A DNA stretch of 64,000 nt from positions 47,244,001 to 47,308,000 of the forward strand of contig OX597831.1 in assembly GCA_951406725.2 (NCBI GenBank), in the 5' to 3' direction. The notes under the pieces are model-generated. The model saw only the letters and a program-made list of their open reading frames with translations, was not told where the DNA came from and searched no databases. Of the stretch, positions 1 through 64,000 are shown piece by piece. This DNA comes from Octopus vulgaris (Eukaryota). A program made the translations under genes and the position numbers. Each line of letters starts with the position of its first letter. The first letter of the stretch is position 1.

Positions 1-220
1 AGATTTCATTGCTTGACATCTTGGAGTGCAACTTCCCTGGACTGATAAACAGGAAGCCCTTAATTTGAACTTGACTTTGTGCAGTGTACTAGTGTAGTAC
101 ATTGTATATGAGATTTATGTGTCTTATACTAGAATCATATATGAAGGTTAGCCTAGTTTTCAATGTCCCCCTCTTTTCTAGTTCATTTGAACAGTCTGTA
201 ATTAATAATTCATTAATGCT

Positions 221-462
221 AAGGTGGCGAGCTGACAGTCATTAGCATGCCAAGCAAATACGTAGCAACATTTTGTACATTTTTAACTTCTGGGTTCACA
301 TTCCGCCAAGGTTGACTTTGCCTTTCATCCTTTGGAGGTCAATGAAATAAATGCCAGTTGAATACTGGGGTCAATGTAATAAATACCAGTTGAATACTGG
401 GGTCAATGTAATAAATTACCGCACCCCTGAAATTGTTAGCCTTGCATTAGAAATTGAAGCTG
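221..462 (+). mobile_element. SINE family A with an internal tandem duplication
   Basis: Family core; aataaatrccagttgaatactggggtcaatgt occurs twice. Further copies near 11.5, 26.6, 27.8, 38.0, 38.4, 41.9 and 62.5 kb. Confidence 0.85.
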
Positions 463-687
463 ATAATTCGTTAAAGCTTTCCGTCCACATCTCACATTAA
501 TTTACCCTTCCCACACCCCAAGAACCAAACTACATCTCATTGTAAACTATGCTTATCTCACCCCCTTCCCCCTTGTTCCTGCAGCCCAATTCCATCTTGT
601 CATCTCTCTCTGTCTCTCGTCTCCCCATTTGCCAAACTGTATTATTGCTATCTTGCTGCTTGCTACCCCCATCAACTTACTCACCCC

Positions 688-826
<139 letters not shown>

Positions 827-1820
827 TGTAGATGAAACCATAGCGACTGAAGAAGGGGGTTTTTTTTTGTGTTAATTGTCCTGTACTCTATTTTTTTGTT
901 GTTTAAAAAAATGTCCAGTTCCTTGGGTTTGTGTCTATGTTTTCGTTTCTCATTGTGTTCGACGTCTTTTTGGTGTCCTGTACTCATATATGCGTGTATA
1001 TGTACATGTAGAGGTAGGTACGTACATATATGTTTATATATATGCATATGTTTTATTTATTAATATATATATATACACACACACACCTGTGTTCACTACT
1101 CACTGCATTCCCTTCCCTTCTATCTGCATCTCTCCTTTTGCACTCTTTTGAGCTCTCTGCACACTCACCCAGTCTAGTCCTCTTTACCACTTCACTTACA
1201 TTCACCTCCCTATCTTCCTGTACCTTGAGGGTACACCCAGGGCCATTGCTAAGCCCCTGCAACCCCTGCAGTTGCTGGGAGCCTCTGAAGTTGAGCCCCA
1301 TGTTAAGATCAGAGTACATAGATTAGTCATCTATTTACTTTGGTTAAGATGTTGAACAAGAATTAAACTATCTATAGTGACTGAAAATTTCAAAAAATAA
1401 AATAGTAATACATTGTACCTGCAAAACTTCTTGTAAAAATATTACCTTGTACAACAAACATGTACCAGACTTTGTGGATTGTCTATGATATCTACTGAAC
1501 ACAAACTTAGCTCTCAGTTTGATTATTCTGAACTGATCGATGATTTCGCTAAGCGAAAAGTGCGCTGTGTTTGTCTTTGAAAGTTGCCTGGATTATAAAA
1601 GTGCTCTTTTATCATATCTGAAAGTTTTATTTGCTGAAATTTGTAATAGACCTAACTAAATTTAACTTGTGCTTTTAAAGATATTCTTTTGGATAACATG
1701 AAGTATGAAGGGATGGGGTCTCGAAACAAAATGTTGTAGGGGGCTTCTAAAAGTCATGCAACAGAACTGGGTACACCCTGACACATTTTCATGACCATCG
1801 ACTCTAACTCTCTGTCTGTC

Positions 1821-1870
<50 letters not shown>

Positions 1871-2274
1871 CTCCAACTGGGATAGCCATGTATCTCCCCT
1901 GCAGCATGACACCTGTTTTTGTTCTTCTTTCATAGTTTAACCGCTTGTCACTTGACACAAAGCTACCTTCCTTAATACTACTTCCTCACTCATTTGAGGA
2001 GTCTGTGTCTTGCAAGATTTGGTGAGCTTGCTGATGTTGGAGCCATGTAAAGTACACCCGGTACACTCTGTAAAGTGGTTTGTGTTAAGAAGAGCATTTG
2101 ACACTAGAAACCTTGCCAAAGCCGACAGTTGAGTTTGATACAGTCCTCTGGCTTTCCAGCTCCTGTCAAATTTTCCAACCCATGCCAGCATGGAAAACGG
2201 ACATCACAATAGTGAAGATGCTTTATACTATAGAAAGTTGCTATAATTTGTAAATAAAAGTTCATATTCATATA

Positions 2275-2617
2275 AAAGGGTAAAGACCCCCTTGAGTGAA
2301 GAATGACTATGGGATTGGGATTACACCTAGAAAGTTCCCCTCCGAGGCACAAGTCGGGGCAGGGTTGTTTTTATAGAAGACCAGCAGTTGCCCATGCATA
2401 CCAGCCTCCCCTCTCCACACCACCAATGTTAATCAAGGGAAAGGCAAAGGCTGATAAAGCTTGGCACATGGCAACTCATTTCTACAGCTGAGTGAACTGG
2501 AACAACATGAAATGAAGTGTCTTGCTCAAAAACACAACACACAGCCCAGTCCAGGAATTGAACTCACTACCTCATGTTTGTGAGCCCGACACCCTAACCA
2601 CTGAGCCATGCGCCTTC
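2275..2617 (-). mobile_element. tRNA-derived SINE family C
   Basis: Shares head and ttgagcaagacacttcatttca core with 11257-11495 (+), 17350-17495 (-) and 42600-42730 (-). Confidence 0.75.
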
Positions 2618-3302
2618 AAGATAACAAGGAGAATAACAGCTTCAGCTATTATTGTAGTTAACATAGTATATTACCAGTGTAGCGCATTGCATACAAAAGT
2701 TAAAGCCAAATAGAAAATTCCCTCCTTGCATTTTGTTAGTATCTTCTATGGTAAACTCTACATCAAATGATTCTCTGTTATTTATGTTGTAACCCCGAGT
2801 GCAATGATTCATGTAACCTCTGATATTTATGTGTTCGTTTACAAAACTTTATGCTTCATCTGATGGGGCGGGTGGAGTGGAAATGTGTTAGCTTCTTTAT
2901 CCGAACAAAATAGCGAGAAAGAGAGAGAGAGAGATAGATAAGTAGATAGAAACCTTGCTTAATTCAAAGGGGAAAATGGCATTTTCTCTTGAACAAAAAA
3001 GAAGCAAAAAGTGGGGGAGTATATTATTTAAACTTATACAGATGCTATTTCAAAAGCGACTGAAGCAGTACTCAAATATCATTGAAATAACCCAATAGAG
3101 TTCCCAATAGAGATTTATTAAACTAGGTGTAGTCATGGCTGTGTGGTTAAGATGTTTGCTTCCCAACCACATGGTTTTAGGCTCGATCCCACTGTGTGGA
3201 AAACTAGGCAAGTGTCTTCAAATATAACCCTGGGCTAATCAAAGACTTGTGAGTTGGATTTGGTTGAAAGAAACTGAAAGAAGCTTGTCTTATATAATGT
3301 AT

Positions 3303-3720
3303 ACTCTTTTACTTGTTTCAGTCATTTGACTGTGGCCATGCTAGAGCACAGCCTTTAGTCGAGCAAATCGACCCCAGGGTTTATTCTTTTTAAGCCTAGT
3401 ACTTATTCTATCGGTCTCTTTTTGCCGAACCGCTATGTTATGGGGTCGTAAACACACCAGCATCAGTTGTAATGTGATGGTGAGAGGGGGGACAAACAGA
3501 CACACAAACATATACACACACATACATATATATATATATATACATATGCATATATACGATGGGCTTCTTTCAGTTTCCATCTACCAAATCCACTCACAAG
3601 GCTTTGGTCGGCCTGAGGCTATAGTAGAAGACACTTGCCCAAGGTGCCACAGAGTGGGACTGAACCCGGAACTATGTGGTTGGTAAGCTAGCTACTTACC
3701 ACACAGCCACTCCTGCGCCT
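3303..3720 (-). mobile_element. tRNA-derived SINE family B (CORE-like accttgggcaagt; internal TA/CA microsatellite; aaaagagt tail)
   Basis: Full copy. An inverted 5' fragment lies at 3126-3292. Confidence 0.88.
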
Positions 3721-3723
3721 ATA

Positions 3724-3758
<35 letters not shown>

Positions 3759-5861
3759 ATGTATATAATGTGTATATATTTGTGTATGTGTGTGAGAGTG
3801 TGTGCATGTTTGTGTCTCCTTGTCTTGACATCATCCAATAGTCACAAATGAGTGTCACTGTCTTACAGGCAGTGTCAACCAGTTCTAATATTCTATGGAA
3901 ACATCTCTGGTCATGGGGAAATATCACTTTGTTTGGAAATAGATGAGGGCTTGGCATCAAGAGAAGAGCCTGAACATAGTAAAATTGCCTCAATAAACTC
4001 TGTCTCACCCATGCAAACATGGAAAAGTGGATGTTAAGGGGGAAATGATGATGATGATGATAATGACGACATGGGGGAAATGATGACGACGACAACAACA
4101 ATGATAGGGCAGAGGGGAACAACAATTTTGAAGTTTCAGAGATTAAAGAAACTACATAATGAACTCATTTAGAAATTTAGTACACAAATATTCTGGCAAT
4201 AGAAGCTATAATTATCATACAATGGTGTCTGAGTGAATAAGGGAGCCTTTATGTGAACTCTGAACATGCTAGAAACAACAGCCAAATCTCCTATAAATTA
4301 CACCTTGTCATTTTGGAAAAAAATGGAAGATATGTTGGTTAATGTAATCTGAAAGACACTATAATTGAAAATAAGATAGCTGGTCATGGCTGGAACACAT
4401 TTAATCATAGATTTGTTTGACCAATGTTGACCTACAGCTTCAGCTCAGATGCTGTTGTCAATACTGTAGCATGATTTACCATCTGTATCATCCACAGTAT
4501 TATGTTTGAGTTGTGTTACAATATACACACTGAACACGACATGGTTGGTGTTATTTCTGCTTTTGATTGTGTGAACATTCATGAAAATGTTTGGTGGACA
4601 GGGACCCCTTTTCTTCATCAGTTGTTGGTTAGCCCCAGGTCAGTTCTGACTGAGCAAACCTATAATGAAAAGCATTGCTATCATGATCATCCTGTCCCCT
4701 TCTCTGGCATTACTTTTCTGTGATTAAATCATCCAATGTTTTCCATCTTTTTAGGTGGACATGGTGTAACTTGAGGGGAGATTTGGCTACTATTTCTTGT
4801 CAGTTGAGCAACTACATATGTGTGTGTGTGTGTATATATATATGTATATATGTGTGTGTGCATGTATATATGTATGTATCTATATGTATATATGTGTGTG
4901 TGTATGTATATGTATATCTGTATATTTATGTATATGTGTATGTATTTGGGCCCACAATCGCCTATATTATTGATTCTGTTATTATCATTTTTAATTGTTA
5001 CACTAGATAATAATAGAGTCAATAATATCTTTGCTAGTATTTTCTCCTGAATTATTTGTTTTGTATTGATATATATATATAGATATACGTATGTATATAT
5101 TTATATATCTGTGTGTGTGTATATATATATATATTTATATATATATATCTTTAGCCAGGCAGGTACCGTAATCGCTCTCAGGTATACTCCAGGTTTTGGT
5201 TTACTGCATCAAGTGGTAACAGACATCAGTGATAGCTTAGTATGAGCAATCCTGCTGTAATTCTTCTGATAGGTAACTTCGGGTTCACTTTGCTGGGTTA
5301 TGAATATCATCAGGAGTGCAAATTTCAAACAACTACAAAAAATACGGAGACTGGTCCATCTTTAAAGTTTTCTTTTAATATTCCAGTTGGTCATACAGTA
5401 TAGTTAGTTGGTTGTACTTATACTGTATGACCAACTTTGAAGATCACCAGTCTCCATATTCTTTGTAGTTCATTGACGTTGAAAGATACCTGTTGTTATG
5501 TCCTGTTATTATTTTTATTGTATTTGTTTTACATTGTCCGTTTTTATCTGTCCTTGCTTTTGTATACATTCGTTGCTTTCTTCCAAGGAATCTAATGCTC
5601 TTAGCTTAGTTTTTCCTTGGGGCTGGCCAGATTGGAGCAATCTCGAGTATAATTAGCCGAAATTGCAAAGATAATCTGGTACTTGACTGAGGAAAGAAAA
5701 CTTCGAATGACCCGTCCTTGTTTTTTTTTTTTGTATCATCTATCTGGTTGTTTTGTTGTCCCATTTTTGTAGCACCTAACTGTCCGGATGTTTTGCTTTC
5801 TTGTCCCATTTTTCATACACACACACACATCACTGAAAAAGCAGATAAATTGGTATTTATT

Positions 5862-6261
5862 CTCTTTACTCTTTACTCTTTTACTTGTTTTAGTCATTTG
5901 ACTGCGGCCATGCTGGAGCACCGCCTTTAGTCGAGCAAATCGACCACGGGACTTATTCTTTGTAAGCCCAGTTCTTATTCTATCGGTCTCTTTTGCCGAA
6001 CTGCTAAGTGACGGGGACGTAAACACACCAGCATCAGTTGTCAAGCAATGCTAGGGGGACAAACACAGGCACACACATACACACACATACATACATATAT
6101 ATACATATATACGACAGGCTTCTTTCAGTGTTTCTGTCTACCAAATCCACTCACAAGACATTGGTCGGCCCGGGGCTATAGCAGAAGACACTTTCCCAAG
6201 ATGAACCCGGAACCACGTGGTTGGTTAGCAAGCTACTTACCACACAGCCACTCCTGCGCCT
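5862..6261 (-). mobile_element. SINE family B
   Basis: High similarity to 3303-3720. Confidence 0.88.
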
Positions 6262-6378
6262 TCTGTTTGAGTTTCACATAGACTTGCTTGTTGTTCTCAC
6301 CATTGGAAATGGAGTTAATCAGTAATTAACCTGTTGGAAGTCAATAAACAACAGCACTATTGTTCATAAAATTCATGA

Positions 6379-6409
<31 letters not shown>

Positions 6410-6792
6410 CCAACACAGATTGTATTGTAGTCATTTCTTGAAATAAATCTCAATAAGTGCGATGTTATGATGTGCTTCATATCTGTTAATTCTTCATATA
6501 TATCCAACGTGTGCATCTGCATGCATGTGTGTGTATGTGGGGTAGGGGTGGGGGAATGATAGTGCAAGAGTGATTTAAATAATATTGGTACTGTAAGCAG
6601 AAAAAGGATTATCAACTGCCAGCATGCAGATTATTGACAAACGTTCAAAATATTGCTGTTGATTGTCTCATTTGCAATAACACAATGTTAAATTACCATA
6701 ATGCTTTGTGGATTAATTCATTGGAACTTGTGTCTGAATAATAACCTTCTAACAGGATTAGTTCTAACAACAATAGTTATGTTAGTACTGTA

Positions 6793-7011
6793 CGAGAGAG
6801 TGCAAAAAAGTTCCTGGCTTTGGATAAAAGAAAATACAGGTGGATCAGTTAATTATGATCCTATTCAACATATTCCCCTCTCAGATTCACATACTTATTG
6901 CAGTGGCCCTTCAGTTTTTCTAAGCCCTATAAAAGAACTTGGAAGGTTGGGCCTCCAACCAGGCCTTTTGCAATACCCTTAAAGTCAGGATCTTTTCAGC
7001 ACATACCCCTT
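6793..7011 (+). mobile_element. mariner-like MITE, copy 1 of 3
   Basis: TA-flanked, TIR similar to cgagggggtgctgaaaagttcc. Homologous to 12078-12294 and 59981-60197. Confidence 0.8.
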
Positions 7012-8286
7012 ATATACTCAAATCTAGGATTACTATCGTTTTATAATTCTAAGATATTCAATGCAATAACTGTTCTAATTTTTGGAGGGTGGTGGGATGT
7101 CTTCATATGTTTTAAGGTTTTGGAATCTTTGCTTAAACAATCTGCTAGACTTGTAACCCAAATAGTCAATAGAATGTTAGGAATAATGGTGGCAGCAATA
7201 GGAACTTTTTCCCCTGCTTGATATCGCCTTACCCATTCCAGTTGTAACTTCTTAATAGGTAGGTAACTGTGTGGCTACATGGACAGCAGCTGTTTTGTGT
7301 TAATAAGCAATATATTACAATTCTTTTTGGGCTATTAATCTCATCTTCGAATGAGGTTAATATTTTAATATTTCTTCTTCTTTCCATTTTGTGCTTAGGT
7401 GGCTCATAAAACTTCTCTCTCTCTCTCTTCAAGTTGCCTTTCAATGGTTGTTGTTTGCACTTGGTTCTATCCATCCTTTTCTAGGTTAGGAACCATTGCC
7501 CCTGCAAAGTGTTGTGGATTCCTCTGAAGTTTCTGTAATCAGAAGCTATTTTCCAGGGTCAGGTGATTAGCCCAATGTCCAACTTTCAAGAGCTGAAAAG
7601 GAGTTGGTTTTTTGTCAAGGTCTTCTACCATGACCAAGACTGTGTCCATCATGCCCTGGTCCCAAGGGAATGCCTGCAATGATGTGGTGTGGAGGTTTAA
7701 CTACAAAGTTCACCCCCACACACACACATTTAGGGATGCACTAACCACTCTAAACTAGGCCCTCTTAGCTGAACTTTTTAATATTTACATCTACAATACT
7801 TTGTTTTGTATTGCTTTAGACTATTACTGTTTCAAAGAGATCAAACTTTTGTTGGCTTTCCTAGTTCCAGGGTGTATTGAGGGAGCATAGCATGTAATTT
7901 CCTGTGGCCCCACACATTCCATATTTAAAGACTGGTAATCAACACCGAAAGTAAATGGACACACTCATTGATTTTGTAATTCACTCAATACTTACAACTA
8001 GTTAGTTGTGCCTGATCATGAAACCTATTTACAGTTATATGAAAGGAGTAAATAAGTAATAACAGCAAAAGATTTGCAAATCAATAAAAGGCTGAAAAAT
8101 CAAAATTATTGAAGTGTGAGTCAGCCTTGCACTCGTAACAGAACTCATACAGCAACACCAGATTGGATGCCAGTGCTGATTTTTAACTTGGACACTAGTC
8201 TTCTAGAGTCAGATGATTATGGCACTTAAGTTGAGGCGCAAGAATATAGTATGGTATTATCCATACAATTTCAAATAAAGTGATTA

Positions 8287-8526
8287 TAATCAAAATAAGC
8301 AACAAGGATATCCAGAAGTAATGCAGTGCGATCGTTTCATGTGACTTCACTTAATAGAACAATGCAAACATTGTGTCCTTCAAATTTAATGAAATTCTGT
8401 GTTTTTTGTGCAGCTGAAGATTGGTCTACATTTTAAATTGATGTAATGTTTACATTGTTCAATTAAATGGAGTCGCATGAAACGATTGTACTGCATTACT
8501 TCTGGATATCCTTGTTGCTTATTTTG

Positions 8527-8530
<4 letters not shown>
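8287..8530. repeat. Inverted repeat, 86-bp arms
   Basis: 8287-8372 is the reverse complement of 8445-8530 with few mismatches. Confidence 0.9.
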
Positions 8531-8595
<65 letters not shown>

Positions 8596-8644
8596 TTGTG
8601 TGTGCTTGTGTGAATATATACATACATATATATATATATATATA

Positions 8645-9028
8645 TCATCATCATCATCGTTTAACGTCCGTTTTCCATCCTGGCATGGGTTGGACAGTTT
8701 GACTGAGGACTAGCAAGCCAGCAGGCTGCACTAGGCACTAATCTGACATGGTACGGTTTCTACAGCAGGATGCTCTTCCTAACATTAACCACTCCGAGAG
8801 TGTAGTGGGTGCTTTTTACGTGCTACTTGCATGGGAGTTAGTAAGGTGGCACGGGCATCAACCCATGCTTGAATGGTGCTTATTACGTGCCACCAGCACA
8901 GGTGCCAGTCAGGCGGCACTGGCATTGGCCACGACTACAATTTCACTTGACTCAACAAGTCTTCTCAAGCACAGGGTGTCGCCCAGCAATTCAAGGGTAC
9001 TTTTAAACGGGCTGGTTATGTGACACTG

Positions 9029-9030
<2 letters not shown>
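8645..9030 (-). mobile_element. RTE 3'-end-derived element (family D)
   Basis: Reverse complement of the LINE 3' UTR at about 41090-41348, including the (GAT)n tail. Confidence 0.8.
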
Positions 9031-9061
<31 letters not shown>

Positions 9062-9624
9062 CATCTGCCCCACTGGATACTCCTGAACCAGTTTTTGTGT
9101 GTCCCATAAGAGGAGTCAATGCTAGATGTGTCAAAACAATTGTTGTGATTAATAATATATTCTCGTATATTCCATCTTCTGTCTTTCATTTGTTTTATAT
9201 ATATATGTATGTAATCATTGTCATCATTGTCTCAACATCCATTTTTTCATCTTGCCTGGGTAGATGAAATTTATTGAGACAGATTTTCTATGGCCAGGTG
9301 ACCTTTCTGTCACTACTCTTCACCTGTTTCCAAGCAAGGTAATATTACCCCATGTCCAGGCTTGTTTTCACAGAATATCAGAAATGAATGACATTTATTC
9401 ACAGCAATTATATGATGTCAGGACAAGGAGAGAGAGACACACACACACACATACAACAGGCTTCTTTCAGTTTCCGTCAGGCTTTGGTCAGTCTGGAGCT
9501 ATTATAGAAGACACTTGTCTAAGGTGCCATGCAGTGGGACTGAACCAGAAACCATGTAGACAAGTAGCATACTTCTAAACCACACCATACCACACCACCA
9601 TGTTTTTATGTATATTTTCTTTAG

Positions 9625-9844
9625 CCCTTTAGCATTTAAACTGACCATATCTGGTCAAAATATTCTTTCTGTTTTACCTTTAAAACAGCAAGATCTATCT
9701 TCTTATACCTATCCTACAATGTCATCTTAAAAATAAACAATCACATCATTGAAACAGCAAATCTATGAGATAATGCATAATCAGTTCAAAAGAATGCAAA
9801 TAAATAAGCATTATATTTGACTATGTAATCTGAATACCAAAGGG
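9625..9844. mobile_element. piggyBac-like MITE (degenerate)
   Basis: ttag-ccctttagcatt ... aataccaaaggg-ttaa. Confidence 0.6.
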
Positions 9845-10264
9845 TTAAGAGACGTAATTAATTTTATCAACTCCATTACTTAATTGGGAGTTTATTTTAT
9901 TGACATTAGAAGATTGAAAAGCAAAATTTTTGTTGGTAGGATTTAAACTCAGAAAGTTACTGCTTACCCCAAGGTATTTTTGATGTTCTAGTTTTCCTGC
10001 CAATTCATCATCATTGAAATATTAAAACATTTTTCATCTCTGAAGATGAGATTAATAGCCTGAAATATTTATAATTGTATTAACAATAACTTATTATCTC
10101 AGGCATTTAGATATTTTATCAAGCAGTATTTGTTCTTTTATCTCTATTTACCTTCCTCCACCTCATGTGCTTTTGTTATTTCTGATCTCTTTTTTATCTT
10201 ATTTTATTATTTTATGTTTTTACCCTTTTCTATATAAATTATGCTGCCAACTTTATATTTCCAG

Positions 10265-10438
10265 GCATGGAACTGTATTATTGAAGAAACAGAAAAACTT
10301 GTAAATCATGTCCGAAAAAATGTCGATGAACTCAGCTCAAAAACATTAAAAGCTTTGGGAAATTTGATACTCGAGAAGAAATCAGCTAAGAAGTCTTACA
10401 TAGAAGAAAGGATCTATCTTGATGAAGAATTACTGAAG
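10265..10438 (+). CDS. FER: Fer/Fes F-BAR exon, 174 nt, phase 0-0 (AWNCIIEETEKL...KKSYIEERIYLDEELLK)
   Basis: tttccag| acceptor and AAG|gtaaat donor. Helical sequence resembling the vertebrate FER SW...KKSY...EMIK exon. Confidence 0.92.
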
Positions 10439-10647
10439 GTAAATTTATAATCATTAGAGTGCTTTTTAAATATTCTACAATTTTGATTTCTAAATTTGAC
10501 ATCAATTTGAGGATGGGATATCTTTTAATGTGGTGGTGTCCCTCTTGATCGATGTAAACCCCATCTGTTTTTGTTTATTTGGTGGGTTGTAACTTGTCCT
10601 TTCATATTGTTCTCATGTCTTGGACTCTTGTGACCAATAAAAGAAAC

Positions 10648-10694
<47 letters not shown>

Positions 10695-10734
10695 GTATCA
10701 TTATTATTGTCATTATTATTATTATCATTATTAT

Positions 10735-11238
10735 GAGAGAGAGCAACATATGCCATCAAAGTGACCCTGGGGTACAAATGTACAAAGCCCAATATACTCA
10801 TCATGACTATCCATCTGTTATGGGTACACTAGGCACATGCATCCCAACCATGTGTTCACTGCAAAATCCTAGAAGGTAGTAATATTTTTGCCTTCAACGA
10901 CTGGCTCAGGACGATTTTCATACAATTAAGCAGGAGTGCTTATTTTGTTGTGTTTACATGTTTTCCAATGTAAATACTGTCCTATCCTATCATGGTGATG
11001 TTTGCATTTGTTTGATGTCAGAACAGGACATTCCGAGAGCAGATGGTCTATTGTTTTATCAAATTTATCACACAGTCTGCATTTATGGTCAGAACCATTT
11101 TGAAGAACGTTAGCTGGTAGCTTGTAGCTGCCGCCAATATGAAACCTTCAGTCTCTGCTTTCAGTCCTGAGCTTCTCAGCCACTGATGGGTTGTTGCTTG
11201 GTCTACATCAGCATTTTGGCTTTGAGGTATATACCCAC
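10735..11238 (-). mobile_element. R4/Dong-like RLE-type non-LTR retrotransposon 3' fragment, adjacent to (TAA)n
   Basis: Minus strand reads WLRSSGLKAETEGFILAA, then after a frameshift KCRLCDKFDKTIDHLLSEC (CCHC knuckle, 11028-11081) and HHDRIGQYLHW. Confidence 0.75.
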
Positions 11239-11256
11239 CACCGCTACCACTACCAG

Positions 11257-11495
11257 TGGAGGCACGTGGCTTAGTGGTTAGGGTGTCAGCATCATGATCG
11301 TAAGATTGTGGTTTCGATTCCTGGATCGGACAACACATTGTGTTCTTGAGCAAAACACTTCATTTCACGTTGCTCCAGTCCACTCAGCTGGCAAAAATGA
11401 GTAACGCAGTGATGGACTGGCATCCCGTCCAACTGGGGAACACATACACCATAGAAACCGAGCCCATGAGCCTGGCTAGGCTTTAAAAGGGCGTA
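11257..11495 (+). mobile_element. tRNA-derived SINE family C
   Basis: tggcttagtgg (A box) and ggtttcgattcc (B box). Confidence 0.8.
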
Positions 11496-12077
11496 ATAAA
11501 GGCAGCAAGCTGACAGAATTGTTGGCACACCGGGCAAAATACTTAGCAGCATTTAGTACCTTTATGTTCTGAGTTCAAATTCCACCAAGGTCAACTTTGC
11601 CTTTCATCCTTTCAAGGTTGATAAAGTAAGTACTAGTTGAGTACTGGGGTTAATGTTATTGATTTTTCCCCCTCCTCTGAGCTTGCTGACCATGTGCCTA
11701 TGGTAGAAAGGATTATTATTATTATCATCATCATCATCATCATTATTATTATTATTATTAAAAGTGGTGTGCTGGCAGGATCGTTAGCACCCTGGGCAAA
11801 ATGCTTACATTAGCAACTGCTACTGCTTTTGTTATCACAATATTATCAATTTTGAAGGGAGGAGTTAGTTGATACCAACGACCCTAGAACTTGACTAGTA
11901 TTCTATTTTATCAACCCTAAAAAGATGAAAGGCAAAGTTAACTTCAGTGAGATTTGAACTCAGAACATAATTAGCAGTTAGAATGGTTAGAACTTTTAAA
12001 TTTTTCTTTAGACCCTATCAGGATTCAGCTTTGCCTTTCATTGTACCAGTTTAGTACTGATCTGATCTAACCACCTA

Positions 12078-12294
12078 CAAGGGGGCTCTGGAAAGTTCCT
12101 GGCTTTGGGTAAAAGAAAATACAAGAGGATCAGTTAACTATGATTTTATTCAACATATTCCCCTCTCAGATTCACACACTCATTGCAGTGATCCTTTAGT
12201 TTTTCTAAGCCCTGTAAAAGAACTTGGAAGGTTGGACCTCCAACCAGGCCTTTTGCAATACCCTCAAAAGCAGGAATTTTTCAGCAAACCCTCA
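12078..12294 (+). mobile_element. mariner-like MITE, copy 2
   Basis: Clear homology to 6793-7011; TA flanks. Confidence 0.8.
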
Positions 12295-14090
12295 TACATT
12301 CTCCCACTAAATATGTGGCCTTGTACCTATATTAGAAATCATTATTTTATACTGTTAGATTTATTATTAAATTTAGCCTTTCATACTTCAGATATTGTTA
12401 TTGTGCTACCAAGTAAATCTAATGCTGTGGTAGTACAAGCTTCCTCTTTATTTTTTTCTGTCAAAACTAATACAATTGATTTACTCTATAGAGTAATTAT
12501 AGCTTGGAAAAAAAATCCTGCTGCTTGGTGTATCAATAAATAATTAATATACCTCTGAAAAATCCTAGCATACAATGATGGTTGCAATTGATTAACAGAA
12601 TTATGTTCTACACATGATTAGCTTTCCTCTTCAGGCACAAACAATACTTCAGACCCCCATCAATGGCAAACTCTCTTCAAAGCTCACTTGGGACCCACTA
12701 TCTATCTGGTTGGGTGACTTGCCTGGACCAACACAATTCTTCCATGCCAGTCCTCTTTTGCAGTCTTCATATCCCTAACTTGATATCCTCCGTCTTCCAC
12801 AAGTTGACTGATACTTGCTCTTCTTGGTCTGCCAATAATACTTGTATGTCCATGCATGAGTTTTCAGAGAAGGAGATTACTGGAGAAGGAGAAGGAAATG
12901 ACCACTGAGAACCACAATGCAGTATCACTGCTCCCATATTTGGTACAGTGCTGCTGCTACATCCACAGATATTCTGGACTACATCAAAGGAAAAGCCGCT
13001 TGAATTTTTGGTATGAAAACCATCACCAGCACATTCCAGCCTCCGGCCCACAAATATGTTGTCTCCTCTGTTGTTTTTATCATTACTGTAGTGGCCTCTT
13101 CTCCCCAGATTTAGCTGGCTTTGTGACACCTCCATTCAGACACTCTCAACTCATTCATCCATCTTTTTTCTTATCCTTAATATTGTGTTCACCTTTCTCC
13201 CCTTGCAGACCCTGCAATAAACAGCATGTCCTGTCTATCCTCATCAGAATGTTGTTCCTATGGAATTCTCACAATACTCGTGTTTTTGCTGCATTTGTCT
13301 GCTTGTAACTGTTCAAGAAGAACCTTCACTGCATCAATCTCAATGGTTTTGGAAGCCTGTGTATGCCATGGGTCCAGCTACTTGTTCAAAACCAATTCAA
13401 TTGTATTAATAAAATAAAAATCTAACTTTCTGTTGTAATAAGGAACCCACAATATCAAGGACTTAGAGATTGAGAAGAAAAATTCTGTGGACCCCACTTG
13501 ATATTGAAGATGTTAATAATAATAAAGATATAATACTCTTTAGCTTTATCTCTTGTTTTAATCATTGAACTGTGGCCATGCTGGAGCACTACTGTGAAGG
13601 ATTTAAACAACAAATTGACCACAGTACTTATTTTTTATTAAGACTAGTACTTATTCTATCAGTCTTTTTTGCCAAACTGCTAAGTTATAGGGATGTAAAC
13701 CCATAAATAAACCACCATTTGGTTGAGTAAAATTATTGTATTACTTCCATTACTGTAATATATGTTTCAATATTGATCATGGATATTGAAATTCAAAGTA
13801 TACAATATTTGTAAAAGTTTGGATGGTCATAGCTGGTATGCTTTTTATCATAGATCTGCTCTCTTACTGCAGTCATAGGACTAAGCAGTCATTACACAGA
13901 ATTTTTTTTCAACAACAAACCTTATTTTATCTGATAGCTACCAAAACTCCTCTAATATTTTCTAGTACAGGATTGTACCGGAGAGTGCTGTAGCTATTAA
14001 AATAGGATGCTTCTTGATTTCAGAATACTTTCATCCTCTTTAATATGTACTTTAGCACTTAGTATACCATTGTTAATATTAGTGTTCCAC

Positions 14091-14530
14091 TAAGGGCACA
14101 GCTGGTAGAATTGTGAGCATGCCAGACAATATACTAATGGCATTTCATCCATCTTTTACGTTCTGAGTTCAAATTCTGCCAAGGTTGACTTTGCCTTTCA
14201 TCCTTTTGGGGTCAATAAAATAAGTACCAGTTGAGCACTGGTGTTGATGTAATCGATTTACCCACTTCCTTGAAATTGCTGGCCTTGTGCCGAAATTTGA
14301 AATAATATTAGTACTACTCAAGGCAGTGAGCTGGCAGAGTTGTTAGCATGCTGAGCAAAACTCCTTATCAGCATTTCATCCATCTTTATGTTCTGAGTTC
14401 AAGATCCACCAAGGTCAACTTTGCCTTTCTCCCTTTCAGGGTTGATAGTGTAAGTACCAGTTGAGCACTGGTGGTTGATGTAATCGACTTAGTCCCTCCC
14501 CTGAAAGTACTGATCTTGTGCCAAAAGCAT
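14091..14530 (+). mobile_element. Two head-to-tail SINE family A copies
   Basis: Two complete cores flanked by tattagtgttcc. Confidence 0.85.
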
Positions 14531-15923
14531 TATTAGTGTTCCTCTTATATTCAAACTGGTATTTAGGACTGGTAAATCTAATAGTTGCTGTGTGGCTAAG
14601 ATGCTTGGCATGAAGCTAAAAGGTCACAGATTCATCATGCTCTGTTATTTTTTACTTGTTTCAGTCATTGGGCTATGGCCAGCTGGCACACCCTAGCATT
14701 AATGTGTTTTTTTTTAAAGTCTGGTAGTTATTGTATCAGTCTCTTTTGTCAAACCAATAAAGTTACAAGAATGTAAACAACAAAACAACACCAGTTGTCA
14801 AGCATTGGTGGGGGACAAACATAACCATGCATGCACGCACACACACATGCCTACATGTCCACACACACACACATATGTATGTATGTATTAATATATACAT
14901 ATATATGCGATGTGTTTCCACTCAATTTTTCTATACTCTATTCACTCACAATATATAGTAGAAGACACTTATGCAAGGTGCTGCAGTGAGATTGAACCCA
15001 AAACTATATGATTGCAAAGTGGGATTCTTAACCATCCCCCGCCCCCACACTACCCATGCACATTGTACTTTGTGTATCTTTGCGAAAATTATATTACTCC
15101 TCCTCCTCCTCCTCATCATCATCATCATCAAACTACCCAACTGTTCCATCATCATCATCATTTTTACATTCCACTTTTCCATGCTGACTTGGGTTGGTTG
15201 TTTCTTCTTCAACACTGCATCTCACCAATTGTTTATATGCTTTCCTCATCATCTATTTCTATGATGTTCAATGTTCCAAGATCAGCTTCCACCACCGATG
15301 TCCAATGTCATCATTAGTAATCCTCCCTCACAGTCTCCATCTGCATAGATCTCCTGTCACTTCTTTATCCAAGTCTCATTATCCATCTATATATCACATC
15401 ATATATCACATATAAAATTTGCCCTGTTTATAATTATACCGTATGTTACGTATATATTATTATCATACCCTGATACTGTGTGAACTAAGATCCCTGTTGA
15501 CAGGCCACTGGTATTTATAGTGTTAAACACTTTTGCTATGCAAATTAGGGACTCTTTCATAGAATAACTGCTACATTTGTTGAGTATATAAACAGTTTGG
15601 CTGCTTGATTCTCTGGAGATTATCAAGGCATTGGCTGAGGCTGTAGTAAAAAAATACTTGGCCAAGGTAATGCACACTAAGACTGGACCTGAAACCATGT
15701 GTGATTGTAAGCCAAATGTCTTAACCACACAGCCATACTTACTCTGTCAGTGTACTTCAAATATGTATCTTCTCATCAGTGAGGCTCAGCCTTTTAAATT
15801 TGAACTGTTTCTAACTTGGCTTACCTCTAATATTTTTCTCTTTTCTGTTTTTTCTCTTTTACTTCTGACAAATGAACTAACAATAATACCTCAGGCTAAT
15901 AAGAAAGCCTTTATGTCATTCAG

Positions 15924-15981
15924 CCTGCTAGAATGAAATCTCTATCAAATTTACTGCTAGAATGAAATCTCTATCAAATTT
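15924..15981. repeat. Short tandem duplication
   Basis: ctgctagaatgaaatctctatcaaattt occurs twice. Confidence 0.85.
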
Positions 15982-16319
15982 CACCCTACCACCTTTAATA
16001 AAGAAAAGATGCATTAGATATTTTGCTCTAGATATGTGAAAACCTGCAGAATGAAAAAATACTTTTCTTGAAAACCGGTAAGGGCTGGCAATGGGTAGGG
16101 CATCGAGATATAGAATACTGGTTCAATGAGTCTCTCACAGACCATGCCAGGAAAGAAAAACTGGATTTTAAAATGATGATGATGATGATGGTGACTGGTG
16201 ATAATGTTATTTTTTTTTAAATGGTTTATTTCAACATGGAAACCTTGTTGCTATATTTCCCATCTTCCTTTTTTTTTCTCACCTGATTTTCTCATTTTTT
16301 TCTTTGACTCTTTTTGTAG

Positions 16320-16416
16320 ATCCAAGATGATGTGAACAAACAGGAAAATGACTACACAAGAGTACTTGATAAGTTCAAAGTTGACAAAGCCAGATACGAT
16401 GATTTATGTGCAAAAG
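16320..16416 (+). CDS. FER: Fer/Fes F-BAR exon, 97 nt, phase 0-1 (IQDDVNKQENDY...YDDLCAK)
   Basis: Long polypyrimidine tract + tgtag|, G|gtaagt donor, open frame. Confidence 0.92.
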
Positions 16417-16515
16417 GTAAGTTTAATTTCTTTTGTTATGTATGCTTGATGTTTTCCCTTAATGAAACTACAGACAAAATCATTGAAATTATAAAAATAT
16501 TTCTTCTAGCCTTAA

Positions 16516-16736
16516 CCCTTTTGTTACCAACCCGGCTGAAACCAGCTCTGGCTCTTTAATACAGATGTCTTGTTTTCATGAGTTTTGAATTAAAATCTTC
16601 CACCAAACCTTAGTCACAATTTATGTTCCTAACACTAGCTGAATGATAAATAAGTTACTTTACTAAATTCTTTGTTATATTTAAAGTAACTGAAAGAAAC
16701 ACAGAGCATCTCAAAATAAATACAGTAACAAAAGGA
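16516..16736. mobile_element. piggyBac-like MITE
   Basis: TTAA-cccttttgttac ... gtaacaaaagga-TTAA. Confidence 0.8.
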
Positions 16737-17700
16737 TTAATTACTAAGTATTCTTTTATGTAGTTAGGTTGGTTGGTTGGTTACTAAGGGGTAAATGACA
16801 AAACGTTGGTAACAATGTAATAAAGTCTCTTAACTTACGTTCAGTCTGCTTGTGGATGAGAGGCCTGTTGATAACAACAGATGATTTAGAGAAATCTACA
16901 CTTTTTATGACATACATATGTGTTATTTGCAGCACCTACTTTGACACTATAATAACAAATTTATATGCATCCGTTCAGGGTTTTTTTTTTATTATTTTAA
17001 ACGTAACTTAGCCAGAGGAAGAAGGATGGCCCTATCCTAATGTCTTTTCAAAAACTCTGAGACTGCTGGGAGGAAGGAAGAGCGGAAAGGAAGAAGTTGT
17101 ATCAGATAAGACACCTGGTTGAAATGTTTTCAACTGTATGCTTCATGGAAAGGTTTCATGAGCTAGATAGAAGTTTTGATGAAGACCTTCGACATGGTTG
17201 AACAACCAATCCCAACTAGTTGGGATTCACAGTGCAGGTTGTACTATTCATCCTTTCAGTTGCTAAATACAAAATGTGGCTTGCAAGGCCTCCACTCAAG
17301 TGATTTTTCCTGCATTACTGTCTCACCTTAGTATGCCAATCTGTCACAAAGTTACCCATTTTCAGGTGAGTGGACAGGAGCAATGTGAAGTAAGGTGTTT
17401 TATGCAAGAACATAATGTATAGCTGGTCTGGGAACCAAAACCAAGATCTCGTGACTGTGAGTGCAACACCTTGGCCATTAGGCCACGTGTCTTCATAAGT
17501 TTTAAACTAGATGACAGATTAAATCTACCAATGAAAAAGAGGGAAATCCTTCTGATGAGGTTTCCACACCATTTCCATCTGCTAAATTTCACTTAGAAGG
17601 TTTTGATTAATACAAGGTTATGGTAGAAGATATTTGCCCAAAGTACCGTATAGAAGGATTGAATCAGAAACCATGTAATTAGAAGCAACTATGCCTTGCC

Positions 17701-18080
17701 TCATCATCATCATCATCATCACCATCATCGTTTAACTTCCGTTTTCCATGCTGGCATGGGTTGGACAGTTCAACTGGGGTCTGGGAAGCCAGGAGGCTGC
17801 ACCAGGCTCCAATCTGATCTGGCAGTGTTTCTACAGCTGGATGCCCTTCCTAACGCCAACCACTACAAGAGTGTAGTGGGCACTTTTTACATGCCATTGG
17901 CACAGGGGCCAGAGGTGGCTGGCATTGACGACATTTGGATGGTGCTTTTACATGCCACCGGCACATGAGCCAGAGGGGGCTGGCATCGACCACGTTTGGA
18001 TGGTGCTTTTACCTGCCACCAGCACAGGAGCCAGTCAAGGCGGTGCTGGCATCAGCCACGTTCGGATGGTGCTTTTTGGT
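17701..18080 (-). mobile_element. RTE 3'-end-derived element (family D) with repeated internal modules
   Basis: Homologous to the LINE 3' UTR; ggatggtgctttt module repeated. Confidence 0.8.
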
Positions 18081-18324
18081 GGGGAGTAGGAGAGGGATGG
18101 TTATTTTCCCCATCTTCAAAGATGTGCTCAAATCTCATCAAGATTTCTGTTGTTTCTAGTCTTGCTGATGGCACGACAACCTCCATAGTACAGGTAACAC
18201 AATAAAATGCATCCAGAAAACCCTGTAAAGTGTTTGGTGTTAGAAAGAGCATCGAGCTATAGAATCCGTATGCAAGCAAAATGTAGTCCTCTGACCCTAT
18301 TAGATGGGCAGTAACTCCAAATAA

Positions 18325-18554
18325 GGCGACGAGCTAGCAGAAACGTTAGCACAATGGGCAAAATGTTTAGTGGTATTTCGTCTGTCTTTACGTTCTGAGT
18401 TCAAATTCCTCTGAGGTCGACTTTGACTTTCATCCTTTCAGGGTCGATTAAATAAGTACCAGTTATGCACTGGGGTCGATATAATCGACTTAATCCGTTT
18501 GTCTGTCCTTGTTTGTCCTCTCTGTGTAGCCCCTTGTGGGCAGTAAAGAAATAA
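18325..18554 (+). mobile_element. tRNA-derived SINE family A (Meta/MESC-type core), full length with TSD
   Basis: A/B-box-like head (gagttcaaattcc) and core ctttcatcctttcagggtcgattaaataagtaccag. Perfect 15-bp TSD agtaactccaaataa. Confidence 0.9.
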
Positions 18555-18749
18555 AGTAACTCCAAATAACTGACTCAGATTGTGACAACCTGCCTAAATC
18601 ATACCAGTTTGAAAATTGTGCATAAGCATGGTGGTGGTGGTGGTGGCGGTGGTGGCGGCAGTGGCAGGTAGATATATTCAACTTAACAAATTTACTACAT
18701 ATTTACTGAATATATTTTGAGATGAACCAGCATATTTAAATTCTAGCAT

Positions 18750-19356
18750 CTTTTATCTTTTACTTCATTAAACTATGATCATGCTAGGGCACCGCCTTGA
18801 ATAATTTCTAGTTTAATGAATTGACTCCAATACTTATTATTTTTTTTTTAGACCTGGTACTTATTCAACTGGTCTCTTTTACTGAACTGCTAAGTTACGA
18901 GGACATAAACACACCAACACCTGTTGCTCAGTGCTGCTGGGTTACAAAGACAAAGACACGCTTGCACACACACATATATCTGTATATACAATGAGCTTCT
19001 TTCAGTTTCTCTACCAAATGCACTCACAAGATTTTGGCCAGCCTGAGGCTATATTGAAAGATACTTGCCCAAGGTGCCATGCAATGGGAGTGAACTCAAA
19101 GCCATGTGGCTGGGAAGGAAACTTCTTACCACACAGCCATGTCTGCACATACTCTTCACTTGTTTCAGTCTTTTGACTGCGGCTATGCTGAAGCACTGCT
19201 TTTTTTAGTTGAGCAAATCGACCCCAGGACTTATTCTTTGGAAGCCTAGTACTTATTCTATCGGTCGATTTTGCCAAACCGCTAAGTTACGAGGATGTAA
19301 ACTTACCAACATCAGTTTTCAAGTGATTTGGGGGGAACAAACACAGACACACAAAC

Positions 19357-19401
<45 letters not shown>

Positions 19402-19567
19402 CTTATATACAACGGGCTTCTTTCAGTTTCCGTCTACCAAATCCACTTACAAGGCTTTGGTCGGCTGGAGGCTATTGTAGGAGACACTTGCCCAAGGTGC
19501 CACGCAGTGGGACTGAACCCGGAACCATGTGGTTCGTAAGCAAGCAATTTGCCACACAGCCACTCTT
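18750..19567 (-). mobile_element. Two tandem SINE family B copies
   Basis: Older copy at about 18750-19148 and younger copy at 19151-19567. Confidence 0.85.
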
Positions 19568-19652
19568 ACACCAACTTTAATTCATTTTTTTTTTTTTTTA
19601 AATATCTAAATTTTTAATTTAATTTCTTAACTCCACTCCTCTTTGTTTACAG

Positions 19653-19842
19653 GAAAAATAAAAAAAATTGAAGATGCTAAGTCGCACTACCTTCGAACAA
19701 CATCCAAACTGCACAAACTACACAATGAATATATCATTGCAATTAAAGTAGCTTCATTACACCAGAACGATTATCTTGTCAAACTTCTCCCTTCATTTCT
19801 GACACACCATGAAGAAACACACATTGGTCTCACCGAAGGATG
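19653..19842 (+). CDS. FER: Fer/Fes F-BAR exon, 190 nt, phase 1-2 (KIKKIEDAKSHY...KLHKLHNEYII...LLP)
   Basis: ttacag| and TG|gtaaga. Contains the KLHxLHNxY motif typical of the Fer/Fes F-BAR. Confidence 0.93.
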
Positions 19843-19949
19843 GTAAGATTCTGTTCTTTAAGCAATCTAATTTATTTAAATACATTATTACCTCTCTTGT
19901 ATGATATCTTTAGGTAGTATCATATGGCATATACTACTATTAGATATTC

Positions 19950-20364
19950 GGATCTTTTCGGTTTGAACGGCAGTTTTTTCTAGCGGTGTCATATGAAATT
20001 GTCACCCATAATTATGACCCTAGTATTGATCTATTGCATTTCAATCTGTTTTAGGGTTAGGGTTAGGGGTGGGGGGAAGGGTGTCTTTTTTTCTTCACAA
20101 ATGTAAATAAACCCAATCTGTTTCTTAAACAAGGGACACATTCATACGACACAATGTTTTTTACCTCAACAGACATCAGTGATTGGTTGAAATTGCAGAA
20201 ATTGAAGAAAAAAACAACAAATATCTTTCAAACTATAGAATTTTCTCAATAAAGCCAAGAGAAAAAGATGTTTTATAAACACATTCTACCAGTATACGAA
20301 GTTTAAAATTTTTTTAGTTACCGAGAAATTATGTTAAAAACTGCCATTCAAACCAAAAAGATCC
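19950..20364. mobile_element. MITE with 30-bp TIRs and 8-bp TSD (Merlin-like), containing TTAGGG repeats
   Basis: ggatcttttcggtttgaacggcagtttttt ... aaaaaactgccattcaaaccaaaaagatcc. TSD agatattc at 19942-19949 and 20365-20372. Confidence 0.88.
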
Positions 20365-20677
20365 AGATATTCTGTAGGTAACATTGCTACTTTGCATTGT
20401 AATGTGTGACGATATTACTATTTAGTATCATGCATGATGTTATAACATTACTGTTTTTTATTATAATATGACATGATAGTCTGATATCATAATTTGATAA
20501 CATTACTATTTAGTATTACATGATAGCCTTACTTTTTTTTTTTGTATTATAAAGCATAAGTATTCGATATAGTAATATGTGAACATTTATCTTTGGAATT
20601 ATTACATGGTATGATTATTGTTTGGTATTATACTGTGATAGCATGACTATTAGGTTCTATAATATGTGATAATATTT

Positions 20678-20970
20678 ATTATATGTGATAATATTTGTTC
20701 TTATAGTATGGGATAGCATTAATATGTGATAATATCTGTTCTTACAATATGGGATAGCATTAATATGTGATAATATTTGTTCTCACAATATGGGATAGCA
20801 TTATTATGTGATAATATTTGTACTTATAATATGGGATAGCATTAATGTGATAATATTTGTTCTTACAATATGGAATAGCATAAATATGTGATAATATTTG
20901 TTCTTACAATATGGGATAGCATTAATATGTGATAATATTTGTTATTATAATATAGAATAGTATTAATATT
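20678..20970. repeat. 41-bp minisatellite, about 7 copies
   Basis: Unit taatatgtgataatatttgttcttacaatatgggatagcat. Confidence 0.92.
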
Positions 20971-20990
20971 TGATATTATATTCTAGAGTA

Positions 20991-21211
20991 AGGCAGCAGG
21001 CTGGTAGGGTTGTTGCCGTGTCAGAAAAAGTGCTTAGCAGCATTACTTCTGACATTGTGTTCTGAGTTCAAATGCTGCCAGGGTCTACTTTGTCTTTCTT
21101 CATTCCAGATTGATAAAATAAGTACCAGTTGGGTAGGTATTGGGGTGTTGATGTAATCAACATATCCTCTCCTCCTAAATTGCTGGCCTTGTGCTAAAAT
21201 TTGAAACTGCG
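20991..21211 (+). mobile_element. SINE family A with TSD
   Basis: Family core; 16-bp TSD attatattctaragta. Confidence 0.85.
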
Positions 21212-21699
21212 ATTATATTCTAAAGTAGGTTTAGAAAGGTGTTTTGGGGTAGTGTTTTTGTTGTTTAGCCCTAGGTCAGTCTTACTATGTTCTTTTTACA
21301 TTTGAAACGCGTGGATATGGTTTAAAGAAGACTTAGTTGCTATTTCCAGCAGACTGACCAGCCATTATAGGGGCTATCAGTTGGTTTATATTGATGTTTA
21401 ATCAATCTTGAATAAGCAGGCCTTTGATCAAAGTCACTTTAGCCATGACCATCCTGTCTTTCCCCATATTCAAAGAACCCAGGATCACAAGGTTCAATGT
21501 ATCCCTATTTTTTTAAAACACTGGAGTGTAATTTAAGGGTGATATGATTGCTATTTCTAGCTGGTTGAGTCACCACATAGAAGCTTCCTCATTACTATCA
21601 GATGTCGTATAATAAGACAGAATCATTGGTAACACAATTATTTAAAACACTATTTTAGTTGTTGAGTAGACTCAATGATTACAAACTCATATCACAGAT

Positions 21700-22025
21700 T
21701 TATGTCTAACACTCGTGGACAGGTTTACAAAATCAAAAAACCACACCACGCCCATGACCTTCAGAAACTTTTTTTCACACTCAGAATTAGTGAACCATAG
21801 AATAAACTACCTGCATTAGTTAGTTATTAACTGTTGAGACACTACAACCTTCAAAACTCCTATGTTTCCTGAAATTCCCCAACAGCACACCTGATACCTC
21901 CCACCCCATCCCCATTTCTTCTTTTTTTTTTTTTTGTTAAAGGTTTTTTCACTGTTCACTTCCTGTGCATATTCTATGTACTGTTCCTGCAGTTTTGGTT
22001 ACTTTTTCTGATGTGTTGTAGTGCA
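21700..22025 (+). mobile_element. CR1-type LINE 3' end
   Basis: TRGQ..K...FFTLRISEP*NKLP, resembling the CR1 C-terminal TRGH/FFxxRVxxxWNxLP motifs. Homologous to 42800-43092. Confidence 0.7.
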
Positions 22026-22179
22026 CATGGGTACTGTATGTAGTAAGTCTAGTATTATTATGGAAGGTGTTTGTAAGCCATTTAAGAAACACGCAAAAGC
22101 CGTTCGATTCACTTCAACATTTAGGTTTAATTTGTCAAAATATTTTCAGTGTTTCTTAAATGACTTACAAACACCTTCC

Positions 22180-22218
<39 letters not shown>

Positions 22219-22760
22219 GACTTACTACATACAGTACCTGTGTACCCAGAACGGCTTTTGTGTGTTTCTTAAATGGCTTACAAACACCTTCTACGCTGCA
22301 ATTGTTTTCGTTTCAGCACACGATCTCAGATCAAATCACTTGCTATGCAAGTACATCTCCGTAATATTATTATTATTTGGTAGTAATAAAAATAGATGTA
22401 ATATAAATGTGGAAAGGAAAAAAGAGAAATGAGAAAAATCTGTGTGCTGTTCTACAGGTGTCGTGGTAACAATGGAGGAAGGAAATAGGTACTCAGGGAT
22501 GTGGCTTTCTTTTACAGAGGAGTGGGGTGGGTAGAAATGTTGGAAATGCACAAAAAGAATAATGCACAGCAGCAAAATCTTTGCATGTGTGTGGTGTACT
22601 CTAGTTGGCATGAGTGAGTATGTGTATGAACAAAACAGCATGTATGTGTGTGGGGGATGAGTAATGTGAGAATGCGTTTATGTATGTATTAAGGAAGAGG
22701 AGAAGGAGAGGAGTTATAGGAAATATAAGCTGTTGTTATTGATGTTGTAGGGCAAGGATA

Positions 22761-23172
22761 TTCTTTTACTCTTTCACTTGTTTCAGTCATTTGACTGCGG
22801 CCATGCTGGAGCACTGCCTTTAGTCGAGCAAATCGACCCCAGGACTTATTTTTTGTAAGCCTAGTACTTATTCTATGTCTCTTTTGCCGAACCGCTAAGT
22901 TACGGGGACGTAAACATACCAGCATTGATTGTCAACTGATGTTGGGAGGACAAACACAGACACACAGACACACAAACACACACACACACATATACATATA
23001 CATATATATATGACAGGCATCTTTCAGTTTCCGTTTACCAAATCCACTCACAAGGCTTTGGTCGGCCCAAGTCTATAATAGAAGACACTTACCCAAGGTG
23101 CTATACAGTGGGACTGAACCCAGAACCATATGGTTTGTAAGCAAGCTACTTACCACACAGCCACTCCTGTGC
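22761..23172 (-). mobile_element. SINE family B
   Basis: High similarity to 3303-3720. Confidence 0.88.
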
Positions 23173-23211
23173 CAATATGTGCATAATTTGAAAATAAATC
23201 TTTTTTTTTTC

Positions 23212-23600
23212 TTAAAGTGGCAAAGTTGAAAGGGCTGGAATCAATAGTATTAGAATCAATAATAGAAAGGTGATGGCAGGAATGGTCCCAGGGTTTTGGG
23301 TATTTTGATGCACATCAAGCAAGGACTTTCTGAAATGAGCTGTCAAGTATTGGCTAGTTTCTCCAATGTACAAAGTTTTAAAGAGTTGATATTTGGATAT
23401 AATATTGTTAGGGGAACAAATAAAGTAGTAGGCAACTTGGAAAGTAGATTTAGGACCACACAAAGTTGGTCCCCAAACAATCAGTCACACCTCAACTCTC
23501 TGGCTGGAGAGTAAGAGAGTTGAGGTGTGACTGATTGTTTGGGGATAAGTAATGGGCTGCATTGATGGTAGATTGAGAAAAACCCTGTGCAGGAAGAAAA
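23212..23600 (-). mobile_element. Penelope-like element remnant (GIY-YIG endonuclease fragment)
   Basis: Minus-strand ORF contains LYIGETSQYLTAHFR, resembling YIGETxxxLxxRFxEH. Adjacent to a 32-bp perfect inverted repeat. Confidence 0.6.
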
Positions 23601-24647
23601 TTGATGAATAATTAAGACTAATTTTTATTAATTTGGTCTAATTAAGTTATTACTGATTATTATTTCAACATTAATTTAAGTCAGTCCTTGATATGAGTTT
23701 GCCTATTATAACCACTTTAACCCACATTTCTCATGATTTTCAAAAAAAAGCAGTAATATGATAATATTTAAATAGAATTTCAGTCTAGCAGACCTATGAT
23801 TGAAGGTATTCCAACCATAATCATCCTACATTTTTTTTTTGTATCTAGAACTATAGTATTCAATGTCATATTCCTTTTTGAAGATGGTAGAATGTGATTT
23901 AAAGTATATGCATTTGTTATTTCCAGCAGGTCAAACAGCTGTGTAAAAACTCCTTTATTGGCTCCACTTTTAAAAGGCATAACATAAATAGGCATAGCTC
24001 TTTCATAATTCTGTTTAATTGAAAATCTGCCAAACTGAAAATAGTTGTTTTTCATATTTCATCATATTTCATGGTTGGGTAGTTAGTCCTTGGAAAGGCA
24101 TTCAACTGTAACAACAATTAAACCAGCATTAGGTAACTGTCTAAACTTCAAACTAAAATTTTGGCTCTTTAAACTATGATCTCAACATGGAAAAGTTAAT
24201 ACAAACCCTGCTTATTTTTAAATAATTTACTAGTATATCAATATGATGTTGGTTATCAATAAAGATGTGCATGAAGTTATATAAAATATGCTTAATAAGC
24301 TTTTATTTAGTTTGGGTGTCATGGTTAAACCATAAGGCTTTCAACAGTTTGGAAGAAGAATTGAACTGGCTTATTTCATTTTTCTTAAGACATCAGGGAT
24401 TGCTTTCCTCTACTTAGTTAGAGGTAAGCCATCTCTGAAGACCTTTTGAATAGACAAAACTACGTGGTTTGATCCTCATTTCACAAGACTAGATTTTATT
24501 AGAACTCATATTTATGACTTCATGTACATATTATTGACTATTTTTTTCTAGTTTATTTTGTAAATAACAGTTATAATGTTATTAATTATTTTGTAATTCT
24601 TTTAATAAAATCTTGTACTACTTACTTTTCTTTTCTTTTTTTTCTAG

Positions 24648-24785
24648 GAAATACATTTTGTCTCAGTATACTCAACTGACAGATCTGACCATGTCAAAAC
24701 CCAGTTCCCCCACAAGTATAATATCCAAGAGTGTTAATAATATTGAACCAGACCAATATTTTCAGGACTTTGTTGCCAAACATAA
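24648..24785 (+). CDS. FER: Fer/Fes F-BAR exon, 138 nt, phase 2-2 (KYILSQYTQLTDL...IEPDQYFQDFVAKH)
   Basis: tttctag| and AA|gtacgc. First base completes the TGG codon begun in the previous exon. Confidence 0.9.
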
Positions 24786-25287
24786 GTACGCAGTGTATAC
24801 ATTTGGCCATTTTCTTTCTTTCTTTCCAAGGAATTTTAAGTGTTAAATTACCAAAATCATACCACCTTACTATTCTTTACATATAAGACTGGCTTTAGAC
24901 TTTGGAGAGATACCAAAGAAGTAATACTCACACACATGCAACTCTGTGTGTATGTGTGTGTATGGGAAAAGGGAGGGAGAGGGAGAGAGGTACATGATTA
25001 TCTGTATATTATCTTTTATTGAATGGCTGAATTTCCTTTGAACTGCATCACTTTAGATAGTTACCTCTCTCTAGGGAGTATGTACCATAAAAAAATACAC
25101 ACACATGTACCTGTGTATCTTTCTCACCTTTGTTTTTTATCAGTCTGTATATACATACATATATACATGCATATATAAGTGTATGCACACACACACACAC
25201 TCACAGAATATGAGGTACAAAAACATTAGAAGTGCTCTGTACAAGTATATATTACAAGTGTGCAAAATCTTATATTTCTCACAAAAA

Positions 25288-25329
<42 letters not shown>

Positions 25330-25534
25330 GAATTATCCTAGTATGGATAATTCTGTTAATCAATACCTGGGTAGCAAATTCACTTCAGTAAAACACAGTT
25401 GATGTTACATGCCAAGGGCTGAACCCCGTGTTCGTGTGTGGAAATTTGTGTGTTTTTTTATATGAATAAATGAAAAAGAATGGAGTCGAACGAAGGAATT
25501 TTGATAAAATCTTCGTTCGACTCCATTCTTTTTC

Positions 25535-25581
<47 letters not shown>

Positions 25582-25829
25582 ATATTATATTGAGGGTACT
25601 ACTATTCGTAGATACCAACACGTAGATACCAATATATATATATATATATATAGGAGAGTATTGTGTATTGTTTGTAAAGAATAAAAAGTTTTGAATGGTA
25701 CAACAATGCACTATAATACAAACAATGGGCTATATACCTGTTGTAATTTAGTCATCCATAGTCTGATATGATATTTTGGAATAAAATCCATTCTTCAGAT
25801 ATTCTTAGATGGAGTCACTGCTATATATG

Positions 25830-26166
25830 TATATATATTACTTTGTTTTTAAGAAACTGCAGAAGTTGCAGAATGATTCACGGGCCCAGAGTTTTCTCCA
25901 TCGGCACTTATCAGTCTAGTTTCAAGTGAATGAGTCATAAATTTATATGCCAATGATAATGGTACTTCCCTAGATTGTTCTAGAACAAATTATAAAATAT
26001 AATTGATTTTATAATTCCAGAACAATCCAAGGAAATACCATTATCACCGGTACATAAATTTATGGCCCATTGATGTGAAACTTGTCTGATAAGTGCCAAC
26101 ACATGAAACTCTTGGCCTTTAAGTCACTCTGTGACTGTTTCTGATTATTAATAAAAGCATATATAC
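25830..26166. repeat. Degenerate inverted repeat, about 160-bp arms
   Basis: Paired blocks ggcacttatcag/ctgataagtgcc, cataaatttat/ataaatttatg and tgataatggta/taccattatca. Confidence 0.8.
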
Positions 26167-26264
26167 TCAAGTCTTGTCTTCTATATTTTCCTGTTTGCAT
26201 CACCAAACCTATATATGTATGTATCCATTTTTATATATCTACACACATTATTTTTGATTCTTAG

Positions 26265-26387
26265 ATCTAACCCACTAACTGGTGAAAAGGTGACCTTCAC
26301 AACAGCTCTACTCAGTGACTACTCAGGTACACTCAAAGCAGAAAAATTAGCCATTGATGACCTAACTGCTACTTCTGTTAAGCAAAA
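26265..26387 (+). CDS. FER: Fer/Fes exon, 123 nt, phase 2-2 (SNPLTGEKVTFTTALLSDYSGTLKAEKLAIDDLTATSVKQ)
   Basis: ttcttag| and AA|gtaagt. Resembles FER 'F.TSLL...L.ANE...NNLTAES'. Not in the ORF track. Confidence 0.9.
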
Positions 26388-27169
26388 GTAAGTATTTCAG
26401 AAAGACATTGTTTATGATAAACTTTTGAATTAATAAAATCTTTGTATAAATTAAAGATTTAGGTGTTTCATGTCTGGTATATAGTTTGTGATATTTAGTG
26501 GATAGAAGTCATAGTTAGGATGGAGTGGAAAAATTACCAGAAGCTCATTTTAGCTGCTGGTGAAAAGAGGCTTTTATTATAGTGGAGAGGAATTTTTCTG
26601 AGTTCAGATTCTGCTGAAGTAGACTTTGCCTTTCATCCTTTTGGGGTTGATGAACTAAGTTGATGTGATCAACTAGCCTGCTTCCCTCCACCAAAATTCC
26701 GGGCCTTGTGCCGATAGTAGAAATGTTTATAGTGAAGAGGAATGGCAAAGGAAGGTAACAGAGTAGACTCTAACCAAGTCCATTTTGTTGTTCTTCATTG
26801 TGGACCCCCAAAATCTGTAGGTGTACAGAAATAGGCTAGACAGTAGAGAGAGGACAATATATCCACTCTGCAACTCTGCACCCCATTTAATTGATCGCTG
26901 CCTGTTGGAGTGTGCAATTTAGTTCTCAGCTCGCTTGGGTACATAGAATTACTGAAAAGATGGATTTGTGGATCATACCTCATTATTCAGATGACTGCTT
27001 GCTTGCCATAGGACTACTTTATCAGAGCTGGCTTTGAGTTAAACAACAAAGGGCTTCTCATTCCAAATGAAGGAGAGATTGTACGATACTTGTATAGGTA
27101 GCAAGATATGGTTACTGAATGTGGAGGATATGGAAAATCTGGAAAGAAATAAGGGGAGCATGGAATGAG

Positions 27170-27488
27170 GTGGTTTTAGGTTTAGTCCCCTTGGGCAAGT
27201 GTCTTCTACTATAACCCCAGGCCAACCAATGCTTTGTGAGTGAATTTGGGAGATAGAAACTGTGTGAAAGCCCTTCATCTATGTGTGTGTTTGTGTCTGT
27301 ATTTGTTCCCCACCTTGCCATCACTTGACAAATAGTGTTAGTTTGTTTATGAACCTGTAAACATGGCTGTTCAGTAATAGTGACTAACAGAATAAGTTCC
27401 AAACTTAACAGATAAGTACAGGGGTTGACCTGTTTGACTAAAACCCTTCAAGGCCATGATCCAATGACTGAAACAAATAAAAGATAAA
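27170..27488 (+). mobile_element. SINE family B (diverged)
   Basis: cttgggcaagtgtcttctactata ... aatgactgaaacaa. Confidence 0.8.
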
Positions 27489-28020
27489 CAAAGATTGTAT
27501 CTTGGATGCATTATAGAGATAGATATCAACACCAGTGCTTGAGTGGTACTTGGTACTTTATCATATTGGCCTGGGCAAATCTGAGACAAAGTCAATAAAG
27601 GGAAGGAGTGCACGTAGAATTAAGTGTCTTGTTCAGAGATAAACATCTGCTAAGCAGTTGAGGTAGTGAACCATGTGCTGTCAAAGAAATACCTTATCTA
27701 ACCTGGCCACTTCATCTGCTCAGCATGTTACAGCAGTGACAGGCCAAAATGCCTTGTGGTATTTAGTTATACTTCAATGTTTTCTGAGTTTGAATTTTAC
27801 TTAGGGTGTGTTTGCCTTTCATCCTTTTGGGTTTGATGAAACAGGTACCAGTTACGTGCAAGGTTTGATCTTATCAACTATACCTTTAAGCCTCAAATTT
27901 GAGGTGTTATAAAGCAATATGTTATTTAAAAAATAAATGATCTATTTAGAAATAAATATACTTTGTGATTATTTCACTAAAAAATTCAGTAATGTTTCAA
28001 CTTATTTTGTTTCTTTTCAG

Positions 28021-28161
28021 GCTCGAAGATATTCGGAAAGATGTCACTAAATACGAAGAACAGAAGAACACTGTCTTAAAAGAACAAACTCAACTAGAAG
28101 CAGATGTTGAGACATGTTCAAGACTTTTAAAAGAGAAGGATGAAAACACCACTGTGTTGGA
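28021..28161 (+). CDS. FER: Fer/Fes FX coiled-coil exon, 141 nt, phase 2-2 (LEDIRKDVTKYEEQ...KDENTTVL)
   Basis: ttttcag| and GA|gtatgt. Heptad-like charged sequence. Confidence 0.88.
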
Positions 28162-29296
28162 GTATGTGAATTTGGAAGACGATTCCTTTATTTCTCTTTT
28201 ATTGTTGTCATTTCTTTTTTCACTAAAGTATTCTATTACCTGTCTTGGGTATTTAGTCATTTAGTTTAATCTTTTTTTTTTTTACTTTTAAATATTCTAT
28301 TTATTGAGAAATTTATTACAGCAAGCCATGGATGTTTTGTAGACTTGTTGGACAAAATCATTAATATGTTACACTGAAGAAGTCATGAGAAAGTTGCACT
28401 AAAAGAGCCATTGAATCTGTAACAAGATGAGAGATTTCCGCACTGGATGGGTGCTGCTCGCATCCTTTACATTAAATATTAATTGAAGAAAAAGTCAAGA
28501 TTTTCCGTTGATTTCAACAGTATTAATTTTTATTCTTTGATTTGCAATATAAACATTTCCTGGGCGAATCAGCAACCTAGGAGCTTATCGGTAGTAATGT
28601 GACACAAGGTAGCAGCTCAAGAGAGCTGCTGGAGATATGTCTGTATCATTCAGCTGCTAGCGTCAAAGAGAGAGATACAAGAGAATTTCGCTGTTGCTAG
28701 TTTTCTGTGCATGCTCATGAGGGAACTTCTGGCAGGCCTTCCGGAAGATTCCAACCCTGTGCACGTGTGCTGGAGATTTCCAAGATGGCGTCACTACAAA
28801 TCTCATGGGACTCATTTGTGGAGATGAGAACAATTTTTGTTATAAAAATGTAAAAGGAAGTGATTTGGGAGACCAGGATACCAATAGGGAAGAAAATCAA
28901 AACAAACAAAACACTTGAACTACAACTTTCATAAGCAAAAGTAAAAGGATACTCAAAGTTGAGACTAAAAGAAGACAAAATAGTGCAACTAGAATGCATG
29001 TATTGTTGTAGTTGCTGTTGTTGTTTAACCCTAGGGTAACCTGTTCAAGTAAGACTTACGATCAAAATGTTCCAACTATTATCATTTCAGCTTGTTTTCT
29101 AGCACAGTGTAAGGACTACATTAACCATTGTATCATTTTTGAAGATGTTAGTGTAGATCAAGACAGATTTTGCTGTTATTTCTAGCAGGTCAAATAACCA
29201 TATAGAGAATCCTTTGTTAGCTCATATCATTGTTGGTGAGTGATAAGACTATAAAAGACAAGCAAGAGGTCAGGAGTATTCATAGAAAGATTAATG

Positions 29297-29612
29297 CAGG
29301 ATAATCTTCTTTCAGATAGGGTGAAACATTTACCATCTTTGTTAGGAACGAAGTAAATCTATCTCATTAAAAAAAAAAAATTTAATTTTGAGTGATTTTT
29401 GTTACAATATAAAATATTTTTGAATCTTTGGTCTAAATTTCTCTTTTTAGACAATCTCAGGATTGTCTTCTTTCAGATAGGATGAAACATTTACCATCTT
29501 TGTTAGGAATGAAGTAAATCTATCTCATTAAAAAAAAAAAAGATTTAATTTTGAGTGATTTTTGTTACAATATAAAATATTTTTGAATCTTTGGTCTAAA
29601 TTTCTCTTTTTT
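29297..29612. repeat. Direct tandem duplication, period 161 bp, ending at an exon acceptor
   Basis: Copies start at 29297 and 29458 and are nearly identical. Confidence 0.92.
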
Positions 29613-29621
29613 GTTATTCAG

Positions 29622-29778
29622 ATTACAAAAACTCAAACATAAGGTTTCTGTTAATAAATGGAATTTCATCAAGACAAAATGTAACTACTTACATTATCAA
29701 GCCGTTGCTGATTTTATCGATCAGTCTATACAAGAAATTGATGGTGAACCCCCACCTGCTATACCACACTTAGATTTT
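29622..29778 (+). CDS. FER: Fer/Fes FX exon, 157 nt, phase 2-0 (LQKLKHK...DGEPPPAIPHLDF)
   Basis: attcag| and TTT|gtaagt. Ends with the EPPP motif found after the FX region in FER/FES. Confidence 0.88.
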
Positions 29779-30796
29779 GTAAGTACAGACAATCTTGTTT
29801 TTATTTTATCATTACTTTACTATAGCAATAACTCTATGGCACCGAAGATTAGATACCCTCTAATTTTAGCAGCTCATTTTCAGGAAAAAATGTTTATAGT
29901 GCATTAAAATATGCAATATTTTTTAAGGTGGCAAGCTGTACATTTTGCTCACTGGGCAAAATGTACAGTAGCTTTTCATCAATCTTTATGTTCTAGGTTC
30001 AAAATATGCCATGGTCGACTTAGCCTTGGAAATGTATGGAAATGCTATAAAGTAGTAGTAATAATCAAAAGATTTACATGTTTCTACTTTATTTACCACT
30101 AGCTTAAAAGCTGCACTCCATGTGGGCTTTTAAGCTAGCTCCTGCAGAAATTTTCAACTGTTAGAGTATAACAAAGTATAGCAAATCCTCATCCAGACCT
30201 GATCCCAATGCTGGATGTTCAAGAACCAAATGAAGGGCAGATTTTCAAACCTGGGATCATCCTGATTCCCAAAAGTTGTAATATGTCTATGTAGAGCAAA
30301 TGTAGACTAAGATACAGAGGTCCCGAACAGACAGACAGAATTTTGTGTTTATTATTATAGATTAAAGCTTTGCACTTTACGTTAAATGATTTTTCTAGTA
30401 AGAAAGTGTTTTACAGTGATATGGTGCTAACTTGAAACCAACACCACTTGAATTTATTTAGGACAGTCTGGAAGTAAAAGTCTCCCACAATGAACAGTTA
30501 CTAGCCTTTGATCATGAATATATGACTGCTGAGGAAAATACTTTTGCTCTAATCGACATACCGATTAGATGTTCATAGTCTTAATGTCATGTTAAGCATT
30601 AAATTTTCACAACCAACTGAAGCAGTGTTCCCCTTGCTTATAGGTTGCAACTGATAGTGACCTAAGATACTACTGCCTCTGTCCAGGGCCCCTTATATCT
30701 ATATATTCATACTAATTATGTCCTTGACTCTGTCCAGCTGTGTTAATATCTCATATTAGAAGCATAATTTATAGATCTTTATCTATAATTATTCAT

Positions 30797-31048
30797 TATA
30801 TATACACATGCACACGCATATATGTATATGTATATATTTATGTCCATACGTATGCATATATATGTATTTGTGAAAAATTTGTATGTTTATATATGTATAT
30901 ATGTATGTATATGCACTTATATATGTATATATATGTATGCATGTATATGTATATATACATATATATTTACTCATACATATGTATATATATACATATATAC
31001 ATACATACATATAAAATATATATATATATATATATATACACATAATTT

Positions 31049-31088
<40 letters not shown>

Positions 31089-31144
31089 ATATACATACAT
31101 ACACACACACACACACACATATATATACATACACACGTATATAT

Positions 31145-31220
<76 letters not shown>
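30797..31220. repeat. Long TA/TG/CA microsatellite tract
   Basis: Directly visible; source of the YIYI-type pseudo-ORFs. Confidence 0.95.
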
Positions 31221-31222
<2 letters not shown>

Positions 31223-31616
31223 GTAATATTAATCTTTCTATGGATTTGTTTACATATTAATCACTTATTAATCTTCTTTTTTTTCTCTTTCTTGTTTCAG
31301 CTTTTAAAAAATATCAGCAATTTTATTTCTAAATTAGAGCATACAATTTTGAATTTTGACAGAAAAATATGGATATTCTATTTCTGATATTTTCAAAAAT
31401 TCTTCTAATTTATTTATTTATTTTTTAAGAACTGCCGTACTTTAGCTTATGTAAACCAAAACATTTAAATGATTCTGTAAAATTCCACTGCAGGTGGTTG
31501 AAAACCAAATCAAAATTTGCTCGTTTCAAATTGTGTTACCTGACTCAAAATAACACTCATCTCATTTGTATTCATATTTATATCATTTGTTGCCCATTTT
31601 TTGCATTTATTTCCAG

Positions 31617-31748
31617 GATCCATCATGTTTGCAAGTTGGCTCTGGGGCTACATTGCTTAAAAAATTTAATTCCATGCCTAATACATTAAGAAGGTTTGCT
31701 AGTCGAAGTACTTTGTTCAATATGAGTACAATAGATTACTCAGCAGAG
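31617..31748 (+). CDS. Candidate linker exon L1, 132 nt, phase 0-0 (DPSCLQVGSGATLLKKFNSMPNTLRRFASRSTLFNMSTIDYSAE)
   Basis: atttatttccag| and GAG|gtaggt. Open in the gene frame, with TGCATG 26 nt downstream. Confidence 0.65.
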
Positions 31749-32998
31749 GTAGGTACTGGAAATGGAGGCAACTTGCATGATATCCTCAATTAGAATTACG
31801 TTCTGAGAAGCCTGCCTCTTCTAATATCTTTCATCTGCCAAGCGAATGGTAGGGAATCTCAATTTGAAATATTAACTGCTTACCGTTAATGGATTGTAGG
31901 TCAAAGCCAAAATGTGATTCTAACTGAATTTTTGAATAATTTTTAAATAAACTTTGCTTGAAGTTGATCGTGCAGAGGAAATGAAAAAAAAATAATAATA
32001 ATAATAAATAAAAACTTGACAAAATATACCTTTGAATGTTTTGGTGTTATGTAACCAACAATATTAACTGCAAGTAACTACAAGCTGAGAATTAAACGAA
32101 TGGACTTGTTAAAATCAATTAATATCAATGATTTCGATGTGTTAACAGCTTTACTGGAGTTCTGTAACAAGTTGAACACTATAACTCTCTGTTGTTTCAT
32201 TTCTTATCTGTTTCTTCTGTGTGAAGACAGATCGCTAATAGTAACAACCTTTTTAAAAAGCAGCTGCTCAGACTACATATAGTTGTGCTGTCTTTTACAT
32301 AGCCTCTAGCTGCTTTGCCTGAAATCCTGTTATGAGATGGACTCTCAATGAGGTTAAATTACTACTACTGATGTTATTTTCTGTTATTTGTTATTAGTGC
32401 TGCTAACTAACATCTTCATTCTTTATTTTTCTCTTGGGATTATTATTTTTTTTTTTTTAGTTACTTTTCAAAACTTTTTTGAAATACATACATTAACATG
32501 TGAGTCTTTAAATAATTAAGAAATCAGATTATCAGCAGACAGGTATATTTCAAAAGTGGAAGAATATTTTAGCAAAAAGCCCTTTAGCTACATCTGATAC
32601 GACTCTAACAAAGCATTGTAACCAGGCAGATCTGGCTGTGTCTTGTGGGTAAAAAGTTCACTTCTCAACCAATTTTCAACCCTGTGGATCTGTGTTTGAT
32701 TCCATTGTGCAGCATCTTAGGCAAATACGTTCTGTTGTAGTCTCAGATTGGCCACTGCCTTGTGGGTGAAATTTGGAGAAACTATGGAAGCCCATTTATA
32801 GACACACATGTTAATTGAAATGGAATGCATGACAAAATTACTATATTGGTTGCAGCTCTTGATAGTATCCATGTTAAACTCCTGCTGCTACTTGACCCAG
32901 TAAGGTTCACTGCAACCATTATAAGGGTGTTATATGATATGAATAGGACATCTAATATGAGAGAAACCCATGAGGTATGAAGTTGGTATTTCTTGTAG

Positions 32999-33038
<40 letters not shown>

Positions 33039-33149
33039 CAGCACACCTGCTTCTTCCCTCATTCTTAATCACTCTCTCTCCCTCTCCTCTTGCTTTTCCT
33101 TATGGCTGGTTATTCTAACCTTTCGTCATCCGACACAAGATTACCTCCT

Positions 33150-33590
33150 CCAATGCCCCTGCCGCTATAGCAAAACACCTGTTTCTGCTTCCCTGTACTT
33201 TCTGTCAGACTCTTATCTTTCATCATTTGATACAAGATCCCCTCCTCAAATGCCCCTGCCCCTCTCAAAATTCCTTGTCTTGCAAGTTACTTGGTGACCC
33301 TGCCAGTGCTGGTACCTCATAAAAAGCATCCAGTCCACACTGTTAAGTGCTTGGCATTTGGAAGGGCCTCTAGCTGTAAAAGCCATGCCAAAACTGATCT
33401 TGCCTGTGCTGGTGCCACGTAAAAATCATTCAGTCTTCTCTGCAGAGTGGTTGGTGTTAGGACATCCAGCTGTAAAAGCCATGCCAAAACAGACACAGTG
33501 GCCTGGCATAGTCTTCTATCAGGTTGACTCCTGTCAAACTGTCCAACCCATACCTGCACAGTAGATGGATATTAAATGATGATGATGATG
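33150..33590 (+). mobile_element. RTE 3'-end-derived element (family D) with a duplicated module
   Basis: gtgctggt...taaaaa...gctgtaaaagccatgccaaaac occurs twice; (GAT)n tail. Confidence 0.75.
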
Positions 33591-33832
33591 GGTAATTCTT
33601 CACTGTTTGCTTCACTGAATGGTAATATTATCTGGAGTGTATATTCGCAATAATTATAACAGTAGAGAATGTGGAAACTGGTACATCCTCAAAATATATT
33701 TCCTTTTATTTTACAATGTCATACAGCATTTTGAGGATGTACCAGTCTCCATATTTTCTATCATTATAATTATTGCTGATATACACTCCAGATAGTATAA
33801 CGATTCAGTGAAGCAAATATGGAATTACCCAT
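33588..33832. repeat. Inverted repeat, about 105-bp arms
   Basis: atgggtaattc...catcctcaaaat / attttgaggatg...gaattacccat. Confidence 0.88.
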
Positions 33833-34639
33833 TGGAAGAATTTACAGTGTGACAACTCATAATAGTCATAGATGTTTAATACTAATCAGTGCAGTTAGCC
33901 GTAATCTGGAACATGACAGAGAGCTACCACAGTATCCGCTCAGATAATATATCCCTCTAAACTCACACAAATGTATGCATAGTTTTATATACCTTGTGGT
34001 ATTTGTTCTGCTTGAGTTACACAAAAGCTCCCATGTCACACATGCTGTCATAAATACAGTGAATGTATGTTAGAAAACTGTAACCAATACTGCTATTGTT
34101 CACATATTGTGATAGAAATATAAATAAATAACCTTAGCCATCATTGCTTGGGCTTGTAAACAATCAATCAAAACTATACTAGTGCCATTTGTATGTCCAA
34201 CATTCTGGATAGGAAAACGTGAGATTGAAAACAGTTTATTTATTTATTTATTTATTTATTTATTCGATGAGTCACTACTGTTTAATCTTTATTGTAGCCA
34301 TACAGTGCTAAAATTTAGAATTTCACATTTGTGATTCTCTTTTTTTAACCCTTTTATCGCTATATCCCGGTTGAAATTCTATATATTGAATAAAATATGA
34401 AAATATTTTGAGGAACATAGATTAAATGACTCTATAGAAACTAATGTGCAACCAAAGAATAGATGTAAATTCTTGGTTTCTCTTGCATATACAGAAGCAG
34501 ATGGCATTTTACTGAGTTTTTTTTTTTCCAGAATTTTCTTGTCTTTAATTTTTATTTTCTATCTTTTTTCTCTCTTTCTCTCTCCCTTTTAGCAGCTCAA
34601 TTTTTAAGGAATTACTGGAATGGTGCATCAATTTATTTA

Positions 34640-34800
34640 TCGTATTTTAACATGTATAAGGAACCCTTTTTGTCAAAAATTAGATTTAAAAAATATAGGA
34701 GTTTCTCATACATGGATAGTATTATAATCCCTTACAAAACCTTTTTTCCAAATTTTAAAACCCTATAATTAGGGGGTTCCTTATACATGTTAAAATATGG
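34640..34800. mobile_element. Tc1/mariner-pogo-like MITE with TA TSD
   Basis: ta-tcgtattttaacatgtataaggaaccc ... gggttccttatacatgttaaaatatgg-ta. Confidence 0.8.
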
Positions 34801-35921
34801 TAATTTTTATTCTTTCTGCCACAGAAAATTTCATGCTATGACCGTTTTCTCAAAAGAAAGCATTGTCTGCAAGTGTGCATGGGAATCATTTTTTAGATGA
34901 AGGTTTTGTCTCTTCCGAAATACTGCACGAAGCTGCAGTTGATTCACTACAACAATATTACTGCTGCATTTGATAATATTTATTTTTTTTCAGATATAAT
35001 CTCTATTTTGCATTATTAGGTCATCAAGTGTGTATCTGATGTACATAGCATGTATTGCGTAGTTTTATAATGTTTGTACTAATACATTAACAAGTACGTG
35101 TGTGTGTGTGAGTGTTGTATGGATGCAGCATGGCCACATAGTTCAAATGTTTGCTTCATAATCAAGTGCCTTTATTACCAAAAAAAAAAAAAGGAGAATG
35201 CCCTGAGTTTTCATCTACTTAGAAATGTAGGGATATTAAGAGAGAGAGGTGCAATTCTTAATAGTACTAATTTAGCTAGCTTTGTGTTCCATTGTGTGTT
35301 TGTATATGTGTGTGTACATGTGTGTGCATGCACACACACACACATAAGATCTGTGGGTAAAAAGTCCCTGACTTGAAAACAAGTCAGAGTTCGCAACATA
35401 TCCATCCATAAAATCCAACTTCAAAATCAATTCTCATCCAAATCATACTTGGATGGAAAAATGAATGTTAAAAATATTAAATGAGCAAAAAAAAAAACCC
35501 CAGGTCACACACATAAACAAACACTCAAAGAACATAGAACAACTTCAAAGTGCTCAATACACATTTGTGTTACTGGGTGTAGATTCTATCATATGGATGA
35601 CTAAACCATGGAAACCAAATCAAAATGTCTTGCTAGTTTTTAGTTGTTCCGTAGTATCATTTAAATATTCCTAAATTTTAGTTAAAATGAGTGACTAGTA
35701 GTGCAATGTTTTTTGTTGGGTGCTTTTTTTTAAATTTTGGTTTTTTATATAATTTATTCAGAAAAGGAATAGCAACATCCATGACCTTTTTCCTGGGTTT
35801 TTACTTCCCTGCCCACCTCTGTTGTTATGATAATGGTCTTAGCTCTTCAGAACTAACTCCCTGAACTGGCCCATCGATTTCTCTTCCAATTACCACCCCT
35901 GCTATGTCTTATTCTCTAGAC

Positions 35922-36247
35922 CAGTGGTTCTCAACAGGTGTTCATATGACCATATGGGTCTCAACTGGGGTCCATAAGATTGTTGGTATCCTTACAACAA
36001 AATAGTAAATTGGGGATCACAATAGTATTTTAAGGACCCCTGCAAAAAATTTTGCTTTAGATGTAGGCATTGGTGTGTTGCAAGAAACAACTAGGTTTCT
36101 TTCTCTAACATTTTACATAGTTCAACTTAGATGAGTTAATTCGGGAAAAACAAAAGAAAAATTTTTGACTGGCTATGAGGTTCCACCAGAATAAAATAGT
36201 AATCAAAGGGGTCCTTAGATAAAATAAAAAATGGTTGAGAACCCTTG
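35922..36247. mobile_element. hAT (Charlie-like) MITE
   Basis: cagtggttctcaac ... gttgagaacccttg. 8-bp TSD ctctagac/ctgtagac. Confidence 0.85.
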
Positions 36248-36806
36248 CTGTAGACCCTGCACTGTACATTTTTTGAAACTCCTTTTTTAATGGCTTAGTC
36301 AGTGGAAAAAGAGCAGTGTTGATGATCCTGGTGGGGCCAAAGAAGGACATTATCCTTAGACTGGAGACCTACCCTGTTTACTTGCAACAATCATTCATGG
36401 AGTTAAAGCAGGTGACAGATGAAGTCTATTGTCCTAAAACAAGAATGGTCCTACTGACAGGCCTCCACATACTTTATGGTTGTAAAATTTGCCCTACAAA
36501 ACTGTGGTTGCTTTGATGCTATGCTAGAAGGCATTTGTCCAAATTGTGGCATCATGAGATTGAATTCAAACCCATGCACTTGTGGAGCAAACTTCTTAAC
36601 TCCGCGGCAGTGTTTGCACTTGATAATATCTGCCTGGATTGCAATATACTCTGCCCTCATTTTCCTTGTGGGTGATGATTTACAGAAGTTCAAATTGAAA
36701 CATAATCACATCAGTCTCTAGAAGACTTAATATTATTATTTAAATATTTTTAGTGTAAGAAATCTTCTTCTTCTTCTTCATCATCATCATAATAATAATA
36801 AATTGT

Positions 36807-37020
36807 AAGGTGGTAAGCTGGCAGAATCATTAGCACTCTGGGGAAAATGCTTAGCAGTATTTCATCTGTCCTTATGTTGTGCATTTAAATTCCACTGAGG
36901 TTGACTTTGCCTTTCATCCTTTCGGGGGTCAATAAAATAAGTACCAGTTGAACACTGGGGTCAATGTAAATGACTTACCCCTCCCCCAAAAATTACTGGC
37001 CTTGTGCTAAAATTTCAAAC

Positions 37021-37071
<51 letters not shown>

Positions 37072-37882
37072 CATTATTATTTTAATTATTGAGTGAGAGA
37101 GCAGTGCATGCCATCAAAGTGACACTGGGGTAAAATATACAAAGCCCAGTATACCCATCATGACTACCCATCTGATAAGGGTACATCAGGCACATGCATC
37201 ACAGCCAAATATGTGTAACATGGTAATCTCATATCAAGATAAACAGTGCATGACCTTGCAGGTGGGGCCCAGTTAGAATTTTCTTCTGGTCGAGTAACCC
37301 ATCCTGCTCAAGAGGTCCCTGAATAAGGGTTGTTTAAGGATGTTGAACGAAACACCCATGTTTCCAGAAGTGAATTATTCAAACCTCTAAGAATTCCTTC
37401 CAGCACACGGCTATGATGCTCCCCAACTACTTCTGCTCGTGATCAAAGATGCACATATCACCAGCCACTAAGGGGCATGTTCAACTGGTCATGGTCAAAC
37501 AACTGAGAAACAAATCTGTGGTATTGATCAGAATATTTGCTACAGCCCATCTTTTATACCAAGACAAAACAATGTACATGATAACATTTACAATCAGTTA
37601 AGATCAGCAGCCATGAGAGCCACTGCCTGGTAATGCATCAGGGCATTTATTATTATTATAAAAATTGTAAGGTTGCAAGCTGGCAGTCTCATTAGCAGGC
37701 CAGGTAAAATACTTAGTGGCATACATCCAATTGTACATTCTGAGTTCCAATTTTGCCAGGGTTGATTTTGCCTTTCATCTTTCTGGGGTCAATAAAATAT
37801 GTACCGGTTGAGTTCTGGGTCAATGTAATCAACTTACCACCTCCCCCGAAATTGCTGGCCTTGTGCCAAAATTTGAAGCCAT
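36807..37882 (+). mobile_element. Two SINE family A copies (36807-37022 and 37668-37882) bracketing the ATT-embedded element
   Basis: Two family cores; aaattgtaa at three junctions. Confidence 0.8.
37091..37647 (-). mobile_element. Non-coding interspersed element embedded in (ATT)n; end shared with 10735-10850
   Basis: gagagagcagtgcatgccatcaaagtgacactggggta... matches the 10.7 kb copy. ATT repeats on both sides. Confidence 0.7.
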
Positions 37883-38871
37883 TATTATTTTAAATTGTAA
37901 TAGGAGTATAGGGGATTGATCGAATTATAAGAATAGTGGACAACATACCTTACTGTATTCATTCCGTCTCCTTTCTGGGTTCAGATTCTGCTGAGGTCAA
38001 CTTCAACTTTAATTCTCTTGGGGTCAGTAAAATATAATACCAATGAAATATTGGGGTAGATTTCATCAACAGGTCCCCTCTTCACAGTTTTTGCCCATGG
38101 ACTTTTGCCTATGTTAGAAATAAATATTAATTGCAAAAGATTATGGATGTTAAAAGTAGGAGAATGCCAGATCAAATTTTTTGTGGTGGTTACTTGTCTT
38201 TTTATTACATGATTTCATGTCTCAATGATGCTGACAATATTCTTTTTTTTTTTTTTTGTCCCTAGGGTAGCGATAAATAATATCAATCAAGTACCGAGAG
38301 AAATAATATTAATAATAATTATTATCATTGTTATTGTTAAGGTGGCAAGCTGGCAGAATTGTTAGCACGCCGGACAAAATGCTGCTAAGCATTTCATCTG
38401 TCTTTACATTCTGAGTTCAAATGCTACCAAGGTCGACTTTGCCTTTCATCCTTTTACAGTTGATAAAAAAGTACCAGTTGAGCACTAGGGATCAATGTGC
38501 TAGGCTTACTCCCTCCCCTGAAATCCTGGCCTTGTGCCAAAATTTGAGACCAATATTTTTATTAGTATCGTTAACAATTTCTTTAATATATTCACTGATT
38601 GATATTTTTTATTTGTCACAATAATTATTTTAATTTAGACTCTTTTTCTAACCTTCAGAGATCATGAAATCCTTTCCATTTATATTTTTTGTTTTTGCAT
38701 TATGATTAATCATGCTTTTAACTTAACGCAGCCTTCCAGGGAAAAAAAAGAAAGAAAAGCCACATACTATTTTTAGTATGTTGAATGCTTATTCAAAAAT
38801 CAAGTGAGAAAGTCTATTCTATAGATTCCTTTTTAAATGAAAGCTTAATTTCGCTGCTCTCACATGTTCAG

Positions 38872-39075
38872 GATGGCACTTCAATGGTATCAGCAAGTTC
38901 TTCACAAACAAAAGCCAGATGGAATATAACAAATATTTTCAAAAGTCTTGGTGGTAACGTGATTTCCACACCATCTCCAGACAACACTGAGAGCAAACAA
39001 AACCAAAACCAAAACCAGAAACAGAACTATGAAGAACAGTTTGATGTTAAGGGTGTTGAAGAATACAATGGAGAG
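38872..39075 (+). CDS. Candidate linker exon L2, 204 nt, phase 0-0 (DGTSMVSASSSQTKARWNITNIFKS...GVEEYNGE)
   Basis: gttcag| and GAG|gtgaga. 68 open codons with a (QN) low-complexity stretch. Confidence 0.75.
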
Positions 39076-39574
39076 GTGAGATTTCTATTTAAAACCAAAC
39101 CTTTTAAAACTAGCTTTTACTGTCTGTCACATCACAATTGTTTCCATTTTGGTTGTTTCTTCTATTTATTTCAATTTAATTATTTTAAAATTATTTCTTT
39201 ATATATTAGTTATTCTCTCATTAATGTCAAGTTCACGAGGATCCAGTATTTTAGCCTTTGTTTTCGTTTTTGATTGGAGTCTTTTTATTTCATTTACACT
39301 GTTATAAAGATGTCTTGGGAAAGCACTTAAATATTTCAATCACTTTTGGGGAAAAAAATTTTTTAAGTCTCCAGTTTTGGATCCATTTGAGAATGTAATG
39401 ATTTCTTTTACATATAAAGGGTTTCTTTTTTTTCTGTTCTAAACGTGCATGAAACTATAATGAGTCTATCTGAAAACATATATTTGGTTTAAAAAATTAA
39501 TTATGATTAATTATCTGTATTTAAGAACAGTGCTTTAAGCAAATGTCTTGACTGAGTCAAATAAAGATGCAGTC

Positions 39575-41348
39575 TTTCAGAGGTATCAAGCTGTTGGACC
39601 AGGTGATGAAGGTTACGAAGAGGGTCATAGCCCAACTAATTAGAGAGAGAGTTAGTTTAGATGAGATGCAGTTTGGGTTTGTGCCAGGGAAAAGTACTAC
39701 TGATGCTATATTCCTGGTAAGGCAGCTGCAGGAGAAATACCTAGCCAAAGATAAGCCCCTGTACCTGGCTTTTGTTGACATGGAGAAAGCCTTTGACAGG
39801 GTCCCCCGATCCCTTATCTGGTGGGCAATGAGGAAACTAGGGATAGATGAATGGTTAGTGAGAGCTGTGCGGGCCATGTATAAGTAGGAAGGTAGACAGT
39901 AATCAGTAGGAAGGTAGACAAATCACAAACACCTTCAGGTAGATGGCCCTGCTCGATCTGTAGAAAAGGTGTAGGTAGAAACTCTATAAGATGCACCAAG
40001 TGTAAGCTATGGACACATAAGAGATGCAGCAATGTCAAAGGAAGGCTAACTAGGAAGATGGTTTTTGTATGTGGCAGATGCTCAGGAACAATAAACACTG
40101 AAAATGCTCTGAGACCAACTTCCGTCACTTTCCAGGGAGAAAAACTAGAAATAGTTGATAGTTTCCGTTACCTAGGTGACCAAGTCAGCAGCGGGGGCGG
40201 GTGTGCTGAAAGTGTAACTGCTAGAGTAAGAATAGCTTGGGCAAAGTTCAGAGAGCTCTTACCTCTGCTGGTGACAAAAGGCCTCTCGCACAGAGTGAAA
40301 GGCAGACTGTATGATGCGTGTGTACGAACAGCCATGCTACATGGCAGTGAAACATGGGCCGTGACTGCTGAGGATATGCGTAAGCTCGCTAGAAATGAAG
40401 CCAGTATGCTCTGATGGATGTGTAATGCCGGTACTCACACTCGGCAGAGTGTAAGTACCTTGAGAGAAAAGCTGGACCTAAGAAGCATCAGTTGTGGTGT
40501 GCAAGAGAGACGTTTGCGCTGGTATGGTCATGTGGCGAGAATGGATGAAGATAGTTGTGTGAAAAAGTGCCACACCCTAGCAGTTGAGGGAACCTGTGGA
40601 AGAGGCAGACCCAGGAAAACCTGGGACGAGGTGGTGAAGCACGACCTTCGAACTTTAGGTCTCACTGAGGAAATGACTAGAGACCGAGACCTCTGGAAGT
40701 GTGCTGTGCGCGAGAAGACCCGGCAGGACAAGTGAGTCCATAACCCGTGGCCTTCTACATGGGATGGAGCCGGCCTACGTATGCATACCTTCCCTTCTTG
40801 GGACACAAAACTCTACTTGTGAAGACGTGTTGAGGCAAGTGAGGATCAGAATCGAAATCGATCAATGGAAATTGCGGATGTGCTACCAGTGCCGGTGGCA
40901 TGTCAAAACTCTGCTTGTGAAGACCCGTTGAGGCAAGTGAGGATCAGAATCGAAATCGATCAATGGAAATCGATCAATGGAAATTGCAGATGTGTTACCT
41001 GTGCTGGTGGCATGTAAGAGAACTTTCCGTTTCGCGACCGTTGCCAGCACCGCCCCGTTTCGTGTCCGTTGCCAGCCTCGCCTGGCCCTCGTGCCGGTGG
41101 CACATAAAAAGCACCATCCGTTCGTGGCCGTTTGCCAGCTCTGTCTGGCACCAGTGCGGGTGGCACGTAAAAAGCACCCACTACACTCACGGAGTGGTTG
41201 GCGTTAGGAAGGGCATCCAGCCGTAGAAACACTGCCAGATTTGACTGGGCCTGATGAAGCCTTCTGGCTTCACAGACCCCAGTAGAACCGTCCAACCCAT
41301 GCTAGCATGGAAAACGGACGCTAAACGATGATGATGATGATGATGATG
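39575..41348 (+). mobile_element. 5'-truncated, internally deleted RTE-clade LINE (RT fragments, PHD-like finger, 3' UTR, (GAT)n tail)
   Basis: RGIKLL...QFGF...STTDAIF...FVDMEKAFDRV; FRYLG; RLRWYGHVARM; RGRPRKTW. In-frame TGA at 40412-40414 where MLRW is expected (CGA>TGA). Ends in GAT repeats. No TSD found. Confidence 0.92.
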
Positions 41349-42799
41349 TGACACCTGTTATTCTTGTTTAGCTATGATTGAATAGAACTATAATCAAAGG
41401 CATTCCAAACATGACCATTTTGTCTTTCTAGATGTTTCCAGGACTACATAATTTAATTATCCTTTCCAGAATTTAATTTGGGGCAGATATGGCTACTATT
41501 TATAATAGGTTGACTATGTACAAACTTCCTTGTTGTTGGCTCATAAGGCGTGTTTGGAGTTCATCATTGTTATCATCAAATTATATCATAACAAGGAACT
41601 TTGCATTGTACAAGTCTATTGCCAAAGAATGTAGAAAAGTTGTTTAAAAAAAAGTTTGAAAAGAAAAATGGTGATGGTGGTGGTGGTGGTGGTGGTTGCC
41701 GCCGTCGTCGTCATGGTTGTGGTGGTAGTCATTGTAGTAGTTGTTTCCTGCTAGTATCAGAGTACAATTTATGGGGGGGGGAACCGTTTAAAAATGCCCT
41801 CATCCCATGTTAAGCTATTTGACATTATATGCTTTTTCTGGTGGAAAGAGGATTGGTAGAATCAACTGAATGAGAGATAAAATGCCCTCTGGCATTTGGA
41901 TGCATAGCTTTACGTTCTGAGTTCAAACTCTGTTGAGGTCAACTTTACCTTTCATCTTTCAGAGTAGGGAAACAGGTTTGATAAAATAAATACCCGTTGA
42001 GGGCTGATGTCAATGTAATCATCTTTACTTGTTCCTCACAGTTTAGGCCTTGTAATTTTGTTTGTAACTAATATTAGATACTTTGGAACAAATAAATGTA
42101 GTATCATTAATATATTCCGGCTTTATCCCATTCAAATATGGAATAAACTGGTTTGCTGTAAGGAAGAGGAATTATCTAGCATTTTAAGCAATGCTCTTCA
42201 TTTATTATAACCTCTCCCTCACCTACCCCCTGATGAGGTGGGTACTGTCTTGTGGCCAAAAATCTATAGGTTGTATTAATTTAATCAACATCCTTAGGTC
42301 ATTTTGCATATTGTGTCTCTATTTAAAGTATGGTCAGAAGATATGTCTGTTAATTGAATAGACAAAGCTATATACAAACTCACTTTCTATATAAACCTTC
42401 TCTTTTATTTAGATATTCATTATGTGGACATCATACATTCGATGGTGAATGGATAGTTTTTGATTATATGATTGTAGCCACTTGTAGTCCAAGGAAGACT
42501 GTCCTACAATTTCTTTCTAAAGTCCTGCACAAATAATTTGTTTACAGTGATCAAAATTTTGTGTGATATAAGCTCACTTCCCCCATCAAATTAACATGGC
42601 CTGAACAGGTGTATGGTGTACCACATGTCAGATGTTGAAGTGATTTTAGAGTGGCATGAGATGTAGTGCTTTGCTCAAGAACACAATGCACCACATAGTT
42701 CAGGAGTTGAAACCACAGTCTCATGATTGTACCCTCACTTTTGACTTTTATGTATAGTGAATAGCTTTATAATAAAATAATAATGAAATTATTGTATAC

Positions 42800-43092
42800 A
42801 GTGCTCAGGTGCACCACAACTTGTCAAAAAGTGCGTATAAAGTATATGCAGTAATGTACAAATGCCTGGAAAGCGAACAGTGTATAAGTCAGATACATGC
42901 TTGCGTGTGTATGGAGGGGAGAAAATCAGGTGTAGTGTTGGCGAATCTCAGGAAGCATGGAAGTTTTGAAGGATGCAGTGCTCCGACAACTAACAACTGA
43001 TACCGGCAGTTTGTTCCATACTTCAGCAACTCTTAGCGTGAAAAAATGTTTCTGAAAGTCATGGGAGCTGTGCTGTTTTCTGACTTTGTAAT
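42800..43092 (-). mobile_element. CR1-type LINE 3' end
   Basis: Minus strand reads FFTLRVAEVWNKLPVSVVSCRSTASFKTSM, followed by a 3' UTR. Confidence 0.8.
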
Positions 43093-44137
43093 CTGACTTT
43101 AGATAATATCTTTCCAGTTACTGTCCACATAATACCTCTTATAAGCTGTATCACAAACCAACACTGAAGGATGTATTTGTTCACTTTAAATAAATTGAAG
43201 CCAAATCCCCCTCAAATCACACCATTACTTAAGCTCTTCTCTTTGCTCTTTATGGAGCATAGGCTTTCTATGACTTTTCCCTACTATTCTCACTTCTGAG
43301 TTGTCAGGGCCACTCACTCAGTGTGGGTGAGGGTCACCATATTTTCCATGAGGGAAGGCCTTTTTCTCCCAGGTCTTGTTGGTTTTGAATTGTAATCAAT
43401 GGTTCTGTAATCTGGCTTTTTTGTGTAGGTGGGGTTGATGACTTCATTGCAAACCTTTTTTGGGGTGGGGGGTGGGGAAGGTGATCCTTATAAGTCTGGC
43501 CTCTATTCTTTGATTTGTCTAGCATAGAAAGCCCTACTAGGAGCTTGTGATCTGTTGGCATAGCTCTCAGAGTGACTGAGGAACATAAGCCACCACACTG
43601 CAACAAGAACTAAACCTTGTGGTGGCAAATCATATCATACTGTCTTTAAAAAAAAAAAAAGTGGCAAGGGGGCACAACACATTTGATAATGTAATCCTAG
43701 ATATACTATGTCTCAGAAAAAAAACAACTAGATGGTCATGACTGGAATGCCTTTGGTCTTCAGATTTTACAATTAGGGTTGACCTATTAAACAGAAACAG
43801 TCTGTATCAAATTGACATTTGTAAGCTGTGTATAATAATTTTCCATCTCTTACTAGTGTCTGTTAATGTTTTAGTCATTGACTGTATCTATCTATCCAGT
43901 CAATGTCTGTGAGTCTTCCCCATCCAATTGATGGCATGAAGACTGTGGTTATCAGGAGAATTCCTGTCAGTTGAAGAAGGAATTCGAGTTGCAGTCATTT
44001 TGGAACATACTTATTCATTAGTACCAAGATCTGCCAACATATGGTTTGGTGATCATCTCTTTAAGTATCTTCATAACTCTGGTTTTTGTTTTTTTAATCC
44101 TAAATACTATATTATAAATACATACACACACACACAC

Positions 44138-44168
<31 letters not shown>

Positions 44169-45588
44169 CTGTCTATGTAAATCTACATGCATTCATATGT
44201 GTAAAAAGATGCATAAACAATTCTGTATCCCATTTTTTGTGTTCCTTGCAAAGTCATTCCCTTTTTATATTCCCATTTTGCTCAGATGCAACTATTTAAG
44301 AATACTTATTTCACTGAGTTAACAAGAGTTGAAACAAACACGCATTAAACACACACATATTTATGCTCACACACACAGACACACACACACATACATACAT
44401 ACATACATGCATATGAAGGCTCTGTTTTCTAACTGCACATGTTTAGTGGTGAAAATGATGAAGAGAACCACTCATTAAGCTCATATCACAGACATATTAG
44501 AATACCACCTCAACCTAAATGTTGTAACTTATGAATCAGCTGTAGGATTGGGTTTTAAATTACACTGCACACAAAGTATTGAATGACCTGACAAGCATTA
44601 CCAATGCAAGGAGGGAGTTGGAGAAGGCACATAATTAAATTTACAGATTTAAATCTATAAAAAAAAAAAATGTCAGAGACACTGAACATTAATTGCTATT
44701 TTTTGTTTGTTTTTATTTTTATTCACATTCTTCTTTTATCTTATCTTCTTCTTCACTATTACATTGTTATATTGCATCATCTGTCGTTTGACTCAAGAAT
44801 GATGCCTCTGGGTGGTTTATTGTTGTTATTATTGTTATTTTTGCTTCGCTGCCAATGTGGTGTTTTTCTTTTTTCTTTTTCTTTTTTTTGTACTACCTCA
44901 GATTTAGCAACTGGGTTGGTTTTTTTTTTTTTTTTTTTTTTTTTCAGGTCACACACATAGTCTAAGTGTGGAGTCATATTGTTTGTTTAGTTAGAAAGAA
45001 CAATTTTGGCATTTGATATAGTTTTACCCCCTTTTTTTCCCCTCCCCATCTCTCATTCTCTCCATCTCATCTGAATGAGATTTCCCTAGTATTTCCTAAT
45101 TTTAAGACAAAAATGATGAGAGATGAAAAATAAAATTTAAAAAATTTTTTTATATTTTGTGGGAAAATGTCTATGAGCCATTGTTAGAACAGAAGTGTTG
45201 ACTTGATAAATGGAAGGGATTAAGAAAAATATTATATTATGGAAGGTTTTTTTTTTTGTTTCTTTGTTTTATTGGATTAGGGTTAGATTTCACTCTGATG
45301 ATTAAAATTTGATTTTTGTTCCTCTTTGTTTCAAAGGATTTTGTTATTTTACCTTTCCCTCTCACTCATTAATCGAGTTAATTTGATAAACAGTTAAGTC
45401 TTTTCAAATCTTACGTGAAATGTATGGTGGAAATTTTAGAGCGAGTGATAGAAATTCCTTGTAAGCTTACAGCTTTGTTGGAAGTGTTCACTGTAAAGTC
45501 TCGTTAATAAATAAACAAGGTGTCATATATATGATACTTTGTGGAATTAATGTTGTTCTTTCTCTCTCTTTTAATTCATGATTCTCAT

Positions 45589-45622
<34 letters not shown>

Positions 45623-46375
45623 GTGCTCTCTGTGTTGAAATCTTGACCTTCTCAACAACTGCACGTGTGATTGATTGTTGCAGCATGCATATAAACTAGC
45701 ATGGAATCCGTTTCCGAAGCATGTGTTCACTTCAGCATTGTGCTTGCATGTTTTCCTTCAAATTCTAATTGAAAATAATAATCTTAATACATTCTTTTCT
45801 CTTTGATTCATTTGAATTTTTTTCTTCTTTTTCTTTTAAATTTCTATAGGCAGTTTAGCTGCAATTTTTTTTTTTTTTTTCTGCAAAAACAAATTTCGGT
45901 TTTAATATTTGCCTAAATCTTTATTTCTTACTGGCAAATTTGTATTCTTACTTCACTTTAATTTCTTTTTTTATTTTCTTTTCTATATCTTGTATTCATT
46001 CATATGCTTTCTTTATAATCTCTTTCTCTTTCTCTCTGAAATTCTTTCCTTGAATCTTTTCTTTTGCCACATTCACACATACACAGACATGTACATAACA
46101 AACACAAGATTAATACATAACTCACACATACACATTCTTCATCTTAAGAAATTGTAATTGAAATACATCTCATAGTGCTGCACCAGAAATCTTTCCCCCA
46201 TTAGTTTTGTTAGATCCTTAATATCACAATGTGTGTCTTTGCCAACAACATCAATGCAGAAGTTTCCAAAATTTAACATTTGATATAGCGTGTTGTTAAG
46301 TATGATAGTAGTGGCCAGCAAAGCCTACCCTGTTTTGAGCAACAATAGTAGAGGTAGGAATAATGTATCCGAGTG

Positions 46376-46748
46376 CCTGTGTGGTAAGTAGCTTGCTTAC
46401 CAACCACATGGTTCTGGGTTCAGTCCCACTGTGTGGCACCTTGGGCAAGTGTCTTCCACTATAGCCTGGGGCCTACCAAAGCCTTGTGAGTGGATTTGGT
46501 TGACAGAAACTGAAAGAAGCCCATCGTATATGGGTATGTGTGTGTGTGTTTGTCCCCCCCAACATTGCTTGACAACCGATGCTGGTGTGTTTATGTCCCT
46601 GTAACTTAGCGGTTCGGCAAAAGAGACCGATAGAATAAGTACTAGGCATACAAAGAATAAGTCCTGGGGTCGATTTGCTCGACTAAAGGCGGTACTCAGC
46701 ATGGTCGCAGTCAAATGACTGAAACAAGTAAAAGAGTAAAAGAGTAAA
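46376..46748 (+). mobile_element. SINE family B
   Basis: Full copy ending in aaaagagt repeats. Confidence 0.88.
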
Positions 46749-46759
46749 ATCTCTCTGGT

Positions 46760-47135
46760 CTTGTGCTTATGCCATGAGATGTTTTTAAGCCATCATGAGA
46801 AGCATTGTATATGTATCTTGAAAGTGATCAGGAAGCTTCCTACACATGTTGGGAAGAAAGCAAATCTTGCTCACTTCAGAATACATATATTACCATTAGA
46901 TGGTTTGAAATTTGTTACAGGCTCTTCAGGTTGCTCCCCTGTGTATAAGGAAATCTTTCTAACTGTCAGCAACATAGGAGTCAAAGTATTTGAAAGCACT
47001 AACTTCTCTGAACTGTGTGCCTTCATTGCAACAAATTGGCTGGTGGCTTTCATCTTCATTGATGGTCACGTATTCAATTTTCTTTATATTGAGAGACAGA
47101 CTGACTTTGGTCACAGTATTCTCAAGGGAGGCTAG
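46760..47135 (-). mobile_element. Degraded LINE RT C-terminal fragment
   Basis: Minus-strand VSLSLNIKKI and AFKYFDSYV, resembling GLxINxxKT and FxYLGS. Confidence 0.55.
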
Positions 47136-48747
47136 CATGTCTTACACATATGTAACTTCCTTGCACTTCTGTCATCAGGTTAACAAATGACCTGTTGTAA
47201 CTTGACAAGCACTTGCCACTCTGATTGATCTTGATCACTTCTCAGCTGGTAGTAAATGGGTTGTTTTATGTTATTAGCTCATTGTTTATGTGATCTTCTA
47301 CACCAACAAATCCTCGGGGTACTACCAAGTATGATGATTCATTAAGGGCTATTGAGAGGCTGATGGTAAATATTGTTAAAATCTAATGTAAATATCAGAT
47401 TTGTGGGTCATCCAGAGCATATCTTACAATGTTTCCAAATACCATAGTGTTTTATATTATAACATATCTTAATGATGTAATAAAAATTCCCTCTGATCAC
47501 TGTGGTAGTGACAATGACAATGATGATGATGATAGTTTTGATGTGCATATGAAGCTAAAATGATGATGATAATGCTGCTGCTAGTTTAGTGTTATATATA
47601 ATAACATACTTTAGTGTTTATAATAGAAACTCCCTCTATTACAATGGTGGTAATGTTTATGTACATAAGATACTGTACATAAGGTACTCTACAAATATAA
47701 ACTGTAAAGTAAATGTTTAAAATTTTTTTATACCTAGCTTAGTCAGAGGAGGAAGGGCTGTGCTCATGGCCGTTTTTCAGGACCACTAGGACTGGTGGGT
47801 TGGAAGAAAATTGTTTCTCTTCAGACCAGAGATCTAGCCCCAAATGCTTCCTACAGAATGCACTCTGTCAATGGCACTCAACGACCAAATGGTAGCATTA
47901 TACTGGGTGACAGATTAAGTCTAACACATAAGAACATGAACAGTCTCTTAAACAAGCTCACATAATCTCTGTCTTAGAATAAAACTTTTAAACTTCTGAA
48001 ACTAATTGTAAAAGCATAAATACATTTTATAAGCTATTGCTTCAGTATTTGCTAGAGCAGAAAAAGAATTAGTTTAGCCTCATGAAAGAAATAATAATAA
48101 TCTTATAGTTACAGAGAATAAAATAACTTCCTAATGACACAGGGGAATCACAATTCTCAGTACCAGATGCAGGGGTCTCAGGTGGGTGTTCATTCCTTAA
48201 ATAGATCAAATTGATTTCTGCATAAACCTGTAGCAGCTTATAAAAGCAGTAGCGGTGTTTATCTGTGATATATCCCGAATGTCAGTAAGGTGTGAAAATA
48301 GGTGGTAGAAGCCATATGGAAGGTATTTATTAGAATATATTAAAAAAAAATCTATTGTTACTTGAGAACATTATGTAGACCATGAGAAATAATATTTCCA
48401 AATATCTATCCTGTTTTAGAATAGCTTTGAAATTGGTAGAGAGCCAGTACATTTATGGCATCTTGTTCCAATACCGCAGTGTTTTGAATTTACATATTGT
48501 CTGGGTTAATTACTTTTTATTATTTCCAGAGCTGTTTATAAAATGTGTACTAATAATACTAGCAATAAGCTAGTGTTAATTCAATTGAATAAGTCTCCAC
48601 CAACCCTACAAAATTTGCCCTATAATAAAAAGAAATGATTCTAGAAATGTACAATGAGCTTGTGCTATTTTCTTGGTGGCAATTGGAAAACTGAAGCAAC
48701 AATAAAAATTGATTATTCTGTATTTTATATACAGGCTTAAGTATGAA

Positions 48748-49141
48748 TGTGTGGTAAGAAACTTGCTTACTAACCGCATGGTTCCAGGTTCAGTCCCGAT
48801 GTGTGACACCTTGGGCAAGAGTCTTCTACTATAGCCTTGGGCTGACCAGCACCTTGTGAATGGATATGGTACACAGAAACTGAAAGAAGACTATATACAT
48901 GTGTGTATCTTTGTGTTGCAGTTTGCTCCCCCCACTACCACCACCACTGCTTGATAACTGATGTTGTTGTGTTGACATCCCTGTAACTAAGCAGTTCAGC
49001 AAAAAAGACTGATAAAATAAGTACCAGGCTTTAAAAAAAAAAAGCACTGGAGTTAATTCATTCAACTAAAACTTCTTCAAGGTAATGCCCCAGCATGGCC
49101 ACAGGCTAATGACTGAAGCAAGTTAAAGATAAAAGATAAAA
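48748..49141 (+). mobile_element. SINE family B
   Basis: Homologous to 46376-46748. Confidence 0.85.
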
Positions 49142-49504
49142 ATATTATCTTTGCAAATTTGAACAAGTTCATACACAATGGAGAGACAAGGGTCTTCGTT
49201 TCAAGCAAAGCCTTTTGTTGCAGAAAGAATTATTTGAAACGTTTATGGTAACATTGAAAATAGAATTTTTCTTTGTTCCTCTCCAATGGACCCTCTCTCT
49301 GCAACATTCAAACTAATCCATATTTGTGAATGATTTTCACCAACAAGGACCACTATTAGTTTTCTAAAACTCTGAGTTGTATAATAAATTATATACTAAC
49401 TTCAATATCTTTTGACAGTTTCTCAAAGTGGTCTGAAGGAGAAAATAAGCAGTGCATTCATTTATCATGTATGGTCATAGAACTGGTTCTAAAATAAATA
49501 ATGG

Positions 49505-49900
49505 CATCAAATTTTGGCACAAGGGTAGCAATTTTAGTGTAGGGTTAAGTTGATTACATTGACCCCAGTGCTCAACTGGTACTTATTTTATCAACCCTGA
49601 AAGGATGAAAAACCAAGTCAACCTAGGCGCTTAGTGGTATTTCGTCTATCGTTACGTCCTGAGTTCAAATTCCGCCGAGGTCGACTTTGCCTTTCATCCT
49701 TTCTGGGTCGATAAATTAAGTACCAGTTACGCACTGGGGTCGATGTAATCGACTTAATCCCTTTGTCCTCGTTTGTCCCCTCTATGTTTAGCTCCTTGTG
49801 GGCAATAAAGAAATAAGAATTTGAACTCAGAATATAAAGAGCCAAGAGCCAGAATAAATGCTACTGTGTGCCAGCCATTCTACTAATTTTCTGCCTTACT
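49505..49900. mobile_element. + strand SINE A nested within a - strand SINE A
   Basis: The minus copy is interrupted at about 49628 and resumes at about 49817 (gaatttgaactcagaa). Confidence 0.8.
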
Positions 49901-50261
49901 TTTAAAATAGGGATGACAGAACCAGAATAGATTTCATGGAATAATTGAATAGCTCTTAGAGAATTTATGAAAACAACTACAAATTGATCTAACTGCTTGA
50001 TAATCTGACCATTATGAACCATACTTTGATTTAGCTACAAAAGTGGAAGGAAGAGGTTCAGGCAGTATTTCCTAAGCTTGTCTGAAATCCTTCCATCTAC
50101 TTTGGTAACTGAATCAAAATATGGTTTTTCTTAGTCACATTATTACTCAGTTTGTAGTTCTTTTCATAAATTTAAGAGCTATTCAGTTATTGAGTATCTT
50201 CATTGATGAACTAGAACTAGAAAAATAAATGTTAAAATAAACTATTAAAGGCTGGGATAAA

Positions 50262-50467
50262 TAATTATGTGATTTATATATTTTAATAATTAATTATGGG
50301 ATTTATATATTTTAATAATTAATTATGGGATTTATATATTTTAATAATTAATTATGGGATTTATATATTTTAATAATTAATTATGGGATTTATATATTTT
50401 AATAATTAATTATGGGATTTATATATTTTAATAATTAATTATGGGATTTATATATTTTAGTAATTAA
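50262..50467. repeat. 29-bp minisatellite, about 7 near-perfect copies
   Basis: Unit taattaattatgggatttatatattttaa. Confidence 0.95.
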
Positions 50468-51894
50468 AGTCACCATCATCATCATCACTATCAGTGACAT
50501 CATCATTTTTATATCCACTCTTCTGTGCTGTCATGGAATGGACAGGACATTTTCAGGCAATGGTTTTACAGTTGGCCATTCTTCCTGACAACAACCTTTT
50601 CAGTCATCTCTTACAGTATGCAAGGGTATGGTGTACCTTATCTACACAAAGTGTAAATTATAATAACAACTTGTGGGGTGTGGTCACTAGTTTTAGTGTT
50701 TTCAGTGTAATTAACAAAACATTGTTCTCACACAAATATTGGAAACTATTTACCAAGAGTAAATGTCAGTTCCTTGAACAACAAAAAATAGACCACACTA
50801 ATCTAGAGAATGTTATTTCCGTAAGATTTTAGTTCATGATGCTATTAATATAGCGATCTACAGATTATGGTTGTTTAGTTATGAAAAAAAAGCTTATTGG
50901 TGTCAATATTATTCTCCTGATGAGTTTCAGTACAAACGTGAGTGAATGTGTGTGTGTATGTGTGATTAGTGGTGGAGTTGTTGATTTAATAACCTTCAGA
51001 TTCTCCCACATAAAACTGCAGCAGTAGTAAGTCTAAGAATTCTTTGCTTTGCATTAAAATATCTCCCAATGATTCAGGTTTTTCTCTGGGTGTGTCATTT
51101 TGGTAAAAGTTCAAGTTTGTATCAACAGACACATCTAGACATAGGGAATTTAATGGAACCTGTATAGAGATATTTCTTTGTGTTTATGTATATCTATATA
51201 TATATATATATATATATGCATTTTAAGTTTCCTAGCTTTAATTTATCACCACCTCTTTTAAAATTGGAACCATTTTCGTTTTTGCAGATAAATTCATGAG
51301 GAAAAGTAGTAATTTCTTCATAGAGTAATTATCATAATTATTTTTATTGTTATCAATGGATTTTTTTATTTTCTATTTCTTCTTACCTGAATTCCATTAC
51401 AAAATGTGATTGATGCAACAACTTCATTCATAACTTGGAAGTATTTCAAAGTTGTTACAAAATTTACTGTAGCTGAAAGCTCTTGTTCAGAGCTTCCACT
51501 CAACCATGAAATGATGGGTGTATATGTATACAGTCACATACATGCAGACATACACACATATCATAGTAAATGTATGTGTAGGTGTATATGTGTATACACT
51601 CTCTTACTCCCCAGATACACATATAAATGAAGATGTAGACATACTATTATCAGAGATATGGTTAGATTGAATAATTGGTGTCTGTGGAGAGAACAATAAA
51701 ATAGCTAGGTTTAGGTGATGGATATAAAGATAATCTTAGCCATTTGATAAATAGGTATTGATAATATAAATACCAGAGTAATGGAGTCAATATGATTTAA
51801 GGTTGTATAACTACTGCCCAATGACTGAAAATAGTAAAAGAACAAAAACTGAGTGGTAGAAAGAGCTGAACAATGTACTAAGAGTGTTTCAGTC

Positions 51895-52260
51895 ATCTAT
51901 GTTCCTCCCAATAATGGTTGTGTCTCATATTAATTACAGAATTCATGCGGTACTGTTCCAGCCAGAGAATACCTTCTCTATTTAGGGTGTTCAGTATTTC
52001 AGGCCAAATTTCTCCCTTTTCACATTTGAGCACTTTAATTACCCATATGACATCAGCCTCTGTGAAGTTAGCCTTTGTCCCTAGATGCACCTCATGTTTA
52101 CCAGATTTTATTGTGGCCATATTTACACTTAGGAGTAATTATTCTTCTGAGCAGTTCTGAGGTTGTTGGGGTTTACACCCTTAGCCAGTTGTAAAGAAGA
52201 TATATTTGAGATTCTCAGCCATAGGCTTTTGTTTCTTGAAGCCTAGAAATATCAGTATTA
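51895..52260 (-). mobile_element. Fragment of the same degraded RTE-type LINE family
   Basis: Shares 'agagaataccttctctatttag' and 'cacatttgagcactttaatt' with 58664-58725. Confidence 0.65.
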
Positions 52261-53049
52261 CTCACTTAAAATCGGTTTGTTTACATCCCCATAAATTAGA
52301 GGTTCAGCAAAAGAGACTGATAGAGTAAGTGCCAGACTTAAGAAAAGAAGTACTGGGGTTGATTTATTCAATTGACCCTTCAAGGCATTGCCTCAGCATG
52401 GCCGCAGTCCCATGTCTGAAACAAGTAAATGATATAAGAGTTGCTTGTCATTCTTTCCATCAAAAATGCGATGAATGAGAGATTGACCAATTGGCAAGCT
52501 TTAACTAACAGCGGTGTTGTTTACTTGGGATAAAATAAAAAGAGAAAAACCATGTGAAGTAATGTCATTTCATTATTTCCCTTCTCAAAATAAAGGACTT
52601 TGGTTTTAGTCTAAAGAAAGCAATACTTTAAGGATGTTATAATGTAGTGAATTAAGTGAGAAACCATTGAAGCATTAAGTACTTTTTTAAAAGAAAACAG
52701 TATTATGGAGATTAAGATTGACTTGTCTCCTTTACTGCTCTTAATTTATTGATTCTAAAGGTATGAATGGAAGAGGTTTTGGTGCCACTGATATTCTTTG
52801 CAAATTCATAAGTCCTTTGGATTTTTATTAAAAGTAGTTAACAGCTAACATTTCAATAGTTAACTTAGAGTTTAATCTTTGCTTTATCTGAAAAACAATT
52901 TTTAGAGCCTCCCTACCAACATACATTACTCTTTCTGTCAGAGGCTTTCATAAAGCTGTAAAAAGCTAATTAACCTGGTAAAAATCATTGGAATTCATAA
53001 ACAATTTTGAATTCAATGGGAAAATATTTTATTTATTTATTTGTGTGAA

Positions 53050-53055
<6 letters not shown>

Positions 53056-53106
<51 letters not shown>
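53056..53106. repeat. (GA)n microsatellite
   Basis: Directly visible. Confidence 0.95.
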
Positions 53107-53110
<4 letters not shown>

Positions 53111-53564
53111 AGGGTGTGAATGGATGTGACTATCTAATGACAAGACTAATGTCTTCATACTAATCTAACTTTGAAGAAGTAAAGAATTTATGTAGAGGTA
53201 CACGTTGGCACTACACACCAAACATAACATGAATAACAGTCATTTGGATGTAAAATAGCATAAACATTAATAGCTCTTCCAATCAAACTTCATTCAAATA
53301 TCTGGACAACACAATTCCCTCTTGTTCCTCCTTTTGCCTTTGTTCCTTGGCTTTCCCCTTTTTCGCTTCTCTTCCTATTTTCCCTTTTCTTTTTCCTTTC
53401 CTATGGTTCTTCCCTACCTACCTGCCCTCCTTCCCTCCTTTCTTATTGTCCCTTCTTCCCTCGTTTCTGCTCCTCTACTTTAAACTGTATTTCCTACTAT
53501 TTTCAAGCTACATGGTTTAAGTATGCATGAAGACAATGATCTGAGGCTTGTTTTTCTTGTCTAG

Positions 53565-53762
53565 GACAGCTCCTCTTCAGTAGCATCCCTCTCTTCTTAT
53601 CTGAGAAGGTCACACGTCAATCTTTCCAAGAACACCAACAGCAGTTGGTTGAAAACATTGCATACTACTACCGGCCGAGGTCTGGCTGAGAGAAACAAGT
53701 GGGAGTGTTACGAGGAATCAAGCGTGCGGAAAATAAGCCAGGATTTGGGCAATTTTAATGAG
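53565..53762 (+). CDS. Candidate linker exon L3, 198 nt, phase 0-0 (DSSSSVASLSSYLRRSH...KISQDLGNFNE)
   Basis: tttttcttgtctag| and GAG|gtgaga. 66 open codons, visibly more GC-rich than the flanks. Not in the ORF track. Confidence 0.7.
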
Positions 53763-55129
53763 GTGAGATATGAGGAAGAGGCTTTGAGATAAAGAAAGAC
53801 GGTTCATAAGAGATGGTGTCAAAGAACTGTTTTCTATTGTTTGTAACATTTCTGTTGTCTTTTATTCTATGAATGTCACCTAGACGCTTTGATTCTCTTT
53901 TCTTTATTCTCCATTCTGTTTTTTTTCTTTTTCTTTATCTATTCTTTCTTTCAACATCATTATGGATGCTACCACTAAACATTCTTAGTGAATTTCCATT
54001 TATAATTCTTTCTTTATTTTTTAGAAACATTCTTTAAAATATTCAACTTGACTTTATTTTCTTTGGAATGATTTTTCTAAGCACTTCCTTTTCTCCCCTT
54101 CCCCTCTCTATCTTTTTCACTTTCTCTCTCTTTTTCATCAATTTAGAATTTGATGCCTTTTGTGTTTTATTTCTCAAATTGTTAATTAGTGAGGGATTTT
54201 TTTTTTTAATATCACTGTTTGATTTATATATTTATTCTTTTTAATTTTTTTTTTTTGTTCTTCTTTGAAAAAGGATTTTCTCCCTTTAACATAGATTTTT
54301 TTTTTGCATCCTTAGCACTACACTTTGCCCCCTATTGTTTCATAAGATCCAAGACAATTCAGCTTCCCTGCATCTTCCACTTTGCTAGAAGTAATTCTCA
54401 TTAAAATTTTTTAAAAGAGCAGGAAATTATGAATATCATAAGTACCAGAAATTCAAATTTGAGCAGTCAGTTCACTAAATAAACTTTGTGAAGACTATAA
54501 ATTTCTGAAACAGATTGCATACTTAACTCTTAAGAATTTTCGTGGCAAACTGCAGTGAATTTGAAATTACAAGAAGCTATCATAGACCCTTAATTTTTGT
54601 ACCTAAGAATAAGTTTATAGATTATATAGGCAGTAAATAGTTAAGTAGGTTTTTTTTTTTTCATAACAAGATAAACTTCAAATAGCTTTTATAACTTTGT
54701 TATATAACTACCATTTTGTTATCCTAATAGATTTCAACATACTAAAAACATTTTATCATTTTTATTGTTGGCACTATCCGTTTTATTAGAAACAAACTGG
54801 TATAGTGACAAAAGCAGTGGAGTGCCAGACTAGATCAATTAAAGTACCTAATTTCATCTCAATTCACTCAGAGTTGCTATCTCAGCTGAGCTGACTTTGC
54901 TCTTCAGCTCTCCATATCCAATAATATATTAACAGTTTTCACAACTACATAGCTAATGCCCTTCAAAAAAAAAACATAAAAATCTTTCTGCCCTAATTTT
55001 CTCCTCCTTCTTAAAATTTGTGGCTTTGTACATCTTAGTAAGAAATCAATATTTTAATTAAATATTTATTCAATGTTTTTCATCTCGATTGTTGATATTG
55101 TTAGTAAAATTGTTCTCTATTCTCTCCCA

Positions 55130-56430
55130 AGAATGTATTCTATTGTTCTCTGCGTTCTCTGAAGACTTCATCTATGTAGTAATGTCTGTGATGTTGAATT
55201 GTTCTGTTTCTATCAACACTCAATCCATATCGTCTGTGATATAGTATTTTTGTGTCTCTACGAACTCTTTATTTGTGCAGTAATGTCTATTTATATATTG
55301 TAGTTCTGTGTCTCTACTAACACTTTGTGTTATAATGTGTCTCTACCAACATCTAACCTATGTCTCTACAATACCTGTGATATTGTAGATCTATGTCTCT
55401 ACAAATACTCTATCTGTAGAATTGTGTTGCCTGTGATATTGTCTCTACCAACACTTTGTATATTATTATCTGTGATATTGTACTTTACTGTCTATATCCT
55501 TACTCTACGTGTTATAACTATGTTGTCTGTCATAGTTTTTACTGTTCAATGTCTCTACATACATTTTTCCCGACTACTTAATGTCTGTGATATACTACTT
55601 TAAGTATATCCCCAAACTCTGTCTACTAATGTTGTTTGTGATGTTGTAGTTCTATGCCTAGGTTGTTCTATGCAACATTGTCGTTCTGTGCCTATGTAGT
55701 TCTACCAACACTCTACCTGTGTACTAAAATTGTCTCAGATATTGCACTGTTGTTTATCCTCCTGTTCTTCGCCTTTACTTGTTGAGTATTGGGGTTGATA
55801 CAGCCACACTCAAGACCTGGATTCGATTCTCCTCTATTTGTTTATCAGAATCACTTACACTGTACCATATGGACTGTAGGGGACTACTAACAGTGTCCCA
55901 TTCTCCAGAAAAGAAGGATGCAACAAAGGGCTGGCAACTTATTCTCATAGAAAAACCAATACACTACTGGAATCATTCAAGGGCAGTTCAGCACAGAATG
56001 GATATAAAGCAAAAGGCCTCCACCAATACTCTACCTGTGTGCTATCATTGTCTGTGACATTGTACTGTTGTGTGATTTTACTAATGCTTTACCTGTGTAC
56101 TAATGTTGTCTTTGATATTGTACTGTTCCACATCACTACCAAGACTCTACTTGTATACAGGTGTTGTCTGTTCTGTGTCTCTACTAACACTCTACATGTG
56201 CACTATTGTTGTCTGTAATATTGTACTGAACCTTTGTCTTTCTCAAGACGACAAGTATACTAATAATGTCTGTGAAATATTTCCACATCTATACCATGAC
56301 CCTACCTGTGTACTAATGAAGTCAGTGATATTATACTGTACTCTGTCTCTTCCAAGAGACAACAGAACAATCTAATATCACAGACAACATTAATACAGAG
56401 ATAGACCTGTGTTCAAATGTCTATAATTTT
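55130..56430. repeat. Degenerate ~60-bp tandem repeat array, interrupted at about 55760-56015
   Basis: Recurrent ctctaccaacactctacctgtgtactaatgttgtctgtgatattgtac. Confidence 0.8.
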
Positions 56431-56553
56431 ATACTATTCCCCACCAAAGTTGTATCAGTATTCAATTGATATTTTGTGATGTTCAACACCGTTTTCTACC
56501 GAGGCTTTGCCAATATATTGGTGTAATATGAAATTTTAATCTTTTCTGTCCAG

Positions 56554-56751
56554 ACTGCACCAGTCAGCCAAAGATTAGAAGATGAAGAATGGTTTCATGG
56601 AGTTCTTCCTCGAGAAGAAGTACAGCGTCTTTTAGTCACTGATGGGGATTTCTTAGTTCGTGAAAGTAAGAACAAGAAAACAAATGAAGTTTTGTATGTA
56701 CTTTCTGTTTACTGGAATGGTCATAGACATTTCATTATTCAAACAAAAGAG
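56554..56751 (+). CDS. FER: SH2 domain exon, 198 nt, phase 0-0 ([38 protein letters not shown]...[10 protein letters not shown])
   Basis: tctgtccag| and GAG|gtatgt. Canonical WFHG and FLVRES SH2 motifs. Not in the ORF track. Confidence 0.96.
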
Positions 56752-57169
56752 GTATGTCTTCATCTGTTCTAATTGAATATTAATCCTTAATGTTAACCAT
56801 TGTTGCTTTGATACTAAAATTATTCTAATGACTAAATAAAAAGGTGTGTGTGTGTGTGTGTGTGTTACGAATCAAAATTTTTATAATGAATATTTATTTA
56901 AACACTTTACTCGCATTGTAAATTGGCTGGTGGTAGGAAGGACATTCAGTCATTAAAAACCACAGTAAAAAAGAAAGAATTGAATTTAAAAAAACAGGTG
57001 TTCTGTAAGCTGCATTGCTTATGTAGTATTGATATGGGGTAGCGGGACTCTTCAGTCTAATTACAGTAATTTCTCCAGTGCTGGTGCTATGTTAAAATGC
57101 ACTGAGATAACATTGTAAAGTAGTTGGTCACTGGAAAGGCATCCTACCATTAGAAACATGTCCCCACCC

Positions 57170-57404
57170 AGAAGGCAGCAAGCTGGCAGAAACGTTAGCA
57201 CACTGGGCGAAATACTTATTGGTATTTCATCTGCCTTTACGTTCTGAGTTCAAATTCCGCCGAGGTCGACTTTGCCTTTCATTCTTTCGGGGTCGATAAA
57301 TTAAGTACCAGTTACGCACTGGGGTCGATATAATCGACTTAATCCCTTTGTCTGTCCTTGTCTGTCCCCTCTGTGTTTAGCCCCTTGTGGGCAATAAAGA
57401 AATA
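57170..57404 (+). mobile_element. SINE family A, full length with TSD
   Basis: Near-identical to 18325-18554. 18-bp TSD agaaacatgtcyccaccc. Confidence 0.9.
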
Positions 57405-58389
57405 AGAAACATGTCTCCACCCTACCAAAAACTGGAATGAACAAAGTAGACATTGACTATGCATGCCACATTGCAAGCAGAGCATCTTGGAGTGCAATAA
57501 CTGTGAATAAAAATTGGTTGAGGATAAAGGAAAGTCTGTACATTCTACTACAGAAAGCCTCCCTAGTGCTAGTGGGACAATAGAATGTATGTTATGTCCC
57601 TTATATCTTCAAGTACCACTCCTGCTGTGGCTGCCGATGATGTAAGCCTCATTTAAATTGATGAAAGGATTATAACTGCAACTTTTTATATTGCAACAAT
57701 GAAGATAATGTTGATGTTAGTGAAGAAATCTGCAGTTGCTGCTGCAAATAAAATGCATAATAATTTCTTTATTCTTGCTGTTTTGGATAAATTCTCTTCA
57801 GACAATGAGCATTGAGAAGAAAACGATGCTTACTTGAGATAAAACAAAAAGGAGGAATGTGTTGAGATAAAACTGTTCTTTGACAACTGAACAAGCTCTT
57901 AGAATTAGACAGGGAAGCCATGATTTTTTTTTTTATTTGATTTTTTTTTTATTCATCTTAGATTAGTTGAGGAATTCTATCGACACTAACAAATGGAAGT
58001 TTGTAAATCTTTAAAAGAACAAACACAAAAATATATTTCTTTGCTGACTTGGATTGTTTGTTATCTGAAGTAGCATCCATAACACTACATTAGTTATCTG
58101 TGCTAATTAATCCTACTCTGCAAAAGAATGGTGAGATACTAAATAAAAAGCACCAAAGCAACAGGCTAATTGTATTTGTACTCTTTTATGGCTTTTAGTC
58201 ATTGGAGTACAGTCATGCTGGAGCACCACTTTTAATGGTTTCAGTCAATAATGTCAGCTTCAGTACTTTTATTAATTTCATCAATCACTGTTTATTAGAT
58301 GGCTATGTCTACCTACTGAGTTATGTGCCTTTAAGAATATAATTACCACACAGACACACATATTTGTGTGCATATGTGTATGTTACACC

Positions 58390-59980
58390 TGCCATAGAAT
58401 GAGTATCCTGTATCCTGTTGGTTGTGCTCCTTCCAGGATGGAAGCCACACTCTTCTTCAACAGACTTGTGCTCCCCAACTTCCCTTCATCTCTTTCCCAG
58501 GCACTTATTGTAGATTTTACTGGAAAGGTTCAACAAGATGATTCCTTTATGATTAGCACACTCTCTCTTGTCTCCTCTTTTAAAAATTGGGTCTATCACT
58601 CTGGATTGCCATTGTTTTGGTGTCTTTCCGGAGATCAAAGCCACCTGGCATACACAGGTCAGTTAGAGAATACCTTCTCTATTTAGCCCTTTTCAGCAGC
58701 TTTGCCACATTTGAGCACTTTAATTGGCCTCTATGACTTCAACCTCTGTGGAGTTAGTTTTTGTCCAGCGATACACTTTTGTGTCTACCACAAAATTTTA
58801 TTGTGATCAGATTTAGAAGATCAGAAAAATATTCTCCACCTCCCAAGAATGTTTATCTCTGTAAAGAGATGGACCCCTGCTGAGTTCTTAATGGCAGGTA
58901 TGGAAGAGGGCTTCTTGTTATGAAGTCAATGGGTGGTCTGCCAGTATACATCATTGGTCAATCTAAAGTCAGAGATCAGCTCAACTCCAAAGTCCTCCCA
59001 TGACTTACCCTTGAACATTTTTACTATCTTGACTGCAACATTTTTGCTTCAGTGTACCACCTGCACAGAAAGACCTGTTTCCAAGCCAAGCTTTGTAAGC
59101 CACCTTCTTTGCTTGGATAGCATTTTTTAAGCTTCCTGATTAAACCAAAGTGTTCTTTTACCATCTGGTGTCACATTGAGCAGCCTTTGTCCAAGTATTT
59201 TAAAGCCAAAGAAGAAATTGCCAAACAAAACAACTTCCACTCCATTTTGAAATCCTCAGCTTGTTCAGGAAGGTCTCTCAGTTTATCTGATTTAATGTCT
59301 GTATATTTATTTCTGTTCCTGTTGTCTGCTAGGGCTTCCCACTTTATCCTGTATGTTTCACTAGGAGTACCAGTTTTATGTGTTCTCCCTGTTGTAGATA
59401 GTCTCGGGTTGCAGACAACTAGGTGGTAATCAGTTGATTACTCTGTCCCTTTCTTTACATGAATTTGCAACACAGAATCAAAGAAGTCAAAGATGATAAC
59501 AAAATCTATTAGTGAGCTCTGACCCAAAGTATCTTTATACCAGGTATCACTGTGATATCACCAGATATCACTGTGCTGAAAGAATATGTTCATAATGAAG
59601 AGCACATTTCTAGCATAGGAATCTACTAAGTCCTCCTCATTTGCATTGAATTCAGGGTCCTCATTTCTCACAATCATTCCTTTCGATATCTGGTGATTGA
59701 TGCCAACATGTACAATGAAGTTTCCTTGTAGGACAAATGACTCAGTTTTAACTTCAGCTAAAGCAGTAGTGACCTCATCAAGGAAGGATTTCTATTTGGC
59801 TTTGGCCTCACTGTTTGGCGCATATATTTGCAACAGCCATAGCAGACCTTCTTTTAGTCTAAGCTTCCGAAGATAAACTCTCCCACTTAGTGAAATCTAT
59901 TCCATAACATAAACAAACAGCTGGGTGTCTTGTGGTTATCCTCATTCCTGTCTGTGCAGATATAGCTGGCACCACAACTA
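58390..59980 (-). mobile_element. Highly degraded RTE-type LINE (AP endonuclease and RT N-terminal remnants)
   Basis: Minus-strand remnants LQIYAP (59816-59833), a GDFN-like QGNF, and PIFKRGDKRECAN. Many stops and frameshifts. Confidence 0.7.
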
Positions 59981-60197
59981 TAAAGGGATGCTGAAAAATT
60001 CCTTGCTTTAAGGCTGTCGTGAAAGGTCTGGCTGGAGGCCCTAAGTTCTGAGTTCGTTTACAGGACTTAGAAAAACTGAAGAATCACTGCAATGAGTGTG
60101 TGAATCTGAGAGGGGAGTATATTCAATGAAATCATAATTAACTGATCCTCCTGTATTTTCTTTTACCCAAAGCCAAGAACTTTTCAGCACCCCTTCA
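59981..60197 (-). mobile_element. mariner-like MITE, copy 3 (inverted)
   Basis: Reverse-complement homology to 6793-7011; TA flanks. Confidence 0.8.
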
Positions 60198-60985
60198 TAT
60201 CTTCAAAACCTTGAAGAGGAGACACTGACTATATTTTGCCTGTAGCGTTTGGCCTCCTCTACTAGTTTCTGCTCTTTATCCGTTAGAGTTGTGATATTCC
60301 AATTTCCAATCCTTAATGGTTGCCCCGTCCTGGACCCACTTCAGGGTCCTGGAACATGCTTCCTTTGTACTTCCACCCCACACCTCCCTGAACAAATTGC
60401 AGGCTTATTGTCGGTTCTACTGACATTGAGTTGAGACTGCAATATATTTTTCGAATAGAGCCCTCTGTCTAATATCCAAAAGTGTTCTTTGTTAACCCAC
60501 ATGACAAACAATGTGGTATATTCAATCCTTTGAACTCTTTTCATATTGCAGCTTTTAATGGTTTTATTTGCACCAGGCACCAAGCCTGTATTTGCATTTG
60601 AACCATGAAATAAATGTGTGTGTGTTGTTAAGAAGGGTATTCAACTGTAGAAACCATGCCAAAGTAGACATTGGAGCTTGGCACAGCCTTCTTGCTCATC
60701 AGTTTACGTTGAACTGTCCAACCCATACCCACGTGGAAAAGATGTTAAACGATGATAATGATGAGGATGTACAAATGTAATATGTGTTTCTATATTTGCT
60801 TACATTTGCACTTCTCCAAGAATTACTGAGCTATACAAGCAGTGATACTGTTGCTAGTTTCTCTGCCAATAAATCATCTGTGATATAAATTGTTTACACC
60901 TTCAAATACATATAGAATAAGAGATCCCTTGTAGCCTTGTGCTGATATCAAAAATCGTTTTTTTCTTTTTCTTTTCTTTCTTTAG

Positions 60986-61162
60986 GAGGGTTGGCATTTG
61001 GAAGGTCCCACTTTTCCAACCATCCAGCATCTCATTCATAATCAGATGACTAAAGGACAGCCTGTTACAAGTAAATCGCAAGCAATTTTGAAAAATCCAA
61101 TTTTAAGAGAGCCGTGGGAATTGAAGAATGATGATATTCTTCTTGATATGAAAATTGGCAAT
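60986..61162 (+). CDS. FER: SH2 C-terminus to kinase start, 177 nt, phase 0-0 (EGWHLEGPTFPTIQHLI...WELKNDDILLDMKIGN)
   Basis: Long polypyrimidine tract + tag|, AAT|gtaagt donor. Contains the WEL linker preceding the kinase domain. Confidence 0.95.
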
Positions 61163-61171
61163 GTAAGTATT

Positions 61172-61616
61172 CTATCTTTTATCTTTTACTTGTTTTGGTC
61201 ATTTGACTGTGGCCATGCTGGGGCATCACCTTGAAGAGTTTTAGTCAAACTAACCGACCATGGAACTATTTTTTAAGCTTTACACTTATTCTATTGGTCT
61301 CTTTTGCTGAACTGCTAAGTTACAGAGATGTAAACACACCAACACTGGTTGTTAAGTGGTGGTGAAGGACAAACACAAACACAAAGCCACACACTTATAT
61401 GTATATATATGTATGACCGCGTGTGTACCATTGGCGATTTTTTTTTCCTCCATCTTCCCTTCTCTAGATCTTTCCTTTTCCTATGTTTCTGACGAAGAGC
61501 TCCGCTCTAAATGTAAAACCCTCCTTCTTCCCTTCCTTCCTGAGAGTCCAATAATACTATATTTGTTCCACGTCCTCGCATTGTTGTGTTTTCTCTTTGT
61601 GTTTTCGTGTTTGGAT

Positions 61617-61659
<43 letters not shown>

Positions 61660-61960
61660 ATATATAAATGTATCTGCTGGGTGGTTGGTGTTAGGAAGGG
61701 CATCCAGCTGTAAACATTCTGCCAAAACAATCACAGAAGTATGGTGCAGATTTCTGCCTGGCCAGCTCCTATGAAGGCTGACGTTAAATGATGCTGATGA
61801 TACATCAGGCTTCTTTCAGTTTCCATCTACCAAATCCACTCACAAGGCTTTGGTCGGCTCAAGGCTATAGTAGAAAACACTTGTTCAAGGTGCCACGCAG
61901 TGAGACTGAATCCGGAACCATGTGGTTGGGAAGCAAGCTTCTTACCACACAGCCATGCCT
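61172..61960 (-). mobile_element. SINE family B split by two nested insertions in its internal microsatellite
   Basis: 3' half at 61172-61400 and 5' half at 61805-61960. Confidence 0.8.
61416..61620 (+). mobile_element. Putative Penelope-derived short element inside (TA)n, nested in a SINE
   Basis: Flanked by TA repeats. Contains CTGACGA-agagc-tcc-gctc-TAAA, a hammerhead-like motif. Confidence 0.45.
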
Positions 61961-63483
61961 ATTGAGAAACATTTCAAAGTATTTTCAAATAAGTTTTGCT
62001 AAACTGATTTTGCAGGCTTCCATGCTTGACATCTAAAGCTTTTCACGTGACATACACCATTCCTGAGGTAATTAGAAGTCAAAAGGCTGAATTAGTTCAA
62101 TCAAGGAATATGACTTTCCAAACCCTTGACCAAAACAGCTTAGACCACATGGAAAATTGGCTAAGAGGTGAATCTCCCATCTCTATGAAGATATAGAGCT
62201 ATCTCTCTCAACAAACAACAAGCAGAGCAGAACATCTGGCTGCTGAGTGTTGTAAGAGAGTGCAAAGACACCAAGAGGACAAGTAACTGAAGTATGACAG
62301 TAAATCCAGACACAGTCATTGGTATGGGATTGCATTCTTGCAAAAGACATATTACAGACTTAGTTTTGATACAGTGTACCTGGAGAAAACTCAACCTGGC
62401 AGAATTCATCCCTCTCTCCAAGTTGTACCCACGAGGAAAATTAAGCACAGCCCTGGAAACAAATGAATATTGTTGTCGATTTACAGTGCTGCTTAAGGTG
62501 ATGAGTGAGCTGGCAGAATTGTTAGGATGCTTTATTTTCTGAGTTCGAATTCTGACAAGGTCGATTCTGTCTTTCTTCCTTGATAAAATAAGTACCAGCT
62601 AAGTACTGGGATCGATGTAATCAACTTTCCCACTACCCCCAAACTTGCTGGCCTTGTACCAAAATTTGAAAGCATTTTATAGTGCTGCTGCTACTTACAT
62701 CAGTAAGTCATTTTATAGCATGGTGAACTGAGTTGTTTGTTGTAAGGGTTGTCTTGGATAAAAAACCAACAGATTTTCAATTTGGTGCTATGAGCCCTAT
62801 TCTATTAACTCATCCTTCTCTCTAGTTAATCTGTAGGCTGTGAGGATTCTCTCCTCTCTACTTCAACAATTATGATGAAATCTATGGTTTTACTGAGGAG
62901 GCCTAATAAGACCAAAATATGCTTGGAGTTGTCTCCCATACATACTAGATTAATTATAACAATATCAGTCTTTAAATAATACTGTCATTTCCTCACTGTA
63001 TGATTATTTCTAAATAGTTTTTTTAATGCTCACTGCATTAAAAATATTAATATTAACTTGATTATATGATATAGTTGGCATCAAGCATTCAACTCTTAAA
63101 AATTCTCCAATAGATTGTGCAACTGTTCAGTTTATAGACAGGTTTTCACCCTACTCCTTTGAAGTGTGATTATTTATAGAGAAATATGATTAATACATAT
63201 AATTTATAGAGTAAGTCTTTTCTATTTATTGCATACCAGCTGTATAAAGACTTTAGTCAACTAATCTTTGGTACGTGGCCACTAAATAATAAATCCCATT
63301 TTGAGAGATCTGAAGAACTTTTCTAAATGATTGAATTTGTTGACTGGAACTACCTATGCTATGCATTACATAGAAAAAGTGACATAAATGTCTCTAAATT
63401 GATGTTTGTGCTTTAACACATAAATCTATGTAATTAGAACATTTGTATGATGTTAAATATTTTTGTCTTTTTACTTCCCTCAG

Positions 63484-63697
63484 GGTAATTTTGGTGAAGT
63501 GTACAAGGGTAAATATAAACCAGAAGACAAGGTGGTAGCAGTAAAAACATGTCGAGATAGTTTAACCGAGGAACAACGAAAAACCTTCCTGCAAGAAGGA
63601 CGTATTCTAAAACAATACGATCATCCTAATATCGTAAAATTCATTGGCATTGCAGCCCAGAGAAAACCTGTCATGATTGTCATGGAGTATGTTGAAG
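63484..63697 (+). CDS. FER: Tyrosine kinase N-lobe exon, 214 nt, phase 0-1 (GNFGEVYKG...VAVKTC...[23 protein letters not shown]...IVMEYVE)
   Basis: cctcag| and G|gtaagg. Gly-rich loop, VAVK and the Fer-typical '[16 protein letters not shown]'. Confidence 0.97.
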
Positions 63698-63744
63698 GTA
63701 AGGCACTTAGGATTATTATGAAAAAATTTTAAAGACAAAATATT

Positions 63745-64000
63745 GGCTGTATGATTAAGAAGCTTGCTTTGCAACCATGTGGTTTTGGGTTCAGTCCCAC
63801 TTCACAGCATCTTGAGCAAATGTCTTCTACTATCAGCCCGGGCTGTCACAATACTTTGTGAGTGACATTGGTTGATGGAAGCTATATGGAAGCCAGTCAT
63901 GTATGTGTGTCTGTGTTTGACAACTGCTGTTAGATCCATATCCTCATAACTTAGTGGTTTGGCAAAATGGACTCACAGAATAAGCACCGGACTTTAAAAA
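63745..64000 (+). mobile_element. SINE family B (runs off the window)
   Basis: tggctgtatgattaagaagcttgc...gggttcagtcccact. Confidence 0.75.

What the first reader, a model, noticed from the sequence alone, without database searches (positions are those of the whole stretch)
31617..53762. Cluster of three symmetric D...E exons in the FX-SH2 linker of Fer: candidate cassette or mutually exclusive exon system
Seen: the 26.8-kb gap between the phase-0 donor at 29778 and the phase-0 SH2 acceptor at 56554 contains three stop-free, AG/GT-bounded segments of 132, 204 and 198 nt. All are multiples of 3, all begin with GAY (Asp) and all end GAG|gt. L2 and L3 share Ser-rich starts (DGTSMVSASSS / DSSSSVASLSS) and ends (YNGE|gtgaga / FNE|gtgaga). 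Knowledge (recalled): vertebrate FER/FES have a short linker with a D-x-x-S-x-x-S element after EPPP, and L1's LKKFNSM resembles FER LSKFESI. Inference: an ancestral linker exon duplicated and diverged. Any combination keeps frame, so isoforms could vary spacing and phosphosites between the membrane-binding F-BAR and the SH2-kinase unit. All three together would add 178 aa.
Basis: partly seen in the sequence, partly recalled or inferred. Interest (0 to 1): 0.75.

Follow-up and report, generated by a model that had tools for sequence, protein, structure and literature searches.

The report
Octopus Fer kinase optional linker exons
The octopus Fer kinase gene has three real in-frame linker exons that are spliced in mixed combinations rather than either-or, have counterparts in cuttlefish-like relatives, and likely change the length and phosphorylation sites of the tether between its membrane-binding and kinase halves; this is an ordinary kind of alternative splicing already listed in automated annotations.

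Summary
L1 (31617-31748), L2 (38872-39075) and L3 (53565-53762) are real phase-0 exons of octopus Fer. They are combinatorial cassettes, not a mutually exclusive set. Public protein records show 6 of 8 combinations, including L1+L2+L3, and RefSeq already lists them as isoforms. Contigs of four probable RNA runs show U-L2, L2-L3, L2-SH2 and L3-SH2 joints in 4 of 4 runs, and L1-L2 in 1 of 4. L2 is the default exon, L3 a common cassette, and L1 was seen least. All three have counterparts in a distant, cuttlefish-like lineage (L1 34/44 identical), which also mixes them. L2 matches the single linker of other lophotrochozoan Fer proteins, which carries a Tyr-Glu dipeptide in 38 of 48 records. L3 is a weakly supported duplicate of L2. 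L1 shows no kinship to either, so a three-way duplication is not supported. None of 23 records lacks both L2 and L3. Rbfox hexamers sit beside L1 and L3 only. Function (spacing, phosphosites) is inferred, not shown. Verdict: a real, conserved, ordinary type of cassette cluster with a modestly interesting history.

The parts
29622..29778 (+). Upstream constitutive exon U (end of FX region, proline motif), phase 2 in, phase 0 out
   Evidence: U-L2 contigs in 4 of 4 runs
31617..31748 (+). L1 cassette exon, 44 aa, two tandem L-x-[KR]-x-x-S motifs; no detectable kinship to L2/L3
   Evidence: L1-L2 contig in 1 of 4 runs; 34/44 identical in distant cephalopod
31774..31779 (+). TGCATG (Rbfox-type hexamer) 26 nt downstream of the L1 donor; predicted to promote inclusion
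   Evidence: function inferred
38872..39075 (+). L2 exon, 68 aa, counterpart of the single lophotrochozoan linker (Ser-rich, basic-hydrophobic stretch, Tyr-Glu motif); default exon, skipped in some records
   Evidence: records without L2
53524..53529 (+). TGCATG hexamer 41 nt upstream of the L3 acceptor; predicted to favour skipping
   Evidence: function inferred
53565..53762 (+). L3 cassette exon, 66 aa, carries a second Tyr-Glu motif; likely diverged duplicate of L2
   Evidence: (included and skipped in 4 of 4 runs)
56554..56751 (+). First SH2 exon, constitutive, phase 0-0

Best explanation
L1, L2 and L3 are three frame-preserving exons of octopus Fer that are spliced in mixed combinations, with L2 as the default, L3 as a frequent cassette and L1 seen least, and they likely change the length and phosphorylation sites of the predicted-disordered tether between the F-BAR/FX unit and the SH2-kinase unit. 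L2 descends from the single ancestral lophotrochozoan linker (shown by profile match). L3 likely arose by tandem duplication of that exon before octopods and decapodiforms split, and adds a second Tyr-Glu site. L1 is a separately gained, strongly conserved exon that would add two basophilic Ser-kinase sites. Inclusion is likely cell-type regulated, with Rbfox predicted to promote L1 and disfavour L3. The insert ranges from 66 to 178 residues in the records seen.
For: Records: 23 of 23 full-linker cephalopod records carry L2 and/or L3, in 6 combinations (L1L2L3 3, L2L3 5, L1L2 4, L1L3 4, L2 5, L3 2). RNA-type contigs from 4 studies: U-L2, L2-L3 and L2-SH2 in 4 of 4 and L1-L2 in 1 of 4; L3-SH2 in 4 of 4. 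Conservation: three unnamed records identical outside the linker (57% F-BAR, 87% SH2-kinase identity to the window) give L2, L1+L2 and L1+L3. A named Sepia pharaonis model holds an L3 piece (z 13 against octopus L3). A profile of 46 non-cephalopod linkers scores the four L2 pieces above all but 0-1 of 500 shuffles. Tyr-Glu occurs in 38 of 48 such linkers against 3.9 shuffled. AF2 gives pLDDT <50 for residues 408-591. L2 differs at 1 of 204 nt in a related organism whose intron contig differs at 89 of 2154 (P about 0.002). TGCATG lies within 200 nt of 2 of 26 exon flanks, those of L1 and L3.
Against: L2-L3 kinship is weak. Global pairwise z is 1.1-5.3 and local alignment is mostly not significant, and none of the 3 L3 pieces scores against the non-cephalopod profile (78-324 of 500 shuffles reach them). 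The Tyr-Glu site meets only the +1 of the three Fes kinase preferences (PMC2572732) and is absent from the lamprey, crinoid, locust and spider linkers printed. One Mercenaria isoform skips the whole block. Most junction contigs have 27-30 letters on the short side, under the tool's 31-letter bridging rule. The runs are only guessed to be RNA, and contig depth is a poor measure of level. The U-L1 joint was not observed in reads, and the one L1-L2 contig has 245 unexplained letters 5' of L1. The hexamer count (2) equals chance overall (1.9 expected) and was noticed before it was counted. Low pLDDT may reflect thin alignment at L1 and L3.
Confidence: 0.75

Rival explanations
1. Mutually exclusive exon cluster (Dscam-like): one of the three exons is chosen per transcript.
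For: All three are phase 0-0 and of similar size; L2 and L3 are weakly alike. In the distant cephalopod records L2 and L3 were never seen together (0 of 6). In run X10 no L1-L2 contig was seen although L3 has a second, unidentified predecessor.
Against: L2-L3 joints in 4 of 4 runs and L1-L2 in 1 of 4. 16 of 23 records carry two or three of the exons. Introns of 7.1 and 14.5 kb rule out steric exclusion, and 3n lengths rule out a frame-based trap.
Confidence: 0.04
2. L1 is in part the entry exon of an internally started, F-BAR-less transcript, working like vertebrate FerT, rather than only a cassette.
For: In run X1 the L1-L2 contig has 245 letters 5' of L1, while the contig from the N-terminal exons into L2 runs 1536 nt unbranched, so L1's 5' neighbour there is probably not U. 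FerT comes from an intronic promoter of vertebrate fer (PMC10049441). X10 has an unexplained predecessor of L3.
Against: X1 shows intron-exon contigs at depth 4-7 elsewhere, so an unspliced upstream intron explains the contig. Unnamed assembled records P0018 and P0132 join U to L1 directly. A search with L1 found only 2 F-BAR-side records among 3 candidates (weak evidence).
Confidence: 0.1
3. The exons are tolerated padding in a disordered linker; the isoforms are functionally equivalent.
For: L2 and L3 diverge fast in sequence and length; the region is predicted disordered; other animals also vary this linker.
Against: L1 is 34/44 identical across lineages whose F-BAR regions are 57% identical; L2 is under purifying selection; the Tyr-Glu dipeptide persists in 38 of 48 divergent linkers.
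Confidence: 0.1

Closest known systems
RefSeq/UniProt Octopus Fer isoforms X1-X5 (e.g. XP_014772075-78, XP_029655360-63)
   Same: Exactly these exons and five of the six combinations, plus an L2-only UniRef model.
   Different: Automated models without level, tissue or evolutionary information; no L2-only O. sinensis record was retrieved although contigs show that path.
Fes/Fer family non-receptor tyrosine kinases (F-BAR, FX, SH2, kinase)
   Same: Domain order and sequence.
   Different: Linker is built from up to three optional exons, 66-178 residues.
Linker-variant Fer isoforms in other animals (Mercenaria X1/X3/X4, Prorops X1/X2, Lineus X1/X3, lamprey X1/X2)
   Same: Isoform differences of 6-77 residues fall in the same FX-SH2 linker.
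   Different: Those show one or two optional pieces and no second copy of the linker module in the records seen.
Human FER Tyr402 autophosphorylation site
   Same: A FER tyrosine reported as autophosphorylated (PMC9098222, PMC10276154 passages); its place in the linker and an acidic +1 are recalled, from no call.
   Different: Positional homology to the mollusc Tyr-Glu was not shown; one search did not verify the sequence context.
Vertebrate FerT
   Same: Isoform variation arising upstream of the SH2-kinase unit of the same gene.
   Different: FerT uses an intronic promoter and lacks the F-BAR (PMC10049441); here the full-length protein is kept.
Tandem-duplicate mutually exclusive exons (Dscam1 type; recalled)
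   Same: Neighbouring same-phase exons, two of them likely duplicates.
   Different: Co-inclusion is common; similarity is far lower.

Membership tests
Cassette (skipped) exon cluster | Inclusion and skipping joints both exist | tested here: met
   L3: L2-L3, L3-SH2 and L2-SH2 in 4 of 4 runs. L1: U-L2 in 4 of 4, L1-L2 in 1 of 4; U-L1 only in protein records. L2 skipping only in records and by subtraction in X10.
Cassette (skipped) exon cluster | Canonical splice sites and frame preserved | tested here: met
Cassette (skipped) exon cluster | Tissue- or stage-regulated inclusion | not testable with these tools
   Runs are coded contigs with no tissue label and no raw reads.
Mutually exclusive exons | Exons never spliced to each other | tested here: not met
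   L2-L3 in 4 of 4 runs, L1-L2 in 1 of 4; 16 of 23 records hold two or three exons.
Mutually exclusive exons | Exclusion mechanism (short intron, frame trap, docking-selector pairing) | tested here: inconclusive
   Short intron and frame trap are excluded coordinates; the inverted-repeat list showed 25 of 807 pairs, mostly microsatellite, none informative.
Tandem exon duplication | Detectable homology between L2 and L3 | tested here: inconclusive
   L3 profile scores the 4 L2 pieces with 0, 19, 1 and 12 of 500 shuffles reaching them; L2 profile scores the 3 L3 pieces with 10, 4 and 96 of 500; same phase, similar length, shared motif order.
Tandem exon duplication | Detectable homology of L1 to L2 or L3 | tested here: not met
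   Pairwise global z -1.4 to 2.3; cross-profile tests with a score gave 23-359 of 500 shuffles, and one pair gave no score.
Fes/Fer kinase family | F-BAR/FCH, SH2 and tyrosine kinase domains in order | tested here: met
Fes-type optimal tyrosine substrate site | Aliphatic -1, acidic +1, hydrophobic +3 (PMC2572732) | tested here: not met
   L2 and L3 sites have acidic +1 only.
Rbfox-regulated exon | UGCAUG near the exon, conserved, with position-dependent effect | tested here: inconclusive
   Hexamers at L1 +26 and L3 -41; conservation and effect not testable; positional rule from PMC3967051 passages, mouse data.

The most novel reading that the evidence does not exclude
Coleoid cephalopods turned the single Fer linker into a splice-coded switchboard: a duplicated phosphotyrosine module (L2/L3, at least one always kept) plus a new, highly conserved Ser-kinase module (L1), with Rbfox driving L1 in and L3 out in neurons or muscle, so that cell types set Fer's tether length and its Tyr versus Ser control by splicing.
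Probability: 0.2. Interest if true: 0.55.

Novelty: new member of a known kind. Interest (0 to 1): 0.33.

Why it matters
Fes/Fer activation depends on coupling between the membrane-binding N-terminal unit and the SH2-kinase unit (PMC11311543 figure legend; PMC2572732), and the linker between them is not in the top solved structures, which begin at the SH2 domain. A natural, conserved series of linker variants gives a ready test of how tether length and linker phosphorylation affect the kinase. It also points to a conserved Tyr-Glu site in lophotrochozoan Fer. It is a useful example of cephalopod splicing diversity, not a new kind of system.

Tried and rejected
Pfam on the three exons: no family at cut-off; one sub-threshold DUF6794 hit on L3, rejected. 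Repeat origin: L1 and L3 with flanks each gave 1 match in the own genome (the tool warns this does not prove rarity), and no window self-match touches any of the three exons; no RNA holder listed on record; the four runs laid are guessed RNA. Read laying left 29779-38599 and 39531-50499 uncovered, so U-L1, L1-L3, U-L3, U-SH2 and L1-SH2 were not examined directly. In one search the joint and loose-end tables were cut (55 and 1097 rows hidden) by repeats. A search with L1 alone missed the distant L1 that one search found, showing its low sensitivity. The representative search returned lamprey and two lizard Fes/Fer-like records but no usable gnathostome FER linker. Inverted-repeat scan for docking sites was uninformative. 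Two papers recalled on Drosophila Fer isoforms and Src-Fer phosphorylation were not held; nothing is taken from them. Paper searches found no description of cephalopod Fer linker splicing; the library lacks most subscription papers. Earlier-findings look-ups returned nothing. In one search three distant pieces were cut one residue short; corrected from then on. No complex prediction was run because the tool cannot model phosphorylated residues.
Full report
1. Observation. Thirteen exons of the window, L1-L3 among them, translate to residues 70-783 of the O. sinensis Fer isoform X1 record with no mismatch, so this is octopus Fer. A loose pseudo-exon scan of the gap found 5 sense candidates, of which the 3 D..E ones are L1-L3; the reverse strand gave 5 and 0. 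The D..E look is partly splice consensus: among the 10 other exons 3 start GA and 4 end AG, and the SH2 exon also ends GAG|gt.

2. Already annotated. A search with L2 returned 4 octopod Fer records, and their clusters held 10 more. Their linkers are L1+L2+L3, L2+L3, L1+L2, L1+L3 or L2; L3-only records came (read). These are automated models, so whole combinations may be assembled from single junctions.

3. Junction evidence. Four of the 24 listed runs, from four studies and all guessed to be RNA, were laid as contigs. By exact loose-end letters, U-L2, L2-L3 and L2-SH2 occur in 4 of 4 runs and L1-L2 in 1 of 4; the L3-SH2 joint with GT..AG ends occurs in 4 of 4. In X4 and X8 one unbranched contig of 1702 and 1618 nt runs through U and all of L2, so L2 behaves as the default there. 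Contig depths put the L3 share after L2 at roughly 0.45-0.66; the tool warns depth is a poor measure, so this only says both paths are substantial. In X10 L3-SH2 (663.5) exceeds L2-L3 (350.4), so some transcripts likely enter L3 from elsewhere. Most junction contigs have 27-30 letters on the short side, below the tool's bridging rule; I accept them because the letters match the exon ends exactly in independent studies. U-L1 and all joints from L1 or U to L3 or SH2 were outside the stretches laid.

4. Conservation. and the cluster look-up gave six unnamed assembled proteins 57% (F-BAR) and 87-88% (SH2-kinase) identical to the window. Over the SH2-kinase start, the three compared are 94-99% identical to a named Sepia pharaonis record, so they are cuttlefish- or squid-like. 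Three are identical outside the linker and read L2, L1+L2 and L1+L3. L1 is 34/44 identical to octopus, L2 aligns at z about 10 and L3 at z 6.9. The Sepia model begins inside L3 (z 13 against octopus L3). Across 23 full-linker cephalopod records, 6 of 8 combinations occur; L1-only and no-insert occur in 0 of 23. The first search was seeded with L2 and only cluster representatives and some members were visible, so this rule is suggestive only. Between the window and O. bimaculoides X1 the 178-residue insert differs at one residue.

5. Origin. Of 48 non-cephalopod lophotrochozoan Fer records (rows P0020-P0067), 46 have a 55-144-residue linker with a Ser-rich start and a basic-hydrophobic stretch. 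The best basic amphipathic 11-mer beat its shuffle mean in 41 of 46. A Tyr-Glu dipeptide occurs in 38 of 48, against 3.9 in shuffles (maximum 10 of 1000 rounds); in 31 it is the only tyrosine. These records are related, so they are not independent. A profile of the 46 (2 short ones dropped) recognises all 4 L2 pieces (0-1 of 500 shuffles) but none of the 3 L3 pieces, nor octopus L1 (61 of 500; distant L1 4 of 500). L2 and L3 profiles cross-score weakly in 6 of 7 tests (0-19 of 500; one at 96). L3 keeps a tyrosine at the same place, followed by Glu in octopods, Asp in P0018 and Met in Sepia. So L2 is the ancestral linker, L3 a likely old duplicate, and L1 unrelated by these tests.

6. How it likely works. 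Shown: exon choice changes the insert between 66 and 178 residues in the records seen. Predicted: the insert is disordered (pLDDT <50 at 408-591). Inferred: L2 and L3 each supply a tyrosine phosphosite, and L1 supplies two L-x-[KR]-x-x-S motifs, both kept in the distant lineage, that fit basophilic Ser kinases (recalled consensus). Human FER has an autophosphorylated Tyr402 (PMC9098222 and PMC10276154, passages), but its homology to the mollusc site is not shown. Fes prefers aliphatic -1, acidic +1 and hydrophobic +3, and is stabilised by SH2 ligand binding (PMC2572732, passages); the octopus sites meet only +1, so another kinase may write them. For regulation, TGCATG occurs within 200 nt of only 2 of 26 exon flanks, 26 nt after L1 and 41 nt before L3. 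In mouse cells upstream Rbfox2 binding correlates weakly with repression and downstream binding with activation (PMC3967051, passages). That predicts L1 up and L3 down together.

7. Comparison and novelty. Optional pieces in this linker also appear in clam, wasp, nemertean and lamprey records (6 of the 17 pairs aligned differ in this linker, counting one Ciona pair and two clam pairs, and setting aside one cross-species insect pair). FerT is a different route, by intronic promoter (PMC10049441, passages). Nine paper searches (listings only) found no description of the cephalopod cluster, in a library that lacks most subscription papers; supplements were not read. PMC11311543 was seen as passages. 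The feature is a conserved cassette cluster of a known kind, present in automated annotation. What is added here is the junction check, the decapodiform conservation, the L2/L3/L1 history and the Tyr-Glu motif. Interest 0.33.

Noticed in passing
window 31372-31616: The only L1-L2 contig (run X1, 407 nt) has 245 letters 5' of L1 that are probably not exon U; retained intron or an alternative first exon.
   Followed up: partly
window 53565: In run X10 L3 has a second, unidentified upstream partner of about the same depth as L2.
   Followed up: no
window 38600-38758: Intronic contig of depth 35.5 in run X10 that ends at a genomic A-run just upstream of L2; internal priming, nearby repeat or a real transcript end.
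   Followed up: no
window 29297-29611: 163-bp tandem duplication, 96% identical, ending 10 nt before the acceptor of exon U and copying part of its pyrimidine tract; could be an assembly artefact or a cryptic acceptor.
   Followed up: no
window 39540-41350: GC-rich stretch that looks like a decayed LINE reverse-transcriptase fragment followed by a SINE-like repeat; family names recalled, no family search run.
   Followed up: no
window 57172-57408: Short interspersed repeat that draws very large contig depth in all four runs.
   Followed up: no
window 50617-50820: A further 204-nt stop-free AG..GT segment with a weak donor; low depth and no joint among those shown; probably a pseudo-exon.
   Followed up: partly
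window 38989-39032: Hexamer repeat inside L2 coding a Gln-Asn run that is shorter in Argonauta.
   Followed up: no
window 53762-56561: Minor joint in X10 (depth 26.8) landing 7 nt inside the SH2 exon at a non-AG site; probably an assembly or sequencing error.
   Followed up: no
protein records: O. sinensis RefSeq lists Fer isoform sets on two contigs (179 kb and 768 kb), while L1 and L3 are single-copy in this genome; likely a duplicated assembly in that record.
   Followed up: partly
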